This document shows, piece after piece, positions 1-64,000 of a stretch of 64,000 nt of DNA. This DNA comes from an uncultured Planctomycetales bacterium. GTDB taxonomy: Bacteria > Omnitrophota > Gorgyraeia > Zapsychrales > JANLHA01. A model generated the notes under the pieces. That model saw nothing but the letters and a program-made list of their open reading frames with translations, was not told the origin of the DNA and did not search any database. Positions within the stretch are counted from its first letter, which is position 1, and each line of letters opens with the position of its first letter. The stretch spans positions 1,262 through 65,261 of the forward strand of contig CAYVEC010000002.1 of the NCBI GenBank assembly GCA_964450385.1, read 5' to 3'. The translations under genes were made by a program, and so were the position numbers.

Positions 1-65
1 TCACGCATCCCTCCCACCGAACAACACAATAATTTTTAGACCAGCATCAACCGCGAGGACACAGC

Positions 66-1616
66 CTATTCAAGCCGCGTACTGACGCCGATCTTCATCT
101 GCTCGATATCGACCTTGATCACCTTGACCGTGAGCTTGTCCCCCGGTTTTAACGCCGCGGCGGTTTCCTTATCAATCTCGGATGAATACACCAGGGCCTC
201 GATATCATCGGCCAGCTTCACGAACACCCCGAAATTCGAATTGAGGACCACCTCAGCATCAAGGACCGCCCCCACAGGGTAATCACGAGCGATCTGCTCC
301 CACGGATTATCGGTCAGCTGCTTCAGCCCCAGGGTGATCTTTCGATTATCAGGATCAACCCCCAGGACCACGACCTGCACGTCCTGCCCTTTGTGCAAAA
401 TATCCTGCGGATGATTGACCTTCTTGGTCCACGACATATCAGAGACGTGGATCATCCCCTCAAGCCCGGATTCGAGCTCCACAAACGCCCCGTAATCCGT
501 GAATCCCCGCACCACACCTTTCACGCGGCTCCCCTCAGGAAGCATCTTCTCCGAATCAAGCCACGGATTCCGCTCAAGCTGTTTCATGCTAAGCGAGATA
601 CGTTTTTGATCCTTATCAACATTGATGATCTGGACCTCGACCTCATCTCCTTGCTTGAACATCTCTTGGGGGTTCACCATCTTCTTCTGCCAGGAGATCT
701 CAGACGAATGGAGAAGTCCCTCGATCCCTTTTTCGATCTCGACGAAAACGCCATAAGGCATGATATTCACAATCCGACCCTTGACCTTCGAGCCCGCCGG
801 ATACTTATCATAAATCCCGTCCCAGGGATTCGAGGTGATCTGCTTCAGCCCGAGCGAGACCTTGGAATTCTCCTTGTCGAACGACAGGATCTGGACCTTG
901 ATGCGGTCGCCGATCGCGACCAGCTCCGACGGATGATTGATCCGTGACCAGCTCATGTCCGTAATATGGAGAAGCCCGTCCACGCCGCCAAGGTCGATGA
1001 AGGCGCCAAAATCCGTGATCCCTTTCACCGTGCCTTCCCGGACCTGGTTCTTTTCTAATTCACTCCAGAGACGGTCCCGCACTCCCTCGCGCTCTTTCTG
1101 ATACAGGTCGCGACGGCTCAGGATCAGATTACGACGGAGCTTGTTGATCTTGGCGATCTGGAATTTATATTTTCCTGTCATGATCTGCTCGTTCGTGAAT
1201 CCCTTAAAGGCAGAGAGCGACATCGGCAGGAATCCCTCGACCCCGTCGATATCCACCATGTAGCCGCCCTTCACCTGCTTCACGACACGGCCGTCAACGA
1301 CATCATTCTCCTCGACATCCGTCATCACCCGCTGCCATCCCTTGACCTTTTCGGCCTTGGCCTTTGACAGGATCAGACGTCCCTCCTCATCCTCGACGGA
1401 TTCGATCAGGACATCGATCTCACGATCGATCTGAAGGTCCGACGGCTCCCGGAACTCTTCCACCGGGACAAAACCCTCGGACTTAAATCCGATGTCCACC
1501 ACCGCCTCTTTGGCGTTCAGGGCCACGATCTTCCCCCGAACGATCTCGCCTTCCTTGATCGACTTCAAGGTGCTGGCGTACAACTGTTCCATTTCCTTCA
1601 TCTCAACATCATTCAT
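66..1616 (-). CDS. rpsA: 30S ribosomal protein S1. It carries tandem S1 RNA-binding repeats.
   Basis: The 516-aa translation has repeated S1-domain blocks. The N-terminus reads 'EGEIVRGKIVALNAKEAVVDIGFKSEGFVP', as in bacterial S1. The stop is TAG at 66-68. Confidence 0.88.
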   Translation of the reverse strand: MNDVEMKEMEQLYASTLKSIKEGEIVRGKIVALNAKEAVVDIGFKSEGFVPVEEFREPSDLQIDREIDVLIESVEDEEGRLILSKAKAEKVKGWQRVMTDVEENDVVDGRVVKQVKGGYMVDIDGVEGFLPMSLSAFKGFTNEQIMTGKYKFQIAKINKLRRNLILSRRDLYQKEREGVRDRLWSELEKNQVREGTVKGITDFGAFIDLGGVDGLLHITDMSWSRINHPSELVAIGDRIKVQILSFDKENSKVSLGLKQITSNPWDGIYDKYPAGSKVKGRIVNIMPYGVFVEIEKGIEGLLHSSEISWQKKMVNPQEMFKQGDEVEVQIINVDKDQKRISLSMKQLERNPWLDSEKMLPEGSRVKGVVRGFTDYGAFVELESGLEGMIHVSDMSWTKKVNHPQDILHKGQDVQVVVLGVDPDNRKITLGLKQLTDNPWEQIARDYPVGAVLDAEVVLNSNFGVFVKLADDIEALVYSSEIDKETAAALKPGDKLTVKVIKVDIEQMKIGVSTRLE

Positions 1617-1796
1617 TGTAAAAATTCCTCGCTTTTTTTGGATTCTTTAAGGGATGAACGTCCCCACTTAAAGTGCAGGTATTATCGCAAAATTTTTCTC
1701 TTTGTCAAATAAAAAGTCTCGCTTCGGGCATCGTGAGAGGCGGCGGGGCTCCTATTATAAGGGAAAGAAGATCAACCTGCCGGAGGTGCGCCGCCC

Positions 1797-2393
1797 TTAT
1801 GACGCGGACGCGAGACTGTAGATGGCGTCCATAACCCCCTCGGAGATCTCATTATAGGATTGTTCCTGAGAAAACGCGACCGGCTGACCAATACGGACCT
1901 CAACCGGAACGCGCCGGATCCGTTTGGTCCCAGGCGGCATTGCGTCATCGCTGCCCTTGATAAAGGCCGGGACCACCGGAACCCCACTCTTCGCCACAAG
2001 GAACCCGACCCCGGGGAAGACCTCACCCTCACCCCGCTCGCGAACCCGGGTCCCCTGAGGAAAAAAAACCAGGGGCCGACCTGACCTCAGACGCGACACC
2101 GCCTCACGGAGTGCCGCGCGATCGGCCTTCCCACGGTGGACCGGAAAGGCATCACACCCCCGGAGCCACCAGCCCAAAAATCGAGAACGGAAGAGTTCTT
2201 CCTTGGCGAAAAAACCCGTCCTCCTCGGGCAGATCGCTCCGATGATCACAGGGTCTAAATTGCTGATATGATTCGTTGCCAGGATGAAGGCCCCGTGCCG
2301 CGGAATATGTTTCTTTCCAATGACCTTAAGCCGAAGGGCCACCGCAAGAAAAACGTTCGCCAATGTATAGGTAAGCCAATAGATCATTTTCAA
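1797..2393 (-). CDS. plsC: 1-acyl-sn-glycerol-3-phosphate acyltransferase
   Basis: The 198-aa product has an N-terminal TM helix. It carries the acyltransferase H(X)4D motif 'NHISNLD' and the 'FPQGTR' motif. Confidence 0.8.
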   Translation of the reverse strand: MKMIYWLTYTLANVFLAVALRLKVIGKKHIPRHGAFILATNHISNLDPVIIGAICPRRTGFFAKEELFRSRFLGWWLRGCDAFPVHRGKADRAALREAVSRLRSGRPLVFFPQGTRVRERGEGEVFPGVGFLVAKSGVPVVPAFIKGSDDAMPPGTKRIRRVPVEVRIGQPVAFSQEQSYNEISEGVMDAIYSLASAS

Positions 2394-2441
2394 AAAAATC
2401 GCCGGGCGGACGTCCGCCCGGCGGTCTCCCCAACCTCGAAG

Positions 2442-3872
2442 TTACGCGCTCTTTAAAAAATTCTCTCCAAAGGCCAACAGCCGTTTCAACCGCGCCGCTG
2501 ATGTCGCCTCGCCATAGATCCGAACCAACGGCTCTGTTCCCGACGGGCGAAGCATCACCCAACTCGTGTCACGGCAGACAAGTTTCACGCCGTCAAAATC
2601 CTTCACATCAACGACCGGCTGACCCTCGACCGTTGTGATCTTTGAAAAGGCCGAGAGATCCGGCCTTGCCTGACCCGGCTTTAAGGTCACATTATGGACC
2701 TGATAAAAATATCGTCCGAACTCCTTCTCCATCTCCTCAACGATCCGCCCGATATTTTTTTTCTGATAGACCATCATCTCAAGGAGGAGCAACCCCGCAA
2801 GGGTCCCGTCGCGCTCAGGGATATAATCCTGCAGCCCCATGCCGCCGGCCTCCTCGCCGCCGGCGATGATCCGCTCATTGATCATCAGATCTGAAATATA
2901 CTTAAACCCGACCGGGGTTTCATAGAGCTTCAGCCCGAGCTTCTTGGCGATATTATCGATCATCATCGTTCCGCAGATCGTCTTGACAACGCCCCCCTTC
3001 CGGCCGCGATTCCGGGCAAGATGAAGGATCAAAAGCCCTAATATTTTCTGGGGATGAATAAAGACGCCGCCCGGAGCCACCGCGGCAATGCGGTCAGCAT
3101 CACCGTCGAGGACAAGCCCGAGATCAAATTTATCATTTTTGACCCGTTCGATGATCCCGCTCAGATACTGAACAACAGGCTCAGGCTTTTTTCCATCGAA
3201 ATACGGATTGATGTCCTCACGCATCAGGGAAAGCCGGACATCGGTCCCAGCGAGGACCTTGCTGATGAGGCTGTTACCGCTGCCGTGCATCGCGTCGAGG
3301 AGGACTTTAAAACGGGCGCTACGGATCTTCTTAAGATCGATATACCGGCGCATGAATTTGATATAAGACGGTTTGAAATCATGCATCACCACCATGCCCT
3401 TGGCCAAGGCCTCATCGAGCGCCATCGACCGGACCGGCGTCACATACAGATACCCCTCGACCTTATCGGTGATATCCCGGCCCGCGCCGCCGCCCTCCGC
3501 GGTCTTGATCTTGACCCCGTTGAATTGATAGGGATTATGGCTCGCCGTGATCATCACCCCGCAGACACAGGCGTTACGCGGGACCCCGAACGACAAGGCC
3601 GGCGTGGGAATATTATCAGAAGACAGGAAGACATAAATGCCGTTCGCGGCCAAGACCTCAGCGACGAGGTCCGCGAACTCTTTCGACATAAAACGGGCAT
3701 CGTAACCCAAGGCCACCTGCCGCTTGCCCTCTTTGGGCGCGAGGTCCTTGTTGACCCACTCCGCGATGGCCTGTGCGACAATCCGCACATTCTCAAAGGT
3801 GAAGGTGTCGGCGATGACCGCCCGCCATCCGTCCGTTCCGAATTTAATGACCCCTGGATTATTTGCCATCAT
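2442..3872 (-). CDS. phosphoglucomutase/phosphomannomutase (alpha-D-phosphohexomutase family)
   Basis: The 476-aa product has the N-terminal 'GTDGWRAV' motif and the catalytic phosphoserine loop 'TASHNP'. Confidence 0.8.
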   Translation of the reverse strand: MMANNPGVIKFGTDGWRAVIADTFTFENVRIVAQAIAEWVNKDLAPKEGKRQVALGYDARFMSKEFADLVAEVLAANGIYVFLSSDNIPTPALSFGVPRNACVCGVMITASHNPYQFNGVKIKTAEGGGAGRDITDKVEGYLYVTPVRSMALDEALAKGMVVMHDFKPSYIKFMRRYIDLKKIRSARFKVLLDAMHGSGNSLISKVLAGTDVRLSLMREDINPYFDGKKPEPVVQYLSGIIERVKNDKFDLGLVLDGDADRIAAVAPGGVFIHPQKILGLLILHLARNRGRKGGVVKTICGTMMIDNIAKKLGLKLYETPVGFKYISDLMINERIIAGGEEAGGMGLQDYIPERDGTLAGLLLLEMMVYQKKNIGRIVEEMEKEFGRYFYQVHNVTLKPGQARPDLSAFSKITTVEGQPVVDVKDFDGVKLVCRDTSWVMLRPSGTEPLVRIYGEATSAARLKRLLAFGENFLKSA

Positions 3873-3883
3873 GACCCTCTTTC

Positions 3884-4468
3884 TCAGACTGTCTCTTTTG
3901 CGTACAAATGATGTTGTTCAATATACCGAAAGACCGGCTCAGGGACAAGATATTTTATCGATTTCCCCTGTAAAATCTTGCGCCGGACATACGAAGAAGA
4001 AATGTCAATCCCCGGCATGGACACCGAATGATGCGGGATATCCGAACGGCACTCATCGTGCCCCGGACGGTTCACGACCACGAAGGAGGCGACCGTCATG
4101 ATCTCGCTCACCTCCCGCCAGGTATGGAGAAGCGCAGCGCTGTCGCCCCCGACGATAAAAAAGAGCTTTGTCCCTTCGGGAAGGGTCTCGGCGAAATGCC
4201 GGATCGTATCGACCGTATAGGACTTGCCCCCTTTCCTCACCTCAAAGTCCGACACCTCGAATTTCGGGTTGTTCCGAATGCTCAGACGCACCATCTCCAG
4301 CCGATCCTCCGCCGAAGCCAGATTCATGATCCTCTTATGCGGCGGCTGACACGAGGGGACAAAGATCACCTTGTCCAGATTCATCTTTTCCTGCGCCGCC
4401 TCGGCGATCGCCAGATGACCGATGTGGAGTGGATTAAAGGTCCCGCCTAATATCCCGACGCGTTCCAT
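3884..4468 (-). CDS. nadD: nicotinate-nucleotide adenylyltransferase
   Basis: The 194-aa product has 'GILGGTFNPLHIGHL', the (H/T)IGH nucleotidyltransferase motif. It lies downstream of proBA, a conserved arrangement. Confidence 0.85.
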   Translation of the reverse strand: MERVGILGGTFNPLHIGHLAIAEAAQEKMNLDKVIFVPSCQPPHKRIMNLASAEDRLEMVRLSIRNNPKFEVSDFEVRKGGKSYTVDTIRHFAETLPEGTKLFFIVGGDSAALLHTWREVSEIMTVASFVVVNRPGHDECRSDIPHHSVSMPGIDISSSYVRRKILQGKSIKYLVPEPVFRYIEQHHLYAKETV

Positions 4469-4476
4469 TCCCGTTC

Positions 4477-5736
4477 CTATTCCCGGATCTGCCCGGTGCC
4501 TCGGACCACGAATTTATAACTCGTCAATTCGCGAAGGCCCATCGGCCCGCGCGCATGGATCTTATCCGTGCTGATCCCGATCTCCGCCCCGAGACCGAAC
4601 TCATAACCATCCGTAAAACGCGTCGAGGCATTCCAATACACACAGGCCGAATCCACCTCGTTCAAGAACCGCGCGGCCTCATCGGCAGAATCCGTGACGA
4701 TCGCGTCCGAATGCGCCGAGCCGTACCGTTGAATATGATCCATCGCCTCATCAAGTGACTCCACAACCCGGACCGCAAGGATCAAATCCAGATACTCTTC
4801 GGCCCAATCAGCAGCCGTTGCGGCCTTGATCTTTTCTCGACAGATCTTCCGCGTCACCGGACATCCACGGATCTCGACCCCGGCATCGATAAGCGCCTTG
4901 ATCATCCCGGGAAGAAAACGCGCGGCAACATCGCGGTGGACCAATAGGGTTTCCATCGCATTACAGACGCCGGGCCGCTGAACCTTCGCATTAAAACAGA
5001 TCCGCTCGGCCTGATTCAAGTCCGCGTGTTCCCCAACATAGGTATGACACACCCCTTTATAATGCTTGATCACCGGGATCCTCGAATGACGCGTCACAAA
5101 ACGAATGAGCCCCTCTCCGCCCCTCGGAATAACAAGATCGATCACGTCGTTCATCGACAGAAGGGCCCGCAGATCATCACGATCGCGCGACGTCACCATC
5201 TGCAGGGCCTCACGGTCAAGCCCGGCGTCGCGCAGCGCGTCCCTCAAGACATCAAAGATGGCCTTATTCGAATACCGGGCCTCGCTCCCGCCTTTTAAAA
5301 CACAGGCATTCCCGGATTTCAGGCAGAGCCCCGCGCAGTCAGAGGTTACATTCGGCCTCGATTCATAGATGATTCCGATGACCCCGATCGGAACCCTCAC
5401 CTTATCGATGGCCAGGCCGTTCGGCCGGGTCGTCGATTCGATGACCTCTCCCACCGGGTCCGGAAGCCGCGCCACATCTCGAAGTCCCTCGGCCATCGCC
5501 TCGATCCGTCGGTCCGTCAACACGAGCCGGTCCAGGAGGGCGTTCGACAACCCTGCCCGGCGTCCGGCAGCAATATCCTTCTGATTGGCACGCATGATCG
5601 CGGCCCGATCCGAGAGGATCGTCGCGGCCATTAATTCCAAGGCGTGATTCCGTTCGGCGCTGGACGTTGTCGCCAGCCCTCGCGAGGCCTTCTTGGCCGC
5701 GCGCCCCATCCGCATAATTGACGATCCCTGTGTCAT
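4477..5736 (-). CDS. proA: gamma-glutamyl phosphate reductase (glutamate-5-semialdehyde dehydrogenase)
   Basis: The 419-aa product has the aldehyde-dehydrogenase fold. It sits immediately downstream of proB. Confidence 0.88.
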   Translation of the reverse strand: MTQGSSIMRMGRAAKKASRGLATTSSAERNHALELMAATILSDRAAIMRANQKDIAAGRRAGLSNALLDRLVLTDRRIEAMAEGLRDVARLPDPVGEVIESTTRPNGLAIDKVRVPIGVIGIIYESRPNVTSDCAGLCLKSGNACVLKGGSEARYSNKAIFDVLRDALRDAGLDREALQMVTSRDRDDLRALLSMNDVIDLVIPRGGEGLIRFVTRHSRIPVIKHYKGVCHTYVGEHADLNQAERICFNAKVQRPGVCNAMETLLVHRDVAARFLPGMIKALIDAGVEIRGCPVTRKICREKIKAATAADWAEEYLDLILAVRVVESLDEAMDHIQRYGSAHSDAIVTDSADEAARFLNEVDSACVYWNASTRFTDGYEFGLGAEIGISTDKIHARGPMGLRELTSYKFVVRGTGQIRE

Positions 5737-5750
5737 GATAATCTCCCCGC

Positions 5751-6845
5751 CTATCTCTTACACAAAACCAAGTCGTCACGATGAACGACTTCTTTTTTTC
5801 CCTTTTTGTCACGGATCGAATACAGCTCGTGGACCGAATAACCGATGATCCCGCGGGCGATCTCCTGGCGGGCCCGATTACAAATCACGACGACATCCTC
5901 CGCCTTGAAACTCCCCTCGCATTCGATCACCCCGGGCAGGAGCAGGCTCTTGCCGCTCTCAAGAAGGGCCTTCTCCGCGCCCTCATCGATCACGAGAACC
6001 CCCTTCGGCCGCGCACTGAACGAGATCCAGTGTTTCTTTGATAAAAGGACATCCTCGCGCTCGGAAAAAAAAGTCCCTATCCCCTCGCCGCTCAACACCC
6101 GGGACACGACCTCTCGCGTCTCGCCATGGGCAATGACACACGGGGTCCTGGCCTCAAGGGCGATCTTCACCGCCTTCAGCTTCGCCGACATCCCTCCACG
6201 TGAAATGTGTTTGTTCGATGTGCCAAACGCAAGGGCCTCAATATCCGGAGTGATCTCAGAGATCTCCTTGAAAAACACCTTCTTGCCGTCTTCAAATTTG
6301 TACAAGCCGTCCACATCCGACAGCATGATCAAAAGATCCGCCGAGACCGCTCCCGCCACCAGGGCAGAAAGCTTGTCATTGTCACCGAATTTGATCTCAT
6401 CCGTCGAGATCGTGTCATTCTCATTAATGATCGGCACGACCTTCTGTTCAAGCAGGGTCGTGAGGGTCTTGCGGGCGTTATTATACCGACGGCGATCCGA
6501 AAAATCATCCCAGGTCAAAAGGACTTGGGCGCAGACAGCGCCCTCCTTGCGGAAAAGATCGCTATACGTCTTCATTAAAACGGCCTGACCAATCGCCGCC
6601 AGGGCCTGAAGACTCGCGAGATCGCTCGGCCGTTTTGTGAGCCCCATCTCTCCCATGCCGAGGACGATCGCGCCAGAACTGACAAAAACAACCTCGACAC
6701 CGGCCCGTTGCGCGGCCACCATCTGCTGGATCAGCGAACGCAGCCGCGTTCTTCTGGGCTTTAACCGATAGTTGGCAATCACACCGGATCCGACCTTGAT
6801 CACCATTCGTTTGACCGGGCGTGGAAATTTTCTAGGCATGTTCAC
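5751..6845 (-). CDS. proB: glutamate 5-kinase with C-terminal PUA domain
   Basis: The 364-aa product starts with 'KRMVIKVGSGVI', an amino-acid kinase fold. It overlaps the obg stop by 14 nt. Confidence 0.88.
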   Translation of the reverse strand: MNMPRKFPRPVKRMVIKVGSGVIANYRLKPRRTRLRSLIQQMVAAQRAGVEVVFVSSGAIVLGMGEMGLTKRPSDLASLQALAAIGQAVLMKTYSDLFRKEGAVCAQVLLTWDDFSDRRRYNNARKTLTTLLEQKVVPIINENDTISTDEIKFGDNDKLSALVAGAVSADLLIMLSDVDGLYKFEDGKKVFFKEISEITPDIEALAFGTSNKHISRGGMSAKLKAVKIALEARTPCVIAHGETREVVSRVLSGEGIGTFFSEREDVLLSKKHWISFSARPKGVLVIDEGAEKALLESGKSLLLPGVIECEGSFKAEDVVVICNRARQEIARGIIGYSVHELYSIRDKKGKKEVVHRDDLVLCKR

Positions 6846-7827
6846 CTTCCCTTATAGACCGAGACCGTTGCGCCACGAGCTGGGCCATCCGTTCAACCAG
6901 CACGCCCACATTCTGATCCTCGCGGGCCGAGATGGCGATCACCTCACCCTCGACGTGATCCCGAAAACGCGCCAGATTCTCATCAGCCGAGGGGAGATCC
7001 ATTTTATTCGCCACGATCAAGCGTTCCTTGCCGATAAGGGCGTCGCTATACGCCGCGAGCTCCCGGCTGATGATCCGATAATCCTCGATCGGGTCCCGCC
7101 CCTCCTGACCCGACATATCGATCAGGTGAACGAGCACAGACGTGCGTTCCACATGTTTTAAAAAACGGTCGCCTAAGCCGCGGCCCTCATGCGCCCCTTC
7201 GATAAGTCCCGGAAGGTCGGCCACGGTAAAATCCATCTCGCCCGTCTGGACAACGCCAAGGATCGGCTGTCGCGTCGTAAAGGGATATTGGGCGATCTTC
7301 GACCGCACCTTCGAGATCTGATTGATCAGGGTGGACTTCCCGGCATTCGGAAATCCAATCAATCCGACATCGGCAATGAGCTTTAGCTCTAACGAGATGA
7401 CCCGCTCTTCGCCTGGCTTAGGAGAGACCGGCGTCTGGTGATTCTGATTGCCGAGACCCCCAGCGCCTCCGCGGACAACCGTAACCTCCTCACCCGCCGT
7501 CGCGAGATCCCGCAGGATATAACCGGTCTCAGCGTCCCGCAAGATCGTCCCGATGGGGACACGGAGCCGACAATTCTCCCCGCGGCGTCCGGTCTTGCCC
7601 TTACTGCTGGCATGACCGCCGCGCTCGGCCTGATAATGCTGTTTGAATTTGAAATCTAAAAGGGTGTGCATCCGGGGATCCGCCACAAAGACAACGTCGC
7701 CGCCCTTGCCGCCGTCCCCCCCATCCGGTCTCGGATGGCGAAAATATTTGTTCCGGTAAAAGCTTTCGCAGCCTTTCCCGCCGTCTCCAGCTTTTACAAA
7801 GACCCTAGCTTCATCAACGAATGCCAT
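6832..7827 (-). CDS. obg: GTPase Obg/CgtA
   Basis: The 331-aa product has the N-terminal Obg fold 'FVDEARVFVKAGDGGKGCESF'. It carries GTPase motifs 'GFPNAGKST' and 'DLPGLIEGA'. Confidence 0.9.
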   Translation of the reverse strand: MAFVDEARVFVKAGDGGKGCESFYRNKYFRHPRPDGGDGGKGGDVVFVADPRMHTLLDFKFKQHYQAERGGHASSKGKTGRRGENCRLRVPIGTILRDAETGYILRDLATAGEEVTVVRGGAGGLGNQNHQTPVSPKPGEERVISLELKLIADVGLIGFPNAGKSTLINQISKVRSKIAQYPFTTRQPILGVVQTGEMDFTVADLPGLIEGAHEGRGLGDRFLKHVERTSVLVHLIDMSGQEGRDPIEDYRIISRELAAYSDALIGKERLIVANKMDLPSADENLARFRDHVEGEVIAISAREDQNVGVLVERMAQLVAQRSRSIREGEHA

Positions 7828-7882
7828 CGTAGTGTATGACGGTCACGTGCGGGGCCCTTGTGCGTATGCCCCGCGGTGGTTA

Positions 7883-8194
7883 TTAAGCAGAAATTTTTGT
7901 GATCTTCAGGGCCGTGAATTTCGCGCGGTGGCCATGCTTGAGCGCATAAGCCTTGCGGCAGCGATATTTGAACGCCACGACCTTATCGCCCTTCGTTTGA
8001 TCGAGCACCTCGGCCTCAACGCGCGCGCCCTTGAGGCACGGCTGACCGACCTGCACCTTGGCCCCGTCAGAAACCATCAGCACGCGATCAGACGACACCT
8101 TGTCCCCGATCACCTCTGCGATACGGTCAACCTCAATAATATCCCCCTCAGACACCTTATATTGAGCAGACCCAAATTGAACAATCGCGTACAT
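7883..8194 (-). CDS. rplU: 50S ribosomal protein L21
   Basis: The 103-aa product reads 'MYAIVQFGSAQYKVSEGDII', the canonical L21 N-terminus. Confidence 0.9.
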   Translation of the reverse strand: MYAIVQFGSAQYKVSEGDIIEVDRIAEVIGDKVSSDRVLMVSDGAKVQVGQPCLKGARVEAEVLDQTKGDKVVAFKYRCRKAYALKHGHRAKFTALKITKISA

Positions 8195-8329
8195 CAGACC
8201 CTCCTGTCCTCATGATTTCCAGCCCGCGCCCAGTCCGTTCCGGGGCGAGCCCCAATGTTCCCCTTAAAAAAGTATCTTATTAAAGCGCAATATTAAAAAA
8301 AGTCAATCACTTTTTATCGCCCAGGCCGA

Positions 8330-9640
8330 TCACTCCTGCCTGCGGACCTTGCCCCGGCCGCCGCAATACGGACAGGTCTTAAACGAGACCGCCTCAACGG
8401 TCTTTCCCGTACGGGCCCGGGTCATTTCAACCAGGCCTAACGGCGAGATCCGGTTGACCTCTGTCTTGGCATGGTCTTTCGCCAATTCAACACGTAAGGC
8501 GTCCAAGACGCGCCGTTTATGCTGCTCGCGCGACATGTCGATAAAATCAATGACAATGATACCGCCGACATCGCGAAGACGGAGCTGGCGGGCGATCTCA
8601 GGGGCCGCGGCCATGTTCACCATGAAGGCGGCCTCCTCAGGACTCCCTTTGGATTTGAATTTTCCGCTGTTAACGTCAACAACCGTGAGGCCCTCGGTCT
8701 GCTCAATGACCACGTGCGCACCACCCTTAATAAAGACCCGCGTGTCATAGATCCGCGACAACTGCTTCGAGACTCCCTTATGTTCAAAAAGGGTCTTCTG
8801 CCCGCGATAACAATGGATCTTCCCGACGAGCAGCGGCCCGATCAAATTGATCGCGAACTTCCGAAGGACCTTATAATCCTCAAGAGAATCGATGACGACC
8901 TTATCGATCTTGTCGGTCAGGAGATCGCGGACGACTTTTGAGATGAGATCAAAATCCTTATACACCAGCGATGGGGCCTGTTTTTTTTCGCTGAGTTTCA
9001 GAATCTCCTGCCAGATCTTGTATAAAAATTTCGCGTCGCGGATCAGATCCTTTTTATTCTGACCAAGCGACACCGTGCGGACGATGAATCCGCCCTTTTG
9101 AACAAAGTCTAGCTCATCGATGAATTCCTTTAACCGTTTGCGCTCCTCGGTGTCTTCGATCTTTTTCGATACCCCGTGATGCGGATCATACGGCATATAA
9201 ACAAGAAAGCGGCCAGCGAGCGAGATATGCGTCGTCAACCGGGCACCTTTCTGCGCGAAGGGCTCCTTCACGACCTGAACGAGGATCTCCTGCCCTTCCT
9301 TGAGCGGCAGGTCTTCCGTGCGCGGACGGGCCGACGAATTCTTCGCCCGATGCCGGCGCTTTAGGATCCGGTCGATCAAATTTTGCGGCGTCTGGCTGTT
9401 CTCTTCGAGCAAGGGATTGTCGGCATCGGTGAGATATAAAAACCCGTTCCGTTCCTGACCGATATTCACAAACGCCCCATTGATCGACGGCAAGATCGAC
9501 TCTACCCGCCCCTTGTAAACATTCCCTAGGATCGATTGGGCCTGTTCGACCTCAATATAGAAGTCGTCAAGGATCCCATCCTCGATCACCGCAACCCGCG
9601 TCTTCTGCTTGTCCTTACTAATTAAAATCTCTTTTCCCAC
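8330..9640 (-). CDS. rng: Rne/Rng-family ribonuclease (RNase G-like)
   Basis: The 436-aa product has an N-terminal S1 domain followed by an RNase E/G catalytic core. It has a C-terminal Zn-link-like 'CPYCGGRG' motif. Confidence 0.78.
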   Translation of the reverse strand: MGKEILISKDKQKTRVAVIEDGILDDFYIEVEQAQSILGNVYKGRVESILPSINGAFVNIGQERNGFLYLTDADNPLLEENSQTPQNLIDRILKRRHRAKNSSARPRTEDLPLKEGQEILVQVVKEPFAQKGARLTTHISLAGRFLVYMPYDPHHGVSKKIEDTEERKRLKEFIDELDFVQKGGFIVRTVSLGQNKKDLIRDAKFLYKIWQEILKLSEKKQAPSLVYKDFDLISKVVRDLLTDKIDKVVIDSLEDYKVLRKFAINLIGPLLVGKIHCYRGQKTLFEHKGVSKQLSRIYDTRVFIKGGAHVVIEQTEGLTVVDVNSGKFKSKGSPEEAAFMVNMAAAPEIARQLRLRDVGGIIVIDFIDMSREQHKRRVLDALRVELAKDHAKTEVNRISPLGLVEMTRARTGKTVEAVSFKTCPYCGGRGKVRRQE

Positions 9641-9678
9641 ACACCACCCCTTTTGTTAATCAACAATAAAAGAATTCT

Positions 9679-9712
9679 GTCGGCAGAGAATCCGCCGCGT
9701 TCCTGTGCCGAC
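9679..9712 (-). terminator. candidate terminator downstream of pilQ
   Basis: The inverted repeat GTCGGCA...TGCCGAC is followed on the minus strand by AGAATTCTTTTATT. Confidence 0.35.
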
Positions 9713-9761
9713 GTCTCGACGCGAAATGACCCTTTCCCCCATGAGACCATAATGAAATGTC

Positions 9762-11291
9762 TTAGGGCGTCTTGACCGTTTCCGTCTCAACCTGTGGGGT
9801 GATGATATGCGGGGTCAAAAAGATCAACAGATCTGTTTTGGCTCCAACAGTAGAATTGTGACGAAACAGACGGCCCAAAAAGGGAATGCTTCCCAAAATG
9901 GGCACCCGTGATTCATTGACAGTTGTCGTGTCCGAGATCAACCCGCCAATCACCAATGTCTCGCCATTTCGAATCATCACCCGGGTCTCGGCCTCGCGCA
10001 CTGTTAATTGCGGGACTTCCGTCCCCTCAACCGTAACATTCGCGTCAGCAATAATCGCTGTGACCCTCGGCTTTAAATCTAATGTCACCATCTCCGCATT
10101 ATTCACATGCGGCGTGACCTCAAAAATAATCCCGATATCCTTATAATTCCACCCTGACACCTGCATTTCGGCCTGATCATCATTATACGTATATTGGGGA
10201 AACGGATACTGGGTCCCCACCACAATTCTTGCCGGCTGATTGTCCAGCGTCACCACCCGAGGATTGGATAATGTATTAATATCGCTCCTCGTCTCGATCA
10301 TCTGCAATAATGTTGTGAACGAACTAAAATCAAGCATGCCGAAGGCAAAAAGATTCTCGGCATCATACGTAATAACGTTTGTTTCACTATCGATACTGTC
10401 GACGGGAATCGACAAAATAAAATTCCCGTCGTTCCCCTTGCGCATCGGAAAGGTCGAATTCCATATTGACCCCTTGCCCGAGGCCTGAAGATTCCAATTG
10501 ATCCCCAGTTTTTCCGTATCACCCAGAGTCGTCTCAATGATCCGTGCCTCGATCAAGACCTGAGGGGTCGTGGCATCAAGCCGCTTGATGACCTTTTCCA
10601 TGAGCTCCAGATTTGTCGGGGTGTCACGAACAATGAGGGAATTTGTCCGTTCATCAAAATTAATACTCCCACGCGCGGTCTTCATCTTATCGAGTGACTC
10701 CACCGCCTTGGCGGCCCGGGCATAGTTCAGCAGAAAGGTGCGCGTCTCGAGCGGTTCCTGCTCCGCCAACACCGCAGCATCCTCTCGGCGTTTCTTTAGA
10801 TTCTCGATCGTCGTGACCGTAATGATATTCTCCCGCCGATCATACCCGTACCCGTAGGTCTCAAGCACGACATCAAGGGCGCGCTGCCACGGGACCCCCT
10901 GAAGTTTGATCGTGACCAGACCCGTGACCTCAGGACCAGCGACGATATTGACCCCGCTCCGAAAGGCCAGGACACGCAGGACATCCTGAATATCGGCATC
11001 ACGGAAATCAAGACTCACCATCCCGTCGAATGAGGCCATCTCCGCAGAGGCAAGGGGAGCGCTCGATTCAGCAGACGTGGCAGAGCTTTCCGCCGTCGCG
11101 GGGTCCGATTCTGCCAGCGCGCCTTCGACCGCCGCGGGCACCTCCGCCTGAGGGGCCTCAGAAACCAAGGCCTCAGGCAATGCGACGTCTGATAACTTAG
11201 GGGTTTCGGACTGAACCGCATCCTGGGCGTACAATGAAATCGCAACACCACATACCAACATCACAATGAGCCCTATGACCACGGATCTCAT
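9762..11291 (-). CDS. pilQ: type IV pilus secretin PilQ
   Basis: The 509-aa product has a signal peptide and a low-complexity Ala/Glu/Ser linker. The C-terminal secretin domain reads 'TLVIGGLISD...VPILGSIPFLGRLF'. Confidence 0.85.
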   Translation of the reverse strand: MRSVVIGLIVMLVCGVAISLYAQDAVQSETPKLSDVALPEALVSEAPQAEVPAAVEGALAESDPATAESSATSAESSAPLASAEMASFDGMVSLDFRDADIQDVLRVLAFRSGVNIVAGPEVTGLVTIKLQGVPWQRALDVVLETYGYGYDRRENIITVTTIENLKKRREDAAVLAEQEPLETRTFLLNYARAAKAVESLDKMKTARGSINFDERTNSLIVRDTPTNLELMEKVIKRLDATTPQVLIEARIIETTLGDTEKLGINWNLQASGKGSIWNSTFPMRKGNDGNFILSIPVDSIDSETNVITYDAENLFAFGMLDFSSFTTLLQMIETRSDINTLSNPRVVTLDNQPARIVVGTQYPFPQYTYNDDQAEMQVSGWNYKDIGIIFEVTPHVNNAEMVTLDLKPRVTAIIADANVTVEGTEVPQLTVREAETRVMIRNGETLVIGGLISDTTTVNESRVPILGSIPFLGRLFRHNSTVGAKTDLLIFLTPHIITPQVETETVKTP

Positions 11292-11654
11292 CTATTCCTC
11301 CTTTATTAAGGTTAACGTCACGGTTTCATCGCCCTTCGTCAGCACCACCGATCCCTGATCGATCGTCTCGATCCGATACAACCCGATCGTCTCGCCTTCT
11401 TTTAAAATCAACCCATTAATGATCGCGACATTCGTCCCGTCATTCCCGCTCATAATCCCCTGCAAGATCATTTCCGATGACAGGAGGTCCTTGTCATAAC
11501 TAACGACGCCCCCTCCCTTGTTCACAAGCGGCCAAAACGGATCACGGCGCCCGCCATCATCATAAACAAAAGGCCCCGGCTCCTCACCGGTCCAGGCGAT
11601 CCCCGCCTGTCCCAATATTGCCAGCGCCAACATGATGATCACTGCCCAGCGCAT
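11292..11654 (-). CDS. PilP-like small periplasmic protein
   Basis: The 120-aa product has a signal peptide and an 'RRDPFWP' motif. The motif resembles the conserved RDPF motif of PilP. It sits between pilO and pilQ with no gap to pilQ. Confidence 0.45.
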   Translation of the reverse strand: MRWAVIIMLALAILGQAGIAWTGEEPGPFVYDDGGRRDPFWPLVNKGGGVVSYDKDLLSSEMILQGIMSGNDGTNVAIINGLILKEGETIGLYRIETIDQGSVVLTKGDETVTLTLIKEE

Positions 11655-11663
11655 CCCGTCCCC

Positions 11664-12275
11664 CTATTTCGGCTCAAAAATAATCACATGAAACGTCATC
11701 ACGACCCGATGGAGTTTATACGCCTGACGCTCATCGCTCGTCATCTCAAGGGCCGCGAGGTCAGCAAGAACCCCCTCGCCCTCAAGCTGATTCATGAAGC
11801 GTCCGAACTCATGATACCCGGCCTTGGCCTCGACGACAATCGGCAACAAATAATACGCCCCGTCCGCGTCCTTCAAAACCGGAGAGGCCAAGACTGTGTC
11901 CGGCACGATCTGCTCGATCCGAACCCTGTTCCCGTTCGCAATCCGTGAAATATCCTCAAGGATGTCCGGTATATCGCCCTTCCCCTTGATCATGCGATCA
12001 ATCGTCTCAAGCTTCTTGTCCAACCGTTTCGCCTCCGCCTGATATTGGCTGATCCGCTTTTCTCCGTCACGGATCGCCTTAGTCTCCGTTTTGAACTGAT
12101 GGATAGCAGTATTCAATTTGCGGAGGGCTCCTACCTGGAACTGCATGATCCCAAAATAATCGACCAAGAGGACAACGACCAGGATCGCTGAAAACAGGGC
12201 ATACGGATGCTTCTCATTGAGCGTGCCCAGTGTCGCCAGGGCGCGGTCCGATATGTCATTTTTTAATTTTAACAT
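11664..12275 (-). CDS. pilO: type IV pilus assembly protein PilO
   Basis: The 203-aa bitopic protein has one N-terminal TM helix followed by a coiled coil. It occupies the pilMNOPQ operon context. Confidence 0.7.
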   Translation of the reverse strand: MLKLKNDISDRALATLGTLNEKHPYALFSAILVVVLLVDYFGIMQFQVGALRKLNTAIHQFKTETKAIRDGEKRISQYQAEAKRLDKKLETIDRMIKGKGDIPDILEDISRIANGNRVRIEQIVPDTVLASPVLKDADGAYYLLPIVVEAKAGYHEFGRFMNQLEGEGVLADLAALEMTSDERQAYKLHRVVMTFHVIIFEPK

Positions 12276-12885
12276 TCTTCGGTTTCTCCACCACAGGAGC
12301 CGGCTGGCTCGCCTTGATCACAAAATCGGCCACCATGGTTCCGCTCAGGTCCCGGCTTCTGATCGACGTCACCTCGATCGTGTTAAAACTCTCGGCAAAC
12401 GACGGCGTCTCCTTGAGCCCGCTCAGGAACTGAGTGATGTTGATCTTCTCGATCTTCTGCTGAGACACCCCGCTCCCCTCAACGAGCAGAACCCCCTCCT
12501 TAAAAACGATCTTCCTCAGCCAAACACCCCGCGTCAAGGCGCCGCTCACATCGTTCATGGCCCGCGACCAGCAGATGTGCTGTTTTCCTAAAATTTTTTG
12601 AATCGAGCTGATCCGCGCCGCGCGTTTTTTTATCTCCTGCTCGATCCGCGTCACATTCTTCTTATTCGGTAAGGCGGCCTCCCATTGCGCCTTATAAATC
12701 TGATGCTCAGCAAGACGAATAAAAATCAGGAGCTGCAACATAATATGAAAAAAGACGAGGAGGACCGCGACCCCTCCCAGGACACCGAAAACGACGTCAC
12801 GAGGGACCACGAGGCCCTTCATCAATCGGCCGAGGCCGTGGCGTTTCTTTTGGAACTGCTGAGGCGTCAGATTAATAAGAATCAT
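12256..12885 (-). CDS. pilN: type IV pilus assembly protein PilN
   Basis: The 209-aa product has a short cytoplasmic N-terminus, one TM helix and a periplasmic coiled-coil plus ferredoxin-like region. It overlaps pilM by 4 nt. Confidence 0.7.
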   Translation of the reverse strand: MILINLTPQQFQKKRHGLGRLMKGLVVPRDVVFGVLGGVAVLLVFFHIMLQLLIFIRLAEHQIYKAQWEAALPNKKNVTRIEQEIKKRAARISSIQKILGKQHICWSRAMNDVSGALTRGVWLRKIVFKEGVLLVEGSGVSQQKIEKINITQFLSGLKETPSFAESFNTIEVTSIRSRDLSGTMVADFVIKASQPAPVVEKPKNVKIKK

Positions 12886-13976
12886 TGATACACCGCCAAT
12901 CCCAGGGCGACCCCCAGCTGACCGCTGACCCGGCGGAACTCGTCGCGCGACACGTTCGGCGCGATCTCAAACCTGCTAAACGGGTCCCAGACCTCAACGC
13001 GCACATCCAAGGAATTCGAAAAAATCCCGGTCACGCCTTTTAACATCGAAACCCCGCCAGTCAAAAAGAGCTTCGCGATAGTAATATTATTTTCAGTAAC
13101 AAAATAGTCAAACGAGAGCCGCAACTCCGTGATCAGATTCGCAATCGAAGCGTCGGCGAACTCCATGACCGCGGCCTCGCGGTCACCGGGGTTCAGTTTC
13201 AACGCCTCAGCCTCAAGGAGACTGATCTCGAGCCCCTTGGCAATGCTCTCGGCAAGGTCCGTCCCTCCCCAAAAGAGGTCCCGGGTAAACTTCGGGCATT
13301 CTCCAACGATAATCGTCAAATTGCTGACCTGCTCGCCCATATCGAGCAAGGCCACCCCGCGCGGAGCCCCGGCATCAACGGAAGCCAATTCTTCTTTATT
13401 GAAACGCATAAAGGCGTTCACGGCGGCCAACGGATTGAGGGTGATCACGTCCGGGCTGATCCCCCACTCCTGACAATGTCTGACGCGCTGATCCACAAGC
13501 TCCTTCTTAGCCGCGGCGAGCATCACGAGCATCTTCTGATTCTTAAAGTGGTTGTCCAAAATATGACAATCCGTATAGATCTGGTCAGGCGGGAACGGCA
13601 GATATTTATCCATCTCATATGTAAAGGCCTTCTGCAGCTCCTCCTTGGACAATCGAGGCATCTCCACATAACGAATGAGCGTGCCCTTGCCTGAGAGGGC
13701 CGTTGCCGGCGAGACCTCCGGGGCCGGTGACACGGCGAGGACGGCCTTAACCGCACTGACCGAGTCGTTATTTCGAACCGGCTCAACCGCCCAGGCCACC
13801 ACCTCGTAGGTGCCGGCCTTCGGCTTCACTGCGATCATCTTACAGGCGTGCGTCCCGATGTCCAGCCCGATCAGGGGCGCGACCGTGGGTTCAGGAATAT
13901 ACCGCCGGACCCATGCAAGATACCAGACCCATATCTTTTTTATTAAGACGACGAGTTGTTCGATTTTTTTCGACAT
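12882..13976 (-). CDS. pilM: type IV pilus assembly ATPase-like protein PilM (actin-like)
   Basis: The 364-aa product has 'LIGLDIGTHACKMIAV', an actin/HSP70-fold phosphate-1 loop. It is first in the pilMNOPQ order. Confidence 0.85.
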   Translation of the reverse strand: MSKKIEQLVVLIKKIWVWYLAWVRRYIPEPTVAPLIGLDIGTHACKMIAVKPKAGTYEVVAWAVEPVRNNDSVSAVKAVLAVSPAPEVSPATALSGKGTLIRYVEMPRLSKEELQKAFTYEMDKYLPFPPDQIYTDCHILDNHFKNQKMLVMLAAAKKELVDQRVRHCQEWGISPDVITLNPLAAVNAFMRFNKEELASVDAGAPRGVALLDMGEQVSNLTIIVGECPKFTRDLFWGGTDLAESIAKGLEISLLEAEALKLNPGDREAAVMEFADASIANLITELRLSFDYFVTENNITIAKLFLTGGVSMLKGVTGIFSNSLDVRVEVWDPFSRFEIAPNVSRDEFRRVSGQLGVALGLAVYQ

Positions 13977-14093
13977 AATTATAAATAGTAATAGTTACAA
14001 GGCTATAAGCAAAAATATTATAGCATCGTCCTCTGATTTCAAAATAAGGAAATGAAATATTTTCAGGCAGAGAGGTGCTCCCTTGGCAGGGAC

Positions 14094-15608
14094 CTAATAT
14101 TTCCTCCAGACCAACACCTGACACATTCGCCGATCGTTTCCGATCATGCCCGGAGGAAGGTTCTTAGCTGTAGCAGGAACCTGATAGATCTTCGGAACCT
14201 GTCCCCCCATATCAAAATAATTTGAAACGATCGTTCCAATAACATTGGTTTGTTTATCAATAGTGATTTTATCCTGGGCGTAAAAAACCCCCATAATATC
14301 GACCTGGGCGCTTTTCCCGAGATTCAGTGATTTCTTTGTCATAATCCCTAGAATATTGTCCGGGAAAGATCGATCTCCGCTTGTCACTAAATTTTGTTGA
14401 ACGACCACATCTCCGGTAAAAACCATTGAACCCTTCCCAGAGTAGACCAAGTCTGTTTTTTTAGAACTCAACGCAAGCGGCGTTGTTCCATTATCAACAT
14501 AAAGAATGCCGTCTACTGTTAGCGCCCCATTCCCATCCCAAGATACGCTCCCTTTTGAATTACCAAAGCTAAACGCGCCCTGATTAGCAAGATTTCCAAG
14601 TTTTGTTTTTTCAGCAGCGGTTAATTCATAACCGGTTGTTTTTAAATAGGCCTCATACGTTGGATACCCCTTATAGGGATCGCTCAACCTGGGGAAAGAA
14701 ATCTCCTCCCCTAAATCAAAGGCCTCACTCGTCCCGTTATCAGAAAAAACATGTCCCGCCCCCGCCGTGCCGCCGTAGCCATCTGTAACATAGACACCGT
14801 CAACCGTCTCTTTATAACCATTGCCTGTGACGTTCGCCTCACCGACGGCAGATGATCCGCTGATGCCGACAATCCCCTTTTTAACGCGCAGGGTCGCATT
14901 CAATGTCTCAACCCACTCATTGTTAAAAAAGACCTGCGGAAGAACTGGCACCTTGGCTTTTAAATAATCCGCGAGCGTCCGATAGTTGTTCCCCACGATC
15001 TCAGCCGTCCCTCCGAGATCAACCGCATAAGCCCCCTCGTCTAAGTCTTCCCCTAAAATAAGGACCGCTCCCCGAATATCCACATTTCCGTTAATAATTT
15101 TCCCTGACATCCCGCTCCCGGCGAAGATCACATACTCCCAGGGAGACAGATTCACCTGTTTAATATAAACTTCAAGACGGGTCACCGCATCCTGGACCTG
15201 CCCCACGGAACGGATCAAAAGAACACTCGCGTCATTCTGGGCGCGCGTGACGGTCACATTATATTGGCCGTCTTGAAAAGGAACATCGGTAAAAAAATCC
15301 TCTGCGGTGACATTGTCCTCAAAAACGACGTTGATCCCATAGATACTCCCATTCCCCCAAGGATTATAGGCCGAATCATTGTTGAGGTCCCAATCCAGGG
15401 CATAGAACGCAGCATCAACCCCTGCCTCGGCGATGTGAAAGCTCTTCATCGACAGACGTTCCCGCTCAGCGAGCCGCAACTCGCTCGTCGCCAGAAGCAT
15501 GAACGCGGCGCCGATGCCGAGGAGAAGGGCGATCACGCAGTACGCGATGATCAACAGGCTCCCGCGCTCATTGTGAAGACACGCTCGCTGCATCTTTTTC
15601 ATGATCAT
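14094..15608 (-). CDS. large minor pilin with a PilX-N-terminal domain (putative tip or adhesin subunit)
   Basis: The 504-aa product has an N-terminal hydrophobic segment. This is followed by 'ELRLAERERLSMKSFHIAEAGVDAAFYAL', a PilX_N-type signature. The large C-terminal region is predicted beta-rich and Gly/Asn/Thr-rich. Confidence 0.55.
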   Translation of the reverse strand: MIMKKMQRACLHNERGSLLIIAYCVIALLLGIGAAFMLLATSELRLAERERLSMKSFHIAEAGVDAAFYALDWDLNNDSAYNPWGNGSIYGINVVFEDNVTAEDFFTDVPFQDGQYNVTVTRAQNDASVLLIRSVGQVQDAVTRLEVYIKQVNLSPWEYVIFAGSGMSGKIINGNVDIRGAVLILGEDLDEGAYAVDLGGTAEIVGNNYRTLADYLKAKVPVLPQVFFNNEWVETLNATLRVKKGIVGISGSSAVGEANVTGNGYKETVDGVYVTDGYGGTAGAGHVFSDNGTSEAFDLGEEISFPRLSDPYKGYPTYEAYLKTTGYELTAAEKTKLGNLANQGAFSFGNSKGSVSWDGNGALTVDGILYVDNGTTPLALSSKKTDLVYSGKGSMVFTGDVVVQQNLVTSGDRSFPDNILGIMTKKSLNLGKSAQVDIMGVFYAQDKITIDKQTNVIGTIVSNYFDMGGQVPKIYQVPATAKNLPPGMIGNDRRMCQVLVWRKY

Positions 15609-15610
15609 CG

Positions 15611-16126
15611 TCAGTTCCTCAGGCTAATGAAAAACTCTGTCTGCCGGGTGATCGGCACCCCGGACACGGTCTTTTGCGCTGTGATATCGATCTCGATCAG
15701 ATCCGGTTCAGTCATCGACGGCGCGCACCCGAAAACCAGAATATCCGACGCCACGACCCGGGTGACGCCCCCTTCTGTCTTAAGCAGCTGATGGGTGCCG
15801 GCATCAAGGATAAAACGGATCTCGGCATCCTCACCGGCTGGCCACGTCTTAAGTCCAGAAATGAATTCTGGCTTTTTAAAAATCATCATCCCGTCCGCAA
15901 GAGTAATGACCCCGCCCTGCCCGGTCTCGCGTAACGTCCCGGTGATCCCGGTCACGGCCCGGCGGATCTCCTGCTGAAGCTCGATCCGCGTCCGGTTCGC
16001 GCTCCAGAAGCGCTGAGCGACATTCGAGGTCGCGGCCATCCCGCCGGCCAAAAAGAGAAAAATAAAAACAACGACCATGACCTCTGGCAAGGTCATGCCT
16101 TGAGTCCCTCGTCCTCGTGTCAGCAT
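15611..16126 (-). CDS. minor pilin (PilW-like) with class III signal peptide
   Basis: The prepilin cleavage motif is 'G|MTLPEVMVVV' with Glu at +5. I moved the start to the internal Met, which removes the overlap with the upstream gene. The ORF track runs to 16186. Confidence 0.6.
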   Translation of the reverse strand: MLTRGRGTQGMTLPEVMVVVFIFLFLAGGMAATSNVAQRFWSANRTRIELQQEIRRAVTGITGTLRETGQGGVITLADGMMIFKKPEFISGLKTWPAGEDAEIRFILDAGTHQLLKTEGGVTRVVASDILVFGCAPSMTEPDLIEIDITAQKTVSGVPITRQTEFFISLRN

Positions 16127-16160
16127 CCGGTGATCCATCCCCAACTCCCCTGCCTCTCCG

Positions 16161-16679
16161 TCAGCGCCGTGCCAAAACCGTCTCAATCGTGACCGGTGAA
16201 TCGATCAACAGATTGCCATTGATATCCTCGCCGTCCAAGGCGCCGTCCAAATTCTGGTCCTCGCCGACCACCCGGCCGTTGTGATTCCGCCAGCAGACCG
16301 CAACGCGGACCGCAAGGACCTCAAGGGGCTCTCCGTTAATAAGCTCCTCAACCGCACCGCTCGCTGCGACATGCGTGTTCACAACACGGACCGTGCCCAG
16401 GCCCTCGACCCCATCGAGCGGAAACGTCCGGCCATTATATGTTGAGATCAGCGTATCAAAATCAGCCTCGCGCATCTCCTCTATCAAGGCGTCAGCCGCG
16501 ATCAGCGCCGTCATTTTCTTCTCGGCCATGTCCCCGGCGGCCGCGATATAAAGATATCCCCGGATCAATCCCAAGATCACGACCGCAAGAATCGCAGCAA
16601 CAAAGATCACCTCGACGAGTGTAAACCCCCCCCTCGTCCGCCGGCCATGGCCCCATCTCTGACACAAACATTTTCTCAT
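16161..16679 (-). CDS. minor pilin (PilV-like) with class III signal peptide
   Basis: The 172-aa product has the motif 'G|FTLVEVIFVAAIL' with Glu+5. Confidence 0.6.
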   Translation of the reverse strand: MRKCLCQRWGHGRRTRGGFTLVEVIFVAAILAVVILGLIRGYLYIAAAGDMAEKKMTALIAADALIEEMREADFDTLISTYNGRTFPLDGVEGLGTVRVVNTHVAASGAVEELINGEPLEVLAVRVAVCWRNHNGRVVGEDQNLDGALDGEDINGNLLIDSPVTIETVLARR

Positions 16680-17404
16680 AGCGCAACCTCTGTCTCAACG
16701 GGAGTCACCCGCTCCGTCTTAATCAATTGTCCTGACGGATCAAAACGTAAAATTTCAACGAGCTGTCCATGCCGATTATACGCCTTTTTATAACGATTTG
16801 GATCGCGGTTCGTCAAATTCCACTCATACATAACCCGCCCGTCATTAAAATAAACAATTCCATGTCCCGTCTCAACCTCATCAGGCACATTTAAGGCATC
16901 ACGATAGTCGATCTCCATCCGAAGGTCCCCGGATGTAAAATATTCTTTCATCCAAACGATCTTACCGCGATCATACTCCTTAATAAAACGCAGCTGCCCT
17001 GTCTTAAAATATTCGCGATACTCCCCGTCCCAGGCCCCATCGCGCCACTCAGCGTTCCCATATGTCTTCGTCGTCGTATTCTCAAAGGCCACCTTGCCAT
17101 CCGGCACATCACCGCTCATATCAAAGATCCGTTCCCCCTGGCTCTTAAAGCGTCCGATCTGTTCTCCGTTCAGCGAGACAAAATGCAGATTGTATGTCCG
17201 GCTCGGATCCATGACCACCATCATCGTCATCTCAACCGACGGCGCGACAATAAGCCGACCCGAGACGGTCTCGTCGTCAACCGCCTCCTCTTGAACGACA
17301 GGCTTTACCGAGACCCCCTCAAGACGGCGCATGACCACAATATTGATCACGCACCCGGTGACCAATGCCACCCCGATCAGGATCCATGTCTTTTTCTTAT
17401 CCAT
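16676..17404 (-). CDS. membrane-anchored MORN/YwqK-type repeat protein
   Basis: The 242-aa product has an N-terminal TM helix. It carries repeated 'G...Y..G.L......Y' units resembling MORN-variant/YwqK repeats. It is embedded between pilA and the minor pilins. Confidence 0.45.
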   Translation of the reverse strand: MDKKKTWILIGVALVTGCVINIVVMRRLEGVSVKPVVQEEAVDDETVSGRLIVAPSVEMTMMVVMDPSRTYNLHFVSLNGEQIGRFKSQGERIFDMSGDVPDGKVAFENTTTKTYGNAEWRDGAWDGEYREYFKTGQLRFIKEYDRGKIVWMKEYFTSGDLRMEIDYRDALNVPDEVETGHGIVYFNDGRVMYEWNLTNRDPNRYKKAYNRHGQLVEILRFDPSGQLIKTERVTPVETEVAL

Positions 17405-17437
17405 CTCTGCCTGCCTTCGCTCACCTTAGCTCGCCTC

Positions 17438-17473
17438 AAAAAAAGAGGGGGGCCTAATCATTAAGCCCCCCTC
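17438..17473 (-). terminator. rho-independent terminator downstream of pilA
   Basis: On the minus strand there is a perfect 9-bp GC stem GAGGGGGGC/GCCCCCCTC with an 11-nt loop. It is followed by TTTTTTT. Confidence 0.6.
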
Positions 17474-17488
17474 ACAGCACCCAACTCG

Positions 17489-17926
17489 TTACGGAGCTGG
17501 TTCCGGCTCAGGTTCAGCAGCCGCAACCCTCTCCAAGATACCGCCTGTGGTGATGCTGAAAATAACATCATCAGCACCTTCGGGCTTGGTCACAAGCGTC
17601 GCCACGAATTCATAGGCAGCGTCTGTGGCCGTGGGCCAGGTATACTCAAACCCTGAGATTGTACCTTCGCCTACATACGCACGATTGAGATACGGCGGAT
17701 TGGCCTCCGTCAGATCCGCCAATGCTGTCGGATAATTGCCGTTGTGCGATGACGCATAGGTCTCGGCTGCGGTTGATAGTGTCCGCAGGGTGCTCTGCGC
17801 CAACGCCTCGTTGGCCGTCATCCTGGCTCGCAAGAGGTTCGGGATCGCAATGATCGCCAACAGCGCGATGATCGCGACCACGATCATAATCTCGACGAGC
17901 GTGAAACCACGTTGATACCTTCTCAT
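17489..17926 (-). CDS. pilA: type IVa major pilin PilA
   Basis: The short leader reads 'MRRYQRG|FTLVEIMIVVAIIALL' with Glu+5. A perfect SD 'AAGGAGGG' lies 5 nt upstream of this ATG. The ORF track extends to an upstream ATG at 17986. Confidence 0.82.
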   Translation of the reverse strand: MRRYQRGFTLVEIMIVVAIIALLAIIAIPNLLRARMTANEALAQSTLRTLSTAAETYASSHNGNYPTALADLTEANPPYLNRAYVGEGTISGFEYTWPTATDAAYEFVATLVTKPEGADDVIFSITTGGILERVAAAEPEPEPAP

Positions 17927-18422
17927 CTTTCCCTCCTTGTACGTTGACGTACGTTCTCCCCAACCTCCTGCCGCCTGGCCGGGCATTGCGTCGTCACGTG
18001 CCGAGAGAAAAAAGAAAAGATAACTACATTTATCCCGTCACCCAGACGCCTAATGCCTTAACCATTTGGCCCTAAAAGATTTACCAACTTTTGTATAATA
18101 TCACACAGACAGCGTGTGTCAATCGGTAAACCAAAAACTTCAGACAGAATAAAAAAACCCTATTCACAGGGTCAAATAGGGCACAGTTCCATTATATTAA
18201 AACTTCTTTATTAATGGCAACTGGCTGCCCCTATCCACGATAGTCGGGCCCTCTAGCTTTGTGTCCCATCCTTCCGAATGGTTTACCTTGAGCATTAAAC
18301 ACCTTTTTCAAAGAACGTTCTTCCGACACTACAAGTATAGTCTAGGCCTATCGCAAAAGTCAAGGGCACCAAAAGTAGCAAAAATATAATGATTTAAATA
18401 AAATTTGTAAAAAATGAAGGGA
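17927..18422 (-). promoter_or_regulatory. about 0.5 kb AT-rich non-coding leader and promoter region of pilA
   Basis: No credible ORF lies here and GC is clearly below the window average. A GGCACG-N5-GACGCAA element sits at about 17986-18003 on the minus strand. It resembles a sigma54 -24/-12 box but its spacing is 1 nt off consensus. Confidence 0.4.
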
Positions 18423-20114
18423 TTACTGCATCTGCGCCTCGAGAAGTCCGAGTTTGTCCACTAAGCCGCGGTTCTCCTTCTCTAATATCTCAAGATAACT
18501 CGCCAGCTCTTTCATCTCCATGGCCGCCTCATCACGATCCAAACTATCGGCACGGTATTTCTGCTGGGCAATCTCCAGCGAACCCTTCAACGCCTTCTGG
18601 CGGGCCCGCAAGGCAGCCAGGGCCTGCTCCCTGGCCTGTTTATTTTCAACCGCCTTCACCTTGGCCTGGTCCCTCTCTTCAGCCAAAACCTGCGCCTGCT
18701 TCGCGCCCTCTGCCACATCGGTCTCAAGTTCCTTGAGCCGCTGGCTCAATGATGTCTCCTCGGCTGTCACACGCTCGAGCAGGCGAGACCGATCCGTCAT
18801 CTCCCGCTCCGCCGCCTTCCGCACCGCCTCCCTCGTCTCCTCAGCGAACCGCTGTTTGGCCCGCTGGGCTAAAAGATTCTGATATTCACTGCCGAACACC
18901 TTCTGCCGCATCCTCCCCGTCTCCTCGGCAGCGCCGGCCACGCGTGATGCCATCACCGCGAGCTCCGCCTTAAGCCCTTCCATGTCGCCTCGCAACCGAG
19001 CCGTCTCAGCCTCTTGGGCCGCGATCTCGCGCCCGATATCCGCCGAGTCCGACTGAAGGATCCGCTGCCGCGCAGCCAATTGTTCCTGCTCCCCAACGAG
19101 AACCAGTCGCTGATGGTCTGCCCCCGCGACCCCATCTTCGGCCGAGCGCTTGATCTCAAGGAACCGCGCCCGAGCGCGGAGCAACTCATTATGCTCACGG
19201 ACCTGGGCCCGCAGGCGCTCTAAGGCCTCAGCCTGTCGGTCAAAATCAGCGGTGATCTCCCGACGGACACGGGCCATGTCAGCGCTCGCCTCGCGGAGCG
19301 ATTGACTATACTGACGAAGCCCCGCAACCTTGAGTTCCGCTTCCTTCACCACGGAACGACCCTCACTGCGATAACGGCTCTTATGGCGCTCTAATAATGC
19401 GTATTGATCTTCAGCCTCTCGGATCTCTAGACGAAGGAGCGAGGCTCGCTCCTCAAGCCCCGACCGCTGGCGGAGGGTCTTTTCCTTTAAACCCAGCTGA
19501 TGGGTCCGCTCGACGTCAAGAAGATCGGCGTCGCCCTCTTTCGCAAAGATCCGCCGCCGGACATCCTGGACCATCTCACGGAGCTTAACGCGCTCTTCGG
19601 AATAATAATCCAGCAATTCATTCGGCGCGCGTCGAAGACCCCGCTCCTTAAGGACCTTGATCTCGGGGGTCAGGGCCTCGATCGTCTGCTGAGCGAGACG
19701 CTGTTCCTGAGTCTCCCTCTCGATCCGCTGGGCCACCCCGTCCTTCTCGAGAGTCAAAAAACGCTGGCGTTCTAAAATATTCGCGGCATGTTTGCGAAGG
19801 CCATCGAGTTCCCGGCCCTCGGCCTTGATTGTATTCCTCATCACGGCGGCCTCTTCCATCAAACGAGTCCGCCGATCGCTGAACGAACGCGATTCGTCAC
19901 GAATAAAGATCATCCTTTTTCGAAGGGCATCGTTCTTTCCGGCAAGCTGCTGGTTCTGATCAACCAATCCCTTGATCTTCTCCTGAAGGTCGATGAGGGT
20001 ATATTCAAGGAGGTCATCGGCGCTCATCCCGCCCTGCTGAGCGTGGGCGCCCACGGCCCAGACGCCGACGGCCACGATCGCCACAATGATGTTCAACCCC
20101 CTCTGTCCCCGCAT
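18423..20114 (-). CDS. secreted long coiled-coil protein of unknown function
   Basis: The signal peptide reads 'MRGQRGLNIIVAIVAVGVWAVGAHA'. About 540 aa are then dominated by Glu/Arg/Ala/Leu/Gln heptad-like sequence. It lies between pilC and pilA. Confidence 0.5.
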   Translation of the reverse strand: MRGQRGLNIIVAIVAVGVWAVGAHAQQGGMSADDLLEYTLIDLQEKIKGLVDQNQQLAGKNDALRKRMIFIRDESRSFSDRRTRLMEEAAVMRNTIKAEGRELDGLRKHAANILERQRFLTLEKDGVAQRIERETQEQRLAQQTIEALTPEIKVLKERGLRRAPNELLDYYSEERVKLREMVQDVRRRIFAKEGDADLLDVERTHQLGLKEKTLRQRSGLEERASLLRLEIREAEDQYALLERHKSRYRSEGRSVVKEAELKVAGLRQYSQSLREASADMARVRREITADFDRQAEALERLRAQVREHNELLRARARFLEIKRSAEDGVAGADHQRLVLVGEQEQLAARQRILQSDSADIGREIAAQEAETARLRGDMEGLKAELAVMASRVAGAAEETGRMRQKVFGSEYQNLLAQRAKQRFAEETREAVRKAAEREMTDRSRLLERVTAEETSLSQRLKELETDVAEGAKQAQVLAEERDQAKVKAVENKQAREQALAALRARQKALKGSLEIAQQKYRADSLDRDEAAMEMKELASYLEILEKENRGLVDKLGLLEAQMQ

Positions 20115-20131
20115 CGTCAGCCCCTCCACCC

Positions 20132-21337
20132 CTACTTAATCATCTGAGTCAGACTCAAGATCGGCATAAACAAGGCGATCACGATGAACCCAATGACAAC
20201 GCCCAAGACAACAATGATCACCGGTTCGATAATGCTCGTCAGACTCGCAACAGCGGCATCGACCTGGTCCTCATAAAACTCCGCAAGCTTGGTCAGCATC
20301 TTTTCAAGCTGACCGGATTTTTCGCCGATCGAGATCATCCGCGTCACCATCGGCGGGAAGACCGGACTTTTCATCAGTTGCGTGGCGATGCTATCGCCTT
20401 CACGAACGCTGTTTTTGACCGATTCGATGACGAGCTCGATCTCGCGATTGCCGCTCGTCCTGCCGACGATGTCAAGCGACTCAAGGATCGGCACACCGGT
20501 CTGGAGCAGGATCGCGAGCGTCCGGCTGAACCGGCTGATCACCGCCTTGCAGATGAGTTCTCCAAAAAGCGGGATGCGGAGCATCAGGCGGTCGATCGCC
20601 AACCGCCCCGCCGAGGTCCGATACCATCGCGCCAGAAAGAAAATGCCGACGACCAACGCCCCGAAGATCCACAACAAGTATTTCTTGAGAAAATCGCTCA
20701 TGTCGATCAGGATCTGGGTCATCCAGGGGAGCTCTGTGTCGAACGATTCATAGATCTCGGCAAAGGCCGGGACCATCTTCACGAGCAGGAGCGTGGTGAT
20801 CCCGATGGCGACACACACAACAACCGCGGGATAGGTCAAGGCCGAAATGACCTTGCGGCGCAGTTTCGCGCTTTTCTCAAGATACCCCGAGATCCGGTCC
20901 AGGATCTTGCTCAAGACCCCGCCGGTCTCGCCGACCTTCACCATGTTCACAAAGAGATTATCAAACACCTTCGGATGTTTGGCGAAGGCGGCCGACAGAC
21001 TACTGCCCAATTGAATGTCCTCGCGGAGTGAGCCGATGACCATCCTAAAATACGGATGGGTCATCTGCTCTTCAAGGGCCTCTAGGCACTGGAGGATCGG
21101 AATGCCCGCCTCGACCATCGTCGCAAGCTGCCGGGAAAAAATAACAAGGTCATCGGATTTGACCTTCTTCCGTTGAAAGGAGAACGCAATCCCCTTCTGC
21201 CTCACCTCGACGATCGAAACGACCATCAGGTTGCGGTTGCGGAGCTCGGAGACCACTCCTTTTTCATTATCAGCGGTGACGGAACCCATCACGGTCTGGG
21301 CATTATGGTCCTTCGCGACATACTTATAAGTCGGCAT
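20132..21337 (-). CDS. pilC: type IV pilus inner-membrane platform protein PilC (GspF family)
   Basis: The 401-aa product has two GspF repeats with three TM segments. Confidence 0.88.
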   Translation of the reverse strand: MPTYKYVAKDHNAQTVMGSVTADNEKGVVSELRNRNLMVVSIVEVRQKGIAFSFQRKKVKSDDLVIFSRQLATMVEAGIPILQCLEALEEQMTHPYFRMVIGSLREDIQLGSSLSAAFAKHPKVFDNLFVNMVKVGETGGVLSKILDRISGYLEKSAKLRRKVISALTYPAVVVCVAIGITTLLLVKMVPAFAEIYESFDTELPWMTQILIDMSDFLKKYLLWIFGALVVGIFFLARWYRTSAGRLAIDRLMLRIPLFGELICKAVISRFSRTLAILLQTGVPILESLDIVGRTSGNREIELVIESVKNSVREGDSIATQLMKSPVFPPMVTRMISIGEKSGQLEKMLTKLAEFYEDQVDAAVASLTSIIEPVIIVVLGVVIGFIVIALFMPILSLTQMIK

Positions 21338-21429
21338 TGCAATCCCTCTTATAATATGATGATTACAAAAAATATTTTATCATGTTTGTATCTTCAGAAT
21401 ATTGATTTCTGAGATTTCTTTACGCCGGA

Positions 21430-23139
21430 TCAAATGTCGCTCGTTGCGATCCGAAGGGCCTCCTCAAGACTCGTGAGACCCGCAGCGCACTTTCCGATCA
21501 CATCATCCCACAACGTGACCATCCCTCGGTCCGCGCAGGCGTACTTTTTGATCGCATCCGATGATTCGCCCCGAATGAGCATCGTGCGCACCGCATCATC
21601 GATCTCGAGGACCTCGGTGACCCCGAGACGGCCATGATATCCCGTGCCGCGGCAGATGTCGCATCCCCGGGCGCGATAAAAAATCGTTCCGGGAGGAGCC
21701 TCGACGTGCAACCGCGCCAAGGCATCGGCGGGAACATCCTCGCGCTCCTTACAATGACTGCAAAGACGACGGCAGAGACGCTGGGCGCACACAAGGACGA
21801 GACTCGATGCAACAAGGAACGGCTCAATCCCCATATCAACAAGCCGGGTCAAGGCGCCGGCGGCATCGTTCGTGTGCAGGGTCGAGAGCACGAGCTGGCC
21901 GGTCAGCGCTGCCTTGATCGCAATATCCGCGGTCTCACCATCGCGGATCTCGCCGACCATGACGACGTCGGGACTCTGACGAAGGATCGCACGAAGGGCC
22001 GAGGCAAAGGTCAGTCCGATTTCAGGCCGGGCCTCGATCTGGGTCAACCCCTCGACAAGGTATTCAACCGGGTCTTCGACCGTAATGATGTTCCGGTCAA
22101 CGGTGTTCAATTCATTGATGACCGAATACAAGGTCGTCGACTTTCCACTCCCCGTCGGTCCGGTCACCAAGAGCATCCCGAAGGGTTTATACATCCCCTC
22201 CTTCAGGACCTCGGTAGCCCGCGGCGAAAACCCCAGACCGCTTAATCCCACACTCAAATTTTTCTTATCAAGAACACGCAGGACCACCTTCTGCCCGAAC
22301 GTCGTCGGCAGGAGGGACACGCGGAAATCTACTTCCGTCGAAGAGAACCTCATCTTGAACCGTCCATCCTGAGGGGCCCGCGTCTGCGTAATATCAACGC
22401 GGGACATAATCTTAATTCGAACGATCACCGCGTTCTGATTGTCTTTCGGCACATTCATAATATCTTGGAGAACTCCGTCGATGCGGAAACGCACCCGCAT
22501 CCCTTCGGGGGCCGGCTCGAGATGGATGTCCGAGGCACGTTGGCGAAGGGCCTCTTTGATCATAAGATTAACCAGCCGAATGATCGGCGCCTGTTCGCCC
22601 TCATCGGCCCCTCCGTCGGCCACGTGATTGTCGGCCCGTTCGGTCACGATCTCAAAGTCCTTCAAATCGATATCACGGCTGAGATCACGGACACTGTCCG
22701 TAACCGCACCGCTGTAATAATCCTCGATCGCCTGCATAATATCGGTTTCCGTCCCCATCACCATATCGATGTCGTGCCCGGTAATATTCTTCAGGTCATC
22801 CGTCACAAACACATTGAGGGGATCAGCGATCGCGACCGTGATCGTGTCTTTCAGACGAGAGAGGGGGACAATGTGATACTGCCGGGCGACGCGCTCGGGA
22901 ACCAGATTCTTCAGTTCAGGACTGATCTTATATTTCTTTAAATTAATGAACGGGATCCTGAGCTCCTTCACGAGCGAGGTCAGCATGTCCTCTTCTTTGA
23001 TCAGCCCCTTCTCGATCAGAGCCCGATCCAGAGAGATCCCCCGGCTCTCCTGAAGGGCGATCGCCGACTCGATCTCCTTCTGCGGGATCTTTAATGACTC
23101 GATCAGGGCCTTAATGATCTTTTGCTTTAACGTATCCAC
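21430..23139 (-). CDS. pilB: type IV pilus assembly ATPase, PilB/GspE family (paralog B)
   Basis: The 569-aa product has an N-terminal GspE_N domain and Walker A 'GPTGSGKST'. It carries the tetracysteine motif 'CSHC...CDIC'. Confidence 0.85.
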   Translation of the reverse strand: MDTLKQKIIKALIESLKIPQKEIESAIALQESRGISLDRALIEKGLIKEEDMLTSLVKELRIPFINLKKYKISPELKNLVPERVARQYHIVPLSRLKDTITVAIADPLNVFVTDDLKNITGHDIDMVMGTETDIMQAIEDYYSGAVTDSVRDLSRDIDLKDFEIVTERADNHVADGGADEGEQAPIIRLVNLMIKEALRQRASDIHLEPAPEGMRVRFRIDGVLQDIMNVPKDNQNAVIVRIKIMSRVDITQTRAPQDGRFKMRFSSTEVDFRVSLLPTTFGQKVVLRVLDKKNLSVGLSGLGFSPRATEVLKEGMYKPFGMLLVTGPTGSGKSTTLYSVINELNTVDRNIITVEDPVEYLVEGLTQIEARPEIGLTFASALRAILRQSPDVVMVGEIRDGETADIAIKAALTGQLVLSTLHTNDAAGALTRLVDMGIEPFLVASSLVLVCAQRLCRRLCSHCKEREDVPADALARLHVEAPPGTIFYRARGCDICRGTGYHGRLGVTEVLEIDDAVRTMLIRGESSDAIKKYACADRGMVTLWDDVIGKCAAGLTSLEEALRIATSDI

Positions 23140-23143
23140 GTTA

Positions 23144-24859
23144 TTACCCTATTCCTTCGTCAGGCGCGGTGACACGCAGAACCTCCTCAAGCGAGGTGTG
23201 CCCAGCCACCGCCTTCAAAAGCCCGTCCTCACGCATCGTCCGCATCCCTTCTCGCCGTCCGACCTCTTTGATCTTAAGCTCCCCGGACTGATGGAGGATC
23301 TCTTCACGCACCGGGGCCGTGAGGACGAGAAGCTCGCAAATAACAACCCGGCCGACATACCCAGTATTAAGGCACTCGGGACACCCCCTGCCGCGATACA
23401 GGCGGAACGTCTTCTCACCTAAGAGGGCCGTCAACCCCACCCGGCGAGCGAGCTCCGGCACAACCTCATACGATTCGCGGCATCGCGGACAGATCCGCCG
23501 GACAAGACGCTGCCCGGTGATCGCCAGGACCGAAGAGCACAGGAGAAACGGCTCGATCCCCATGTTCATCATGCGGATGATCGACCCTGCCGCCGTTGTC
23601 GTATGCAGGGAACTTAAGACCAGATGCCCAGTCAGCGCGGCCTTGACCGCGATATCCAGGGTCTCGGTATCCCGGATCTCACCGATCATGATGATATCAG
23701 GATCCTGCCGGAGGATCGAACGCAGGGCCGAGGCAAAGGTCAAACCTACCGACGGCCGGACATTCACCTGATTGATGCCCTTGACCTGATATTCAACCGG
23801 GTCCTCGACCGTGATGATGTTCTTCCCTGGAGAATCGACAAATTTCAGAACGGAATACAGGGTCGTGGTCTTCCCGCTCCCCGTCGGACCGCACGAGAGG
23901 ATCATCCCGTGGGGATGGAGCGAGACCTCCTTGAGACGGGCCAGATCCGACTCCTCAAACCCAAGCTTCTCAAGGTCCAACGCCCCAGCGGATTTGTCAA
24001 GGACGCGGAGCACGATCTTCTCACCGAACGCCGTCGGCAAGACATTGACACGGAAATCAATCTCACGGCCGTTGACCACGGTCTTGAACCGCCCGTCCTG
24101 CGGCAACCGGTGCTCCGAAATATCAAGATTGGAAACAACCTTAATCCGTGAAATGATCGGCTGATGCAGGGCCTTGGCCATCTGATCGATCTCGCGAATG
24201 ATACCGTCGATACGATACCGAATACGGAGCGTCGCCTCCATCGGTTCGATGAACACATCGCTCGCCTTCGCAAGGACCGACTGATGAATGATCGTGTCCG
24301 TCAACTTGATCATCGGGGCGTCCTGGACGATGTCCGTCACCTTAACATCACCCACCCCGTCACTCTTCACGAGCTCGCCGTCCTCAGAGATGTCTTTAAT
24401 GATGTCCTTAAGGGCCGCGCTCGTATCGGCAGAATAATATTTATCGATGGTCTGTTGGATCTGGGCCGAACGACCGATGATCGGAATGATGTTCAGGCCT
24501 GTCAGGACCTGGACATTATCGATCGCAAAAATATTGAGGGGATCGGCCATGGCGAGGGTGAGGTTATCCCCCATCCGCGAGACCGGCATGATCTTGTTTT
24601 TCTCGGCGACAGCGCGCGGGATGATCTTGACGACCTCGGGATCGATGCGCAGGCGCGAGATGTCGATCGGCGGCATCCCAAGCCCCTCGCTTAACGCATG
24701 GGTCAGATCGTCCTCGGTCACCAGCTTCATCTGAACCAGGATCCGGCTCAGCTCGCCCCCGGATTTCTTTTGCTCATCGAGGGCCCGCTGAAGGTCCGCC
24801 TCTTTGATGATCTGATCCCTGATCAGGACCTGCTGTAAACGTTCCTTGAGCGAGAACAT
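23144..24859 (-). CDS. pilB: type IV pilus assembly ATPase, PilB/GspE family (paralog A)
   Basis: The 571-aa product has an N-terminal GspE_N domain and Walker A 'GPTGSGKTT'. It carries the tetracysteine motif 'CPRC...CPEC'. Confidence 0.85.
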   Translation of the reverse strand: MFSLKERLQQVLIRDQIIKEADLQRALDEQKKSGGELSRILVQMKLVTEDDLTHALSEGLGMPPIDISRLRIDPEVVKIIPRAVAEKNKIMPVSRMGDNLTLAMADPLNIFAIDNVQVLTGLNIIPIIGRSAQIQQTIDKYYSADTSAALKDIIKDISEDGELVKSDGVGDVKVTDIVQDAPMIKLTDTIIHQSVLAKASDVFIEPMEATLRIRYRIDGIIREIDQMAKALHQPIISRIKVVSNLDISEHRLPQDGRFKTVVNGREIDFRVNVLPTAFGEKIVLRVLDKSAGALDLEKLGFEESDLARLKEVSLHPHGMILSCGPTGSGKTTTLYSVLKFVDSPGKNIITVEDPVEYQVKGINQVNVRPSVGLTFASALRSILRQDPDIIMIGEIRDTETLDIAVKAALTGHLVLSSLHTTTAAGSIIRMMNMGIEPFLLCSSVLAITGQRLVRRICPRCRESYEVVPELARRVGLTALLGEKTFRLYRGRGCPECLNTGYVGRVVICELLVLTAPVREEILHQSGELKIKEVGRREGMRTMREDGLLKAVAGHTSLEEVLRVTAPDEGIG

Positions 24860-24862
24860 GCC

Positions 24863-25312
24863 TTATGATTTCCGGTAATATTTCGTGATCGCCTCTTTAA
24901 TATCCGCGCCCGTCGCGACAAAGGTCTGAACGCTGCACCCGGTCAAGGCCTCAACATCCTCAACGGCAGTCATGTTCAACGGATCGGCCATGGCCAAGGT
25001 CAGGCTCTTTCCGATCTTATCGATCGGGATCAGACAAAACCGGCGGCAGACATCTTCAGGAACCGCGTCGAGAACTTCCTGATCGATCTCATAATTCGCC
25101 AAAGGCAAGTAAGGAAAACCATATTGACAGGTCAGGGCCTGCGCGATATCCTCTTCGGTGGCGAATTTCAGTTCGACGAGGACCTCACCAAAGAGCCCGC
25201 CTTTTTCTTTTTGAAAGGCCATGGCCGCGAGAACCTGATCCGCGTTGATCACGCCTCGGTCGATGAGGAGCTCGCCCAAATGTTTATTTGACGCCCGCTT
25301 TAAATTCTTCAT
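24863..25312 (-). CDS. standalone GspE_N/MshEN-like domain protein (candidate c-di-GMP binding)
   Basis: It runs about 150 aa from the internal Met 'MKNLKRASNKHLGELLIDRGVINADQVLAAMAFQ'. This fits the MshEN motif pattern RLGxxLxxxGxIxxxQLxxALxxQ. It has no ATPase domain. Confidence 0.55.
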   Translation of the reverse strand: MKNLKRASNKHLGELLIDRGVINADQVLAAMAFQKEKGGLFGEVLVELKFATEEDIAQALTCQYGFPYLPLANYEIDQEVLDAVPEDVCRRFCLIPIDKIGKSLTLAMADPLNMTAVEDVEALTGCSVQTFVATGADIKEAITKYYRKS

Positions 25313-25400
25313 CCATCCCCCGATCACCCAAAATCTTGCGCTTATTGTACTACAGAACACACCTTCGCTCAATTTATAGTATTATTAATGCTACTATATT

Positions 25401-26507
25401 TTAAAAAATGGTCCGGCGCCGACTCAAGCTCAACAGGAGCCCAATCATCACAACAGAGATCATATAGGATGACCGGCCAAAACTCACGAGCGGCAAAGTC
25501 AGCCCCACGACTGGACAGAGCCCCAAGACCATCCCGATATTGATAACGACCTGAAGAATAAAAATACCCACGATCCCAACGGCGAGATGGACCCCAAATC
25601 GGTCCTGGCTCTCCTCCGCGACCTTGAGACCGCAATACATGAGAACCGCATAACACGCCACCACAAAAAGGGTTCCCGCAAGCCCCCACTCCTCGCCAAT
25701 AACGGAAAAAATAAAATCCGTGTGCCTCTCCGGCAAGAAATTCAACTGATTCTGCGTGCCCTCAAGCCATCCCTTCCCGAGCACCCCCCCGGAACCGATC
25801 GCGATCTTTGACTGAATGATCGTGTAGCCCGCGCCCAAAGGATCAATGTTCGGGTTAAGAAAAACAAGGAGCCGGTCGCGCTGATAGGGTTTGAGAATAT
25901 GCCAGGCAAAAGGCATCAGGCAAAGACAGGCCCCCAAGAACCCGCCTAAATATTTATACGACAGCCCGCTGGCAAAGGCCATAATAACGAAGATCCCCAG
26001 GAAGAGGAGCGCAGTCCCGAGGTCCGGCTGTTTAAAGATGAGCAGCGTCGGAAAAAGAACAAGGATCAGGGGCACTCCGAGATCCATCCAGATATCACCA
26101 TAGAGGACCTCATCCTTAAAAGCAAATGAGGAACGGCGCTCAGCAAAATACCTGGCCAGGACAAAGATCACCCCTAGTTTCGCGAATTCCGACGGCTGAA
26201 AACTGATCCCGGCGAAAGAGAACCATCGCGTCGCGCCCAAGGCATGACGGCCCATAAGCAGGACAAGGATCAGGAGGAGGACGATCCCGCCGTAATAACC
26301 ATACGCGATATCATAACAATGACGATAATCCATGCGGCTCAAGAGAAACATCACGACGATGCCTGCCACGGCAAAAAAAAGCTGGGCATAAAAGACCTCA
26401 TTCGACACGCGCACATTCTGATACGAGGCGCTATATAAGGCCACGAGCCCCGCCGCCATAATGAGGATCGTGCTGACCCAAATGCCTATCGAGAGATAAC
26501 GATTCAT
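25401..26507 (-). CDS. rodA: SEDS-family peptidoglycan glycosyltransferase RodA
   Basis: The 368-aa polytopic membrane protein sits immediately downstream of PBP2. Confidence 0.85.
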   Translation of the reverse strand: MNRYLSIGIWVSTILIMAAGLVALYSASYQNVRVSNEVFYAQLFFAVAGIVVMFLLSRMDYRHCYDIAYGYYGGIVLLLILVLLMGRHALGATRWFSFAGISFQPSEFAKLGVIFVLARYFAERRSSFAFKDEVLYGDIWMDLGVPLILVLFPTLLIFKQPDLGTALLFLGIFVIMAFASGLSYKYLGGFLGACLCLMPFAWHILKPYQRDRLLVFLNPNIDPLGAGYTIIQSKIAIGSGGVLGKGWLEGTQNQLNFLPERHTDFIFSVIGEEWGLAGTLFVVACYAVLMYCGLKVAEESQDRFGVHLAVGIVGIFILQVVINIGMVLGLCPVVGLTLPLVSFGRSSYMISVVMIGLLLSLSRRRTIF

Positions 26508-26510
26508 CGG

Positions 26511-28226
26511 CTAAAGGACCCCGTTCTTCCTCAGTTCCGTTAATAAATTCTTCGTCACCCGGACCGCGTAATAACTCGACCCGCCATATTCCAAGAACAC
26601 GCAGAATGAGACGCGTTTGATGCCTTTCAGATTATATCCGGCGAACCACGCGTGGCTGTTCTTATTCGGGGCCGTCTGCGCGGTCCCGGTCTTTCCATAG
26701 ATCTCAAAACCGTCCATGTTCAAGATCCGCGCCGTGCCCTGCGGGCTCACGATCGCGAACCGGAGTCCCTGATGGATCAAATCAAAGATCTCCGGACCGA
26801 TCTTAAGCGGCCGGGCGGTTGCTGCCTGGACCACCGGCTGATCATCGATCGCCCGAATCAGATGCGGCTGGACCATCTGCCCGTTACGGGCCACGATGGC
26901 CATGAGCCGCGCCACCTGGATCGGGGTCGTCAAGATATCTCCCTGGCCGATGGAGAAATTCAACGTATCCCCCTTGAACCATCCGAGATTGTATTTTTTC
27001 TTCCGAAAGGCCTTATTCGGGACCTGGCCGTTCTCCTCGGCCGGAAGATCGATCCGGCTCTTTTCACCAAGCCCGAACAGGCGGGCATATTTATACATGA
27101 TCTCGGAATCCAAAATCAGTCCCAGATTGTAATAAAACACGTTGCACGAGTGGCCCAGAGCCTGAAGGATATTCTGATCGTAATGAACATGGGCGCAGCG
27201 AAAACGGCGCCGGCCCAACTGATAAAAGCCCGGACAATGAAATGTCGTGTGCGGCGTGATCTTCCCCGTGTGCAGCCCGGCGACAGACATGACCGTCTTA
27301 AAGACCGAGCCCGGGGGATACTGCCCTTTAATGACACGGTTCAACATCGGCGCGTTCGCGTTCGTAATGAGGGCCGCCCGCTCTGATCCCCGCCGGTCCT
27401 CACTAAAGACATTCGGATCAAACCCCGGCGCACTGATCAGGCCAAGGACCTCCCCGGTATCGATATCCATCACCACAACCGCGCCGGCCCGGCCCTCGAG
27501 GGCCGCATTCGCCGCCTGCTGGATCCGCGTATCGATCGTGAGATGAATATCACGTCCGCGTTTCGGTTCCCGGATGCCCAACAGTCGGACCTGCTGCCCA
27601 CGGCTGTTCACCTCGATCTGAAGCCCCCCCTCCTCGGCCATCAGATAATGATCATAGTATTCCTCAACGCCGGAATATCCGACGATGCTCTGCTGCGAAT
27701 AGCCATAGTCTTTCAATTTTTTGACCTTAGCGCTATCGATCTTGCCGACATACCCCAAGACATGCCCTCCAATCTCTCCGAAGAGATATGAACGGCGGAA
27801 CATCTCCTGGATATGGAGCCCCGGGAACCGAAAACGGTTCTCTTCCAACACCATAGCCGTCTGTTTATCGATATCATCGACGATCACAACCGGAGCGAAG
27901 GGCGTCTGTCGGCGCTGCGTGAACTTCTTAACAAGGGCATCAGGCGTGGTCTTAAGCACCCGGGCTAAAAAGGCGAACAACTCATCACGGTCTCGGATGT
28001 CCTGAGGGACCACCGCGACATTAAACGAGAGACGGTTCCCGGCGAGAACCTCGCCCTGACGATCAAAGATCCGGCCGCGCTGACCTTCCATGGGAACAAC
28101 ACGAATCCGATTGCTCACGCTCAACTGATAATAGCGCCTGCCCTGAAAGGCCTGCAGATGAATAAGGGCAGCCGCCAGGATGACAAATAAGACCCAAACG
28201 ATTATGCGAATAATTTTAATGCGCAT
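26511..28226 (-). CDS. mrdA: penicillin-binding protein 2 (elongasome transpeptidase)
   Basis: It has a TM anchor 'IIVWVLFVILAAALI', a PBP dimerisation domain and a transpeptidase domain. I chose the start at the internal 'MRIKII'. The ORF track extends to 28397. Confidence 0.85.
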   Translation of the reverse strand: MRIKIIRIIVWVLFVILAAALIHLQAFQGRRYYQLSVSNRIRVVPMEGQRGRIFDRQGEVLAGNRLSFNVAVVPQDIRDRDELFAFLARVLKTTPDALVKKFTQRRQTPFAPVVIVDDIDKQTAMVLEENRFRFPGLHIQEMFRRSYLFGEIGGHVLGYVGKIDSAKVKKLKDYGYSQQSIVGYSGVEEYYDHYLMAEEGGLQIEVNSRGQQVRLLGIREPKRGRDIHLTIDTRIQQAANAALEGRAGAVVVMDIDTGEVLGLISAPGFDPNVFSEDRRGSERAALITNANAPMLNRVIKGQYPPGSVFKTVMSVAGLHTGKITPHTTFHCPGFYQLGRRRFRCAHVHYDQNILQALGHSCNVFYYNLGLILDSEIMYKYARLFGLGEKSRIDLPAEENGQVPNKAFRKKKYNLGWFKGDTLNFSIGQGDILTTPIQVARLMAIVARNGQMVQPHLIRAIDDQPVVQAATARPLKIGPEIFDLIHQGLRFAIVSPQGTARILNMDGFEIYGKTGTAQTAPNKNSHAWFAGYNLKGIKRVSFCVFLEYGGSSYYAVRVTKNLLTELRKNGVL

Positions 28227-28687
28227 TCTTTCAACTTTCGAAAAACAAATCCTGCCACGACCGTCGTGGCGATCAGCTCCGGCAATAAAATCGAGGATAG
28301 AACCTGGCCCCAATCGATCGGCACAAAAAAGGAACGCACCGCGCCCTGAAGAATCACATAGAGGATCGTCACGACGAAGACAATAAAGACCCGCCATCCT
28401 CCGGAACCGGGGATATAAAAATACATTTTCACGAACGAGGCAAGGCAGGCGCTCCCCATAAAAACAAAAATATGGAGACCGAAAAGGTCCGCACTAAAAC
28501 AATCACGGAGCAGACCGGCCCAGAAGGCCGTCAGCATCCCGTAGCGGATCCCCCGATAAAGATTAAAAAAGACAACCGCCGTGATCAACAGGTTCGGCCT
28601 AAACCAGCCGCCGAAACAGTCGATCAGAACCTGCTCAATGACAAATAGAGCAACAACGACCAGGGCAATAATCGCAGTATTTCTCAT
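28202..28687 (-). CDS. mreD: rod shape-determining protein MreD
   Basis: The 161-aa polytopic membrane protein lies between mreC and mrdA. Confidence 0.7.
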   Translation of the reverse strand: MRNTAIIALVVVALFVIEQVLIDCFGGWFRPNLLITAVVFFNLYRGIRYGMLTAFWAGLLRDCFSADLFGLHIFVFMGSACLASFVKMYFYIPGSGGWRVFIVFVVTILYVILQGAVRSFFVPIDWGQVLSSILLPELIATTVVAGFVFRKLKECALKLFA

Positions 28688-28707
28688 CCAGCCCTCACAT
28701 CACAGAT

Positions 28708-29493
28708 TCATTGGCGATGAAGGATCAGCACTTCTTCAAGCTGAGACACGGCCACGGCAGGTTCAATAAGACAATCAACAGTCAGGCTATTGTTGTCGAT
28801 CCGGACATCGATGACCTGGCCGATGACCAGCCCCTCAGGGAATGACGAACTCAGTTTTGACGTGATGACCACGTCCCCGTTCTCAACGTCGGCCTCAGGC
28901 GCAAGATAGCGCATCCGGTTCTTGGATTGAAGAGTCCCCGAGATCAGCCCGACCTCGCGCGACCGCTTCACCGTCCCAACGACGGAGAACCCGGGATCGG
29001 TCAGGAGAACGACCTTGGCCTTCGTCTCGCCGACCTCGGCGACCTTCCCCACCACCCCCAGGGCACTCACGACCGGCATGCCGACATCGACCCCGTCCTG
29101 TCGACCGCGGTCAACGACAAGCATCGAATTCCAATTCGTCGAGTCCCGGCCGACGACATTCGCCGCGATCGATGCGAAGACCTGCCGTCGTTTAAAATCA
29201 AGCAGCTGAGCCAGCCGATTATTCTCCCGGACGATCTCATCGATGCCGAGGACCCGCTCGGTGAGAAGGGCATACTCCAACTTCAGGTCCTGATAGGCCT
29301 GATAGGTCTGATGATAGGTCACGATCTTCTTGACCTCATGGAAAATAACCGAAACAACCCGGATTGGGGCGAGCACGGTCTGAACAACGGCAAATTTAAG
29401 CGGGACGACAAGAGACGGACGGATAAACAGCAGCAGGAACGCCGCGAGAAGGAAAAGAGAATAGGTTATGAATTTCGGATTTCTTCGCGACAC
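28708..29493 (-). CDS. mreC: rod shape-determining protein MreC
   Basis: The 261-aa product has an N-terminal TM helix, a coiled coil and beta-domains. Confidence 0.85.
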   Translation of the reverse strand: MSRRNPKFITYSLFLLAAFLLLFIRPSLVVPLKFAVVQTVLAPIRVVSVIFHEVKKIVTYHQTYQAYQDLKLEYALLTERVLGIDEIVRENNRLAQLLDFKRRQVFASIAANVVGRDSTNWNSMLVVDRGRQDGVDVGMPVVSALGVVGKVAEVGETKAKVVLLTDPGFSVVGTVKRSREVGLISGTLQSKNRMRYLAPEADVENGDVVITSKLSSSFPEGLVIGQVIDVRIDNNSLTVDCLIEPAVAVSQLEEVLILHRQ

Positions 29494-29516
29494 ACATTAA
29501 AGTCTTCTAAACCGGG

Positions 29517-30593
29517 TTAATTAAAATCTAATTTCGTCGGAACCACCAATCGCCGACGCAGCCGAAGCGGCATGTTAAGCATCTGGCCTGTCCCCAACAC
29601 AACCGCGGTCATCGGGTCATCGGCGATATGCACCGGCAGTCCCGTCTCTTCCGCGATGCGGCGGTCCAGCCCGCGCAGGAGCGCCCCTCCGCCAGCCATC
29701 ACAACGCCCCGGTCAATAAGGTCCGAGGCGAGTTCCGGCGGGGTGTTCTCCAGGGTGGCCTTCGAAGCCTCAACGATCGCCTGGACCGGCTCCTGCAGGG
29801 CCTCACGGATCTCTTCAGATGTCACGGTAATGGTTTTCGGTAAACCGGCAATAAGATCTCGCCCCCGCACATCCATGGTGAGCTCTTCCTCAAGCGGATA
29901 CGCGGACCCGATCCGAATCTTGATCTCCTCAGCGGTCCGTTCACCGATAAGCAAATTATATGTCTTCTGTAGATAATCAATGATCGCCGCATCCATCTTG
30001 TCCCCGGCCACACGGATCGACTTGGCGTAGACGAGTCCACCAAGCGAAATAACCGCGTACTCCGTCGTACCACCTCCGATATCAATGATCATGTTTCCGG
30101 CCGCCTCTTCAACCGGAAGCCCAACCCCGACGGCCGCGGCCTTGGGTTCTTCAATCATCTCCACCGAGCGGGCCCCGGCCTGACGGGCTGAATCATGGAC
30201 CGCGCGTTTCTCGACCTCAGTGATCCCTGACGGAATAGCAACCACCATCGCAGGACGCATGAGGACCTGGCGTTTATGGACCTTTTTGATGAAATATTTC
30301 AACATCGCCTCGGTCACCTCAAAATCCGAAATGACCCCGTCCTTCATCGGCCGGATCGCCACAATGCTCCCCGGAGTACGTCCCAACATCTTTTTCGCCT
30401 CATCGCCCACGGCAACAACACGATTCGTCTCTCGCTCCATGGCCACAACAGACGGCTCACACAGTACAACGCCCTCGCCCTTCAGGTACACCAAGGTCGT
30501 GCACGTCCCTAGGTCGATCCCCATGTCATTGGAAAATAACCCAATGATATAATCGAACAACTGTTTCAAAATTCTAAGAATTTTAGAAACCAT
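29517..30593 (-). CDS. mreB: rod shape-determining actin homologue MreB
   Basis: The 358-aa product reads '[17 protein letters not shown]...' (actin fold). Confidence 0.9.
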
Positions 30594-30710
30594 ACGTTCC
30601 CCTTGGTTGGCTTGGGTTTCCCCCTCTTATATCCTGATAAGGCGAAACACAATTTTTGGTAAGTTCTTATACTGTAATGATTAGTATATTAAAGGAAAAC
30701 AAATTTCGAG

Positions 30711-32033
30711 TCAACGCTTTTTCAATGATTTTCCCGTGCCGGCACCGGAAAATCCCGATATAGGCGCACCCAATGAGGCAAGGTGCTCAAGAAAATCCGG
30801 ATAAGACTTGGTGATGCATTCCGTATCCCGAACCGTCAGACCCAGTTTCATACCTAACACACAAAAGGCCATGGCCAGACGGTGGTCATGATGGGGATCG
30901 AGCTCAATATCACCATGATACTGATCAGGCCTCGGCACCACGGTGAGAGAATCCTCGGTCTCATGGATCTCGGCCCCGATCTTTAATAATTCCTGCCGGA
31001 GGTCCGAGATCCGATCGGACTCCTTGACGCGCACGTGCCCGATATCCACAAAACGCGTTCGGCCCTTGGCGAAGAGCGCGGCAACGGTCAGGATCGGAAG
31101 CAGGTCCGGGCAGGTCCGCAGGGAAAAGGTCCCGCCTCGGAGCGGCACAGGTCCAGAGACGACGAGTTTTTTCACAGCCTTTTTGACGACAATCCCCATC
31201 CGGGCGGCGATCTCAAGAATGCGGCCGTCGGCCTGGATCAAGGCATCATCAAAAGCACCCTCTAAGGCCAAAGTCGACTCGGTCAACGCCGCGGCCACAA
31301 TCCAAAAGGCCGCGAGTCCATAATCCGACGGAACATGGAAATTTTTTAGTCCTTGAAATCGTTGCCCTCCGGGGATCACGTACGTCCGGGGTCCCTTGCG
31401 CTCGATCACAACCCCGGCTCTGGCCAAAACCTGGCAGGTCATCACAATATAATCGGTCGACACCACCCGCCGGCCAGCCACTCTCACGATGCTGTCTTCG
31501 TTCAGCATCGGCAGCGCGATGAGCAGGGCCGAAACGAATTGAGAGCTCAATGTTCCATCGATCGTAATCCGGCCCCCGCGGAGCGCCCCGCCGCTAAAAA
31601 CGATCGGCACACTGTGCCCGGGGCCAGTGCCCACAACATCAACCCCCAACGATGTGAGCAGCGTTACAAGATGCTGATTCGGACGGCCCTTCAGCGTCCC
31701 CCGGCCAGCCACAACCGTGCGACACCCGGTCAAGGCCACAAGCGGCAGGACCATCCTTAAAGCAGTTCCGGATTCGCCGACATGGATCCGACGCGCCGCT
31801 GTCAAGGAACGAGCGGCGCGAACACGAACCCCCTTGCCCTGACAAGAGACCTCTGCGCCGAGCGATTCCGCGACCTTGACCGAGACGAGGGCATCATCAC
31901 AAGTAGACGGAGAAATAATGCGTGAACACCCGCCGCAGGCCGCGATCACAAACGCGCGCACCGAATATGATTTTGACGCCGGCAGGGCAATCCTGCCCCT
32001 GAGGCGTGCTGTCCTAAAAAGCCGTGTCTTCAT
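30711..32033 (-). CDS. aroA: 3-phosphoshikimate 1-carboxyvinyltransferase (EPSP synthase)
   Basis: The 440-aa product has 'LPASKSYSVRA', the EPSP synthase signature. Confidence 0.85.
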   Translation of the reverse strand: MKTRLFRTARLRGRIALPASKSYSVRAFVIAACGGCSRIISPSTCDDALVSVKVAESLGAEVSCQGKGVRVRAARSLTAARRIHVGESGTALRMVLPLVALTGCRTVVAGRGTLKGRPNQHLVTLLTSLGVDVVGTGPGHSVPIVFSGGALRGGRITIDGTLSSQFVSALLIALPMLNEDSIVRVAGRRVVSTDYIVMTCQVLARAGVVIERKGPRTYVIPGGQRFQGLKNFHVPSDYGLAAFWIVAAALTESTLALEGAFDDALIQADGRILEIAARMGIVVKKAVKKLVVSGPVPLRGGTFSLRTCPDLLPILTVAALFAKGRTRFVDIGHVRVKESDRISDLRQELLKIGAEIHETEDSLTVVPRPDQYHGDIELDPHHDHRLAMAFCVLGMKLGLTVRDTECITKSYPDFLEHLASLGAPISGFSGAGTGKSLKKR

Positions 32034-32875
32034 TGTTCCTTGATAACGGCAAGATCATCCAGAGAGACCCCCTGGCTCGTCAAGGGCGGGACGAAATCCG
32101 CAGCCGCCATGTCCTGCTGCACGCGTGTCACTCGGAGATCTCCGATGTATTGATCATCGCGACGAACCTCAAGAAGCATCCCTTCGGTCAACCCGTCCTG
32201 CTGGCCCAGGCGGACAATGACAAAATCCGCCTCGTTGTCGATCGAGACGATCTTTCCCTTGGTGGCAACCCCGGGATTCACCACGATCGTTTCAAGCTGA
32301 ACCCCACCCCCACCCGTGACGTTTGAGCCGGACGAGCTAACAAGAGCCCCCTCGGAGACACGCTTCTCCGCTTCCTGATATCGTGTGATCGCCTCGGCCA
32401 GCTGTCGGCGAAGGTCCTGCAGCGACGCCTCATGCTCCTGTGCATCATCCGCCATCTTCGTCTTTAACTCCTCATGCCGTTTTGTCAATCCGGTCAGCGA
32501 GGCCTCGATCTCCTGTTTCTCTTTTTTAAACTCTTCGGCCAATCCCTCGCGGAGGTCCAGCTCTCCCTCGAGACGTTCAATCTCGGTCTCTGCCTCCTTG
32601 AGCTTTTGGTCCAAAAGCTGTTTCTGCCGGCCGGTCTCTTTGAGGTCATTTTCAACCACGCTATACTGCGACTGAACCTGCGCGAGCGCCGCCTCGAGCT
32701 CCTCGATCCGGCGCGCCTCTTCGAAATAAAAGAAAACAGCGATCGCGGCGACGGAAACAAGCAAAATAAAGATCACCACCAAAAAAACCGTCAATGTCTT
32801 CCCTGATCGTTTGCTCATGGTCCCCCCTGTGCCAAAAAAATCTTTTGTCTTTATTATAAATTCCCTCATGGTCAA
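32030..32875 (-). CDS. membrane-anchored coiled-coil protein with C-terminal beta domain (unknown function)
   Basis: The 281-aa product has a TM helix 'LTVFLVVIFILLVSVAAIAVFFYF' and about 130 aa of Glu/Leu/Lys-rich coiled coil. The C-terminus 'GKIVSIDNEADFVIVRLGQQDGLTEGMLLEV' looks like a small beta-barrel module. Confidence 0.4.
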   Translation of the reverse strand: MTMREFIIKTKDFFGTGGTMSKRSGKTLTVFLVVIFILLVSVAAIAVFFYFEEARRIEELEAALAQVQSQYSVVENDLKETGRQKQLLDQKLKEAETEIERLEGELDLREGLAEEFKKEKQEIEASLTGLTKRHEELKTKMADDAQEHEASLQDLRRQLAEAITRYQEAEKRVSEGALVSSSGSNVTGGGGVQLETIVVNPGVATKGKIVSIDNEADFVIVRLGQQDGLTEGMLLEVRRDDQYIGDLRVTRVQQDMAAADFVPPLTSQGVSLDDLAVIKEQ

Positions 32876-32895
32876 GTAAAGGACTAAAGGGGAAA

Positions 32896-33834
32896 TTATT
32901 CGCGCCCTGATTTCGACCCTGGACGAAAATCAAGAAATTCTTGAGGAACAGGCGTTGAGATCTCCATCCACCAGCGGTGGACAGGATGCCAAAAACCGAT
33001 CGACTGGGCATGAAGGGCGAGCCGTCCAAACGACCGGCGGTCCCCGTATTTATCATCCCCGAGGATCGGATGCCCTAAATATTTCATGTGCACGCGCAGC
33101 TGATGTGTTCGGCCTGTCTTCGGAAATAGTCCAACGAGGGTCGCGGCCCCGGAATCAAGACGCCGAATCACCCGATAGACCGTCTCCGCCTCGCGGCCGT
33201 CCTCATCATCCTCGTCCGCGACGCTCTTGCGGTCAAAATAGACCGGATGCTGGCCGAGAGGCGCCGTGATGACCCCTTCGTCAAACTCGATCTTCCCCTT
33301 GACCCAGGCGATATATTTTTTCTGGACGCGGTGATGCTCAAACTGCCGCGCCAGCTGCTCGTGGGCCTCATTATCCTTCACCACCAAGATCACCCCCGAC
33401 GTCTCTCGATCGAGCCGATGCACGATGCCAGGCCGATTCTCATCATTCACCGTTGACAATGTGGGGCAATGATGAAGAACGGCGTTCACCAAGGTACCGG
33501 TCAACGCCCCGTGGGCCGAATGAGTGAGCATCCCGGCCGGTTTCTCGATCGCGAGAAGCGACGCGTCCTCATAAAGGATCGTGAGCGGAACATCTTCGGC
33601 CTCGAGCCGCGCCGCGTCGGCCTGCGGCTCAATATGAACGGCGACGGTCTCCCCCTGTCCCAGGCGGTGGTTCGCTCTCGTCGGATGGCCGTTCACCAGG
33701 ACCGCCCCCTGCTCGATCAGGCGCTGGGCCGCCGTGCGTGACGGGATATACCCCGTCTGCTGAGCCAGAAAGACATCGATCCTGACCCCGGCAGAGACCT
33801 CATCAATGATAAACGATAATTCAGACACGCTCAT
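32896..33834 (-). CDS. rluD: RluA/RluD-family 23S rRNA pseudouridine synthase
   Basis: It has an N-terminal S4 domain and the catalytic motif 'HRLDRETSGVILVVK'. The start is probably the internal 'MSVSEL'. Confidence 0.78.
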   Translation of the reverse strand: MSVSELSFIIDEVSAGVRIDVFLAQQTGYIPSRTAAQRLIEQGAVLVNGHPTRANHRLGQGETVAVHIEPQADAARLEAEDVPLTILYEDASLLAIEKPAGMLTHSAHGALTGTLVNAVLHHCPTLSTVNDENRPGIVHRLDRETSGVILVVKDNEAHEQLARQFEHHRVQKKYIAWVKGKIEFDEGVITAPLGQHPVYFDRKSVADEDDEDGREAETVYRVIRRLDSGAATLVGLFPKTGRTHQLRVHMKYLGHPILGDDKYGDRRSFGRLALHAQSIGFWHPVHRWWMEISTPVPQEFLDFRPGSKSGRE

Positions 33835-34564
33835 GTCTCCGATGGATGTGCCAGAGCACGGCCCCGACCGCAATGATCCCGAACGCCACATATTGAAAAA
33901 CGCTCAGCCCTCCCCAGAGGGCCATATGATCCGCGCGAAAGAATTCAATAATGAACCGTTTCACCCCGGCCAAGACACAATACGCTGCAAAGACACGGCC
34001 GACAGGCGGTCGACGCCGCTGATAAATTTTGAGCACAAGACAAATCACAACAAGGGCCGCCGCGGCATAAAGCTGTGTCGGATGAAGATGATCATGATGG
34101 ACCGGAAAATAAACCCCCCACGGGACAGGACGGCCATAACAGCATCCGTTCAAAAAACATCCGATCCGCCCGATCCCATGTCCGAGAGCGAGATACGGGG
34201 CCGCCATATCAAGGACCTTCCATGCCGGCCAACGCCGACGGTAAATGATCCATGCTCCCGTAAGCGCCCCGCCGATAAGACCGCCTTGGAAGGCAAGCCC
34301 TCCATGCTGAAGCATGATCATTTCAAGAGGATCTTGAGCAAAGAAGGACCAATTGAGGATAATATAAAAAACCCTGGCCCCGGCGATCCCGCCGAGAAGG
34401 GTCCAAAAGACCAGATCAACAGCCGCCTCACGCTCGATGCCGAGCCTTCGGGAGGCATCACGACCAAAGAGCCACCCGCAGACGACCGCGGCCACCGCCA
34501 ACATCACACCGTAGGAATAAATCGTGACCGGACCGATCTGCCAGAGAACAGGAATCACCGACAC
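33821..34564 (-). CDS. lgt: prolipoprotein diacylglyceryl transferase
   Basis: The 247-aa polytopic membrane protein has the Lgt signature region 'HPTQLY'. Confidence 0.82.
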   Translation of the reverse strand: MSVIPVLWQIGPVTIYSYGVMLAVAAVVCGWLFGRDASRRLGIEREAAVDLVFWTLLGGIAGARVFYIILNWSFFAQDPLEMIMLQHGGLAFQGGLIGGALTGAWIIYRRRWPAWKVLDMAAPYLALGHGIGRIGCFLNGCCYGRPVPWGVYFPVHHDHLHPTQLYAAAALVVICLVLKIYQRRRPPVGRVFAAYCVLAGVKRFIIEFFRADHMALWGGLSVFQYVAFGIIAVGAVLWHIHRRHERV

Positions 34565-34610
34565 CCTCCCTTCGATCTCGACCGGGACGGATGATCCATC
34601 GATCCCCGGA

Positions 34611-35111
34611 TCACGATTTCACCGGCCAGAGGCATTTCCAGGCAATGAGGATCGCGCCGATCGTAATCGCGCTATCGGCGATATTGAAGACCGGCCAGAT
34701 ACGAAAATCAATGAAATCGATCACATACCCATAGATCACCCGGTCCACAAGGTTCCCCACGGCGCCGGCCAGGATCAAGGCAAAGCCGACGACGTAGCCA
34801 AGACTAAGATCCTCGCCATGCCAGCGGTAATAATAAATGTTATAGATGAGAAGAATGGTCGCGATGACCGGAATGATAATAAAGACGGTCCCCTGGTCCT
34901 TAAAGAGACCGAAGGCGATACCGGTATTATGGACAAGCGTCATATGAACGACATTCCGAATCACCGGCAATGACTCGCCCACCGTGAGGACGTCGGAAAA
35001 AAAATTTTTTGTAAGCCGATCCAAAAAAACAACCACGAGCGCAACCATGACCGCCACGATCAGATCAAAATAAGACCTCAGGATATGTTTCATACTCTCG
35101 CCTGACGACAC
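34611..35111 (-). CDS. lspA: lipoprotein signal peptidase II
   Basis: The 166-aa product has four TM segments and the 'FNIADSAI' catalytic Asp motif. Confidence 0.85.
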   Translation of the reverse strand: MSSGESMKHILRSYFDLIVAVMVALVVVFLDRLTKNFFSDVLTVGESLPVIRNVVHMTLVHNTGIAFGLFKDQGTVFIIIPVIATILLIYNIYYYRWHGEDLSLGYVVGFALILAGAVGNLVDRVIYGYVIDFIDFRIWPVFNIADSAITIGAILIAWKCLWPVKS

Positions 35112-35114
35112 GCC

Positions 35115-35516
35115 TTAAAGATTCTTTTTGGCGTCGATCTCCTCCTGGCACTTCACACAGTTCTGCGCGTAGGGCAAGGCCTTAAGACGCGCCATCGGGA
35201 TCGGGCCCTTACACCGGATACACTGACCAAACGCGCCGTCTTCAATACGCTTCAGCGCGTTCTCGATCATCTGAAGCCGCTCGCGGTCATTCGATGCGAG
35301 GTTGAGCGAAAATTCGCGGTCATACATTTCTGTCGCGGCATCGGCCATGTGCATCCCGTGGCCGACGCTGTTTTCGGAACCCGCGCGATGCTCTGCCGAA
35401 TTATCAGCATCCATATTCTTGATGTCATGCAGGATATTCCCCTTTAACTGCATGAGCGTGACCCGAAATTGCTCCACCTTTTTATCATCCCATTTTGTAT
35501 CCGGCATCCAATACAC
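35115..35516 (-). CDS. DksA/TraR-family C4-type zinc-finger protein
   Basis: The 133-aa product has a C-terminal 'CIRCKGPI...CVKCQ'. Confidence 0.7.
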   Translation of the reverse strand: MYWMPDTKWDDKKVEQFRVTLMQLKGNILHDIKNMDADNSAEHRAGSENSVGHGMHMADAATEMYDREFSLNLASNDRERLQMIENALKRIEDGAFGQCIRCKGPIPMARLKALPYAQNCVKCQEEIDAKKNL

Positions 35517-35535
35517 TCCTTGTTATCACCACCAA

Positions 35536-38370
35536 TTAACACACACCCTTCTTCTCTCCGGCGACAACGGCCTCCGCGCACCGTTGACAGAGCCGTGGAT
35601 GGCCTGCCGCCGCGCCGAGAGGACGATAATTCCAGCAGCGGGCACATTTCTCACCATCGGCCCGGGCAATCACCACCCGCGTCTCGGGAAAGGCATCGCC
35701 GAGCCCGCGTTCCCCGCCGAGCGACATCCCTTCAACCTCAACCTGAGAAACGATGAAGACCGCCGGGAGGTCCTCAAGACGCTCTTTCAAATACGCCGCA
35801 TCCCCGGCACTCGCCGTCTGAATGATCACCTTGGCCTCAAGAGAACTGCCGATCAGGCCTTGGGCCCGGGCCTCTTCAAGGGCCTTCATCACGAACGGCC
35901 GCAACGCCACGAGCAGACGAAAATCATCTTCCACCGCGCCATGATCCCATGCCTCAGGCATCGCTTCCCACGCCAAAAGATGAACGCTTGGAGCACCGCG
36001 CGTCCCGCTGTCTTTCGGCATCGCCTGAAAGATCTCCTCCGCGGTAAAAACCAGGATCGGCGCAAGAAGACGGACCAAATAATTCACCATATAATAAAGA
36101 ACGGTCTGTGCCGAGCGTCTTGGGAGCGCTGCGGCCTGTGAAGTATACAAACGGTCTTTTAAGATGTCAAGATAAAAACTCGACAAATCCTCATTACAGA
36201 AGGCATAAATCACCTGATAGACCTGAGAAAAATCATACTGATTATAGGCGGTCTGGACCGCGGTCACAGCTCGATATAACCGATTCAGGGCCCACTGGTC
36301 AAGGGGCAGGAGTTTTTCATAATCCACGATATCGTGATCCGGCTTAAAATCGGACAAATTTCCCAAAAGATAACGAAAAGTGTTCCGTATTTTACGATAG
36401 GCGTCAATATCCCGGGCCACGATCTCTTTCGAAAGCCGGATATCTTCACTATAATTACTTGCCGCAACCCAGAGCCGCAGGATGTCAGCGCCGTATTGAC
36501 CTGTCATTTCATCAGGCCCGATCACGTTCCCAAGCGACTTGGACATTTTCCGGCCTTCGCCATCCACCACAAATCCATGGGTCAGTACGGATTTAAACGG
36601 CGCCTGGCCCGTCATCGCGACAGCCGGGATCAGTGATGACTGAAACCACCCCCGGTGTTGATCCGAGCCCTCCAGATAGAGGTCAGCCGGAAGGGATTCT
36701 CCGATCATCGGACCGACAACGGCACGGTGGCTCACCCCAGAATCGAACCAGACATCCAAGATGTCATAGGTTTTCTCAAAATCACGGCACCCTGTCTCAG
36801 GGCAGACAAAGCCTTCGGGCAAGATCTCCGCGAGGTCCTTCGTGAACCAGCTGTCACTCCCCTCCTCACGCGCGATCTCGGCAAAACGCTCAACGACCTC
36901 AGGGTACACCCGGTGCTCCCCATCTGAGCCCACGCATTTCAAGGCCGGGATGGGGACCCCCCAATGGCGCTGACGCGAGAGACACCAATCTGGCCGGCCG
37001 ATCACCATTCCCGTGATCCGTTCGCGCCCGGATGCCGGGATCCACGCCACCTCATCGCGGATCACCTCCTGAAGCCGTTTCCGGAGGCCATGATGATCGA
37101 TCTTCAGGAACCACTGTTTTGTCGCTCGGAAGATCACGGGTTTTTTACACCGCCAGCAATGGGGATAGGAATGCGCGATCTTTTCTGAGGCAAAAAGGAT
37201 CCCCCGCCGCTCTAGGTCTTCGACGATCATAGGATTCGCCTTAAACACATTGATCCCGGCGAAGGCCGCGGCGGTCTGATCAAAGCAGCCACGGTCATCG
37301 ACCGGCATTAAGATATCAAGATGATAATCCCGTCCGGCCTCGTAGTCCTCCTGCCCGTGTCCGGGCGCGGTATGAACGAGCCCGGTGCCGTCCTCGCGCG
37401 TCACGTGCTCCGCGGTGATGACACAACAATTCGTCTTGACGCCGAAGGGGTGCTCATAGCGCAGTCCTTTGAGTTCGACCCCGCGGAACGTGGCCGCGAT
37501 CCGGCCGGGCACGATCCCCTTCTTCGCGAGGACCCGCTCATGGAGCGTCTTCTCCACGACAAGGATCTCATCGCCGACGTCAACAAAGACATAATCAAAC
37601 TGCGGATGCACCGCCACCGCCACGTTCGCCAATAGGGTCCACGGGGTCGTTGTCCAGATCAGTAACGAAACCGGTTTGTCCGCTCCCACCGAAAGCATCT
37701 TCCCGCCCGGCTCCAGCCGGAACCGGACATACACCGACGGTGACGTGTGGTCTTCATACTCGACCTCGGCCTCGGCAAGGGCCGTCTCACAGTCGGCGCA
37801 CCAGTTCACGGGCTTCAATCCCCGGTAGACATATCCCTCTTTGACCAGGGAGGCAAAGGATTGGAGGATCCAATACTCGTATTCGGGCGTCAAGGTGAGA
37901 TATGGATTATCCCACATGGCAAAGACACCGAGACGTCGGAACTGCTCGCGCTGAACATCAACAAACCGCATGGCGTAGCCATGCGCCTCTTTTCGAAACT
38001 CGACGGAAGAGACCTCGGATTTGCGTTTCTTCATCTGCTTAAACAACTGATGCTCGATCGGCAGGCCGTGACAGTCCCAACCCGGGACATAAACGGCGTG
38101 ATGCCCCTGCATCGTTTTCATTTTCACAATGATATCTTTGAGGATCTTATTCAAGGCATGGCCTATGTGAATATTGCCGTTGGCATACGGCGGGCCGTCA
38201 TGCAGGACAAAGGGAGCCGCGCCTTGCGTCTTCTCGCAGATCCGGTCATAGAGCCGCTGACGGTCCCACTCGGCGAGCATCTCGGGCTCTTTCTGGGCCA
38301 ATCCCGCGCGCATCGAGAACGACGTCTCGGGCAAATTCAACGTGTGCTGATATTCATTCTGTGTACTCAT
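35536..38370 (-). CDS. ileS: isoleucyl-tRNA synthetase
   Basis: The 944-aa product has the HIGH motif 'NGNIHIGHALNK' and the KMSKS motif 'KMSKSLGNVI'. It has a C-terminal Cys4 zinc-binding motif. Confidence 0.95.
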   Translation of the reverse strand: MSTQNEYQHTLNLPETSFSMRAGLAQKEPEMLAEWDRQRLYDRICEKTQGAAPFVLHDGPPYANGNIHIGHALNKILKDIIVKMKTMQGHHAVYVPGWDCHGLPIEHQLFKQMKKRKSEVSSVEFRKEAHGYAMRFVDVQREQFRRLGVFAMWDNPYLTLTPEYEYWILQSFASLVKEGYVYRGLKPVNWCADCETALAEAEVEYEDHTSPSVYVRFRLEPGGKMLSVGADKPVSLLIWTTTPWTLLANVAVAVHPQFDYVFVDVGDEILVVEKTLHERVLAKKGIVPGRIAATFRGVELKGLRYEHPFGVKTNCCVITAEHVTREDGTGLVHTAPGHGQEDYEAGRDYHLDILMPVDDRGCFDQTAAAFAGINVFKANPMIVEDLERRGILFASEKIAHSYPHCWRCKKPVIFRATKQWFLKIDHHGLRKRLQEVIRDEVAWIPASGRERITGMVIGRPDWCLSRQRHWGVPIPALKCVGSDGEHRVYPEVVERFAEIAREEGSDSWFTKDLAEILPEGFVCPETGCRDFEKTYDILDVWFDSGVSHRAVVGPMIGESLPADLYLEGSDQHRGWFQSSLIPAVAMTGQAPFKSVLTHGFVVDGEGRKMSKSLGNVIGPDEMTGQYGADILRLWVAASNYSEDIRLSKEIVARDIDAYRKIRNTFRYLLGNLSDFKPDHDIVDYEKLLPLDQWALNRLYRAVTAVQTAYNQYDFSQVYQVIYAFCNEDLSSFYLDILKDRLYTSQAAALPRRSAQTVLYYMVNYLVRLLAPILVFTAEEIFQAMPKDSGTRGAPSVHLLAWEAMPEAWDHGAVEDDFRLLVALRPFVMKALEEARAQGLIGSSLEAKVIIQTASAGDAAYLKERLEDLPAVFIVSQVEVEGMSLGGERGLGDAFPETRVVIARADGEKCARCWNYRPLGAAAGHPRLCQRCAEAVVAGEKKGVC

Positions 38371-38398
38371 GCCGTGTCTCTACTTTCACGTTAGGCTG

Positions 38399-39256
38399 TC
38401 AGGCGACATACCGCCCGATCAAAACAGCCAGTTCCTTTTTCCGCTGATCCGGGATGCTCGCGGGATGCGTAATAAGGGCGTGCTGCAGCGCCCCGGCCGC
38501 GCTGAATTCCGTGAGCGCCCCGACCCGACGGATCGCGGCAGCCAAGAGCCGCTGCGCCCGCTCCACATTGCTCGTGAGCGTGGCCACGATCATCTCCACC
38601 GACACCGTCTCATGAGACTGATGCCAACAATCATAATCCGTGACCGCCGCGATCGTCGCATATGAGATCTCGGCCTCACGGGCCAATTTCGCCTCTGTCG
38701 CGTTCGTCATCCCGATGATATCGATCCCCTGCGACCGATACGACAGAGACTCCGCCCGGGTTGAGAACTGCGGACCCTCGATGCACACATACGTCCCTCC
38801 GTCGACCACGTGGATTCCGAGGTCTTCAGAGCAGCGCACGAGAACCGACCGGAGCTCAGGCGCGGTCGGATCGGCAAATGACACATGGGCAACGATCCCA
38901 TCGGTAAAAAAAGTATTCTCCCGCTTATACGTCCGGTCAATGAACTGATCCGGGAGGATAAAATCCGATGGATGAAGCCCCTCTTTCAGGCTCCCCACCG
39001 CCGAGACCGACAGGATCGCCTCCACGCCCAGCATTTTCATCCCAAAAATGTTGGCCCGATAATTGATCTCGCTCGGCGAATACCGATGCCCCTTCCCGTG
39101 ACGGGGCAGGAACACGGTCTTGATCCCGCCGATCTCGCCAATCACATAGGGGCCCGACGGGTCGCCAAAGGGGGTCTTAAGCGCAACCTCCTCATGAACC
39201 GTCATCCCCTCCATCTGATATAAACCGCTGCCGCCGATCACCCCAACGATCGCCAT
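38399..39256 (-). CDS. mtnP: S-methyl-5'-thioadenosine phosphorylase (PNP/MTAP family)
   Basis: The 285-aa product starts 'AIVGVIGGSGLY' and has the PNP fold. Confidence 0.78.
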   Translation of the reverse strand: MAIVGVIGGSGLYQMEGMTVHEEVALKTPFGDPSGPYVIGEIGGIKTVFLPRHGKGHRYSPSEINYRANIFGMKMLGVEAILSVSAVGSLKEGLHPSDFILPDQFIDRTYKRENTFFTDGIVAHVSFADPTAPELRSVLVRCSEDLGIHVVDGGTYVCIEGPQFSTRAESLSYRSQGIDIIGMTNATEAKLAREAEISYATIAAVTDYDCWHQSHETVSVEMIVATLTSNVERAQRLLAAAIRRVGALTEFSAAGALQHALITHPASIPDQRKKELAVLIGRYVA

Positions 39257-39276
39257 CGCCCCCTCCTTCGTGCCCG

Positions 39277-40068
39277 CTATCCCCTGGCCAACTCACGGCT
39301 CCGGACCTTGGCCGCCTTGACCGCTTCGGAAATCATCCCGCCCATGCGCGCCTTCACCAAGACGGCAATGGCGGCCTCGGTCGTGCCACCCTTTGATGTG
39401 ACCTTAATCCGCAATCCCTCCGGCGCATCATCAGCCGCGGCCAATTGATGAACACTGCCGAGCACTGTCTCATACACCAGCTTCCGCGCGAGCGGGGCCG
39501 AAAGTCCCGCAGCCCGTGCCGCCTTAATCAGACACTCAATGAAAAAAAAGACATACGCCGGACCGCTCCCCGACACCGCGGTGACCGCGTCCATCTCGCG
39601 CTCAGCCACATCAACGACGCTCCCGACGCCCGCCATCACGGTTCTCGCGATCTTCCGATGCGCGGCGGTAACGAAACGGCCGGCGGCGAGGGCGCTCACC
39701 CCTTCTCCGATCTGGGCCGGAAGATTCGGCATCACGCGGATCACAGGAACTCGCGGCCCTAAGGCACGCTCAATATAGCGGGTCGTCACGCCAGCGGCGA
39801 TCGAAACAACGAGCACCTTCTTTGTTTTCAAAAGGCAGGACTTCAACTGAGACAAAACCTGGTCCATCTGCTGCGGCTTTACCGCGAGCACAATCACCGG
39901 ACATCGCGCCACCGTCTCGACAAGGTCCGCGACACAAACCCGATACCGGCGTCTCAAGCGGGCCGCCTTAGCCCGGTTGACCTCAACAAGCCAGACCTCA
40001 TGCTCCTTCGCGATCCCTGCGATAATCGATGCCCCCATATTGCCGCCGCCAATCATCCCTATCTTCAT
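39277..40068 (-). CDS. proC: pyrroline-5-carboxylate reductase
   Basis: The 263-aa product has an N-terminal Rossmann 'IGMIGGGNMG'. Confidence 0.85.
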   Translation of the reverse strand: MKIGMIGGGNMGASIIAGIAKEHEVWLVEVNRAKAARLRRRYRVCVADLVETVARCPVIVLAVKPQQMDQVLSQLKSCLLKTKKVLVVSIAAGVTTRYIERALGPRVPVIRVMPNLPAQIGEGVSALAAGRFVTAAHRKIARTVMAGVGSVVDVAEREMDAVTAVSGSGPAYVFFFIECLIKAARAAGLSAPLARKLVYETVLGSVHQLAAADDAPEGLRIKVTSKGGTTEAAIAVLVKARMGGMISEAVKAAKVRSRELARG

Positions 40069-40077
40069 AACCGCTCC

Positions 40078-40812
40078 TCAGCTCGTTGACGAAAAAATCG
40101 CCGACCCGATCCGCACCATGGTCGCCCCGTGTTCGATCGCCAGGTCATAATCCTGCGTCATCCCCATGGACAAATGATCCATCGCAACGCTCGGATGCCC
40201 CGCGTAATCTTTTTTAAGCCGATCAAACATCTGCCTCATCCGCTCAAAACACCCCGCAATGACAGTGCGATCCTCCGTAAGCGGCCCAATCGTCATCAGC
40301 CCTCTGATCGTCAGACTCGCGAGCCCCGAGACGTCGCGCACCAGGGCCTCGAGCCCGTCGGGTGAAACCCCCGACTTCTGATCCTCGCCGGAAATATTCA
40401 CCTGGATCAAGACCGGCATCGGCCTGGCCTGAAGACGCGCCTGTTTATCGATCTCCCCTGCGACCCCGATCGAATCAACGGACTGGATCATGTCAAAACA
40501 GGCGATCGCCTGCTTAACCTTGTTGGTCTGAAGATGCCCGATCATATGACGCCGCGCCAAAACCCCGCGCGCCGCGAGGGCATCAAATTTTTCCCGGGCG
40601 TCCTGAACCCGGTTCTCCCCGATCTCCCTGATACCGGCCGCGACCGCCTCAGCCATCTGGTCGATCGTCGCATATTTTGTGACAGCGATCAGGGTCACGT
40701 CCTCAGGCGAACGCCCTGCCCGGCGGCACACCTCCGTGATTTTGGCCTCGAGCGCGCTGATCCGGTCTTTAATCATGGCAAATAAAGTATCATAAATAAA
40801 ATTTAACGTCAA
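40078..40812 (-). CDS. yggS: YggS-family PLP homeostasis protein
   Basis: The 244-aa product has the PLP-lysine motif 'LIAVTKY'. Its neighbour is proC, a conserved pairing. Confidence 0.8.
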   Translation of the reverse strand: MTLNFIYDTLFAMIKDRISALEAKITEVCRRAGRSPEDVTLIAVTKYATIDQMAEAVAAGIREIGENRVQDAREKFDALAARGVLARRHMIGHLQTNKVKQAIACFDMIQSVDSIGVAGEIDKQARLQARPMPVLIQVNISGEDQKSGVSPDGLEALVRDVSGLASLTIRGLMTIGPLTEDRTVIAGCFERMRQMFDRLKKDYAGHPSVAMDHLSMGMTQDYDLAIEHGATMVRIGSAIFSSTS

Positions 40813-41007
40813 CCTTATATAATATTAGGAATAAAAGTATGGATTATATCATAATTTCAAGGAGTTAACATGGCGTTGACCGCCTTTCAACCCGCGCGCC
40901 CGTTTGAGCACCTGGCATGTTCTAAAAGATGCCGAATTGTAAAAACATCTTAACTTGTTTAAAAATAAGATGTTACGATCTAATATCATGATAGACGCCG
41001 TGCTGGT

Positions 41008-41268
41008 CTAGCGCGTGTGACGAAAATAAACAAACAGTCGGCCGAAATTCTTGCTGTCCTTATCAATGCGGTGATATAAGGTCTTAATATGCCGCTGATC
41101 CAAAAAACGGAGAACCCTTTTTTTGAGCTGACCGCTGCCCTTGCCCGGAATGATCTCGACACAATCAATGCGTTTTTCAAGAGCCTCATGAAGAACCGCC
41201 TCGAGGCGCGCGTCGATCTCTCCCTCCCGATCATAAATCTCGTGAAGATCCAATTTAAGATGCGACAT
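41008..41268 (-). CDS. Smr-domain protein
   Basis: The product reads 'LDLHEIYDREGEIDARLEAVLHEALEKRIDCVEIIPGKGSGQLKKRV'. This matches the Smr 'LDLHG...IHGKG' pattern. Confidence 0.6.
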   Translation of the reverse strand: MSHLKLDLHEIYDREGEIDARLEAVLHEALEKRIDCVEIIPGKGSGQLKKRVLRFLDQRHIKTLYHRIDKDSKNFGRLFVYFRHTR

Positions 41269-41286
41269 CACGCCTCCGCGCCTGAC

Positions 41287-43437
41287 CTATTCCGCATTCG
41301 CCGCTCCCTCCGCGGCCGCCTCCGAACTCACGGCAGGAAAACGGATCGAGCGGATCACCTGCTGGTACACAGCCGCTACCGATTGACGGAAGATTGCCCC
41401 CTTCGTCGAACATTGAACAATGTAAAGCGGTCCATAGTCAAACTGCTTGAACACCGCAACGATGATGGCATCATCCGTCGATTGATTCAGCGCGATCATG
41501 ACCTTTACCGTTCGGCCCTGATGGATCGTCTGATCCCTCTCATCAACCACCGCGAGCCCCAGGGACCCGACGTACTGTTTAAAGATCTCATAGCCCTGCT
41601 CGATCGAGTACAGGGACATCGTCTCATCACGCGACATGATCACGCCCGCCTGCGGTCCGGCCGGGTCATGGGCCTGTTTCCAGTGCTCGAGCACGATCCC
41701 AGACGACTCCTCACGGATCTCCCATCCCCGAGGGAGATCGAACGAAATCCCCATCTCGAGGCTCTCATACCGCGGGGCCAAGGTCAATTCGATCCCCCCC
41801 TGGGCATATCCCCAATACACGGAAAACGACGCGAGTCCGACGAGCAGGATCCCGATCGCCATCATCACCCCGCCGCGCTCTCCAGGACGCTGATCATGGA
41901 CCATGGTATTCGCCAGCAGATCCCCCAGACGGCACCGATCCTGACGCAGGAGAAAGACTACGGCCTCCACGCCAAGCCCTGTCAAAAGAAAAACAATCCC
42001 GATATTCTCATGGACGTACCGGAGCACCCACTGATCGTTCACGATCAAAAAGGCGATCCACATCACAAGCGCGATAAAAAAGTTCCGTATCAGGTTCTCC
42101 CAGAACCGTCCCCGGCGGCCGAACTCATTCACGACAACCGTTCCGGCGAGATATTTCCCCAGGCTGTGGCCCCTCCAGAGGTCGCGGACAAAAAAGAGGA
42201 TCCCGAACCATATCAGCAGCATCTGTGTTCCAGCGAGCAGATCGATCCCCCACGCCACGCCCAGGGACACCGCCACGTCAAAAAGAAAGGCCCCGATGCG
42301 CTTGACGAGCGGCGGCCGTACATAATCCCATGCGAGCTCCTCCGGCCCGGGAACCGGCGCAGCCTCAGCCAAGACCGCGGCGTCAAGCCGAGGCCCCTCC
42401 GCAGGCAAAAGACGGGACTCTAAATCCTCAACATCATCCTTTTTGCCGAACCGAACAAAAATCACTGACAAAAGAATAAGGCCAAAAACAAAAAAACCAC
42501 CAGCGACAAGAAAGAGGACCTTGTTCTGTTTGACAACGGTCACAACCCAGTCGAGGCTGTCCTGATACCGTTCCACCGACGTCTTCTCGCGGAACGGGTC
42601 AGGCATCTCACGCTGGAGTTTTTCGATGAGCGACGCCGGGACATCAAACCCGTTCTCCTGGGCCTGATAGATCCCTCGCCAGGCCATATGATAATCCCCT
42701 TTCAAATAGTACGCCTGGGCCCGACGGGCATAGGCATAACCGTTCTTCGGGTCGGCCTTGATCACCGTTGTGTAGTCAAAAATCGCGGCATCCGCATCAT
42801 TATTCATCCGATAGGCGTCTGCCCGCGACAGAACCGGACTGAGGTCATTCGGGCTCAGCTTTATGGCCTCAGAATACATCTCTGCCGCCCGGGCATACTC
42901 CTTGAGCCCTTCATAGACAAGACCGAGATTTAACCAAACCTCGACGCGATCCGATCGAATAGCTAAGGCCCGTTCATAATCCGCCACGGCATCGCGGTAG
43001 CGCTTGAGCTGCCCGTTCGCATTCCCTCTCAGGAACCAGATCCGGCCGGAATCCGGTTTCAGCGCCGCGGCCTGAGTCAGGAGAGGCAGGGCCTCAAGAT
43101 ATCGTTCCTCACGAAGACAGGCCTGGGCCTTATCAAGCAGGGCCCGGACCGCGGCCTCGGACGGGCTCTCCCGCATCTTTTCCGCCTCGAGCTCCCGAAC
43201 GCGGGCCCGGACGCGCTCAAGGGTCTGAGGACCCATGCTCGTGTACCACACCTTAAGCGGCGCACCGTCACGTTCCACCCGAATATACTCATCCGTATAT
43301 TCAACGATCTCGCCCTCAATGATCTGCCCGTTCTTCAGGAGGATCTGCTCGGCGTGCGCCCCCACCGAAACAAGCGCCGCCATCAACACGACAATTCCCC
43401 CAACCCCTGCTATCCGCCACTCTCTTTTCATCTCCAC
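41287..43437 (-). CDS. multi-domain envelope protein with TPR repeats, an RDD-family membrane domain and a C-terminal periplasmic domain
   Basis: The 716-aa product has a signal peptide and at least 5 TPR units spanning about aa 100-260. A TM core carries RDD-type motifs 'GKYLAGTVVV' and 'RLGDLLANTMV'. The C-terminal region is soluble. Confidence 0.55.
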   Translation of the reverse strand: MEMKREWRIAGVGGIVVLMAALVSVGAHAEQILLKNGQIIEGEIVEYTDEYIRVERDGAPLKVWYTSMGPQTLERVRARVRELEAEKMRESPSEAAVRALLDKAQACLREERYLEALPLLTQAAALKPDSGRIWFLRGNANGQLKRYRDAVADYERALAIRSDRVEVWLNLGLVYEGLKEYARAAEMYSEAIKLSPNDLSPVLSRADAYRMNNDADAAIFDYTTVIKADPKNGYAYARRAQAYYLKGDYHMAWRGIYQAQENGFDVPASLIEKLQREMPDPFREKTSVERYQDSLDWVVTVVKQNKVLFLVAGGFFVFGLILLSVIFVRFGKKDDVEDLESRLLPAEGPRLDAAVLAEAAPVPGPEELAWDYVRPPLVKRIGAFLFDVAVSLGVAWGIDLLAGTQMLLIWFGILFFVRDLWRGHSLGKYLAGTVVVNEFGRRGRFWENLIRNFFIALVMWIAFLIVNDQWVLRYVHENIGIVFLLTGLGVEAVVFLLRQDRCRLGDLLANTMVHDQRPGERGGVMMAIGILLVGLASFSVYWGYAQGGIELTLAPRYESLEMGISFDLPRGWEIREESSGIVLEHWKQAHDPAGPQAGVIMSRDETMSLYSIEQGYEIFKQYVGSLGLAVVDERDQTIHQGRTVKVMIALNQSTDDAIIVAVFKQFDYGPLYIVQCSTKGAIFRQSVAAVYQQVIRSIRFPAVSSEAAAEGAANAE

Positions 43438-43442
43438 CCTCC

Positions 43443-46238
43443 TTATCGAGCAGCCTCTGTATCGACAAATGGAACTTCTGGATCAAAGATCTCCGCAAGA
43501 ATCCCGCCGAGACTCGTTAAAAAAGCCTGATCCCTGTCCTCAACAGAAACGGGATCGTCCGGTCCCCGCAGCCGCTTGATCTCAAGCGTCCGAATATTAT
43601 AGAGCCCCGCATCAACCTTGGCACCAGGAAAATGGTGATGGACATAATGAAGGTACAGCGGCAGCTGAAATGAGTGAACCGCCTCATAAACCGCCTGCCG
43701 GTCTGTTCCGGCAGCAGTGATCTCATTAAGTGAACGGGGAAGGAGATCAGTGCTCCCTGTTTTATAGTCAAGGACGAGGATGGTCCCGTCGGCCATCCGA
43801 TCGACCCGATCGACTTTATAGACAAACCGGACGGGTCCGCAGGCCAGCGGGACGGCCTCCTCAAAAGGCTCCTCGACATAAAGGACCTCGACGACCGGCC
43901 GCGTCCGCTCATACTCGATGAACCGCTGCAGACGCTCCTCGATCACGGCCTTCATCAAAAAGGCATCGGGCCGACGGCTCCGTCCGAAGGTGTGATGATA
44001 CCGCCGCTCAAGGATCATTTTAAAACGCGCCCGAAAATCATCATCAAAGAGCGGGGCCCGGCCGCAAAATCCGCGGAAGGACTCTTCTAAGACCTCATGG
44101 ACAAGATTACCAATATGCCGATTTTCAGGTTCATCGAGCATATCCTCCTGGGGCCTCAGGCCGAGGACATGATTATAATAAAACTCCATCGGATTCCGAA
44201 GATACATGTTGATACTCGACGCTGAATACCGATACGCCTTCAAGAACGAGATCATATCCGGAGTCTTCCTGATCTCGGCTGGCGCGATCTGCGGGGAGAC
44301 GCGAAAATACGGACGGTCCGGCTCCACGACGCGGATCCGGCCGGCCGCCTGCTCGCGCCGCCAGACGAGCTCCTCGACAAACCGGCTCCGCTGATGCTCC
44401 GGGCCCTCCTGATAGACGAGATGCACATCCTTGGCCGAAGAGATCAGCCGCATGAAGCCATAGCGCTGGATCTCTTCCTCCTGTTCAACGCGATCCAAAT
44501 TAAGGCTGATCATCACGTCTCGGGGGATAAGCGCCTCCGAGAGGTTCAGCCTCGGAAGGACGCCCTCATTGACGTCCATGATGATCACGTGGTCAAAGTC
44601 GAGCGAACGGGTCTCAAAGAGGCCGAGGACCTGAAGCCCCTTGAGGGGCGATCCATGAAAAGCCACGATCTCCCGCTCAAGCTGCGCCAAAAAAATCCGA
44701 AAGATGTCCCGATCCGGGAATCGTTCCGCAGAAAAATCAGCCCCTGACAATTCATCTGCCAGATCATAGATCCGTGAGGCGATCCGGCCGTTGAGCGGAT
44801 AGCTGAGCAGAGCGCTCTTCTCCATCAGCATGTCCATAAATCCGGCGAGCATCCGCGAGAACCCCGCGAAGGTCCCGAGATCCTCCCAGTGACGAAGACA
44901 CATGATATGGATCGAGCGAAGGGCCTCAGCGATCTCGGACCGCTGAATCGGCATCCCCATCACCTCGAGCGTTCCTTCGACCGCGCGGTACAGCTCCTCG
45001 CTCGCTTCAATATCGTCGAGGTCAAGGAAGACACAGCCGGACCACGGCCCCTCGATCTGACCCGTACAGATCTCCTCGAGCTTGTGGATCAGGACACGGA
45101 CGACCTGGCCTCCGCCGCCGGCATCCAGATTTTTAATCAGCGGATGCCGCATCACCCGAAGATAGTCCTGCGTGTAATATCGCCCCTCTTTTCGCGATCC
45201 CTGGGCCTGAACAATGATCTCAAAGAGCCCGGCAAGCGAGCTCCGCCGAAGCGGATACCCCATCGAGATATTAAACTCTCGGACCGAAGGTCCGATCGCT
45301 GAAATGAGCGGGATCATATAGTCCGCATTCGGCAGGACAACCACGGTCTTCTCCCATTCCCCGCCGAGCTGCTCGAGGATCGACCGAACGATCGCCACCT
45401 GCGCGTGACCGTCAAAGGCGGCATGCAGGGTCAGGTCAAACCCCGGGCTGGCCCCAACAGCGCCACCCTCGGAGATCGATGCCCCCAGACGCTGGGCCGT
45501 CCGTTTTAAGACCGGCCACCGCCGCTCATCCCCCTGAAAAAAGAGGCGGGCCTTTCCCGAACGATACAGGGATTCGACAACAGACATCTCCGACCGGTTC
45601 AGATAAAAGAAATTCGCGAAGATGATCTCATCAAAAGCGCCCAGGTCCGCGCACCCGACGGCCTCGGCCGCCTGTCGATAGCGGAACCCCCGCGACGCAA
45701 CCCCCTCAGCGCGCATCCGGTCATGATAATGCCCGCGGATCACGGCAATGTGACGAAGGAGCTCATTAATGTCGTCCGGAACCTCATAACCGATCTGGGC
45801 GTTCTGTTTGATCATGAGCAGGGCGTCATCATCAACGGCCTCGAGATCAAGCTGATCAATAAACCGGGTCATCTCACGGGCCCAGGGGAGAAATTCCGCG
45901 AACGAGACCCTTCCCTTGAGCAGCCCCGGGGCATGGCGCGCGGCGATCTCATACATCCAAAAGCACTCGTCCATATCGCTCAACCGGCCCGATTCCCCGC
46001 CGGCAATATGGGCCATAAAATCATCAATGGTAAAAATAGACGGCGAGATAAAAGGATGGCCGACCCGCCGGGCGAGTTCCCGCTTGAGGAACATCGCGGG
46101 CCGTTTCCCTCCGAAGACGATCGCAAGACGGCTCAAATCGTTCGTGGCCCCAAGATAACGTTCGACGATATAATCGCTTAATCGTTGAAGGAGCGGCTCG
46201 CCAAAACAGACTGTATGGATCCTGCGGTCCTGCGTCAT
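43443..46238 (-). CDS. AddB-like PD-(D/E)XK nuclease subunit
   Basis: The 931-aa product has a degenerate N-terminal Walker A 'FGGKRP'. It has a C-terminal nuclease motif 'ILVLDYKTGS'. It is translationally coupled to the upstream helicase through an ATGA overlap. Confidence 0.62.
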   Translation of the reverse strand: MTQDRRIHTVCFGEPLLQRLSDYIVERYLGATNDLSRLAIVFGGKRPAMFLKRELARRVGHPFISPSIFTIDDFMAHIAGGESGRLSDMDECFWMYEIAARHAPGLLKGRVSFAEFLPWAREMTRFIDQLDLEAVDDDALLMIKQNAQIGYEVPDDINELLRHIAVIRGHYHDRMRAEGVASRGFRYRQAAEAVGCADLGAFDEIIFANFFYLNRSEMSVVESLYRSGKARLFFQGDERRWPVLKRTAQRLGASISEGGAVGASPGFDLTLHAAFDGHAQVAIVRSILEQLGGEWEKTVVVLPNADYMIPLISAIGPSVREFNISMGYPLRRSSLAGLFEIIVQAQGSRKEGRYYTQDYLRVMRHPLIKNLDAGGGGQVVRVLIHKLEEICTGQIEGPWSGCVFLDLDDIEASEELYRAVEGTLEVMGMPIQRSEIAEALRSIHIMCLRHWEDLGTFAGFSRMLAGFMDMLMEKSALLSYPLNGRIASRIYDLADELSGADFSAERFPDRDIFRIFLAQLEREIVAFHGSPLKGLQVLGLFETRSLDFDHVIIMDVNEGVLPRLNLSEALIPRDVMISLNLDRVEQEEEIQRYGFMRLISSAKDVHLVYQEGPEHQRSRFVEELVWRREQAAGRIRVVEPDRPYFRVSPQIAPAEIRKTPDMISFLKAYRYSASSINMYLRNPMEFYYNHVLGLRPQEDMLDEPENRHIGNLVHEVLEESFRGFCGRAPLFDDDFRARFKMILERRYHHTFGRSRRPDAFLMKAVIEERLQRFIEYERTRPVVEVLYVEEPFEEAVPLACGPVRFVYKVDRVDRMADGTILVLDYKTGSTDLLPRSLNEITAAGTDRQAVYEAVHSFQLPLYLHYVHHHFPGAKVDAGLYNIRTLEIKRLRGPDDPVSVEDRDQAFLTSLGGILAEIFDPEVPFVDTEAAR

Positions 46239-49200
46239 CGTCCGCCCCCTTCTACTGATTCGAGCGCGGCCTCTTCAAGATACAGGAGAAACCCTTTGAT
46301 CCGCTTGTCGGGATAAATCCCGGCCAGGATCTCCATATACCGCCGGACCTGTTGGGCATAGACATCCCCTTGAAGCCGGCGGATCTTGTATTCTATCACC
46401 CACACCTCATTCGGCCGGACCACGCACCGGTCGACACGAAGCGTCTCCCCGCGGACCCCGACGATATCCTGTTCGCAAAAAACCTCATCCTCCGCGACAT
46501 CAAAAAAGGCGCGAACCTCGTCGCGCCGCAGGAGCGCGATCAACCGCTCCTCGTATTCGTCAAAATGAGTCTCTTCAGGAAACATCTGCCGGACCCGGCG
46601 AGCCGCTTCCGCGGCAGGGCGCGCCTCCTCGCCCGCCCGCACGCAGACGATCTGTTGAAGCATGGCGTGCAAGACCTTGCCCTGGCGGATCCGGTCGCGA
46701 TACCGCGCCACACCCTCATCAGATCCGAATTCCTGATTTAAAAACTCAATCCAATCATGCGTCCCGGCACAAGGGAGGGGACTCGAGACCACGCCCGGCT
46801 CTGCGGCCCGCTCTGCCGACGCCATCGGCGCCCCCCACGACGCCCGGCCCTCAGGGACCAGACAGGTCACGAGATTCACACTGTTCCCTGCCTTCTGGGG
46901 AATCAAGACATACATCTCCTCTGCCGCCCGTGTGAGCGCGACATAGAGATTATTCAGTTCAGAAATGAGCGATTCGGCATACGCCTTCTGATAAATCGCT
47001 GACAGGCGTTCCGAATACTTAAGGTACTTGTTCTTAATCCGAAGCAGCTCCATGTGCTCGGCATCCATATTCACCACAAAAGATTGCTGGCCCATGCTCC
47101 CGCCGCTCGTCTGGCCGACGCGGACCCTCATCTCAAGAAAAGGAAGAATGACGACGGGGAACTCAAGGCCTTTCGCTTTATGGGTCGTCATGACCCTGAT
47201 CGAATCCGACCGCGCCACATGCACAAAGACGTGCTCATGTTCATTGGCCTCAAAATATGTCAGGAACGAATCAATATCCGAACCCTCTTCCTCCCGCCGT
47301 TTAATCAGCTCGAGGAACTTCATGATAAACCCTTGCTGATCCGGAAAATGATCAAAAATCCCCAGGCGGTGGACCGCGCTCACCACGAGCTCATAGAGCG
47401 GGTACAGACCGACGCTGCGGAAAAGCGGCTCAATGATCCGCTGCCAGGACTGAGGAAAGGCGTCCCGGAAGGCGCGGTAGACATAAAACGATTCCTTCCC
47501 CCGGAGCCGCTGCCGGAGAGAAAAAACAAAGGCGTGCATGGCATCCGTCGTAACCCCGGCCGCGCGGCAGAACGCCTCCCCGACAATGAACGAGACAAAC
47601 GACGGATTGTCGATCGGCGAATCCAAGAACCTCAACAAGGCGACGAGCTCCAGGACAAGGGGATTCGACTTGATCGAGAGCGTCCGCTCGGACTCCACCG
47701 AGATCCCCTCCGCGCTCAGCCACCCGGTCACAAGCTCGACATCAGAATTCTCCCGCGTCAGCACAACAATATCCCGGCTGTCATGCCTTGTGCGCAGCTC
47801 CGCGATGAGCGCCAGGAGACGGACGCGCGTCTCGGCGCGCTGCTCCTGGACCGTGTCCCCGGGGATGACCGATAAGGCAACATGCCCGCCCGTTTTCGAC
47901 GGAAGAGCACGCTGCCGGCCGTGCGCGAAGATGCCTTCGAGGCGGCCCCGGTCCCGCGCGTTCAACACCACGGGGTCCTTCTTGTTCCGCTCGCGCTCCA
48001 GGTCTTCTTTGGCCGTCACAAAACGTCGAAGGTTCTCGATCGAAAAAATCTCATTATTAAAATCCACAATGGCCTGGGTGCTGCGATAATTCCATTCGAG
48101 CTGCTCTTTCGTCACATGAAAATGCCGGAACTCCTCCTGAACATGATCAAACAGCCGGACCTCACCGCCGCGGAACCCGTAGATCGCCTGTTTCTTGTCG
48201 CCGACATAGAACACCGACCCCCCCGTCGATAGCGCCTCCTCAGCCATCACGCGGAGGTTCTTCCACTGCAGCACGCTCGTGTCCTGGAACTCATCGATCA
48301 AATAATGACGGAACCGCATCGCCAGACGGTAATAAAGTTCCGCGACCGTGATGCCCTCGTGATCGAACAACAGGCGGGCCTTACGGTTGAGTTCCTCAAG
48401 AAAGACGACATCGTCCTGCCGGGCCTTCGCCTCTGCTTCATGAAGCACCGACGAGAATACCTCAATATACGGATTGAACAACGAGAGGGCCTCGGCCTCG
48501 CTCAACCGTTTCAGCCGGTGCCTGATCTCCTCCCATAGATCCTCGGCCTCGGCCGAGGTGGCCGCACCCGCACGCATCGGGAACCGATCCCGGGCAAAAA
48601 AATCAGGGACCCGATCAAAATCAAAGGCCTTATCGTACAACGCCAAAAAACGGTCCAGGCTGTTCACAAATCGTCCGTCGGCCTCGTCGGGGCAGACCTC
48701 GCGCAGCCGCCGCATCGCCGTCATGATCTTGGCCTTCTGGGCCACGAGCTCCTCATCGATCGGGTAGGGCGCGAGGGTCAGGGCATACGTATTCGTCTGC
48801 TGGTACAGGGCCATCATCAGCCGCAGCATATCACGCTTGGGGAACCAGCTCGCCTTGTTCTCCAAAAAAAGATATTGATGCAGGAACTGTTCAAACATGA
48901 CCTGGGCCGCAGCGTCGTGCGCTGCGCGTTCAATGAGGCGGTCGAGCCCATATTGAAGATAGTCGAACGCGTTATGGCGGATCCGAAAATGGGCAGAGAG
49001 CCCCATTTTAAAAGCGCACCCGGATAACAGCGTATTGATGAATGAATCAATCGTCTGGACCTGAAAAAAATTATAATTCCGGAGCAGACCGTCAAGAAGC
49101 ACGCAGGCTTCGGGCGCGGCCGCCTCAATCGTCAGACCAATCGGCGCGAGAACGCTCTCAACCTCCGCCGGAGGCATGGTCCCCAAGGCGATCTTCTTTA

Positions 49201-49411
49201 AAAAATCAAGGATCCGCACCTTCATCTCAACCGCCGCTTTATTCGTGAAGGTGATCGCAAGCGTCTCGCGAAGCGAGCCTGACCCGCTTAAAAGCAGCTG
49301 GACATACCGCTTGGCCAGGGCAAAGGTCTTCCCTGATCCCGCCGAGGCCTCAACGACGTGAAGCTCGGGAAAGTGAAACGGACCCCCTTGTTGCAATCTA
49401 TCCGATGTCAT
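46235..49411 (-). CDS. AddA-like UvrD-family helicase with C-terminal nuclease
   Basis: It has Walker A 'ASAGSGKTFAL' and UvrD helicase motifs. The C-terminal motif 'VWVIEYKIRR' is PD-(D/E)XK-like. The start is probably the internal 'MTSDRL'. Confidence 0.68.
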   Translation of the reverse strand: MTSDRLQQGGPFHFPELHVVEASAGSGKTFALAKRYVQLLLSGSGSLRETLAITFTNKAAVEMKVRILDFLKKIALGTMPPAEVESVLAPIGLTIEAAAPEACVLLDGLLRNYNFFQVQTIDSFINTLLSGCAFKMGLSAHFRIRHNAFDYLQYGLDRLIERAAHDAAAQVMFEQFLHQYLFLENKASWFPKRDMLRLMMALYQQTNTYALTLAPYPIDEELVAQKAKIMTAMRRLREVCPDEADGRFVNSLDRFLALYDKAFDFDRVPDFFARDRFPMRAGAATSAEAEDLWEEIRHRLKRLSEAEALSLFNPYIEVFSSVLHEAEAKARQDDVVFLEELNRKARLLFDHEGITVAELYYRLAMRFRHYLIDEFQDTSVLQWKNLRVMAEEALSTGGSVFYVGDKKQAIYGFRGGEVRLFDHVQEEFRHFHVTKEQLEWNYRSTQAIVDFNNEIFSIENLRRFVTAKEDLERERNKKDPVVLNARDRGRLEGIFAHGRQRALPSKTGGHVALSVIPGDTVQEQRAETRVRLLALIAELRTRHDSRDIVVLTRENSDVELVTGWLSAEGISVESERTLSIKSNPLVLELVALLRFLDSPIDNPSFVSFIVGEAFCRAAGVTTDAMHAFVFSLRQRLRGKESFYVYRAFRDAFPQSWQRIIEPLFRSVGLYPLYELVVSAVHRLGIFDHFPDQQGFIMKFLELIKRREEEGSDIDSFLTYFEANEHEHVFVHVARSDSIRVMTTHKAKGLEFPVVILPFLEMRVRVGQTSGGSMGQQSFVVNMDAEHMELLRIKNKYLKYSERLSAIYQKAYAESLISELNNLYVALTRAAEEMYVLIPQKAGNSVNLVTCLVPEGRASWGAPMASAERAAEPGVVSSPLPCAGTHDWIEFLNQEFGSDEGVARYRDRIRQGKVLHAMLQQIVCVRAGEEARPAAEAARRVRQMFPEETHFDEYEERLIALLRRDEVRAFFDVAEDEVFCEQDIVGVRGETLRVDRCVVRPNEVWVIEYKIRRLQGDVYAQQVRRYMEILAGIYPDKRIKGFLLYLEEAALESVEGGGR

Positions 49412-50067
49412 TCCGCCAGAGCATCCTTCTGTTTGATCTGACGGCCGTACCGCAGCCACCAGGCCGAAAGATATCCGAGGATCAATCCGCCGCCGTGCGC
49501 ATAAAACAGCCGTATCCCTGTCACGGTCTCGGTCCCGCCGTAAACCGCCTGCATCCCGATCCAGTCCCCGATCACAATGAACGGAGGCAGGGCGAAGGCC
49601 ACTTTTATGAGACCAGCCCCGAGACGAACCTGGATCGGCTGCGGCGCATACAAGACCAGGTAGCCCGCGAGCAAGAAGCTCACCGCGCCGCTCCCGCCGA
49701 CCATCCCGATCCGCGAATCCGGAGGCGCCAGCACGGCATGGCAGACATTCGCGGCATATCCGGCGATCAAAAAAACCACCAGCAACATCCTGGACCCGAT
49801 CCGGCGTTCAAGGTTCCAGCCAATTACCCAAAGGAACACGACCGTGACCGCGAGATGGGCAAGGTCATGATGAAGCCAAAGGCCCGTAAAACAATCCACC
49901 GGATTCATCTTGAATCCGAAGAGGCTGTACCGGATCAGGGCGCTTCGCATATTCGGCAACGCCTCTGTGAGGCTATAAATAAGGACCATCATCACGACAC
50001 ATGCCGCTGTCATCCGTGGCCGCTCCACACGACCGCTCCCCTGCCTCCACCACGCCTGACCCGCCAT
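49408..50067 (-). CDS. rhomboid-family intramembrane serine protease
   Basis: The 219-aa product has the catalytic Ser motif 'GGSGAVSFLLAGY' and a downstream His in a TM segment. Confidence 0.72.
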   Translation of the reverse strand: MAGQAWWRQGSGRVERPRMTAACVVMMVLIYSLTEALPNMRSALIRYSLFGFKMNPVDCFTGLWLHHDLAHLAVTVVFLWVIGWNLERRIGSRMLLVVFLIAGYAANVCHAVLAPPDSRIGMVGGSGAVSFLLAGYLVLYAPQPIQVRLGAGLIKVAFALPPFIVIGDWIGMQAVYGGTETVTGIRLFYAHGGGLILGYLSAWWLRYGRQIKQKDALAE

Positions 50068-50504
50068 TATCCGTCTCCGTTTCCATTAAAAAACAACGTG
50101 TCAATCGCGCGGCGGCCTCCCTGCTGCTCGAGAAGATACCCCCTGACCTCACCCGGATGTTCGACCTTTACATCGCGAAAATCTGTCCGGATGTTCGGAA
50201 GGCTCTCCGCCCCAGCCAGGATCAAGCCGGCCTGGATCAATCGCCGTTTGTGAAAATACAGGACCACCTCATGTTCGCTGCTAAAGACATACCGACGGAT
50301 CTCGACCTCTGCGGGCGTCCCCTTGAAAAAGAACCCGACGTGAACGGGCACCCCTAACATCTGTTCCGTCTGTTTGAGAACGCGCGCGCGCGGCCCGCCG
50401 ATGAGGAGTTCCGCCCGATACGTCCCGTCCCCTGTGCCAGGTGGCGAGGCCTTGCATCCGGCCACAAGCGTGACCGCCAAAAAAATCAATAACACCTTTT
50501 TCAT
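50067..50504 (-). CDS. small lipoprotein of unknown function
   Basis: It has a lipobox 'LVAGC' at residue 17. No other recognisable motif was found. Confidence 0.4.
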   Translation of the reverse strand: MKKVLLIFLAVTLVAGCKASPPGTGDGTYRAELLIGGPRARVLKQTEQMLGVPVHVGFFFKGTPAEVEIRRYVFSSEHEVVLYFHKRRLIQAGLILAGAESLPNIRTDFRDVKVEHPGEVRGYLLEQQGGRRAIDTLFFNGNGDG

Positions 50505-51520
50505 GTGCCCTCCCTCGCGAAGATCCCCTCACGCCTGCCGACCTGGTCAACGAGGAGATCCAAATACGCCGCCTCCATCTCAACCATATCGCGGTCCTTT
50601 TTCCGCAGCCATTCGGCCATCCAGGCAAAACGAATAGCGATCACAAGCTCCCCAAAAAGGGACCAGCCCTGCTCGCCGAAACCCCCTGATGCCCGAAGCC
50701 GGCGGATAAAAGCGCGTACGCATTCGGCATCGAAACTGTCAGGATCCTCGATCCCAAGGCAGCCGACCATATTCGCCGCGTCATATAATTCCGGTTTCAA
50801 CCCGAAAAATTCCCAATCGATTACGGCCTCGATCCCGGCGCGTGACCAGATGATGTTCAGAGGATGATAGTCCCCGTGACAAAATCCAACGGGGAGCGCA
50901 TCGTACTCAGGGATGAATCGATCCGCCAAAAAATCTCGTGCCCGCTCGAGCCGGCCGAGATCCCCCGGATCATGCCGGCGAACGGTTTCGATCATCCCGT
51001 CAATATACGCCGGGAGTGAGAACCCCCGGTCCTCCGGCCCTCCATCGCCCCAGGCCGCCGCGGCGTGGCGGAGATCGATCAAAAACGAGGCCATGTCCGC
51101 ACCGCGCCACGCCTCAAAGGCATAGGCCGGACGGTCCAACTCAACGCCCTGAACAAACGGACGCATCTGCCAATACCCCTGACCAGCCCGCACGAGATGC
51201 CCTCCCTCAAGGCTGCGATAATACGGCCGAACCGTGTTGAGCCCGGCCCCGGATAATCGGTCGAGGGCGAACGCGATCTCCCGTTTGCGGTCCGCCTTCC
51301 GGCTCGGGATCTGTTCAAGGAGGCAGAGCCCTTTCCCCGCCACGTCAACCACGACCCGAAAGCTCGATCGCTCCGGGCTCCCGGCGGGCTGACGATCATA
51401 AAAAACCCTCTCTAGAGCAGAACCCCAGCGGGACACAATCTCGGCTAAAAAATCCTGACGGAACATCGGCCTCCCCACGCTCTCATCGATTCTTACGGAT
51501 CTACGCCTCAAGGGGCTCAA
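50501..51520 (-). CDS. APH/ChoK-family phosphotransferase (kinase)
   Basis: The 339-aa product has the catalytic loop 'CHGDYHPLNIIW' and the 'IDWEF' motif of aminoglycoside or homoserine-kinase-II type kinases. Confidence 0.6.
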   Translation of the reverse strand: MSPLRRRSVRIDESVGRPMFRQDFLAEIVSRWGSALERVFYDRQPAGSPERSSFRVVVDVAGKGLCLLEQIPSRKADRKREIAFALDRLSGAGLNTVRPYYRSLEGGHLVRAGQGYWQMRPFVQGVELDRPAYAFEAWRGADMASFLIDLRHAAAAWGDGGPEDRGFSLPAYIDGMIETVRRHDPGDLGRLERARDFLADRFIPEYDALPVGFCHGDYHPLNIIWSRAGIEAVIDWEFFGLKPELYDAANMVGCLGIEDPDSFDAECVRAFIRRLRASGGFGEQGWSLFGELVIAIRFAWMAEWLRKKDRDMVEMEAAYLDLLVDQVGRREGIFAREGT

Positions 51521-52394
51521 CGTGAACGGACGTGAAGGTCTCGGGACCGAACCGACCCTTCAGCACCTCTTCGACAGCGGTCGCGCAATTGTGGGCCTCG
51601 ATGATACTCAGCGTCGGAGCGACACAGATATGGATCTCAATCGCGACCCGATGCCCGATCCTCCGCGTGCGCAGTTTATGCGGCCGGGCCACCCCTTGAA
51701 CCGATCGGCACAGTTCAAAGATCTCCCCCTGCGTTTCTTCACTTAATGCCTGTTCCAGGAGCTCATCGATCCCGGCACGGGTAACCGTGACCCCGGCATG
51801 AAGAATAAAGACCGAGACCGCAGCCGCAGCGATCGGGTCAAGGACCCTCCACGGCTCACCTAAAAAGATCGCGCCCGCCACGCCGAGCATGACTGCGACC
51901 GAAGAGAACGCGTCAGTCCGATGATGCCAGGCGTTCGCGACCATGCCTTGACTATGAACCTTATGAGCGATGGCCACGGTCCGTCGATAGAGCCACTCTT
52001 TTGAGGCAACAGACAGGGCGGCGACAAAACAGACCACGATGCCCGGCTGAGCCAACCGTCCTCCAGCCATCACATCATGGATCTGAAGAAGGCTGTGCCA
52101 AAGGATGCCCCCAGCAAGCAGACATAAAAAAATCCCGATCCCGACCGAAACGAGCGTATCTGTCTTTCCATGACCATAATGGTGGTCCGCATCAACAGGC
52201 CGAGCCGCGGCCCGAAGCCCCCACAATAACGCGACATCAGTCGATAGATCCGAAAGCGAATGAACGGCGTCCGCGATGATCGCCGCGCTGTGGGCCACGA
52301 CCCCTGCCGCCAATTTAATGCCCGTCAGAGCAACATTCATGACGAGCCCGACAACAGTAATCCAATTCGCCTCATCAATGCGCTGCCTCTCCAT
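51501..52394 (-). CDS. cation diffusion facilitator (CDF) family metal efflux transporter
   Basis: The 297-aa product has six TM segments and 'HSLSDLSTD' and 'HHYGHGK' motifs. It has a C-terminal cytoplasmic domain. Confidence 0.8.
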   Translation of the reverse strand: MERQRIDEANWITVVGLVMNVALTGIKLAAGVVAHSAAIIADAVHSLSDLSTDVALLWGLRAAARPVDADHHYGHGKTDTLVSVGIGIFLCLLAGGILWHSLLQIHDVMAGGRLAQPGIVVCFVAALSVASKEWLYRRTVAIAHKVHSQGMVANAWHHRTDAFSSVAVMLGVAGAIFLGEPWRVLDPIAAAAVSVFILHAGVTVTRAGIDELLEQALSEETQGEIFELCRSVQGVARPHKLRTRRIGHRVAIEIHICVAPTLSIIEAHNCATAVEEVLKGRFGPETFTSVHVEPLEA

Positions 52395-52402
52395 GATTCA
52401 CC

Positions 52403-53209
52403 TCACTGTGTTCTTTTATAGTACGCCCTGGCCTCCGGGATCCGGCGCTCGATCTCCTTGATCCGCGTCTCAGGAGCAGGGTGGGTCGACAAAAAGGCCG
52501 GGACCCGCGATGTCTTCTGGGCGTTCATCCTCTGCCAAAAAGCCACGGCCGCCTCCGGATCGTACCCGGCGCGGGCCATCAGGATCAGCCCGATTCGGTC
52601 CGCCTCATTTTCCTGTAATCGGCTGTACGGCAAAACATATCCGAGCGAACTGCCGAGGCCATAGGCCACAAGCCACCACTGCCGGGTCTTATCCTCCTGC
52701 GCGCGAAGGGCCGCGTTCAGGGTCAGCCCCCCAAGCTCAACGAGCAGGAGCTGGCTCATCCTCTCCCCGCCGTGATTCGCAATGACATGGGCGATCTCAT
52801 GCGCCATGACCACGGCAAGACCGGTCTCATCCTGGGTCAACGGCAGAATGCCCGTATAAACTCCGACCTTGCCCCCGGGCATGGCAAAGGCATTCACCTC
52901 CTTGTCATCGGCGATCAATTTAAATTCCCAATCAAAATTCTTGATGTCCGCCCCCCGCCCCATCTCCCAGAGAAACTGCTCCGTGGAGCGCGCGAGCCGC
53001 TCACCGACCCGCTCAACCATCGCGATCTTATCCGCATCGGTCGATAAGGTTGTGCTCTGAATTAATTTTGAAAAACTATCCGTGCTCATCGCAACGAGCT
53101 GACTCGCCGGGATAAACAACATCTGTGAACGTCCCGTAATCGGGACCGTGGCACACCCGGCCAAAATGAACCCCGCGAGACAAAAAACAATCCACCGTGT
53201 CACCATCAT
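52403..53209 (-). CDS. M48-family zinc metallopeptidase lipoprotein
   Basis: It has a lipobox 'LAGC' and the zinc-binding motif 'HEIAHV'. Confidence 0.75.
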   Translation of the reverse strand: MMVTRWIVFCLAGFILAGCATVPITGRSQMLFIPASQLVAMSTDSFSKLIQSTTLSTDADKIAMVERVGERLARSTEQFLWEMGRGADIKNFDWEFKLIADDKEVNAFAMPGGKVGVYTGILPLTQDETGLAVVMAHEIAHVIANHGGERMSQLLLVELGGLTLNAALRAQEDKTRQWWLVAYGLGSSLGYVLPYSRLQENEADRIGLILMARAGYDPEAAVAFWQRMNAQKTSRVPAFLSTHPAPETRIKEIERRIPEARAYYKRTQ

Positions 53210-53221
53210 CCCCTCCCTGCC

Positions 53222-53536
53222 CTAACGCGCGGCATCGATCAGTTCCTTCAGTTTCTTTTCATACCGCCCAAAACACACCTCGCTGATCCCGTCAATCGAC
53301 CCGCCGCCCTCAAGCAGCAGCTCATAACACAGGATCAACAGGTCACCGGTCTCAATCAAATAATGGGCGTCCTTCTGAGTCGCCAGCACCTGGATCTCAT
53401 CCACATGCTTGCGCATGAGCTCGAGCAGCCTCTGCTGATGATCATACCCGATCATCTTATTATACCGTGCCGATGTCCGATGGATCTCCCGGATCCGTTC
53501 GAGCGCTGCCGGCTCGATCACCCTCCCTAAAATCAT
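53222..53536 (-). CDS. MazG-like nucleotide pyrophosphohydrolase domain protein
   Basis: 'AHYLIETGDLLILCYELL' is MazG/HisE-like. The start is probably the internal 'MILGRV'. Confidence 0.45.
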   Translation of the reverse strand: MILGRVIEPAALERIREIHRTSARYNKMIGYDHQQRLLELMRKHVDEIQVLATQKDAHYLIETGDLLILCYELLLEGGGSIDGISEVCFGRYEKKLKELIDAAR

Positions 53537-53555
53537 CGCACCCCCTTCGCTTGCG

Positions 53556-56009
53556 TTATTGACGGATGAACATCTCAATATTTAAACGCCCGCCGAGCTC
53601 ATCAAAAAATTCGACCCATTTCGCCGCCTGCGCCTGGCCCGTCGCGGCCTGACGGCGCATGTCATCATAATACTTTTTCCCGATCGAAAAATAAATATTC
53701 TGCGCCTTTCCCAGATCGAGATGCAATTTCAATGGATCAAAGATCCTGACCAGCATCGCGGCATCCCTGAGCGTGCGGACCTGTTGAGGCCGTCGCAGCA
53801 GGGCATCCATCATATCACGAAGCCTGCGGCTGACAAAAAATGAAATCGTCACGCGGTCAATGTCAAGCGACCACTCAATGGCCTCGGCGACAAGCTGCTC
53901 GAGATGTTTAAAATCAAGACGGGTCGCGCCCAAGGCCCGCATAAGGTCAGTATTTAGCATAACGAGGATCGTGTTCGAAAGAACCTTCGGCAGGGGGACC
54001 CTGAGCTCACGGACCACATCAATGATTGAATGATAATGCTCATTGATCTGTCTGAGGGACGATTCGACCTCATGGAGCGAGGCGTCGAGGATCTGGTACA
54101 GAATCCGGCTCTGCTCGTCCTTAAATAAATGCCGTAATGAATACGGACCGTTCTCAAAGAACTTTTTCATGATCCGCACGACCTGATGGCTCCGATTCGC
54201 CTTAAAGGCGGCCACGATTTTGTCCCGGACGCCGACAAACGACCGCTCGGTATTCTTCATGCTGATCGCCGCAAAGAGGTCATGCCCACCCAGATGAAGG
54301 ACGATGAAGAACAGCTCCCGTTCCTCGCTGGTGATCTTCGAGTGGACTACAATGTCACCAAGTGCGATCCGCGACTCGCGCTGCTGGATCTTTTCATAAG
54401 AACGGGCGCGCACCTGATAACAGTAGATGTCGATCACATCCGGATATTCCTCAAATAACGACATCATGGCATAATGGGCCCCCACCCGTTCCATATTAAG
54501 AACAAACGGCTGGACACATTCCTTAAACACCCCGGTCCCGTTCGCGTAGCGCGCCACATTGCTTTCTGCCGTTTGAAGCACGCGAAGGAACCCCTCGCTC
54601 AGGTCCTCTCCGGTGACCTCGCGCGCAAGCTGGATCGCCTTGGCCGCGTACTGAAGAATCTGAACCGTCTCGATCCCCGAGATCTCATCAAAAAACCAGC
54701 CGCAACTCGTGTACATAAGCATCGCGTGCCGCTCCATCTCAAGAAGATGCAGGGCCCTCATCCGGTCAGCCCGCTGGAACGATGCCTTTCCTTGGTCATT
54801 AAAAAAACGATTGATGACCGCGTCTTCACGTTTGAGGATCACATCAATATACCGATCCCGGGCCTCCCAAGGGTCGGTGAATAACTTCCCCGCCTCCGCC
54901 TCAAAGATCCGGTCAATGCGTTCCCGAAGGCCGTCAAGGGCGGCACGTAACGGCGCCCGCCAGCGCTGATGCCAGCCCGGATTGCCCCCGGAACAACATC
55001 CGCAGTCAGCCCGCCAGCGCTCAACCCCGTGAACACAGCTCCACGATGAGCGTTCAAAGATCTCGACCTCATACGCCGGCGGGACCCGCTCGAGATATTC
55101 AGCGTAGATCGTGACCCGGGCCATCTTCTTGCGGTCGATCTCCCGAAGACAAAAGGCCAGGGCCATATCACCAAAACGGTGATGATGCCCGTAGGACTCG
55201 CCATCGGTCGCGATGCTCGTGAGTTCATCGGAATCACCCTGACTGAAGGCCGAAACGATCCTCTGGGCAAAACGCTGCCCGCTGTAAAGAAGATCCCCGA
55301 ACGCGACGTCCTTCGCCATCGGGCCATCATAAAAAAACACCCCGATCGTTCGACCTGACGGTAACGCCACGCGATACGGCCGCCGAGGATCAACCCGCTC
55401 GCCAGCCACATCCTGCCACTCTCCCCCTCCGAGCGGACGGATCCGCCGGGCCTGACGCGGAGAGAGAATCGTGAACCGGATCCCCCGTTCCGCCAGGACC
55501 TCGAGCGTTTCAAGGTCAACCGCGGTCTCAGGCAGCCACATCCCTTCAGGCAGACGGCCAAACCGGAATTCAAAGTCCCTAATCCCCCAAGCGACCTGAG
55601 TCCGCTTATCCCGGCTACTCGCCAACGGCATGATCATATGGTTATAACACTGGGCGATCGCCGACCCATGACCTGAAAAAAGCTTCTGGCTTTCCTTGTC
55701 CGACTCAATGATGTGCCGATAAACCTCGGGTTTCCGGCGTTCCAGCCAACTGAGCAAGGTCGGACCAAAGTTAAAACTGATTCGGCTGTAATTATTAACG
55801 ATCTCCTCAATCTTCCCCTGCTCATTCAGGATCCGGGCAGCGGTATTAGGGGCGTAACATTCTTCGGTAATACGCTGATTCCAATCGTGAAAGGGCGCAG
55901 CAGAATCCTGACGCTCCACCTCTTCGAGCCAAGGATTTTCCCGGGGGGGCTGATAAAAATGACCATGCAGACAAATATACCGACTCAGCAGGCACCTCGC
56001 AGGTAGCAT
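53556..56009 (-). CDS. glycoside hydrolase family 57 protein with DUF3536-type C-terminal extension
   Basis: The N-terminal 'ICLHGHFYQPPRENPW' is a GH57 signature. The product is 817 aa. Confidence 0.72.
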   Translation of the reverse strand: MLPARCLLSRYICLHGHFYQPPRENPWLEEVERQDSAAPFHDWNQRITEECYAPNTAARILNEQGKIEEIVNNYSRISFNFGPTLLSWLERRKPEVYRHIIESDKESQKLFSGHGSAIAQCYNHMIMPLASSRDKRTQVAWGIRDFEFRFGRLPEGMWLPETAVDLETLEVLAERGIRFTILSPRQARRIRPLGGGEWQDVAGERVDPRRPYRVALPSGRTIGVFFYDGPMAKDVAFGDLLYSGQRFAQRIVSAFSQGDSDELTSIATDGESYGHHHRFGDMALAFCLREIDRKKMARVTIYAEYLERVPPAYEVEIFERSSWSCVHGVERWRADCGCCSGGNPGWHQRWRAPLRAALDGLRERIDRIFEAEAGKLFTDPWEARDRYIDVILKREDAVINRFFNDQGKASFQRADRMRALHLLEMERHAMLMYTSCGWFFDEISGIETVQILQYAAKAIQLAREVTGEDLSEGFLRVLQTAESNVARYANGTGVFKECVQPFVLNMERVGAHYAMMSLFEEYPDVIDIYCYQVRARSYEKIQQRESRIALGDIVVHSKITSEERELFFIVLHLGGHDLFAAISMKNTERSFVGVRDKIVAAFKANRSHQVVRIMKKFFENGPYSLRHLFKDEQSRILYQILDASLHEVESSLRQINEHYHSIIDVVRELRVPLPKVLSNTILVMLNTDLMRALGATRLDFKHLEQLVAEAIEWSLDIDRVTISFFVSRRLRDMMDALLRRPQQVRTLRDAAMLVRIFDPLKLHLDLGKAQNIYFSIGKKYYDDMRRQAATGQAQAAKWVEFFDELGGRLNIEMFIRQ

Positions 56010-56023
56010 TCAATCTGTAATGT

Positions 56024-56048
56024 GTTTATTGTACTAATATTAATAAAC
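56024..56048. promoter_or_regulatory. palindromic candidate operator in the divergent GH57 / secreted-protein intergenic region
   Basis: GTTTATT-N11-AATAAAC is a perfect 7-bp inverted repeat. The internal TAATATTA is also a palindrome. Confidence 0.3.
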
Positions 56049-56149
56049 GCATGCAATCATATAATCGACGCTCTCTTCGAACCAGCCCTTCCCTTAAGAG
56101 GCTCTGTGGAACAACGAAAAAAACGTCCTCCTGATCCCAATTTCTAGAG

Positions 56150-56178
56150 TTGCCCCCAGGGTAACGATACGGTATACT
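56150..56178 (+). promoter_or_regulatory. candidate sigma70-type promoter for the plus-strand secreted protein
   Basis: The -35 is TTGCCC at 56150-56155. A 17-nt spacer follows. The -10 is TATACT at 56173-56178, about 25 nt upstream of the ATG at 56203. Confidence 0.3.
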
Positions 56179-56202
56179 TATACGGAATTGACAAGGCCAC
56201 TT

Positions 56203-57495
56203 ATGCAACGATACCACCTGTTTTCATGCCTGGTTTGGGCAGCTGTCATGATGATCGCACCCGCCCCGAGTCATGCCGATCCTCAGAGCACCATCAAAAA
56301 GATGGAGCAGTGGCTCGTCAATACCCGGGACCATCGCACCGGCATCCCTGTGAGCCACATCGGTGACCCGGCTCTCGCCAATTGGACGTTCACCTATGAC
56401 GCGGCCGTTACGGCCCTGGCCTATCTCGCGCTTGACCGGGTCGCGGATGCGAAAAAGATCATTGATTTTTACATGGCGACACGGGAGGCATGGCGGTTAA
56501 AGGGGATCATGTCCGCGATCAACCCGACCAAGCCTGAATTGGGCGCAGAATGGTCTGTTGTCGCTGGACCAAACATCTGGATGGGGGTGGCTGCCTTCCA
56601 CGTATATAAAACCACCTATGATACGCGCTACCTTGCCTTCGCCAAGAAACTCGCTGATTTCATCATCTATCTCCAGAACACGACGCCCGGCGACCACAAC
56701 TTCGGAGGCATCAGGATGGGGCCTCTCGGCGATCCAAACGTCAGAGGCGACCAGCACCTCCACAATAAAGACTATAATCCCCTGCTCTACGACACCTATG
56801 CCACTGAACATGCGATCGATGCCTATGTTCTCTTCAATTTTTTAGAGCAGGAGACCGGGCTCCTTGAATACGCGACCGGCCGTGCCCAGGTCACCGAATG
56901 GCTTCGGACCGTGGCCTTTGATCCCGCCGACAAAACCCTGGCCCGAGGCTGCCGTGAGCAAATCGACCCGGCCTTCGCAACCGATGTCTATTCGTGGGCC
57001 ATATCGGCCCTCGGACCCCAGCACCTCGACACCTGGGAACCAGACCTGGCCTTTGATTTTATTCGCCACATCGAGGAACAAGCATTGATTACGGTCGAAT
57101 ATACAAAACCGACCCAGGAGACGGTTGCCCTTAAAGGCGTTGATTTCACCGATCAGAGCACCGTGGCCGCGCTCGGACGCCTGCCGATGGTTTCACCGGA
57201 ATGGACCTTTCAGCTCATCAATGCCTACCGCCGGATCGAAAACGTGCTCCGCGCGAAACAGGATGTCGCGGCCGCTGAGATCTATGCGACAAAACGAACC
57301 AGGCTCCTCAATAATATCCTCGCCCTCGGGACCGAGACCCCGCAAGGCCTGGCCTTCCCGTACGCCACCGAGGGATCCGCTCCGGTCGGCCATGGATTCA
57401 ACACCCCTCGGCCGGGGAGCTTTAGCACCATCGCCGTGGCCTACGGGATCCTGGCACTTAAGGGCCACGACCCCCTCGAGCCCGTGAGAGAATAA
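56203..57495 (+). CDS. secreted protein of unknown function, possibly an alpha/alpha-toroid glycosidase-like fold
   Basis: The signal peptide reads 'MQRYHLFSCLVWAAVMMIAPAPSHA'. The sequence is rich in aromatic residues. It pairs divergently with the GH57 gene. The ORF track starts at a TTG at 56188. Confidence 0.4.
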   Translation: MQRYHLFSCLVWAAVMMIAPAPSHADPQSTIKKMEQWLVNTRDHRTGIPVSHIGDPALANWTFTYDAAVTALAYLALDRVADAKKIIDFYMATREAWRLKGIMSAINPTKPELGAEWSVVAGPNIWMGVAAFHVYKTTYDTRYLAFAKKLADFIIYLQNTTPGDHNFGGIRMGPLGDPNVRGDQHLHNKDYNPLLYDTYATEHAIDAYVLFNFLEQETGLLEYATGRAQVTEWLRTVAFDPADKTLARGCREQIDPAFATDVYSWAISALGPQHLDTWEPDLAFDFIRHIEEQALITVEYTKPTQETVALKGVDFTDQSTVAALGRLPMVSPEWTFQLINAYRRIENVLRAKQDVAAAEIYATKRTRLLNNILALGTETPQGLAFPYATEGSAPVGHGFNTPRPGSFSTIAVAYGILALKGHDPLEPVRE

Positions 57496-57609
57496 CCCGT
57501 CCCCCACCGACCCAAACGACAGACAGAGGGCGCGCGTTTAAACGATCTTTAAAAGACACTCCGATTCCGCATCATCAAAGGACGAACAACCGGCAGGGAC
57601 ACGAGGCCG

Positions 57610-58179
57610 TTAGACCTTAAAATAATTCACCACCTCATAGAGGTCTTTCAGCATGTGATGAAGTTTATCACGGTCGTCTTCAGATAGGACAAGCCCTTTT
57701 TCATCTAAAAAATTACTCAGCGACCGGCACTGGCTCCCGAGTTCGATATGCTTCTCCCGAAGAACTTCCGTAGTCTCACCCAGGGCCCGGGCCAAGGGCT
57801 TGAGCTGATCCGTATTACGGATCGAAAATGTGCGGGTGAGATCGCCCTGACGGACGAGGTCCAGCTCCTTTTGAATCCGAAAGACAGGGCCCGCGATCTT
57901 GTGCGACGACATCAGGGACAGGAACGCCACGATCACCGACGAAAATACCGCCACGATGCCGAGCGTCACGACAACTCCGGGTAGGATGAAATCCGCAGTG
58001 GGCTTGACAATGACCTTGGTGTTCTCGATCGCCACGGTCGTTGACTGATTGAAAAAATAAAAGATCCCGCACGCGACGAGGATCGAGGAAACGATTACAA
58101 TCGCGCAAAACTTGAGGATAAACCGCAGCTGAAAGGCCGGGTCGATCACATACTGACGCCGCTGAGATACATGTTCCAT
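57610..58179 (-). CDS. two-TM membrane protein with HAMP domain
   Basis: It has two TM helices. A HAMP-like segment 'KIAGPVFRIQKELDLVRQGDLTRTF' follows. It has no output domain. Confidence 0.5.
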   Translation of the reverse strand: MEHVSQRRQYVIDPAFQLRFILKFCAIVIVSSILVACGIFYFFNQSTTVAIENTKVIVKPTADFILPGVVVTLGIVAVFSSVIVAFLSLMSSHKIAGPVFRIQKELDLVRQGDLTRTFSIRNTDQLKPLARALGETTEVLREKHIELGSQCRSLSNFLDEKGLVLSEDDRDKLHHMLKDLYEVVNYFKV

Positions 58180-58188
58180 ACCTGCCTC

Positions 58189-58734
58189 CTATGGCCCGAT
58201 CCCGAGGGCCGACGTATTAACCTTTATTTCATTCTTTGCCCGAAGCTCCCGAATCCACGAGGAGACCCCGGTATTCTGTTTTATCTTTAACAACATCCAA
58301 TGAAGCTCCTCACGACAGCGTTCCAGGTCCCTCCCCTTAAATTCCTGCCGATGGGCTTCAAAATATTCCCGAACCTGTTCGTCGGTCACACGGGCCGCCA
58401 TCGCAAACTCGCTGGTCTTGCGCGTGATCATTTCTTTGAGAAGGGTCTGTTCCCACAACCCCTGAATCTCCCGAAGCGTCTCCGGCCTCCGGTCAAGACC
58501 AATGCGTTCCGCCTCTTTCAAGATGAGCCGGGTATTAATATAGCTTTCCAAAAAGACGGCCCGGCCGGCATCGCCCATCGAGGCGTAGCCTGACTGCTGA
58601 AACGCCGTCTCGAATTCCTCAACCGAGACAGGAACCTCCCCGATATAAAGGGCCGCCTTTGGGGCCGGCCGGCATCCGCAGAGGAGAAGACTCCCCACTA
58701 TCAGCCATAATCCATACCTGTGCCGCATGATCAT
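58189..58734 (-). CDS. lipoprotein with SurA-N-like chaperone domain
   Basis: It has a lipobox 'LLCGC'. The helical domain resembles the SurA N-terminal or PpiD-N fold. Confidence 0.4.
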   Translation of the reverse strand: MIMRHRYGLWLIVGSLLLCGCRPAPKAALYIGEVPVSVEEFETAFQQSGYASMGDAGRAVFLESYINTRLILKEAERIGLDRRPETLREIQGLWEQTLLKEMITRKTSEFAMAARVTDEQVREYFEAHRQEFKGRDLERCREELHWMLLKIKQNTGVSSWIRELRAKNEIKVNTSALGIGP

Positions 58735-58777
58735 TCTCCCCGTCACGAAAGCGCCCTCCCACCGAACCGGATTTCCA

Positions 58778-60052
58778 CTAAAGACTCTGGATCGCAAGGA
58801 GCAACTCCTGGGCGAGGCCTTCGTCCATCGACCCCAACATCTTCTGAACGCGCTCAGCCGAATGCCGGTCCCCCAATTTTAAATAGGCCATTCCCAACAG
58901 ATAGACGACTTTCGCGTCATCACCTTTTAACACGGCCACTGTCTTAAACGCCCTCACCGCGTCCTTAAACCGTCCGAGGGCCATTGCCGTTTCGCCAAGA
59001 ATGATCTGGGCCTCGATCTGCTGAGGGTCCAGCCGTACCGCAGTCCTCAATTTCTCGAGCGCACCCTCAGGGTCATCGAGATGCCGCGCAAGGATGCTCC
59101 CCCAACGAAAATACGAATAACTGTCCATCCATGAATTCTTGATCGCCCACTGGTAGGCCTCGCAGGCCGCGCGGTACTCACCAAAGGCCGCGTAGGCGTC
59201 ACCGAGATCCCGATAGGTCTGACTGTGGCTCGGCTGAATATGCGTGGCCTTCAAAAAATATTCCGCGGCCTCGCGCGCCGACCCCTCGGCCATGCATAAG
59301 GCGCCAAGATTATAGTTCGCCTCATAATGAATCGGATCTAGGGCCACGGTCTTCTGAAACGAGCCGCGGGCCGCCTGCCGGTCTTTGAGACGGAGATAGA
59401 TCAATCCCTGACGAAAATACAGGTCCGGGTTGTTCGGATCAACCGAAAGGGCCTTGCTTAAGGCGTCGAGCGCGTCGGAGAACCGCTCAAGCCTCATGTA
59501 CGCGACGCTCAGATCTCGGTAACGTTTGCCGTCAGCGATCGTGAGCTTCTTCTGAAGCGGCCTGGTCAAAAAGATCTGGAGCCTCAAACCCTCAAGGTCG
59601 ACCTTAAACTGCTTCCGGACCTCATAGAGGGTTAGGAACCCAATATATGTCACCGCGACGACAAAATGAAAATAGCGTTTAAAAAAATAATCGAGAAAGA
59701 GCGGATGGTTCACCTTGTCAACGACAAGATAGCCGAGCACCACGTTGTGGCAGATGATCAGGATAATGAACGCCGCCCGGGCGAACTTGTTCAGAAATAA
59801 TATCCCGAACCCGCAGAGCACCATCACCATCATCCACGAGACCGGGACAATCCAAAAACCGGAAAAATAGGTGTCAAACAGCTCTGCCGGGAACACCGCG
59901 GCCAACGAGAGCGCGTATCGGATCCCCTCGATGGTCCTCACCCAGCCGAACCGCGGCGAAAAGAACGGAGCGAAGAGGAGGATATTCGACACGACAACCG
60001 ACCATGCCAACCAGCAAATCCCTGGAGATCTTGTCTGAGGTTTATCGTTCAT
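58778..60052 (-). CDS. polytopic membrane protein with C-terminal TPR repeats
   Basis: It has about six TM segments. At least six TPR units follow, including 'AEYFLKATHIQPSHSQTYRDLGDAYAAFGEY...'. Confidence 0.5.
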   Translation of the reverse strand: MNDKPQTRSPGICWLAWSVVVSNILLFAPFFSPRFGWVRTIEGIRYALSLAAVFPAELFDTYFSGFWIVPVSWMMVMVLCGFGILFLNKFARAAFIILIICHNVVLGYLVVDKVNHPLFLDYFFKRYFHFVVAVTYIGFLTLYEVRKQFKVDLEGLRLQIFLTRPLQKKLTIADGKRYRDLSVAYMRLERFSDALDALSKALSVDPNNPDLYFRQGLIYLRLKDRQAARGSFQKTVALDPIHYEANYNLGALCMAEGSAREAAEYFLKATHIQPSHSQTYRDLGDAYAAFGEYRAACEAYQWAIKNSWMDSYSYFRWGSILARHLDDPEGALEKLRTAVRLDPQQIEAQIILGETAMALGRFKDAVRAFKTVAVLKGDDAKVVYLLGMAYLKLGDRHSAERVQKMLGSMDEGLAQELLLAIQSL

Positions 60053-60920
60053 GGTCTGCCTGCGATACTGGATGAATGATCTTATAAATCGCTGAATAAT
60101 CCTCTCCCTGCCACCCCTGCTCGGCTGCCGCTCTGAGCTGCCCGGCGATGGCCTCGACCATATCAACGGCCAGACCGCGCTCGCGCGCCTCGGTCACCAC
60201 AAGGCGGACATCTTTCATCATATGCTGAACAGGAAAATTCGGATCTGTAAAGTCCCGGCTAAGCATCCGCGGCAACTTCTTGTCAAAGGTCTCGGCATAA
60301 AGAACACTCGCCCTCAGGATCTCCATAAATCGATCCACATCGATGCCGTTCTCACGGACCATGCCGAGGCTCAACGAGAACGCCGCCGACAACGAAACAA
60401 TGAGCTGATTAAGCGCGAGCTTCACGGCCGCGGCAGATCCCACCGGACCGACATGAAAAAAATCTTTCCCGAACGCGGTCAGGACCGGCCGAAACCTCTC
60501 TGCCTGGGCCGCCGTCCCTCCAAACATGAGGATCAACCGGCCCGCGGCGACCTCGCCCCGGCTCCCGAGAACCGGGCACTCGCAATACGCGCCCCCGGCC
60601 TGCTCGATCCGACCCCCGAGCTCCCGACTCTCGCGCGGCAGGATCGTTCCCATCTGAATGACCGAGCGTCCAGACCATGCCTCATCGGTCAATGAGGACA
60701 AGGTCTGATTGATCGCCCCAAAATCCGTGAGCATGATCAAAATACATTCCCCATAGCCTACGGCTTCGTGAAGGGATCCGATGACACGGGCACCGGCCGA
60801 CCGCAACGACTCGGCCTTTGAGATATCCCGGTTATAGGCCGTGACTTCATGGCCGGCCTCGAGCAACCGCTCTGCCATGGGGAAACCCATCCGTCCTGTG
60901 CCCACCACCGTTATCCTCAT
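60042..60920 (-). CDS. NAD(P)-dependent 3-hydroxyisobutyrate dehydrogenase-family oxidoreductase
   Basis: It has the Rossmann motif 'ITVVGTGRMGFPMAERL'. A 6PGDH-type C-terminal domain follows. Confidence 0.75.
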   Translation of the reverse strand: MRITVVGTGRMGFPMAERLLEAGHEVTAYNRDISKAESLRSAGARVIGSLHEAVGYGECILIMLTDFGAINQTLSSLTDEAWSGRSVIQMGTILPRESRELGGRIEQAGGAYCECPVLGSRGEVAAGRLILMFGGTAAQAERFRPVLTAFGKDFFHVGPVGSAAAVKLALNQLIVSLSAAFSLSLGMVRENGIDVDRFMEILRASVLYAETFDKKLPRMLSRDFTDPNFPVQHMMKDVRLVVTEARERGLAVDMVEAIAGQLRAAAEQGWQGEDYSAIYKIIHPVSQADHER

Positions 60921-60978
60921 CTGCCGCCCCTATAATCCCGCGCCCTCTCCCTGCCCCTAGGATCTTAAAAAATAATGA

Positions 60979-61476
60979 TTACTCAACTGGGGCCGACGGA
61001 GCAGGGCCCTTTTGATTTTTTGAAACGACCTCCTTGATCACATCGATGAGGACATCCGTCGCCACAGGTTTCGAGACATATTCAACAACGCCGTAGACCG
61101 AGGCAAGGGCCTCAGGATTCTTGCTCTCAGGGATCTCCCCCCGGTTCTTCACAAGCGATGTATTCGGCAGCCATTTAAACGAATCTGCTTTTTTATTATA
61201 AACCATCTCTCCCCGGCCGCTCACCATGATCACCGGGATACGGCGCGTTTCCTCCATCGCTTTCAGGGCGCGGACGATGTCCGCCCCCTTGCGCTGCGGC
61301 ATCACATTATCCAATAAAATGACCTGCGGGCACTCCCTGCGGGCCAGATCCTCAGCCTCAAGAGGATTCGTCGTAAAGACGACCTCAAATCCTCCGGTGC
61401 TCTCGAGATTCTCTTTGAGAACCGTGCAAAAATCCGCCTCATCGTCCACCATCATAACCTTGATCAATCCATCCAT
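60979..61476 (-). CDS. single-domain response regulator (receiver only)
   Basis: It has the acidic pocket 'MMVDDE', the phospho-acceptor in 'ILLDNVMP' and 'SKP'. About 25 extra residues sit in the alpha4 region. Confidence 0.72.
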   Translation of the reverse strand: MDGLIKVMMVDDEADFCTVLKENLESTGGFEVVFTTNPLEAEDLARRECPQVILLDNVMPQRKGADIVRALKAMEETRRIPVIMVSGRGEMVYNKKADSFKWLPNTSLVKNRGEIPESKNPEALASVYGVVEYVSKPVATDVLIDVIKEVVSKNQKGPAPSAPVE

Positions 61477-61569
61477 AAACACCCCTCCCGTAAAATAATA
61501 GCCATGTGTATGATACATCGGTTTTAAAGATGTTACCAAAAAGAAAAACAGAAATTTTCCGCGCCGAGG

Positions 61570-62595
61570 CTAGGAAGCTCTCTGGTCGCGGAGACGGTTG
61601 CCGATATGGTAGGCCGCGATACCAAAGGCGACGGAGGCGTTCAGCGAATTTTTCATGCCGTGCATCTTGATATCGATCGCATAATCAGCAAGCGGGATCA
61701 GCTCCTCGGAGATCCCCTCGACTTCATTCCCGACGACAAGGCAGACCGGTCCATGCGGCTCGTATTCATGATAATCCCGGCTTTGATCTGTTTGTTCCAA
61801 AAGGACGATCTGATAGCCTTCAGACTTAAGACGCGCGACGGTCGCGACCACATCTTTATCATACGCCCAGGGAACGGTCTGCTCCGCGCCAAGAGCCGTT
61901 TTATGGATCTCTGACTGGGGAGGAAATCCGGTGATCCCGCAGAGCCACACCTGAGCGAGCCCCGCACCGTCCGCCGTCCGAAAGACCGAACCGACATTGT
62001 GAAGGCTTCGAATATTATCCAGGACCACAACAAACGGCAGCCGCGGATGCTGATGCCGCGCCTGACGGGCCACGATCTCCTCGTGGGAAAGTTTCCGACG
62101 CGGCTTGCGACTTAATTTCTTAAAATGGAGTTTCGGCCAATGCTCTTCCGCCAGAATATAGCCGACACAGTTCGGGGACCCGCAGCGGCAGGGGTGGTCT
62201 TCATGGTTCTCGAAATCATAACCGTAGTTATAGGTGAGCTCTGTTCCCTTTTGAATATCCTTGAGCGCCACGATCCAGATGTGCCCCCGAACCAATTCGG
62301 CCTCACAGTTCGGAAGGCAGGCGTGATTGATGAAACGCGCCGTGTTATACGGGACATTGCCATCGAGATCATAACGTGCGTTCAAGGTAAAGATATAGAC
62401 CGCGCCCTTCGTCTTATCGTGACGATGCTGATGCAGCGGGATCTCGGCCCGGCGTTCTGATTCGGCCTTTGTGATCTTCTCGCCCACATACTCGATGACG
62501 CGCGTTCCCGCCGGAATATCCCGGCGCGCGACGACCCCGCGGCCATGGATCGGGGAATTCACAACCTTGATATACGGACTCCGTGTCGCCTGCAC
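61570..62595 (-). CDS. SET-domain protein methyltransferase fused to a SpoU/TrmH-type (SPOUT) RNA 2'-O-methyltransferase
   Basis: SET motifs are 'GRGVVARRDIPAGTRVIEYVGE', 'RFINHACLPNCEA' and 'ELTYNYGYDF'. The post-SET motif is 'CRCGSPNCVGY'. SPOUT motifs are 'NVGSVFRTADGAGL', 'LVVGNEVEGIS' and 'MKNSLNASVAFGIAAY'. Confidence 0.7.
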   Translation of the reverse strand: MQATRSPYIKVVNSPIHGRGVVARRDIPAGTRVIEYVGEKITKAESERRAEIPLHQHRHDKTKGAVYIFTLNARYDLDGNVPYNTARFINHACLPNCEAELVRGHIWIVALKDIQKGTELTYNYGYDFENHEDHPCRCGSPNCVGYILAEEHWPKLHFKKLSRKPRRKLSHEEIVARQARHQHPRLPFVVVLDNIRSLHNVGSVFRTADGAGLAQVWLCGITGFPPQSEIHKTALGAEQTVPWAYDKDVVATVARLKSEGYQIVLLEQTDQSRDYHEYEPHGPVCLVVGNEVEGISEELIPLADYAIDIKMHGMKNSLNASVAFGIAAYHIGNRLRDQRAS

Positions 62596-62703
62596 CTCGC
62601 CCCCCTCTGTTGTTCAAATATTGGGATTATACCAGAAATCCGACTGGAAAAAAGATGTATCGTTGAGACCGCGCCGGGCCGTCCCCTGTGTTATAATAAC
62701 ACC

Positions 62704-64000
62704 ATGCGTCGAATCCTTCTGATCACGAGCATTGTTCTAGCCATCCTCGTAGCGGCTATCGCTGGAGGGATCGTCTATGTCCGCAGGGTCCTGGTCCCGG
62801 TAACGCTCAAGACCGCGCTCATCGAACGCCTGACAACCGCCCTCGGCCGCCCCGTACGCCTCGACCGTATCGATTATGCCTGGACCACAGGACTCACGAT
62901 CGAACAACTCCATATCGCGCAGGCGCCAGAGGACGCATCCCCTCTCATCGTCATCCCGACGCTCACATGCCGGCCGCTTCTCATCCCGCTCATCATCACA
63001 AAAAAGATCATCATCCCCTCGCTGACCCTGAGCGGGCCCGAGGTCTCCCTGATCAAAAAGGAGGACGGACGCTGGGGGATTGAGACCATCATGCAGTCTA
63101 AAGGCGGCACGCCATCAGCGATCGCCATCGGAAAGATCTTGATCCATGATGGAACCCTCTCGGTCAAAGACCGCTCGGGCGCAATCCAAGACGTCTCCCT
63201 CAATGCGGTCACAGCGGAGATCTCCCTGTCGTCCCTAACGAGCGCGCGTTTCTCGCTGACCGGCACCTATAATAACAACCCCTCCTCAACGATTGCCCTC
63301 TCGGGATCATGTCACATCACAAAAAGAATTCTCAATCTCACAACAGCGCGGGTCGCCAATATCGACCTCGCCCCTTCGATCATCCCGTTCTTAAATCTCT
63401 CATCCATGGTCAAGGCCGCCTCAATCACAGCAGCAGATACGTCCTTCTCCATTGACAAACAAAAGATCACGATGACCGGCTCTCTCTCGGGGGCTCTCCA
63501 TCTCACAATCCCTGGTCTCACCCTCATTCATCAAGAGCTGTCCCTGACCGATATCGATGGCCACTATGAACCCCAGGCCTGGGACATCGCCGCCGCTGCT
63601 GTCACAAGCCGCGGCTGGACAATACACCATCCGTCCGTCAATATCGATGGCACAGCGATCAACCTCCACCAAATCTCCCTTGTCAAAAAAGGCTCGGGTT
63701 ATACCCTGAACCTCCCCACAGCCTCGGCCGAAGGGCTGACCGTTCACCTCAAGGATCAGACCCTCACCGCACATTTTGTCCGCAGCCAGAATGCCCGACT
63801 TAACATGAACAGCGGCGATCTGAAGCTCACAGGTGGATTCGAATGTAAAAATATCTCACTCCCTCTCAACAGGGGTTCTGTCTCGGGCAACATTGCCGTG
63901 CCGGCGCTCGATCTGACCCGCGACCAGGACGTGCTTACGGTCAAAACAAACGGCGAGGCAACCGGCATCAGCACCGATATTCCCGGAAAAATCACCCTTA
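62704..64000 (+). CDS. AsmA-family/DUF748-like envelope protein (5' part, continues past window end)
   Basis: The reading frame stays open from the ATG at 62704 to the window edge. It has an N-terminal TM anchor 'ILLITSIVLAILVAAIAGGIVYV'. Repetitive beta-rich sequence then follows. Confidence 0.5.
   Translation, partial: MRRILLITSIVLAILVAAIAGGIVYVRRVLVPVTLKTALIERLTTALGRPVRLDRIDYAWTTGLTIEQLHIAQAPEDASPLIVIPTLTCRPLLIPLIITKKIIIPSLTLSGPEVSLIKKEDGRWGIETIMQSKGGTPSAIAIGKILIHDGTLSVKDRSGAIQDVSLNAVTAEISLSSLTSARFSLTGTYNNNPSSTIALSGSCHITKRILNLTTARVANIDLAPSIIPFLNLSSMVKAASITAADTSFSIDKQKITMTGSLSGALHLTIPGLTLIHQELSLTDIDGHYEPQAWDIAAAAVTSRGWTIHHPSVNIDGTAINLHQISLVKKGSGYTLNLPTASAEGLTVHLKDQTLTAHFVRSQNARLNMNSGDLKLTGGFECKNISLPLNRGSVSGNIAVPALDLTRDQDVLTVKTNGEATGISTDIPGKITL

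Follow-up and report, generated by a model that had tools for sequence, protein, structure and literature searches.

In a 64 kb stretch of Omnitrophota DNA (the window, the whole of the DNA that was analysed), the first gene of a type IV pilus operon is short and highly conserved and encodes a freestanding MshEN domain. Our favored reading, held with slightly better than even confidence, is that this protein serves the PilB1/PilB2 motor for type IV pilus extension as a detached subunit and c-di-GMP receptor. Judging from sequence, the PilB motor probably gets its c-di-GMP signal from a separate subunit. We favor a receptor because the protein, hereafter orphan MshEN, keeps ligand-contacting Gly and Gln residues that are gone from both PilB paralogues, and because the same cluster carries a c-di-GMP-I riboswitch and, in about half of the relatives, a GGDEF-domain gene upstream. 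We favor PilB as its target because the gene is always next to pilB1 and is fused to it in one lineage. Sensing of c-di-GMP supplied in trans had been proposed in an initial annotation; the computationally testable parts of that proposal all hold, independent context that it had not seen points the same way, and we regard it as supported.

The orphan MshEN coding sequence (24863..25312, minus strand; 149 aa plus a stop) is the first gene of the operon. It lies within a longer open reading frame (24863..25372, minus strand) that runs for 169 aa from a TTG, and the internal ATG at 25312 yields the 149-aa protein MKNLKRASNKHLGELL...YYRKS. We take this ATG to be the true start because 109 of the 120 best database relatives are 148-151 aa long and align from residue 1. 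The same relatives argue against a start farther upstream, which the initial annotation had named as a possible flaw in its proposal, and the NCBI gene model (165 aa, P0001) appears overlong by 16 codons. A sigma70-like promoter match (TTGAGC-17-TACAAT; 25344..25372, minus strand), a consensus match only at 9 of 12 positions, falls within the putative N-terminal extension and is placed in the 88-nt gap between rodA and the coding sequence.

Profile and structure comparisons agree that the roughly 150-aa product consists of a GspE_N-like domain only, as had been claimed. Comparison with the MshEN family gave 76.7 bits to Pfam PF05157 at residues 64-147 (gathering score 23.1) and 57 bits to the NCBIfam model NF053729 'c-di-GMP_motif' at residues 12-61 (cut-off 38). 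Full-length matches in the PDB included the Geobacter PilB N-domain (5zfr, E 3.7e-27) and VcMshE (5htl, E 6.5e-14). The AF2 model (pLDDT 87.5) has four helices at residues 9-64 followed by three strands with flanking helices, and Foldseek aligned it with probability 1.00 to 9g1w, 5htl, 8pdk, and 2d28. TM scores were 0.85 (rmsd 1.6) to PilF GSPII-A and 0.72 to VcMshE. The PilB N-domain of the Xanthomonas PilB/PilZ complex (PDB 7LKM) was a further fold match, and weak matches extended to the EpsE/GspE N1 domain bound to GspL (2bh1 and 4pht). Orphan MshEN is one complete MshEN (GSPII) domain with no other domain. Its C-terminal alpha/beta subdomain, MshEN_C (T2SSE_N1-like; residues 64-147, 24872..25123, minus strand), is defined by PF05157 and the modeled strands and helices, and is the most invariant portion of the protein.

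The product resembles a PilB N-terminus, and JGI pipelines label it PilB, as would be expected if a frameshift or split in pilB, or a wrongly called open reading frame, had produced the gene. However, a gene of 148-151 aa with its own stop is present in more than 100 independent assemblies, with 49-80% identity among genome loci, and the downstream PilB1 is complete with an MshEN domain of its own. Given this conservation, we rejected a pseudogene or split gene, and the chance of any such artefact is negligible. The initial annotation had called a freestanding MshEN domain unusual. This stands for the gene arrangement but not for stand-alone MshEN proteins generally, which are not rare as such because 43 of the 150 best cluster representatives at 50% identity are Met-initiated proteins of 140-200 aa.

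Two candidate c-di-GMP motifs occupy the N-terminal subdomain. Motif I (residues H11-Q34, HLGELLIDRGVINADQVLAAMAFQ; 25211..25282, minus strand) aligns without gaps to VcMshE R9-Q32. It is followed by the spacer KEKGG (25196..25210, minus strand), whose 5 residues match the length in VcMshE (PMC5013675), and by motif II (residues L40-Q63, LFGEVLVELKFATEEDIAQALTCQ; 25124..25195, minus strand), the second related stretch that the initial annotation had described. Both motifs and the spacer together span VcMshE R9-Q61 without gaps. Within the 64 kb window, only the orphan MshEN gene has the two motifs in tandem across a 5-residue spacer, and the relaxed 24-residue motif used as a regular expression was unspecific, with membrane helices matching too.

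We then counted residues at the binding positions among Omnitrophota orthologues of orphan MshEN (n = 45), PilB1 (n = 42), and PilB2 (n = 39). In orphan MshEN, G13 and G42 (the VcMshE G11 and G40 sites) and Q63 (Q61 site) were present in 45 of 45 orthologues and Q34 (Q32 site) in 42; loss of the conserved Leu, Gly, and Gln positions on careful alignment would, by the initial annotation, have spoken against its proposal. The six positions of the VcMshE leucine clusters (L10, L25, L29, L39, L54, and L58) correspond to L12, V27, M31, F41, I56, and L60, and all are hydrophobic in every orthologue; L12 is Leu or Ile throughout, I56 is kept in 44 of 45, and L60 in 42 of 45. The turn glycine at motif I position 10, G20, occurs in 42 of 45.

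The initial annotation had stated that the N-terminus fits the 24-residue MshEN motif. It does so at the Gly, Gln, and hydrophobic cluster sites, but three residues depart from the 2016 consensus: H11 and L40 at position 1 of the two motifs, and K49 in place of the second turn Gly. Position 1 of motif I varies (H in 19 orthologues, Q in 17, K in 3, and L, Y, or P among the others) and is therefore not constrained as a key contact would be. Position 1 of motif II is L40 in all 45, and motif II (LFG) fits the extended 2024 consensus (R/K/L)LG (PMC11731258), not the 2016 consensus. K49, at motif II position 10, replaces the Gly of the alpha3-alpha4 turn in 39 of 45 orthologues and lies outside even the relaxed [GAS] rule for this site (PMC5013675). 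The turn still forms in the AF2 model, and a canonical PilB with RLG..RLG motifs (locus L046) also has Lys at the turn site (KLKFATEED). The variable position 1 of motif I and K49 both count against a receptor.

Published mutants indicate how much each position matters. In VcMshE, G11L left no detectable binding, G40I caused a 72-fold loss, and Q32A and Q61A each cost about 10-fold (PMC5013675 Suppl. Table 1), while Leu-to-Val changes in the leucine clusters cost about 4-fold (PMC5013675); PilF constructs tolerate Ile at these cluster positions (PMC12002112). The GSPII-B domain of Thermus thermophilus PilF binds c-di-GMP with a KD of 6 nM, and the double mutant Q190E+Q218E abolished binding (PMC11731258). 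Its motif II position 1, L196, stacks on guanine, with L196R being 4-fold worse, and K167L binds at 2 nM (PMC11731258). GSPII-B (PDB 8PDK, Neissner et al. 2024, PMC11731258) resembles orphan MshEN in lacking a position-1 Arg, in having Leu at motif II position 1 (LLG versus LFG), and in serving a type IV pilus ATPase. Unlike orphan MshEN, it is the middle of three covalently linked GSPII domains, and identity is only about 24%.

A good motif is no guarantee of binding, because PilF GSPII-A is a proven non-binder even when a perfect consensus is restored (PMC12002112). This domain (PDB 9G1W, Neissner et al. 2025, PMC12002112) is the best structural and N-terminal sequence match of orphan MshEN, which counts against a receptor, and it is the first GSPII domain before others, as in fused Omnitrophota homologues. 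In the main rival reading, orphan MshEN would be a ligand-independent adaptor like GSPII-A, a detached structural domain that assembles the PilB1/PilB2 ring or docks the ring on PilM/PilC. The close fold match, a motif II resembling that of GSPII-A (GGSLAEVLV...IAQ), the unconstrained position 1 of motif I, and the invariance of MshEN_C all fit an adaptor. We nonetheless consider an adaptor distinctly less probable than a receptor. The fold needs neither Gly at the RLG positions nor Gln at the motif ends, as PilB1 and PilB2 fold without them and VcMshE G11L and G40I stay stable. Even so, each of the four residues is retained by 42-45 of 45 orphan MshEN orthologues and by all 7 proteins from a second MshEN-only gene, whereas GSPII-A is without exactly those residues (H33, A41, and R62), having no Gln at either motif end and Ala at the second Gly. 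Moreover, residues K-R-A-S-N-K precede H11, and the orphan MshEN sequence ahead of H11 has no N-cap box of the type that blocks GSPII-A. A riboswitch wiring the cluster to c-di-GMP also speaks against a ligand-independent role.

The receptor reading also draws on what the PilB paralogues have lost. Downstream of orphan MshEN lie pilB1 (23144..24859, minus strand; 571 aa) and pilB2 (21430..23139, minus strand; 569 aa, 43% identical to PilB1), both encoding an MshEN domain and a T2SSE ATPase according to Pfam and NCBIfam. Exactly 3 nt separate the orphan MshEN stop from the pilB1 start (TAA GGC ATG), as first reported. PilB1 has intact Walker A/B, Asp box, and His box, and the His box of PilB2 reads TGQ where TGH is expected. 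In VcMshE numbering, the PilB1 N-domain carries G11 to Q, G40 to S, and Q61 to G, and that of PilB2 carries G11 to I, G40 to D, and Q61 to E. Among PilB1 orthologues, none has Gly at the G11 site (Q, K, or L), 39 of 42 have Ser at the G40 site, and 35 of 42 have Gly or Ser at the Q61 site. PilB2 orthologues have Ile or Leu at the G11 site, Asp or Glu at the G40 site, and Glu at the Q61 site in 36 of 39. The earlier description of both PilB N-domains as degenerate is thus borne out at residue level across the phylum, but not by profile, since PilB1 still passes NF053729 at 51 bits (PilB2 scored 24.5). We dropped profile scores as proof of degeneracy because this model does not separate orphan MshEN from PilB1, and the argument therefore rests on few residues.

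The remainder of the cluster is also on the minus strand. It comprises pilC, encoding the T2SSF platform protein (20132..21337; Pfam T2SSF, E 5.6e-69), a type IV pilin gene (17489..17986; QRG/FTLVEIM..., Pfam N_methyl, with a likely start at Met21, nt 17926), and genes assigned with Pfam at 9762..17404 for a MORN protein, two pseudopilins, an unknown 504-aa protein, PilM, PilN, PilO, and a secretin. The operon order is orphan MshEN, pilB1, pilB2, and pilC, with the second MshEN-only gene between pilB2 and pilC in many relatives.

The association of orphan MshEN with pilB1 is obligate. It precedes pilB1 in 44 of 45 Omnitrophota genome loci, and the contig of the 45th ends short of pilB1. In the reverse direction, 75 of 75 metagenomic PilB1 loci had orphan MshEN immediately upstream. 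Mean identity to the window protein was 70% for orphan MshEN, 71% and 69% for the ATPase cores of PilB1 and PilB2, and 64% and 56% for their N-domains; orphan MshEN and the ATPase cores have evolved at similarly slow rates. Fusions of 754-767 aa (P0132, P0271, and P0272) replace orphan MshEN and PilB1 in one Omnitrophota lineage, and two loci (L155 and L156) read fusion, pilB2, pilC without a separate orphan MshEN. These fusions and the (MshEN)2-T2SSE ATPases (Cthe_1107, PMC5013675 Suppl. Table 4) share their parts and order with the orphan MshEN-PilB1 pair, namely a sensor-type MshEN followed by a PilB with its own MshEN. The difference is that orphan MshEN is made as a chain apart, between start and stop codons of its own, and must therefore act in trans. 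Outside Omnitrophota, the same arrangement was not found in the loci compared (L046-L074), which had either fused canonical MshEN-PilB proteins or, at a distance from pilB, MshEN joined to unrelated domains.

A HAMP-GAF-GGDEF gene identified with Pfam lies directly upstream of orphan MshEN in 24 of 45 loci, and in one (L009) it overlaps the orphan MshEN start by 4 nt. Such overlapping or near-adjacent neighbors raise the possibility that orphan MshEN is a c-di-GMP receptor with another target, whether this sensor, PilM/PilC, or an output such as adhesion or exopolysaccharide, or that it acts as a local c-di-GMP buffer. The second MshEN-only gene abutting pilC in many relatives could be read the same way, and some stand-alone MshEN proteins, PA3740 among them, function outside pilB operons. 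Against this, pilB1 is a universal neighbor, whereas roughly half of the loci, this window among them, have no GGDEF neighbor, and natural fusions join orphan MshEN to PilB1 rather than to the GGDEF protein or PilC. We consider a different target rather improbable. The neighboring GGDEF domains have degenerate A-sites (GDHEF, AEHEF, and GDSEF) without an RxxD I-site, and judging from these motifs the proteins are probably not cyclases. A regular expression search for GG[DE]EF, HD-GYP, and PilZ gave no match in the window and the 45 loci, and it missed the degenerate GGDEF domains later found by Pfam. The 64 kb window encodes no active diguanylate cyclase, PilZ protein, or PilT. The degenerate neighbors and the missing cyclase both weigh against a receptor.

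The cluster is connected to c-di-GMP by a riboswitch aptamer of the c-di-GMP-I (GEMM-I) class (18213..18297, minus strand), located between a coiled-coil gene and the pilin gene. It matched Rfam RF01051 over its full length at 58.9 bits (gathering score 35), with the G20- and C92-equivalent bases present. A riboswitch precedes the pilin gene in 7 related loci (L001, L003, L006, L007, and L014, with a GGC variant in L009 and L023). A terminator-like hairpin and T-run after the aptamer (18157..18182, minus strand) forms a candidate expression platform in the sequence, and minimum free energy folding of the aptamer with the terminator gave alternative pairings that are ambiguous as to an ON or OFF switch. 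GEMM-Ib riboswitches of the cGAMP type have A at the G20-equivalent specificity position. The riboswitch here has G, as in the c-di-GMP type, and the two half-sites of orphan MshEN are symmetric, with Gly and Gln kept in both. Both observations argue against orphan MshEN being a receptor for another nucleotide such as 3'3'-cGAMP. That alternative would accommodate the atypical position 1 of motif I, and VcMshEN is reported to bind cGAMP too (PMC5013675), but we consider it highly improbable.

If orphan MshEN is a receptor for PilB, its four-helix N-subdomain would bind one extended c-di-GMP, as VcMshE and PilF GSPII-B do. The hydrophobic clusters would be L12/V27/M31 and F41/I56/L60. L40, and either H11 or K10, may stack on the guanines, with their Hoogsteen edges read by the backbone amides of G13-E14 and G42-E43 and the ribose-phosphates held by Q34 and Q63. 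Once ligand is bound, MshEN_C might mediate non-covalent docking of the protein onto PilB1 and perhaps also PilB2 or PilM. The protein would thus in effect supply the first domain that PilB lacks relative to an (MshEN)2-T2SSE ATPase. Pilus polymerisation would thereby be coupled to the c-di-GMP level, in an activating or inhibiting sense, while the riboswitch would set pilin supply.

Known systems share some of these features. VcMshE of Vibrio cholerae (PDB 5HTL, Wang et al. 2016, PMC5013675) has the same two-subdomain fold, with gapless motifs and spacer, and orphan MshEN retains, or replaces conservatively, both RLG glycines, both terminal glutamines, and the six hydrophobic cluster residues. 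Unlike VcMshE, orphan MshEN has no T2SSE ATPase fusion and has H11 and L40 for the position-1 Arg and Lys for the second turn Gly. Pseudomonas aeruginosa PA3740, a stand-alone c-di-GMP binder composed of MshEN and a diverged T2SSE_N1, likewise has no ATPase domain, but its C-subdomain is highly diverged and membership in a pilB operon is not described in the literature compared. In the FimX-PilZ-PilB relay of Xanthomonas, c-di-GMP information reaches a PilB with a non-binding N-domain via separate proteins. That relay (PDB 7LKM) differs in using the FimX EAL domain as sensor and a PilZ protein as adaptor, with no MshEN domain in either role. Cyanobacterial CdgR was considered as a stand-alone MshEN receptor and dropped, as it belongs to the ComFB type and binds its ligand in another way.

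A broader model can be offered only tentatively, and we think it less likely to be right than wrong. The Omnitrophota motor might be a modular local c-di-GMP signalling complex. Its components would be one or two free MshEN subunits, two PilB paralogues no longer equipped with ligand sites (the His box of one being altered), and a HAMP-GAF sensor in the membrane whose GGDEF is catalytically dead, with the riboswitch setting pilin supply in parallel. The motor's second-messenger sensor would in that case be an exchangeable subunit and not a fused domain.

MshEN is one of two or three widespread c-di-GMP receptor domains, and in the described pilus and secretion ATPases compared it is part of the ATPase chain. 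If orphan MshEN is a receptor subunit, the same fold can deliver c-di-GMP control of the PilB motor in trans, phylum-wide. The protein also offers a small, readily expressed test of the extended (R/K/L)LG consensus, with His and Gln as new position-1 residues. The coexistence of split and fused forms in one phylum is a natural experiment on the value of covalent linkage. Many Omnitrophota are ultra-small and may depend on a host, and pili probably play an important part in their attachment. Orphan MshEN provides a first handle on pilus regulation in these uncultured bacteria.

The open reading frame ahead of pilB1 runs from 25372 to 24863 on the minus strand and encodes 169 aa if read from TTG; its internal ATG at 25312 gives a 149-aa product, here called the orphan, with the N-terminus MKNLKRASNKHLGELL.... 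The initial annotation started the protein at this internal ATG. This choice is borne out by the database, where 109 of the 120 closest relatives are 148-151 aa long and align from their residue 1, and by a sigma70-like promoter match that sits in the 88-nt gap after rodA, within the putative N-terminal extension. For the same reasons, the start of the NCBI gene model (P0001), which has 165 aa vs 149 aa through the extra stretch 25313-25360 (-), is probably mis-annotated 16 codons upstream of the conserved methionine. The 3-nt gap to pilB1 (23144-24859 (-)) is exact: after the orphan stop codon come GGC and the pilB1 ATG.

The orphan gene is flanked by the cell-shape genes mreB-mreC-mreD-mrdA-rodA on one side and by a complete type IV pilus cluster on the other. 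The cluster order is pilB1, pilB2 (21430-23139 (-)), pilC, a coiled-coil protein, pilin, a MORN protein, two pseudopilins, an unknown 504-aa protein, pilM, pilN, pilO, and secretin. The 568-aa coiled-coil protein (18423-20129 (-), between pilC and a riboswitch) has no family match and is weakly conserved (23-32% identity) at this position in the nearest relatives. The MORN-repeat protein (16676-17404 (-)) and the 504-aa protein (14094-15608 (-)) both lie amid the pilin and pilM genes, the latter without any Pfam or NCBIfam match.

By every sequence and fold criterion applied, the orphan belongs to the MshEN family. It is a single MshEN/GSPII domain with no other content, as had been proposed from the sequence and as Pfam, NCBIfam, PDB alignment, and AlphaFold2/Foldseek agree. 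Both family profiles scored above cut-off: PF05157 on residues 64-147, the C-subdomain (76.7 bits vs 23.1), and NF053729 'c-di-GMP_motif' on residues 12-61 (57 bits vs 38). The orphan aligned over its whole length to the N-domains of solved PilB, PilF, and MshE proteins, including Geobacter PilB (5zfr, E 3.7e-27) and the c-di-GMP binder VcMshE of Vibrio cholerae (5htl, E 6.5e-14). AlphaFold2 (56 orthologues, pLDDT 87.5) predicted a bundle of four helices and, after it, an alpha/beta subdomain. The top Foldseek matches of this model were GSPII domains only, namely PilF GSPII-A (TM 0.85), VcMshE-c-di-GMP (TM 0.72), PilF GSPII-B, XpsE-N, and the Xanthomonas PilB-N/PilZ complex. Five of the seven sequence features of the MshEN subclass that binds c-di-GMP are present.

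Alignment with VcMshE was free of gaps through both 24-residue motifs and the 5-residue spacer. In motif I, R9, L10, G11, G18, L25, L29, and Q32 of VcMshE correspond to H11, L12, G13, G20, V27, M31, and Q34 of the orphan; in motif II, R38, L39, G40, G47, L54, L58, and Q61 correspond to L40, F41, G42, K49, I56, L60, and Q63. Across 45 orthologues (49-80% identical), both RLG glycines and Q63 were invariant, Q34 was retained in 42, and the six cluster positions were always large hydrophobics. Position 1 was Leu throughout in motif II and unconstrained in motif I (H in 19, Q in 17, K in 3, L in 2, besides Y and P). The second turn glycine was Lys in 39/45, and Lys also occupies this turn in an otherwise canonical RLG...RLG PilB of another phylum (L046). 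Hence, of the c-di-GMP motif and second related stretch claimed initially, the conserved Gly and Gln and the hydrophobic character of the Leu sites are kept, but the position-1 Arg (H11, L40) and second turn Gly (K49) are replaced.

In VcMshE, G11L abolished binding, G40I caused a 72-fold loss, single Leu-to-Ala changes caused 10- to 38-fold losses, and Q32A and Q61A cost ~10-fold each (PMC5013675 Suppl. Table 1). At first sight, the missing arginines are the main weakness of the orphan, a point that is eased for motif II by work on the Thermus thermophilus PilF domain GSPII-B (Neissner et al. 2024, PMC11731258). This domain carries K167 and L196 at position 1 of its two motifs and has a 6 nM affinity for c-di-GMP; L196 is stacked against guanine, the L196R change weakens binding 4-fold, and the K167L variant has an affinity of 2 nM. 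Because these authors widened the consensus to (R/K/L)LG, the invariant L40-F41-G42 represents the GSPII-B solution. The orphan is predicted to bind c-di-GMP, though sequence alone cannot settle this. It is possible, but rather unlikely, that the orphan is instead a ligand-independent adaptor like GSPII-A, which failed to bind even once given a perfect consensus, owing to an N-cap-stabilized extra helical turn and tight subdomain contacts (PMC12002112). An N-cap box was absent before H11, where the residues are K-R-A-S-N-K, and the Gly and Gln missing from GSPII-A are present in the orphan. What argues most against an adaptor is that residues dispensable for the fold are strictly retained.

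PilB1 and PilB2, which share 43% identity, are both full-length MshEN + T2SSE ATPases whose Walker, Asp-box, and tetracysteine motifs are intact. Their N-domains had been called degenerate, which holds by residue for both paralogues but not by the NCBIfam motif profile for PilB1 (51 bits, above cut-off; PilB2, 24.5 bits). Throughout the phylum, both N-domains are without the ligand-contact residues. In PilB1 (n = 42), the G11 site is Q, K, or L and never Gly, the G40 site is Ser in 39, and the Q61 site is Gly or Ser in 35; in PilB2 (n = 39), these sites hold Ile/Leu, Asp/Glu, and Glu. Separately, the His box of PilB2 has lost its first His (TGQLVLSTLHT, residues ~413-423), as in 28 of 29 scorable orthologues, and TGH is retained in 37/37 PilB1 proteins. 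PilB2 may be a catalytically altered paralogue.

The order orphan-pilB1-pilB2-pilC recurred in 45 Omnitrophota genome loci, as far as contigs extend. In the reverse direction, a metagenome search that began with PilB1 gave 75 loci in which at least 480 nt precede this gene, and the orphan lay directly upstream in every one. Relatives of the orphan in the database are named Candidatus Omnitrophota almost without exception; outside this phylum, the search gave ordinary PilB proteins to which canonical MshEN domains are fused. In evolutionary rate, the orphan is as slow as the catalytic cores of the ATPases and slower than the PilB N-domains: mean identity to the window protein (n = 34) was 70% for the orphan, 71% and 69% for the cores, and 64% (PilB1) and 56% (PilB2) for the N-domains. 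Set beside this conservation, the chance that the orphan is an artefact is negligible. In 34 of the 48 loci with sufficient sequence (e.g., L011 11071-11508, L032 10364-10774, and L082 7394-7837), pilB2 and pilC are separated by a second MshEN-only gene. Its product, of ~150 aa and with 35-43% identity to the orphan, retains both Gly and both Gln; position 1 of its motif II is L, F, or Y. This gene is missing from the window, where the pilB2-pilC gap is just 92 nt (21338-21429), and from the window's lineage.

In one Omnitrophota lineage, an orphan-like MshEN (43% identical) is joined by a low-complexity linker to a PilB1-like ATPase (48% identical). These fusion proteins (P0132, P0271, and P0272; 754-767 aa) come from three independent assemblies, and at L155 and L156 pilB2 and pilC come next after the fusion, with no separate orphan. 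Since the natural fusion stands in place of orphan and PilB1, this classical Rosetta-stone evidence suggests a physical partnership between the orphan and PilB1, in which the orphan serves as first domain of an (MshEN)2-T2SSE ATPase, an architecture listed by Wang et al. (PMC5013675). A c-di-GMP receptor with some other target is, alongside this fusion, improbable. Among cluster representatives, we also saw by eye an orphan-like MshEN whose fusion partner combines a PilZ-like stretch (RxxxR...DxSxxG) with a membrane segment and an extensive C-terminal region (P0163, 723 aa), and another fused to a DnaA-like AAA+ module (P0155, 454 aa).

A full-length c-di-GMP-I riboswitch aptamer (18213-18297 (-); 58.9 bits vs a gathering score of 35) lies between the genes for the coiled-coil protein and the pilin (17489-17986), and a terminator-like hairpin (18157-18182 (-)) follows the aptamer. 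At the positions equivalent to G20 and C92 it has G and C, which we take to mark the c-di-GMP type. Promoter-like matches flank this element, at 18334-18363 ahead of the aptamer and at 18095-18122 past the terminator. The riboswitch holds the same position in L001, L003, L006, L007, and L014, with a GGC variant in L009 and L023; in L023, a group II intron start (RF02001, 14145-14198, cut by the locus end) lies ~130 nt downstream. The presence of the riboswitch in this pilus cluster and in relatives therefore implies that the organism uses c-di-GMP and directs it at this pilus. That the orphan has another nucleotide ligand is highly improbable.

In 24/45 loci (L009 5556-7004, L011 5544-6974, L041 4473-5906, L042 5488-6939, and 20 further loci), deepest branches included, the immediate upstream neighbor of the orphan is a gene for a HAMP-GAF-GGDEF membrane protein. 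This gene overlaps the orphan start by 4 nt in L009; it is not present in the window. The GGDEF A-site is degenerate (GDHEF, AEHEF, GDSEF; SGDEF in L041 only) and no RxxD I-site was found in these upstream proteins, which by sequence are more likely sensors or scaffolds than cyclases. In the deepest-branching relatives, pilT lies between the GGDEF gene and the orphan (L041 5920-6981, L044 5918-6967); the 64-kb window has no pilT.

A stand-alone MshEN protein is not unusual as such: free-standing forms are common in metagenomes (43 among the 150 best cluster representatives), and PA3740 is a known binder of this kind. In the Xanthomonas FimX-PilZ-PilB relay, a PilB N-domain that does not itself bind c-di-GMP receives this input in trans, although through folds other than MshEN. 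Both elements are thus already known, and in the literature searched we found no description of a phylum-wide detached MshEN sensor with two PilB paralogues lacking their own sites. In the Omnitrophota, a stand-alone MshEN protein is conserved, with an obligate link and at times a fusion to PilB1, and it retains, within a c-di-GMP riboswitch-controlled cluster, the ligand-contact residues lost by the ATPases. On balance, we favor the reading that the orphan binds c-di-GMP, associates with PilB1, and confers c-di-GMP dependence on pilus polymerization. Each orphan would bind one c-di-GMP in the MshE/GSPII-B mode and dock via its C-subdomain onto PilB1, perhaps PilB2 or PilM, and this docking would make polymerization c-di-GMP-dependent. 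As a 149-aa recombinant protein, the orphan makes this detached-sensor arrangement readily testable.

Follow-up and report, generated by a model that had tools for sequence, protein, structure and literature searches.

One gene in the window (the whole stretch of 64,000 nucleotides of DNA that was analysed), which comes from an uncultured Omnitrophota bacterium, encodes a SET domain of the protein-lysine methyltransferase type joined in frame to an RNA ribose methyltransferase domain of the SpoU/TrmH type. It goes back to a single event in one clade, in an operon where the SET gene lay immediately 5' of an overlapping spoU gene. With slightly better than even confidence, we consider the product to be a genuine bifunctional SAM-dependent enzyme in which the target of the SET half is a protein of the translation or RNA-modification machinery and both activities act on the same ribonucleoprotein substrates. 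The coordinates of the gene, its parts and its neighbours are given in Table 1.

Table 1. The SET-SpoU fusion gene, its parts and the flanking genes in the window.
Feature	Position	Strand	Basis or remark
Whole fusion gene	61570..62595	-	341 aa; GTG start; stop 61570-61572
Shine-Dalgarno-like, purine-rich GAGGGGGG, 5' of the GTG start	62600..62607	-	direct sequence reading
SET + post-SET module (aa 1-149)	62149..62595	-	Pfam, PDB sequence matches, AF2 model
Junction (aa 150-185)	62041..62148	-	comparison of stand-alone proteins, adjacent-gene loci and AF2 model
SpoU/TrmH-type SPOUT catalytic domain (aa 186-341)	61573..62040	-	Pfam, PDB, Foldseek
Single-domain response regulator	60979..61476	-	PF00072, 60.4 bits; 93 nt downstream of the fusion
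3-hydroxyisobutyrate/6-phosphogluconate dehydrogenase-like NAD-binding protein	60042..60920	-	Pfam; conserved downstream neighbour
Membrane-anchored TPR protein	58778..60166	-	Pfam TPR families; conserved downstream neighbour
AsmA/DUF748-family gene, divergent, running past the window end	62704..64000	+	Pfam; upstream locus boundary

The fusion gene is not an artefact

An earlier note on this DNA had placed two methyltransferase modules in one ORF, and a Pfam search of the ORF bore this out. The SET model (PF00856) was matched at aa 18-125 (profile positions 1-105 of 105) with 90.6 bits and the SpoU_methylase model (PF00588) at aa 188-329 (full-length profile, 2-142 of 142) with 118.5 bits, both far above the curated cut-offs of 22.4 and 29.7 bits, respectively. 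A protein 100% identical to the fusion protein is present in NCBI (P0001, on a 131.9-kb contig). Scans for promoters and terminators around the fusion locus gave nothing above chance expectation.

The same note had raised the possibility that a frameshift or assembly error was joining two genes. Separate adjacent SET and spoU genes do exist in related genomes, and a sequencing indel in one MAG could in principle look like a fusion. However, the single-ORF architecture recurs, always in one frame, in at least 18 diverged 90%-identity clusters from independent projects (63-77% identity; NCBI, JGI, ENA and Logan samples), whose named carriers are Ca. Omnitrophota, and it was also found in five GTDB species representatives. 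In all of these fusions the junction is constant in length and contains an invariant Pro, the old SpoU start codon is gone, the fused clade is monophyletic in the SET tree as well as in the SpoU tree, and the GC content by codon position is coding-like over the whole ORF (63/40/65%). A frameshift, a chimeric assembly or a gene-calling error is thus ruled out by the recurrence and the conservation of the junction, and we give such an artefact practically no chance. Mean pairwise identity among the fusions is 74% for the SET half and 70% for the SpoU half, which indicates that both halves are under similar constraint.

An AF2 model of the fusion protein had a pLDDT of 92.1 and a pTM of 0.68. Each half taken separately superposes on its solved counterpart; the pTM of 0.68, set against a pLDDT of 92, suggests that in the model the SET and SpoU domains have no fixed mutual interface. 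A fold search of the PDB matched no chain covering both domains.

The SET half

The SET motifs listed in the earlier note were confirmed (NHACLPNC, ELTYNY and the post-SET CRCGSPNC), and the SAM-pocket motif IHGRG is present as well. These motifs contain the SAM-pocket residues H17/G20, N90-H91-x-C93 and Y122/Y124 within ELTYNY, Y124 being the catalytic Tyr, and a zinc cluster made up of C93 and C136xC138x4C143. H17, G20, N90, H91, C93, N96, E119, Y122 and Y124 are invariant among 18 SET-SpoU fusions, the zinc cluster is invariant in these fusions and in the other fusion types of the same SET family, and Y124 is also invariant in all of the other types. The closest PDB sequences are KMT2A and NSD2 (E~1e-24), and the SET half of the AF2 model superposes on the SET domain of MLL3 (5F6K/7W6L) with a TM-target of 0.78, an rmsd of 1.8-2.0 Å and 38-39% identity. 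Weak Pfam matches to SAF and PRDM2_PR overlap the SET beta-clip region and were set aside (PRDM2_PR scores under its cut-off, and for SAF no single stretch passes). Judged by these residues, the SET half is a complete and apparently catalytically competent lysine methyltransferase module. A role as a non-catalytic binding domain was rejected on the grounds that none of the SAM-pocket, catalytic or zinc residues varies.

The SpoU half

The three SpoU motifs reported earlier were likewise found: NVGSVFRTADGAG with N200 and the catalytic Arg R206, LVVGNEVEGIS with G289-N-E291, and IKMHGMKNSLNASVAFGI with S317-L-N319. N200, R206, G289, E291, S317, L318 and N319 are invariant in the 18 fusions. The PDB sequence matches are TrmH structures (1ZJR at 5.6e-19, 1V2X and 7EDC), with alignments to 1ZJR and 1V2X that span all motifs, and Foldseek gave a TM-target of 0.71 for 1ZJR, 0.72 for 1V2X and 0.82-0.86 for the TARBP1 methyltransferase domain. 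The SpoU half is a complete SpoU/TrmH-type SPOUT module and, by its motifs, is apparently catalytically competent.

By layout and best PDB matches the SpoU half is closest to the tRNA Gm18 methylase TrmH. Gm18 specificity is nevertheless a best guess only, because the equivalog cut-offs for both TrmH (NF008295, 80.3 vs 227 bits) and RlmB (TIGR00186, 98 vs 160 bits; NF008386, 59.7 vs 366 bits) were missed. The RlmB model was matched in its C-terminal catalytic part only (positions 87-237 of 240), the N-terminus of the fusion being the SET domain where RlmB has an L30e-like substrate-binding domain. The cut-off of the NshR/TsnR thiostrepton/nosiheptide-resistance equivalog was also missed (28.6 vs 425 bits).

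Junction and origin of the fusion

The two domains had earlier been described as separated by a basic linker. The basic stretch is present, but it is not a neutral spacer, as it is built from the C-terminal helix of the SET family (EEHWPKLHFKKLSRKP) followed by the N-terminal helix of the SpoU family (starting with RRKLSHEEIVARQ), which form helices 150-163 and 171-180 in the AF2 model. The constant junction length is accompanied by an invariant P165. Arg or Lys stands where the ancestral SpoU start codon was and the junction has no internal start codon; with the loss of the spoU start codon the fusion became obligate.

In five further species SET and spoU are adjacent but separate genes in this order (L027, L029, L037, L044 and L060), with reading frames that overlap or are closely spaced, and the N-terminus of SpoU in these loci is the junction sequence of the fusion. 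Trees of both halves showed that the fused SETs and the fused SpoUs are each monophyletic, and 4/5 of the adjacent-state SETs belong to the sister clade of the fused SETs. A GAPDH gene lies upstream in the adjacent locus L029 and in the fused loci L015 and L017. One 'stand-alone' SpoU placed inside the fused clade (P0023) was left unused, because its contig is 1.9 kb long and the sequence may be part of a broken-off fusion.

The idea that the two genes had been neighbours all along was rejected in part, since they are unlinked in several Omnitrophota, where SET adjoins two-component genes. The unlinked spoU orthologues are found in a conserved adh_short-spoU-acylphosphatase-metallophosphatase-ligA block. 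Given that these orthologues occupy a different conserved neighbourhood, spoU moved next to SET, and the adjacency of the two genes is a derived intermediate state. The likely path thus leads from unlinked genes, via adjacent SET and spoU genes with overlapping frames, to one monophyletic fused clade.

This history bears on a serious rival to our interpretation, namely a neutral fusion in which chance neighbours with unrelated jobs were joined by a small indel, with no shared target and no coupling; SET would then modify a protein substrate of its own, and SpoU tRNA or rRNA. We regard a neutral origin as rather unlikely but as a real contender, given the descent from overlapping neighbour genes and the fusions of the same SET family to partners outside RNA modification (CinA, Ham1, flavodoxin-like). 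The overlapping or close frames in the five adjacent-state loci would make a one-step fusion easy; spoU, however, had to quit a conserved housekeeping neighbourhood to reach SET in the first place, and the adjacency has been kept in lineages that are separated within the SpoU tree. SpoU has also been joined to HPPK in 227 sequences, and the pTM would fit a loose tethering of the domains, whereas the fixed length of the junction was retained through divergence to about 63% identity.

Other fusions and neighbours of the same SET family

The SET family is found with about 45-60% identity across Omnitrophota, Verrucomicrobiota, Zixibacteria and DPANN archaea, and SpoU is one of several partners. 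Fusions of SET to MnmA (MBS3086321.1 is one such protein) formed at least 11 clusters (40-76% identity) with named members in DPANN archaea, and fusions to RsmH, in which SET is C-terminal, formed at least 15 clusters (61-75% identity) with named members in Verrucomicrobiota. SET was further fused to CinA (29 members), to Ham1, to a flavodoxin-like domain and to itself (SET-SET). The MnmA, RsmH, CinA, Ham1 and SET-SET types each recur in independent contigs and have an intact SET active site, at 39-59% identity to the SET of the window. The SET-MnmA fusion at first resembled a one-off artefact (its 90% cluster has one member), a reading that was rejected in view of the diverged clusters obtained in a dedicated search. 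A 537-aa ORF at locus L068 was rejected as an RsmH-SET candidate, having no rsmH similarity.

Similar associations are seen between separate genes: in 8 species queH is found upstream of SET at a distance of 1-3 genes, and at locus L067 SET is directly followed by mnmA as a separate gene. In Omnitrophota, a SET gene that stands alone is most often flanked by two-component genes rather than by RNA enzymes.

The diversity of the partners (CinA, Ham1, flavodoxin-like, SET itself, MnmA and RsmH) could be taken as a further sign of neutral fusion, as partner choice may just mirror whichever gene is next door. On the other hand, RNA-modification enzymes account for three of the roughly seven partner types, which by an informal estimate is far above the share of such enzymes in a genome.

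Flanking genes

The response regulator that had been noted downstream of the fusion was confirmed by its PF00072 match. It occupies the same place in L004/L014, L016 and L018, which represent part of the fused clade. No response regulator adjoins the fusion in L015 or the SET and spoU genes in any of the five adjacent-state loci, and the idea that the fusion depends on it as a partner is therefore not supported. In L015 the fusion is followed by a homologue of the NAD-binding dehydrogenase, in L018 by a size-matched gene. The TPR protein family occurs near SET in 8 loci, including L014, L015, L016 and L018; the TTG start of the TPR gene in the window is probably too far upstream and an ATG near 60052 suits the homologues better. 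In the upstream place of the AsmA-family gene, L004 has an AsmA-family gene of 1050 aa and L014 and L016 have genes of 1050-1051 aa.

The neighbouring genes suggest another reading, in which SET serves signalling or the nucleoid by methylating the neighbouring response regulator, some other two-component protein or a DNA-binding protein of basic character, with SpoU as a passenger. Response regulators make up 14 of the 135 SET-flanking genes as compared to a background of 2.6% (not corrected for shared ancestry), and SET is paired with a response regulator in three arrangements, the two genes sharing one strand in every case. L029 has a HisKA fragment directly 5' of SET, stand-alone SETs carry a basic C-terminal tail and in the window a response regulator follows the fusion. 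The enrichment is, however, confined to Omnitrophota and the same SET family lacks such neighbours in DPANN archaea and Verrucomicrobiota; in the adjacent-state loci, no response regulator lies next to the two genes. Since this reading also leaves the fusions to MnmA, RsmH and SpoU unexplained, we consider it improbable.

Proposed function

Our preferred reading, a bifunctional enzyme linked to translation, is based on the independent capture of one SET family by a TrmH-like SpoU, by MnmA and by RsmH in three phyla, and from the location of the same family next to queH and mnmA elsewhere. The SPOUT half would form the usual homodimer and 2'-O-methylate RNA, most probably at G18 of tRNA as TrmH does, or alternatively at an rRNA ribose. 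The lysine methylated by the SET half would belong to a protein that accompanies the machinery of translation or RNA modification; candidates are ribosomal proteins, translation factors and other proteins bound to RNA. Through the fusion, both activities would reach the same ribonucleoprotein substrates at a fixed stoichiometry.

A more radical version, to which we assign only a slight probability, is that the SET family is a dedicated RNA-modification component and no enzyme of the chromatin or effector type; in its strongest form, the substrate would be an amine on an RNA particle and not a free protein lysine. This amine could sit on a modified nucleoside with a primary amine, and the aminomethyl group of nm5(s2)U34 would be in keeping with the MnmA fusion. 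It could also be a lysine in a ribosomal protein or factor whose methylation requires binding beside the ribose or base modified by the partner enzyme. If so, SET-SpoU, SET-MnmA and RsmH-SET would be three versions of one two-step machine and the ancestral setting of the KMT2/NSD-like SET would be translation, not chromatin.

Literature status and implications

The native role of SET enzymes has long been in question for free-living bacteria and archaea. [quoted passage not shown] SET fused to RNA-modifying enzymes is in this sense a testable clue to prokaryotic SET function. A link to translation, if true, would give poorly known phyla an additional, new layer of protein methylation tied to ribosomes or tRNA, and would bear on the origin of the eukaryotic KMT2/NSD-type SET domains. 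Should the link fail, the locus is still an example of staged gene fusion, with the unlinked, overlapping and fused states all present in extant genomes.

The earlier note suggested that this architecture is undescribed, which agrees with the literature but not with the databases, where the protein is already deposited as 'TrmH family RNA methyltransferase'. The searchable literature contained no papers describing fusions of SET to SpoU/TrmH, MnmA or RsmH, or combining Omnitrophota with SET, and a 2014 review of bacterial SET proteins (PMC3980110) makes no mention of such fusions. The SET-SpoU protein and its sister fusions are deposited under the name of the partner enzyme only, which accounts for the annotation gap.

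Comparison with known systems

Small prokaryotic SET lysine methyltransferases include NUE/cpnSET of Chlamydia, LegAS4/RomA of Legionella, BaSET of Bacillus anthracis, BtSET of Burkholderia and Go1-SET of Methanosarcina (PMC3980110; PMC2904774). The characterised prokaryotic SETs either are secreted and target host histones as effectors, or methylate nucleoid proteins, whereas the SET described here is joined to an RNA methyltransferase. The chlamydial and Methanosarcina enzymes act on basic DNA-binding proteins. The fusion protein missed the LegAS4/AnkI equivalog cut-off (22.7 vs 550 bits), and it had no ankyrin domain in the Pfam search and no secretion features.

Among eukaryotic enzymes, KMT2 (MLL1-4), NSD, ASH1 and SETD2 are 35-39% identical to the SET half over about 145 residues and share its SAM pocket, catalytic Tyr and NHxC + CxCx4C zinc cluster. 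The SET of the fusion differs from them in being a minimal module of 150 aa that lacks the pre-SET/AWS region, WRAD-type partners and chromatin readers, and these enzymes methylate histones while the host of the fusion is a bacterium without histones.

To our knowledge, the yeast SET enzymes Rkm1-4 and Efm1 are never fused to an RNA-modifying enzyme. Their substrates are not histones but ribosomal proteins (Rkm1-4) and eEF1A (Efm1) (PMC11248248, PMC4023394). By analogy, they represent the functional class proposed here for the SET half; they are eukaryotic and belong to a different SET subfamily (Rubisco-LSMT-like).

For the other half, TrmH (Aquifex 1ZJR, Thermus 1V2X, and 7EDC) has the same SPOUT/SpoU domain with the three motifs and the catalytic Arg, and shares the minimal layout of a basic N-terminal helix and a catalytic domain (knotted in TrmH and presumably so in the fusion), without an RNA-binding domain of the L30e type. 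Identity to the fusion is only 27-29% over the Foldseek alignments, and the NCBIfam TrmH equivalog cut-off was missed (80 vs 227 bits). In TrmH the N-terminal region binds tRNA, whereas the fusion protein carries a whole SET domain on that end.

A SET-SpoU fusion and its recurrence

The earlier note had read one ORF, from sequence alone, as a SET domain (protein-lysine methyltransferase) joined to a SpoU/TrmH-like SPOUT domain (RNA 2'-O-methyltransferase), and its coordinates proved exact. Both domains scored above the Pfam cut-offs, and every listed motif was present, namely IHGRG, NHACLPNC, ELTYNY and the post-SET CRCGSPNC in the SET half and all three SpoU motifs in the C-terminal half. The purine run GAGGGGGG lies 5-12 nt ahead of the start codon, codon-position GC is coding-like over the whole ORF, and no further SET or SpoU copy was found elsewhere in the 64-kb window.

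Features of the window and domains of the fusion protein
Feature	Position	Strand	Remarks
SET-SpoU fusion ORF	61570..62595	-	341 codons, GTG start
SET (PF00856)	aa 18-125		90.6 bits, cut-off 22.4
SpoU_methylase (PF00588)	aa 188-329		118.5 bits, cut-off 29.7; entire profile covered
Response regulator	60979-61476	-	single-domain
Dehydrogenase gene	60042-60920	-
TPR-protein ORF	58778-60166	-	TTG start as listed
c-di-GMP-I riboswitch	18213-18297	-	RF01051, 58.9 bits, full-length
N-terminal methylation motif gene	17489-17986	-	type IV pilin-like
N-terminal methylation motif gene	16161-16679	-	type IV pilin-like
N-terminal methylation motif gene	15611-16186	-	type IV pilin-like

A frameshift or assembly error joining two separate genes, the artefact that the note had considered, can be set aside with near certainty. 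Among 5.8 billion proteins searched there were an identical protein on a 131.9-kb NCBI contig and at least 18 other clusters, defined at 90% identity, that share its architecture (341-345 aa, 63-77% identical) from NCBI, JGI, ENA and Logan assemblies, the named members being Candidatus Omnitrophota; five GTDB species representatives (loci L014-L018) also carry it as a single ORF. In 18 fusions the junction is of fixed length with an invariant Pro165, and Arg or Lys always stands in place of the former SpoU start codon, from which we conclude that the fusion is obligate. Mean pairwise identity was 74% for the SET half, 62% for the junction and 70% for the SpoU half, which, with the conserved junction, indicates purifying selection on both halves. 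SET-SpoU is thus a genuine, conserved, obligately fused and operon-derived protein in which both methyltransferase active sites are complete, and we are highly confident that it is a real bifunctional fusion.

Identity of the two halves

The best solved relatives of the SET half were KMT2A-D, NSD1-3, ASH1L and SETD2 (E about 1e-24 to 1e-17, 35-39% identity), and its zinc cluster (NHxC plus CxCx4C) is complete. A LegAS4-type effector was rejected (22.7 versus 550 bits, NCBIfam model). For the SpoU half the best solved sequence relatives were the tRNA Gm18 enzymes TrmH of Aquifex (1ZJR, E 5.6e-19) and Thermus (1V2X), and 7EDC, with TrmH structures ranking ahead of RlmB. Like TrmH, this half is minimal: a basic helix at the N-terminus leads into the catalytic domain, and the L30e-like RNA-binding domain of RlmB-type rRNA enzymes is absent. 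In an AF2 model of the fusion protein (mean pLDDT 92.1, pTM 0.68) it matched TrmH with a TM-target of 0.71-0.72; a PDB fold search returned no solved structure covering both domains. Since it fell below the NCBIfam equivalog cut-offs for TrmH (80 versus 227 bits) and RlmB (98 versus 160 bits), we name it TrmH-like and not TrmH; it was also below the cut-offs of the thiostrepton-resistance enzyme models. Its target is most likely tRNA G18, with an rRNA ribose as the alternative.

Origin of the fusion

SET and spoU occur in three states among related Omnitrophota: unlinked, adjacent and fused. Unlinked SET genes (L001, L010) encode about 190 aa, are about 60% identical to the fused SET half and lie beside two-component genes; unlinked spoU genes (L007, L013), whose products of about 190-205 aa share 63-65% identity with the SpoU half, belong to a conserved adh_short-spoU-acylphosphatase-metallophosphatase-ligA block. 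A separate same-strand spoU follows SET in L027, L029, L037 (Ca. Aceula lacicola, phylum Omnitrophota), L044 and L060, with a gap of 29 nt in L027 and with the SET frame extending beyond the spoU start in L037, L044 and L060. Stand-alone SETs terminate in ...EEHWPKLK and a basic tail, the sequence that also precedes the fusion junction, and the N-terminus of stand-alone and adjacent SpoUs, M/V-(R/K)KL(S/T)H(Q/P)E(I/L)..., matches the post-junction RRKLSHEEIV. Because the junction flanks equal a SET C-terminus and a SpoU N-terminus, a small indel in the SET/spoU overlap would have been enough for fusion.

In neighbour-joining trees, which are distance trees without support values and do not fix how many times adjacency arose, the fused SETs formed one clade, the fused SpoUs formed one clade, and the clade sister to the fused SETs contained 4/5 adjacent-state SETs (L027/L029, L037/L044). 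A GAPDH gene lies just upstream in L029 (adjacent) and L015/L017 (fused), and a downstream dehydrogenase and membrane TPR protein are common to L015 and the window. The clade pattern and these shared neighbours point to one fusion event within a pre-existing SET-spoU operon.

Other partners of the SET family and proposed function

A genome scan found the SET family of the fusion (48-70% identity) in Omnitrophota, Verrucomicrobiota, Zixibacteria and DPANN archaea (Woese-, Pace- and Nanoarchaeota). Many third-party MAG records with Omnitrophota-like or DPANN-like versions of these genes (L015, L018, L019, L021-L026, L029, L044, L055, L058, L060 and L093) bear the titles 'uncultured Planctomycetales' or 'uncultured Methanosarcinales'; these titles look coarse or unreliable and were disregarded in drawing up the distribution. 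In an exhaustive HMMER search of 1.84 billion representatives no other protein among the top 150 matched both halves, so SET-SpoU is restricted to one Omnitrophota clade. The same pass revealed other SET architectures, whose recurrence was then checked.

Other fusions involving the SET family or SpoU
Architecture	Extent	Named members	SET position	Proteins and loci
SET-MnmA (tRNA 2-thiouridine-34 synthase)	at least 11 clusters, 40-76% identity	Pace-/Nanoarchaeota	N-terminal	P0135, subset of P0304-P0323
RsmH-SET (16S rRNA m4C1402 methyltransferase)	at least 15 clusters, 61-75% identity	Verrucomicrobiota	C-terminal	P0215, P0423-P0436
SET-CinA	29 members in one cluster	Opitutaceae/Verrucomicrobiia		P0137, plus L081, L086
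SET-Ham1	3 members	Verrucomicrobiota		P0242
SET-flavodoxin-like				P0081, P0092, P0098, P0099, P0124
SET-SET tandems		Zixibacteria, Ignavibacteria		P0019-21, P0121, L047, L054, L056, L059
HPPK-SpoU	227 sequences			P0243

In every architecture the SET domain keeps H17, G20, N90, H91, C93, E119, Y124 and three post-SET cysteines; of the residues compared only position 122 differs (Y/F/W). The family has been captured independently by TrmH-like SpoU, MnmA and RsmH, which suggests a substrate in translation or RNA modification. These partners act on different RNAs (tRNA D-loop, tRNA wobble base, 16S P-site) and have the translation apparatus in common rather than any single RNA site. There are syntenic links as well: in 8 species representatives (L010, L037, L039, L044, L066, L073, L078, L084) a same-strand queH gene (epoxyqueuosine reductase; PF02677, 206 bits) sits 1-3 genes ahead of SET, being its direct upstream neighbour in L037 and L044, and the SET gene of Pacearchaeota L067 (633-1073) has a separate mnmA next to it downstream, paralleling the adjacent state of SET and spoU in Omnitrophota. 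Ham1 lies three genes upstream of SET-SpoU in L014 and L016.

Neutral fusion of overlapping neighbour genes would explain the protein without any functional coupling, and we regard it as unlikely, if a good deal short of negligible: the SET family is also joined to CinA, Ham1 and a flavodoxin-like domain, SpoU is also joined to HPPK, and the pTM of the AF2 model suggests no rigid SET-SpoU interface. By the Rosetta-stone argument, three unrelated RNA-modification partners in three phyla, together with the queH and mnmA synteny, speak for a SET substrate within the translation or RNA-modification machinery, and we lean somewhat towards a bifunctional enzyme of this kind. Its SPOUT half would dimerise, as known SpoU/TrmH-type SPOUT enzymes do, and 2'-O-methylate RNA, probably tRNA G18, and its SET half would methylate a lysine in that machinery.

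A role of SET in signalling or the nucleoid seems improbable. Response regulators made up 14/135 SET-flanking genes versus 17/652 (2.6%) in the background (Fisher p = 2e-4, phylogeny not corrected for), and the enrichment occurs in three arrangements: hybrid kinase, response regulator, SET; SET, LMW phosphatase, OmpR-type response regulator, kinase; and SET-SpoU, one or two single-domain response regulators, TPR protein. However, it is limited to Omnitrophota and missing at adjacent-state SET-spoU loci. Genes of this SET family often adjoin two-component genes in Omnitrophota, as at L001, L010, L014, L016, L018, L020-21, L030-34, L039, L042-43, L048, L050, L063, L066, L073, L078 and L084 and in the window.

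Other features of the window

Pfam confirmed the single-domain response regulator that the note had placed immediately downstream of the fusion; it matches receiver profile positions 1-88/111 only, followed by extra sequence ahead of a conserved 'SKP'. With the start as listed, the TPR ORF and the dehydrogenase gene before it share 125 nt; homologues (e.g. L015 12158-13441) begin close to the counterpart of an ATG at ~60052, so the real gene is probably shorter. The riboswitch lies upstream of a minus-strand gene run that includes the three genes with the prokaryotic N-terminal methylation motif, which suggests that a pilus or pseudopilus operon is under c-di-GMP control.

Novelty and comparison with known systems

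SET and SpoU are each textbook families, but we found no description of their combination. Full-text literature searches brought up nothing relevant on SET combined with SpoU, TrmH, MnmA or RsmH, or on SET in Omnitrophota, and a review of bacterial SET proteins made no mention of fusions to RNA enzymes; an unpublished database listing is likely to exist. Public records name SET-SpoU proteins (HRZ40301.1, MFP4472389.1, MEW5895454.1) 'TrmH family RNA methyltransferase' and the sister fusions 'MnmA' or 'RsmH' after the partner alone, some SET-MnmA records being named for SET alone.

The proposed role has a precedent in eukaryotes, where ribosomal proteins and eEF1A are substrates of the SET enzymes Rkm1-4 and Efm1 (PMC11248248, PMC4023394), and a similar genomic argument has been made for bacterial MINA/NO66-type JmjC proteins adjoining mnmA and a pseudouridine synthase (PMC2938197). 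With the fusion pattern in three phyla, the old question of the role of SET enzymes in free-living prokaryotes becomes one that an experiment on a single protein can address. For the JmjC proteins, the E. coli member YcfD was reportedly later found to hydroxylate ribosomal protein L16.
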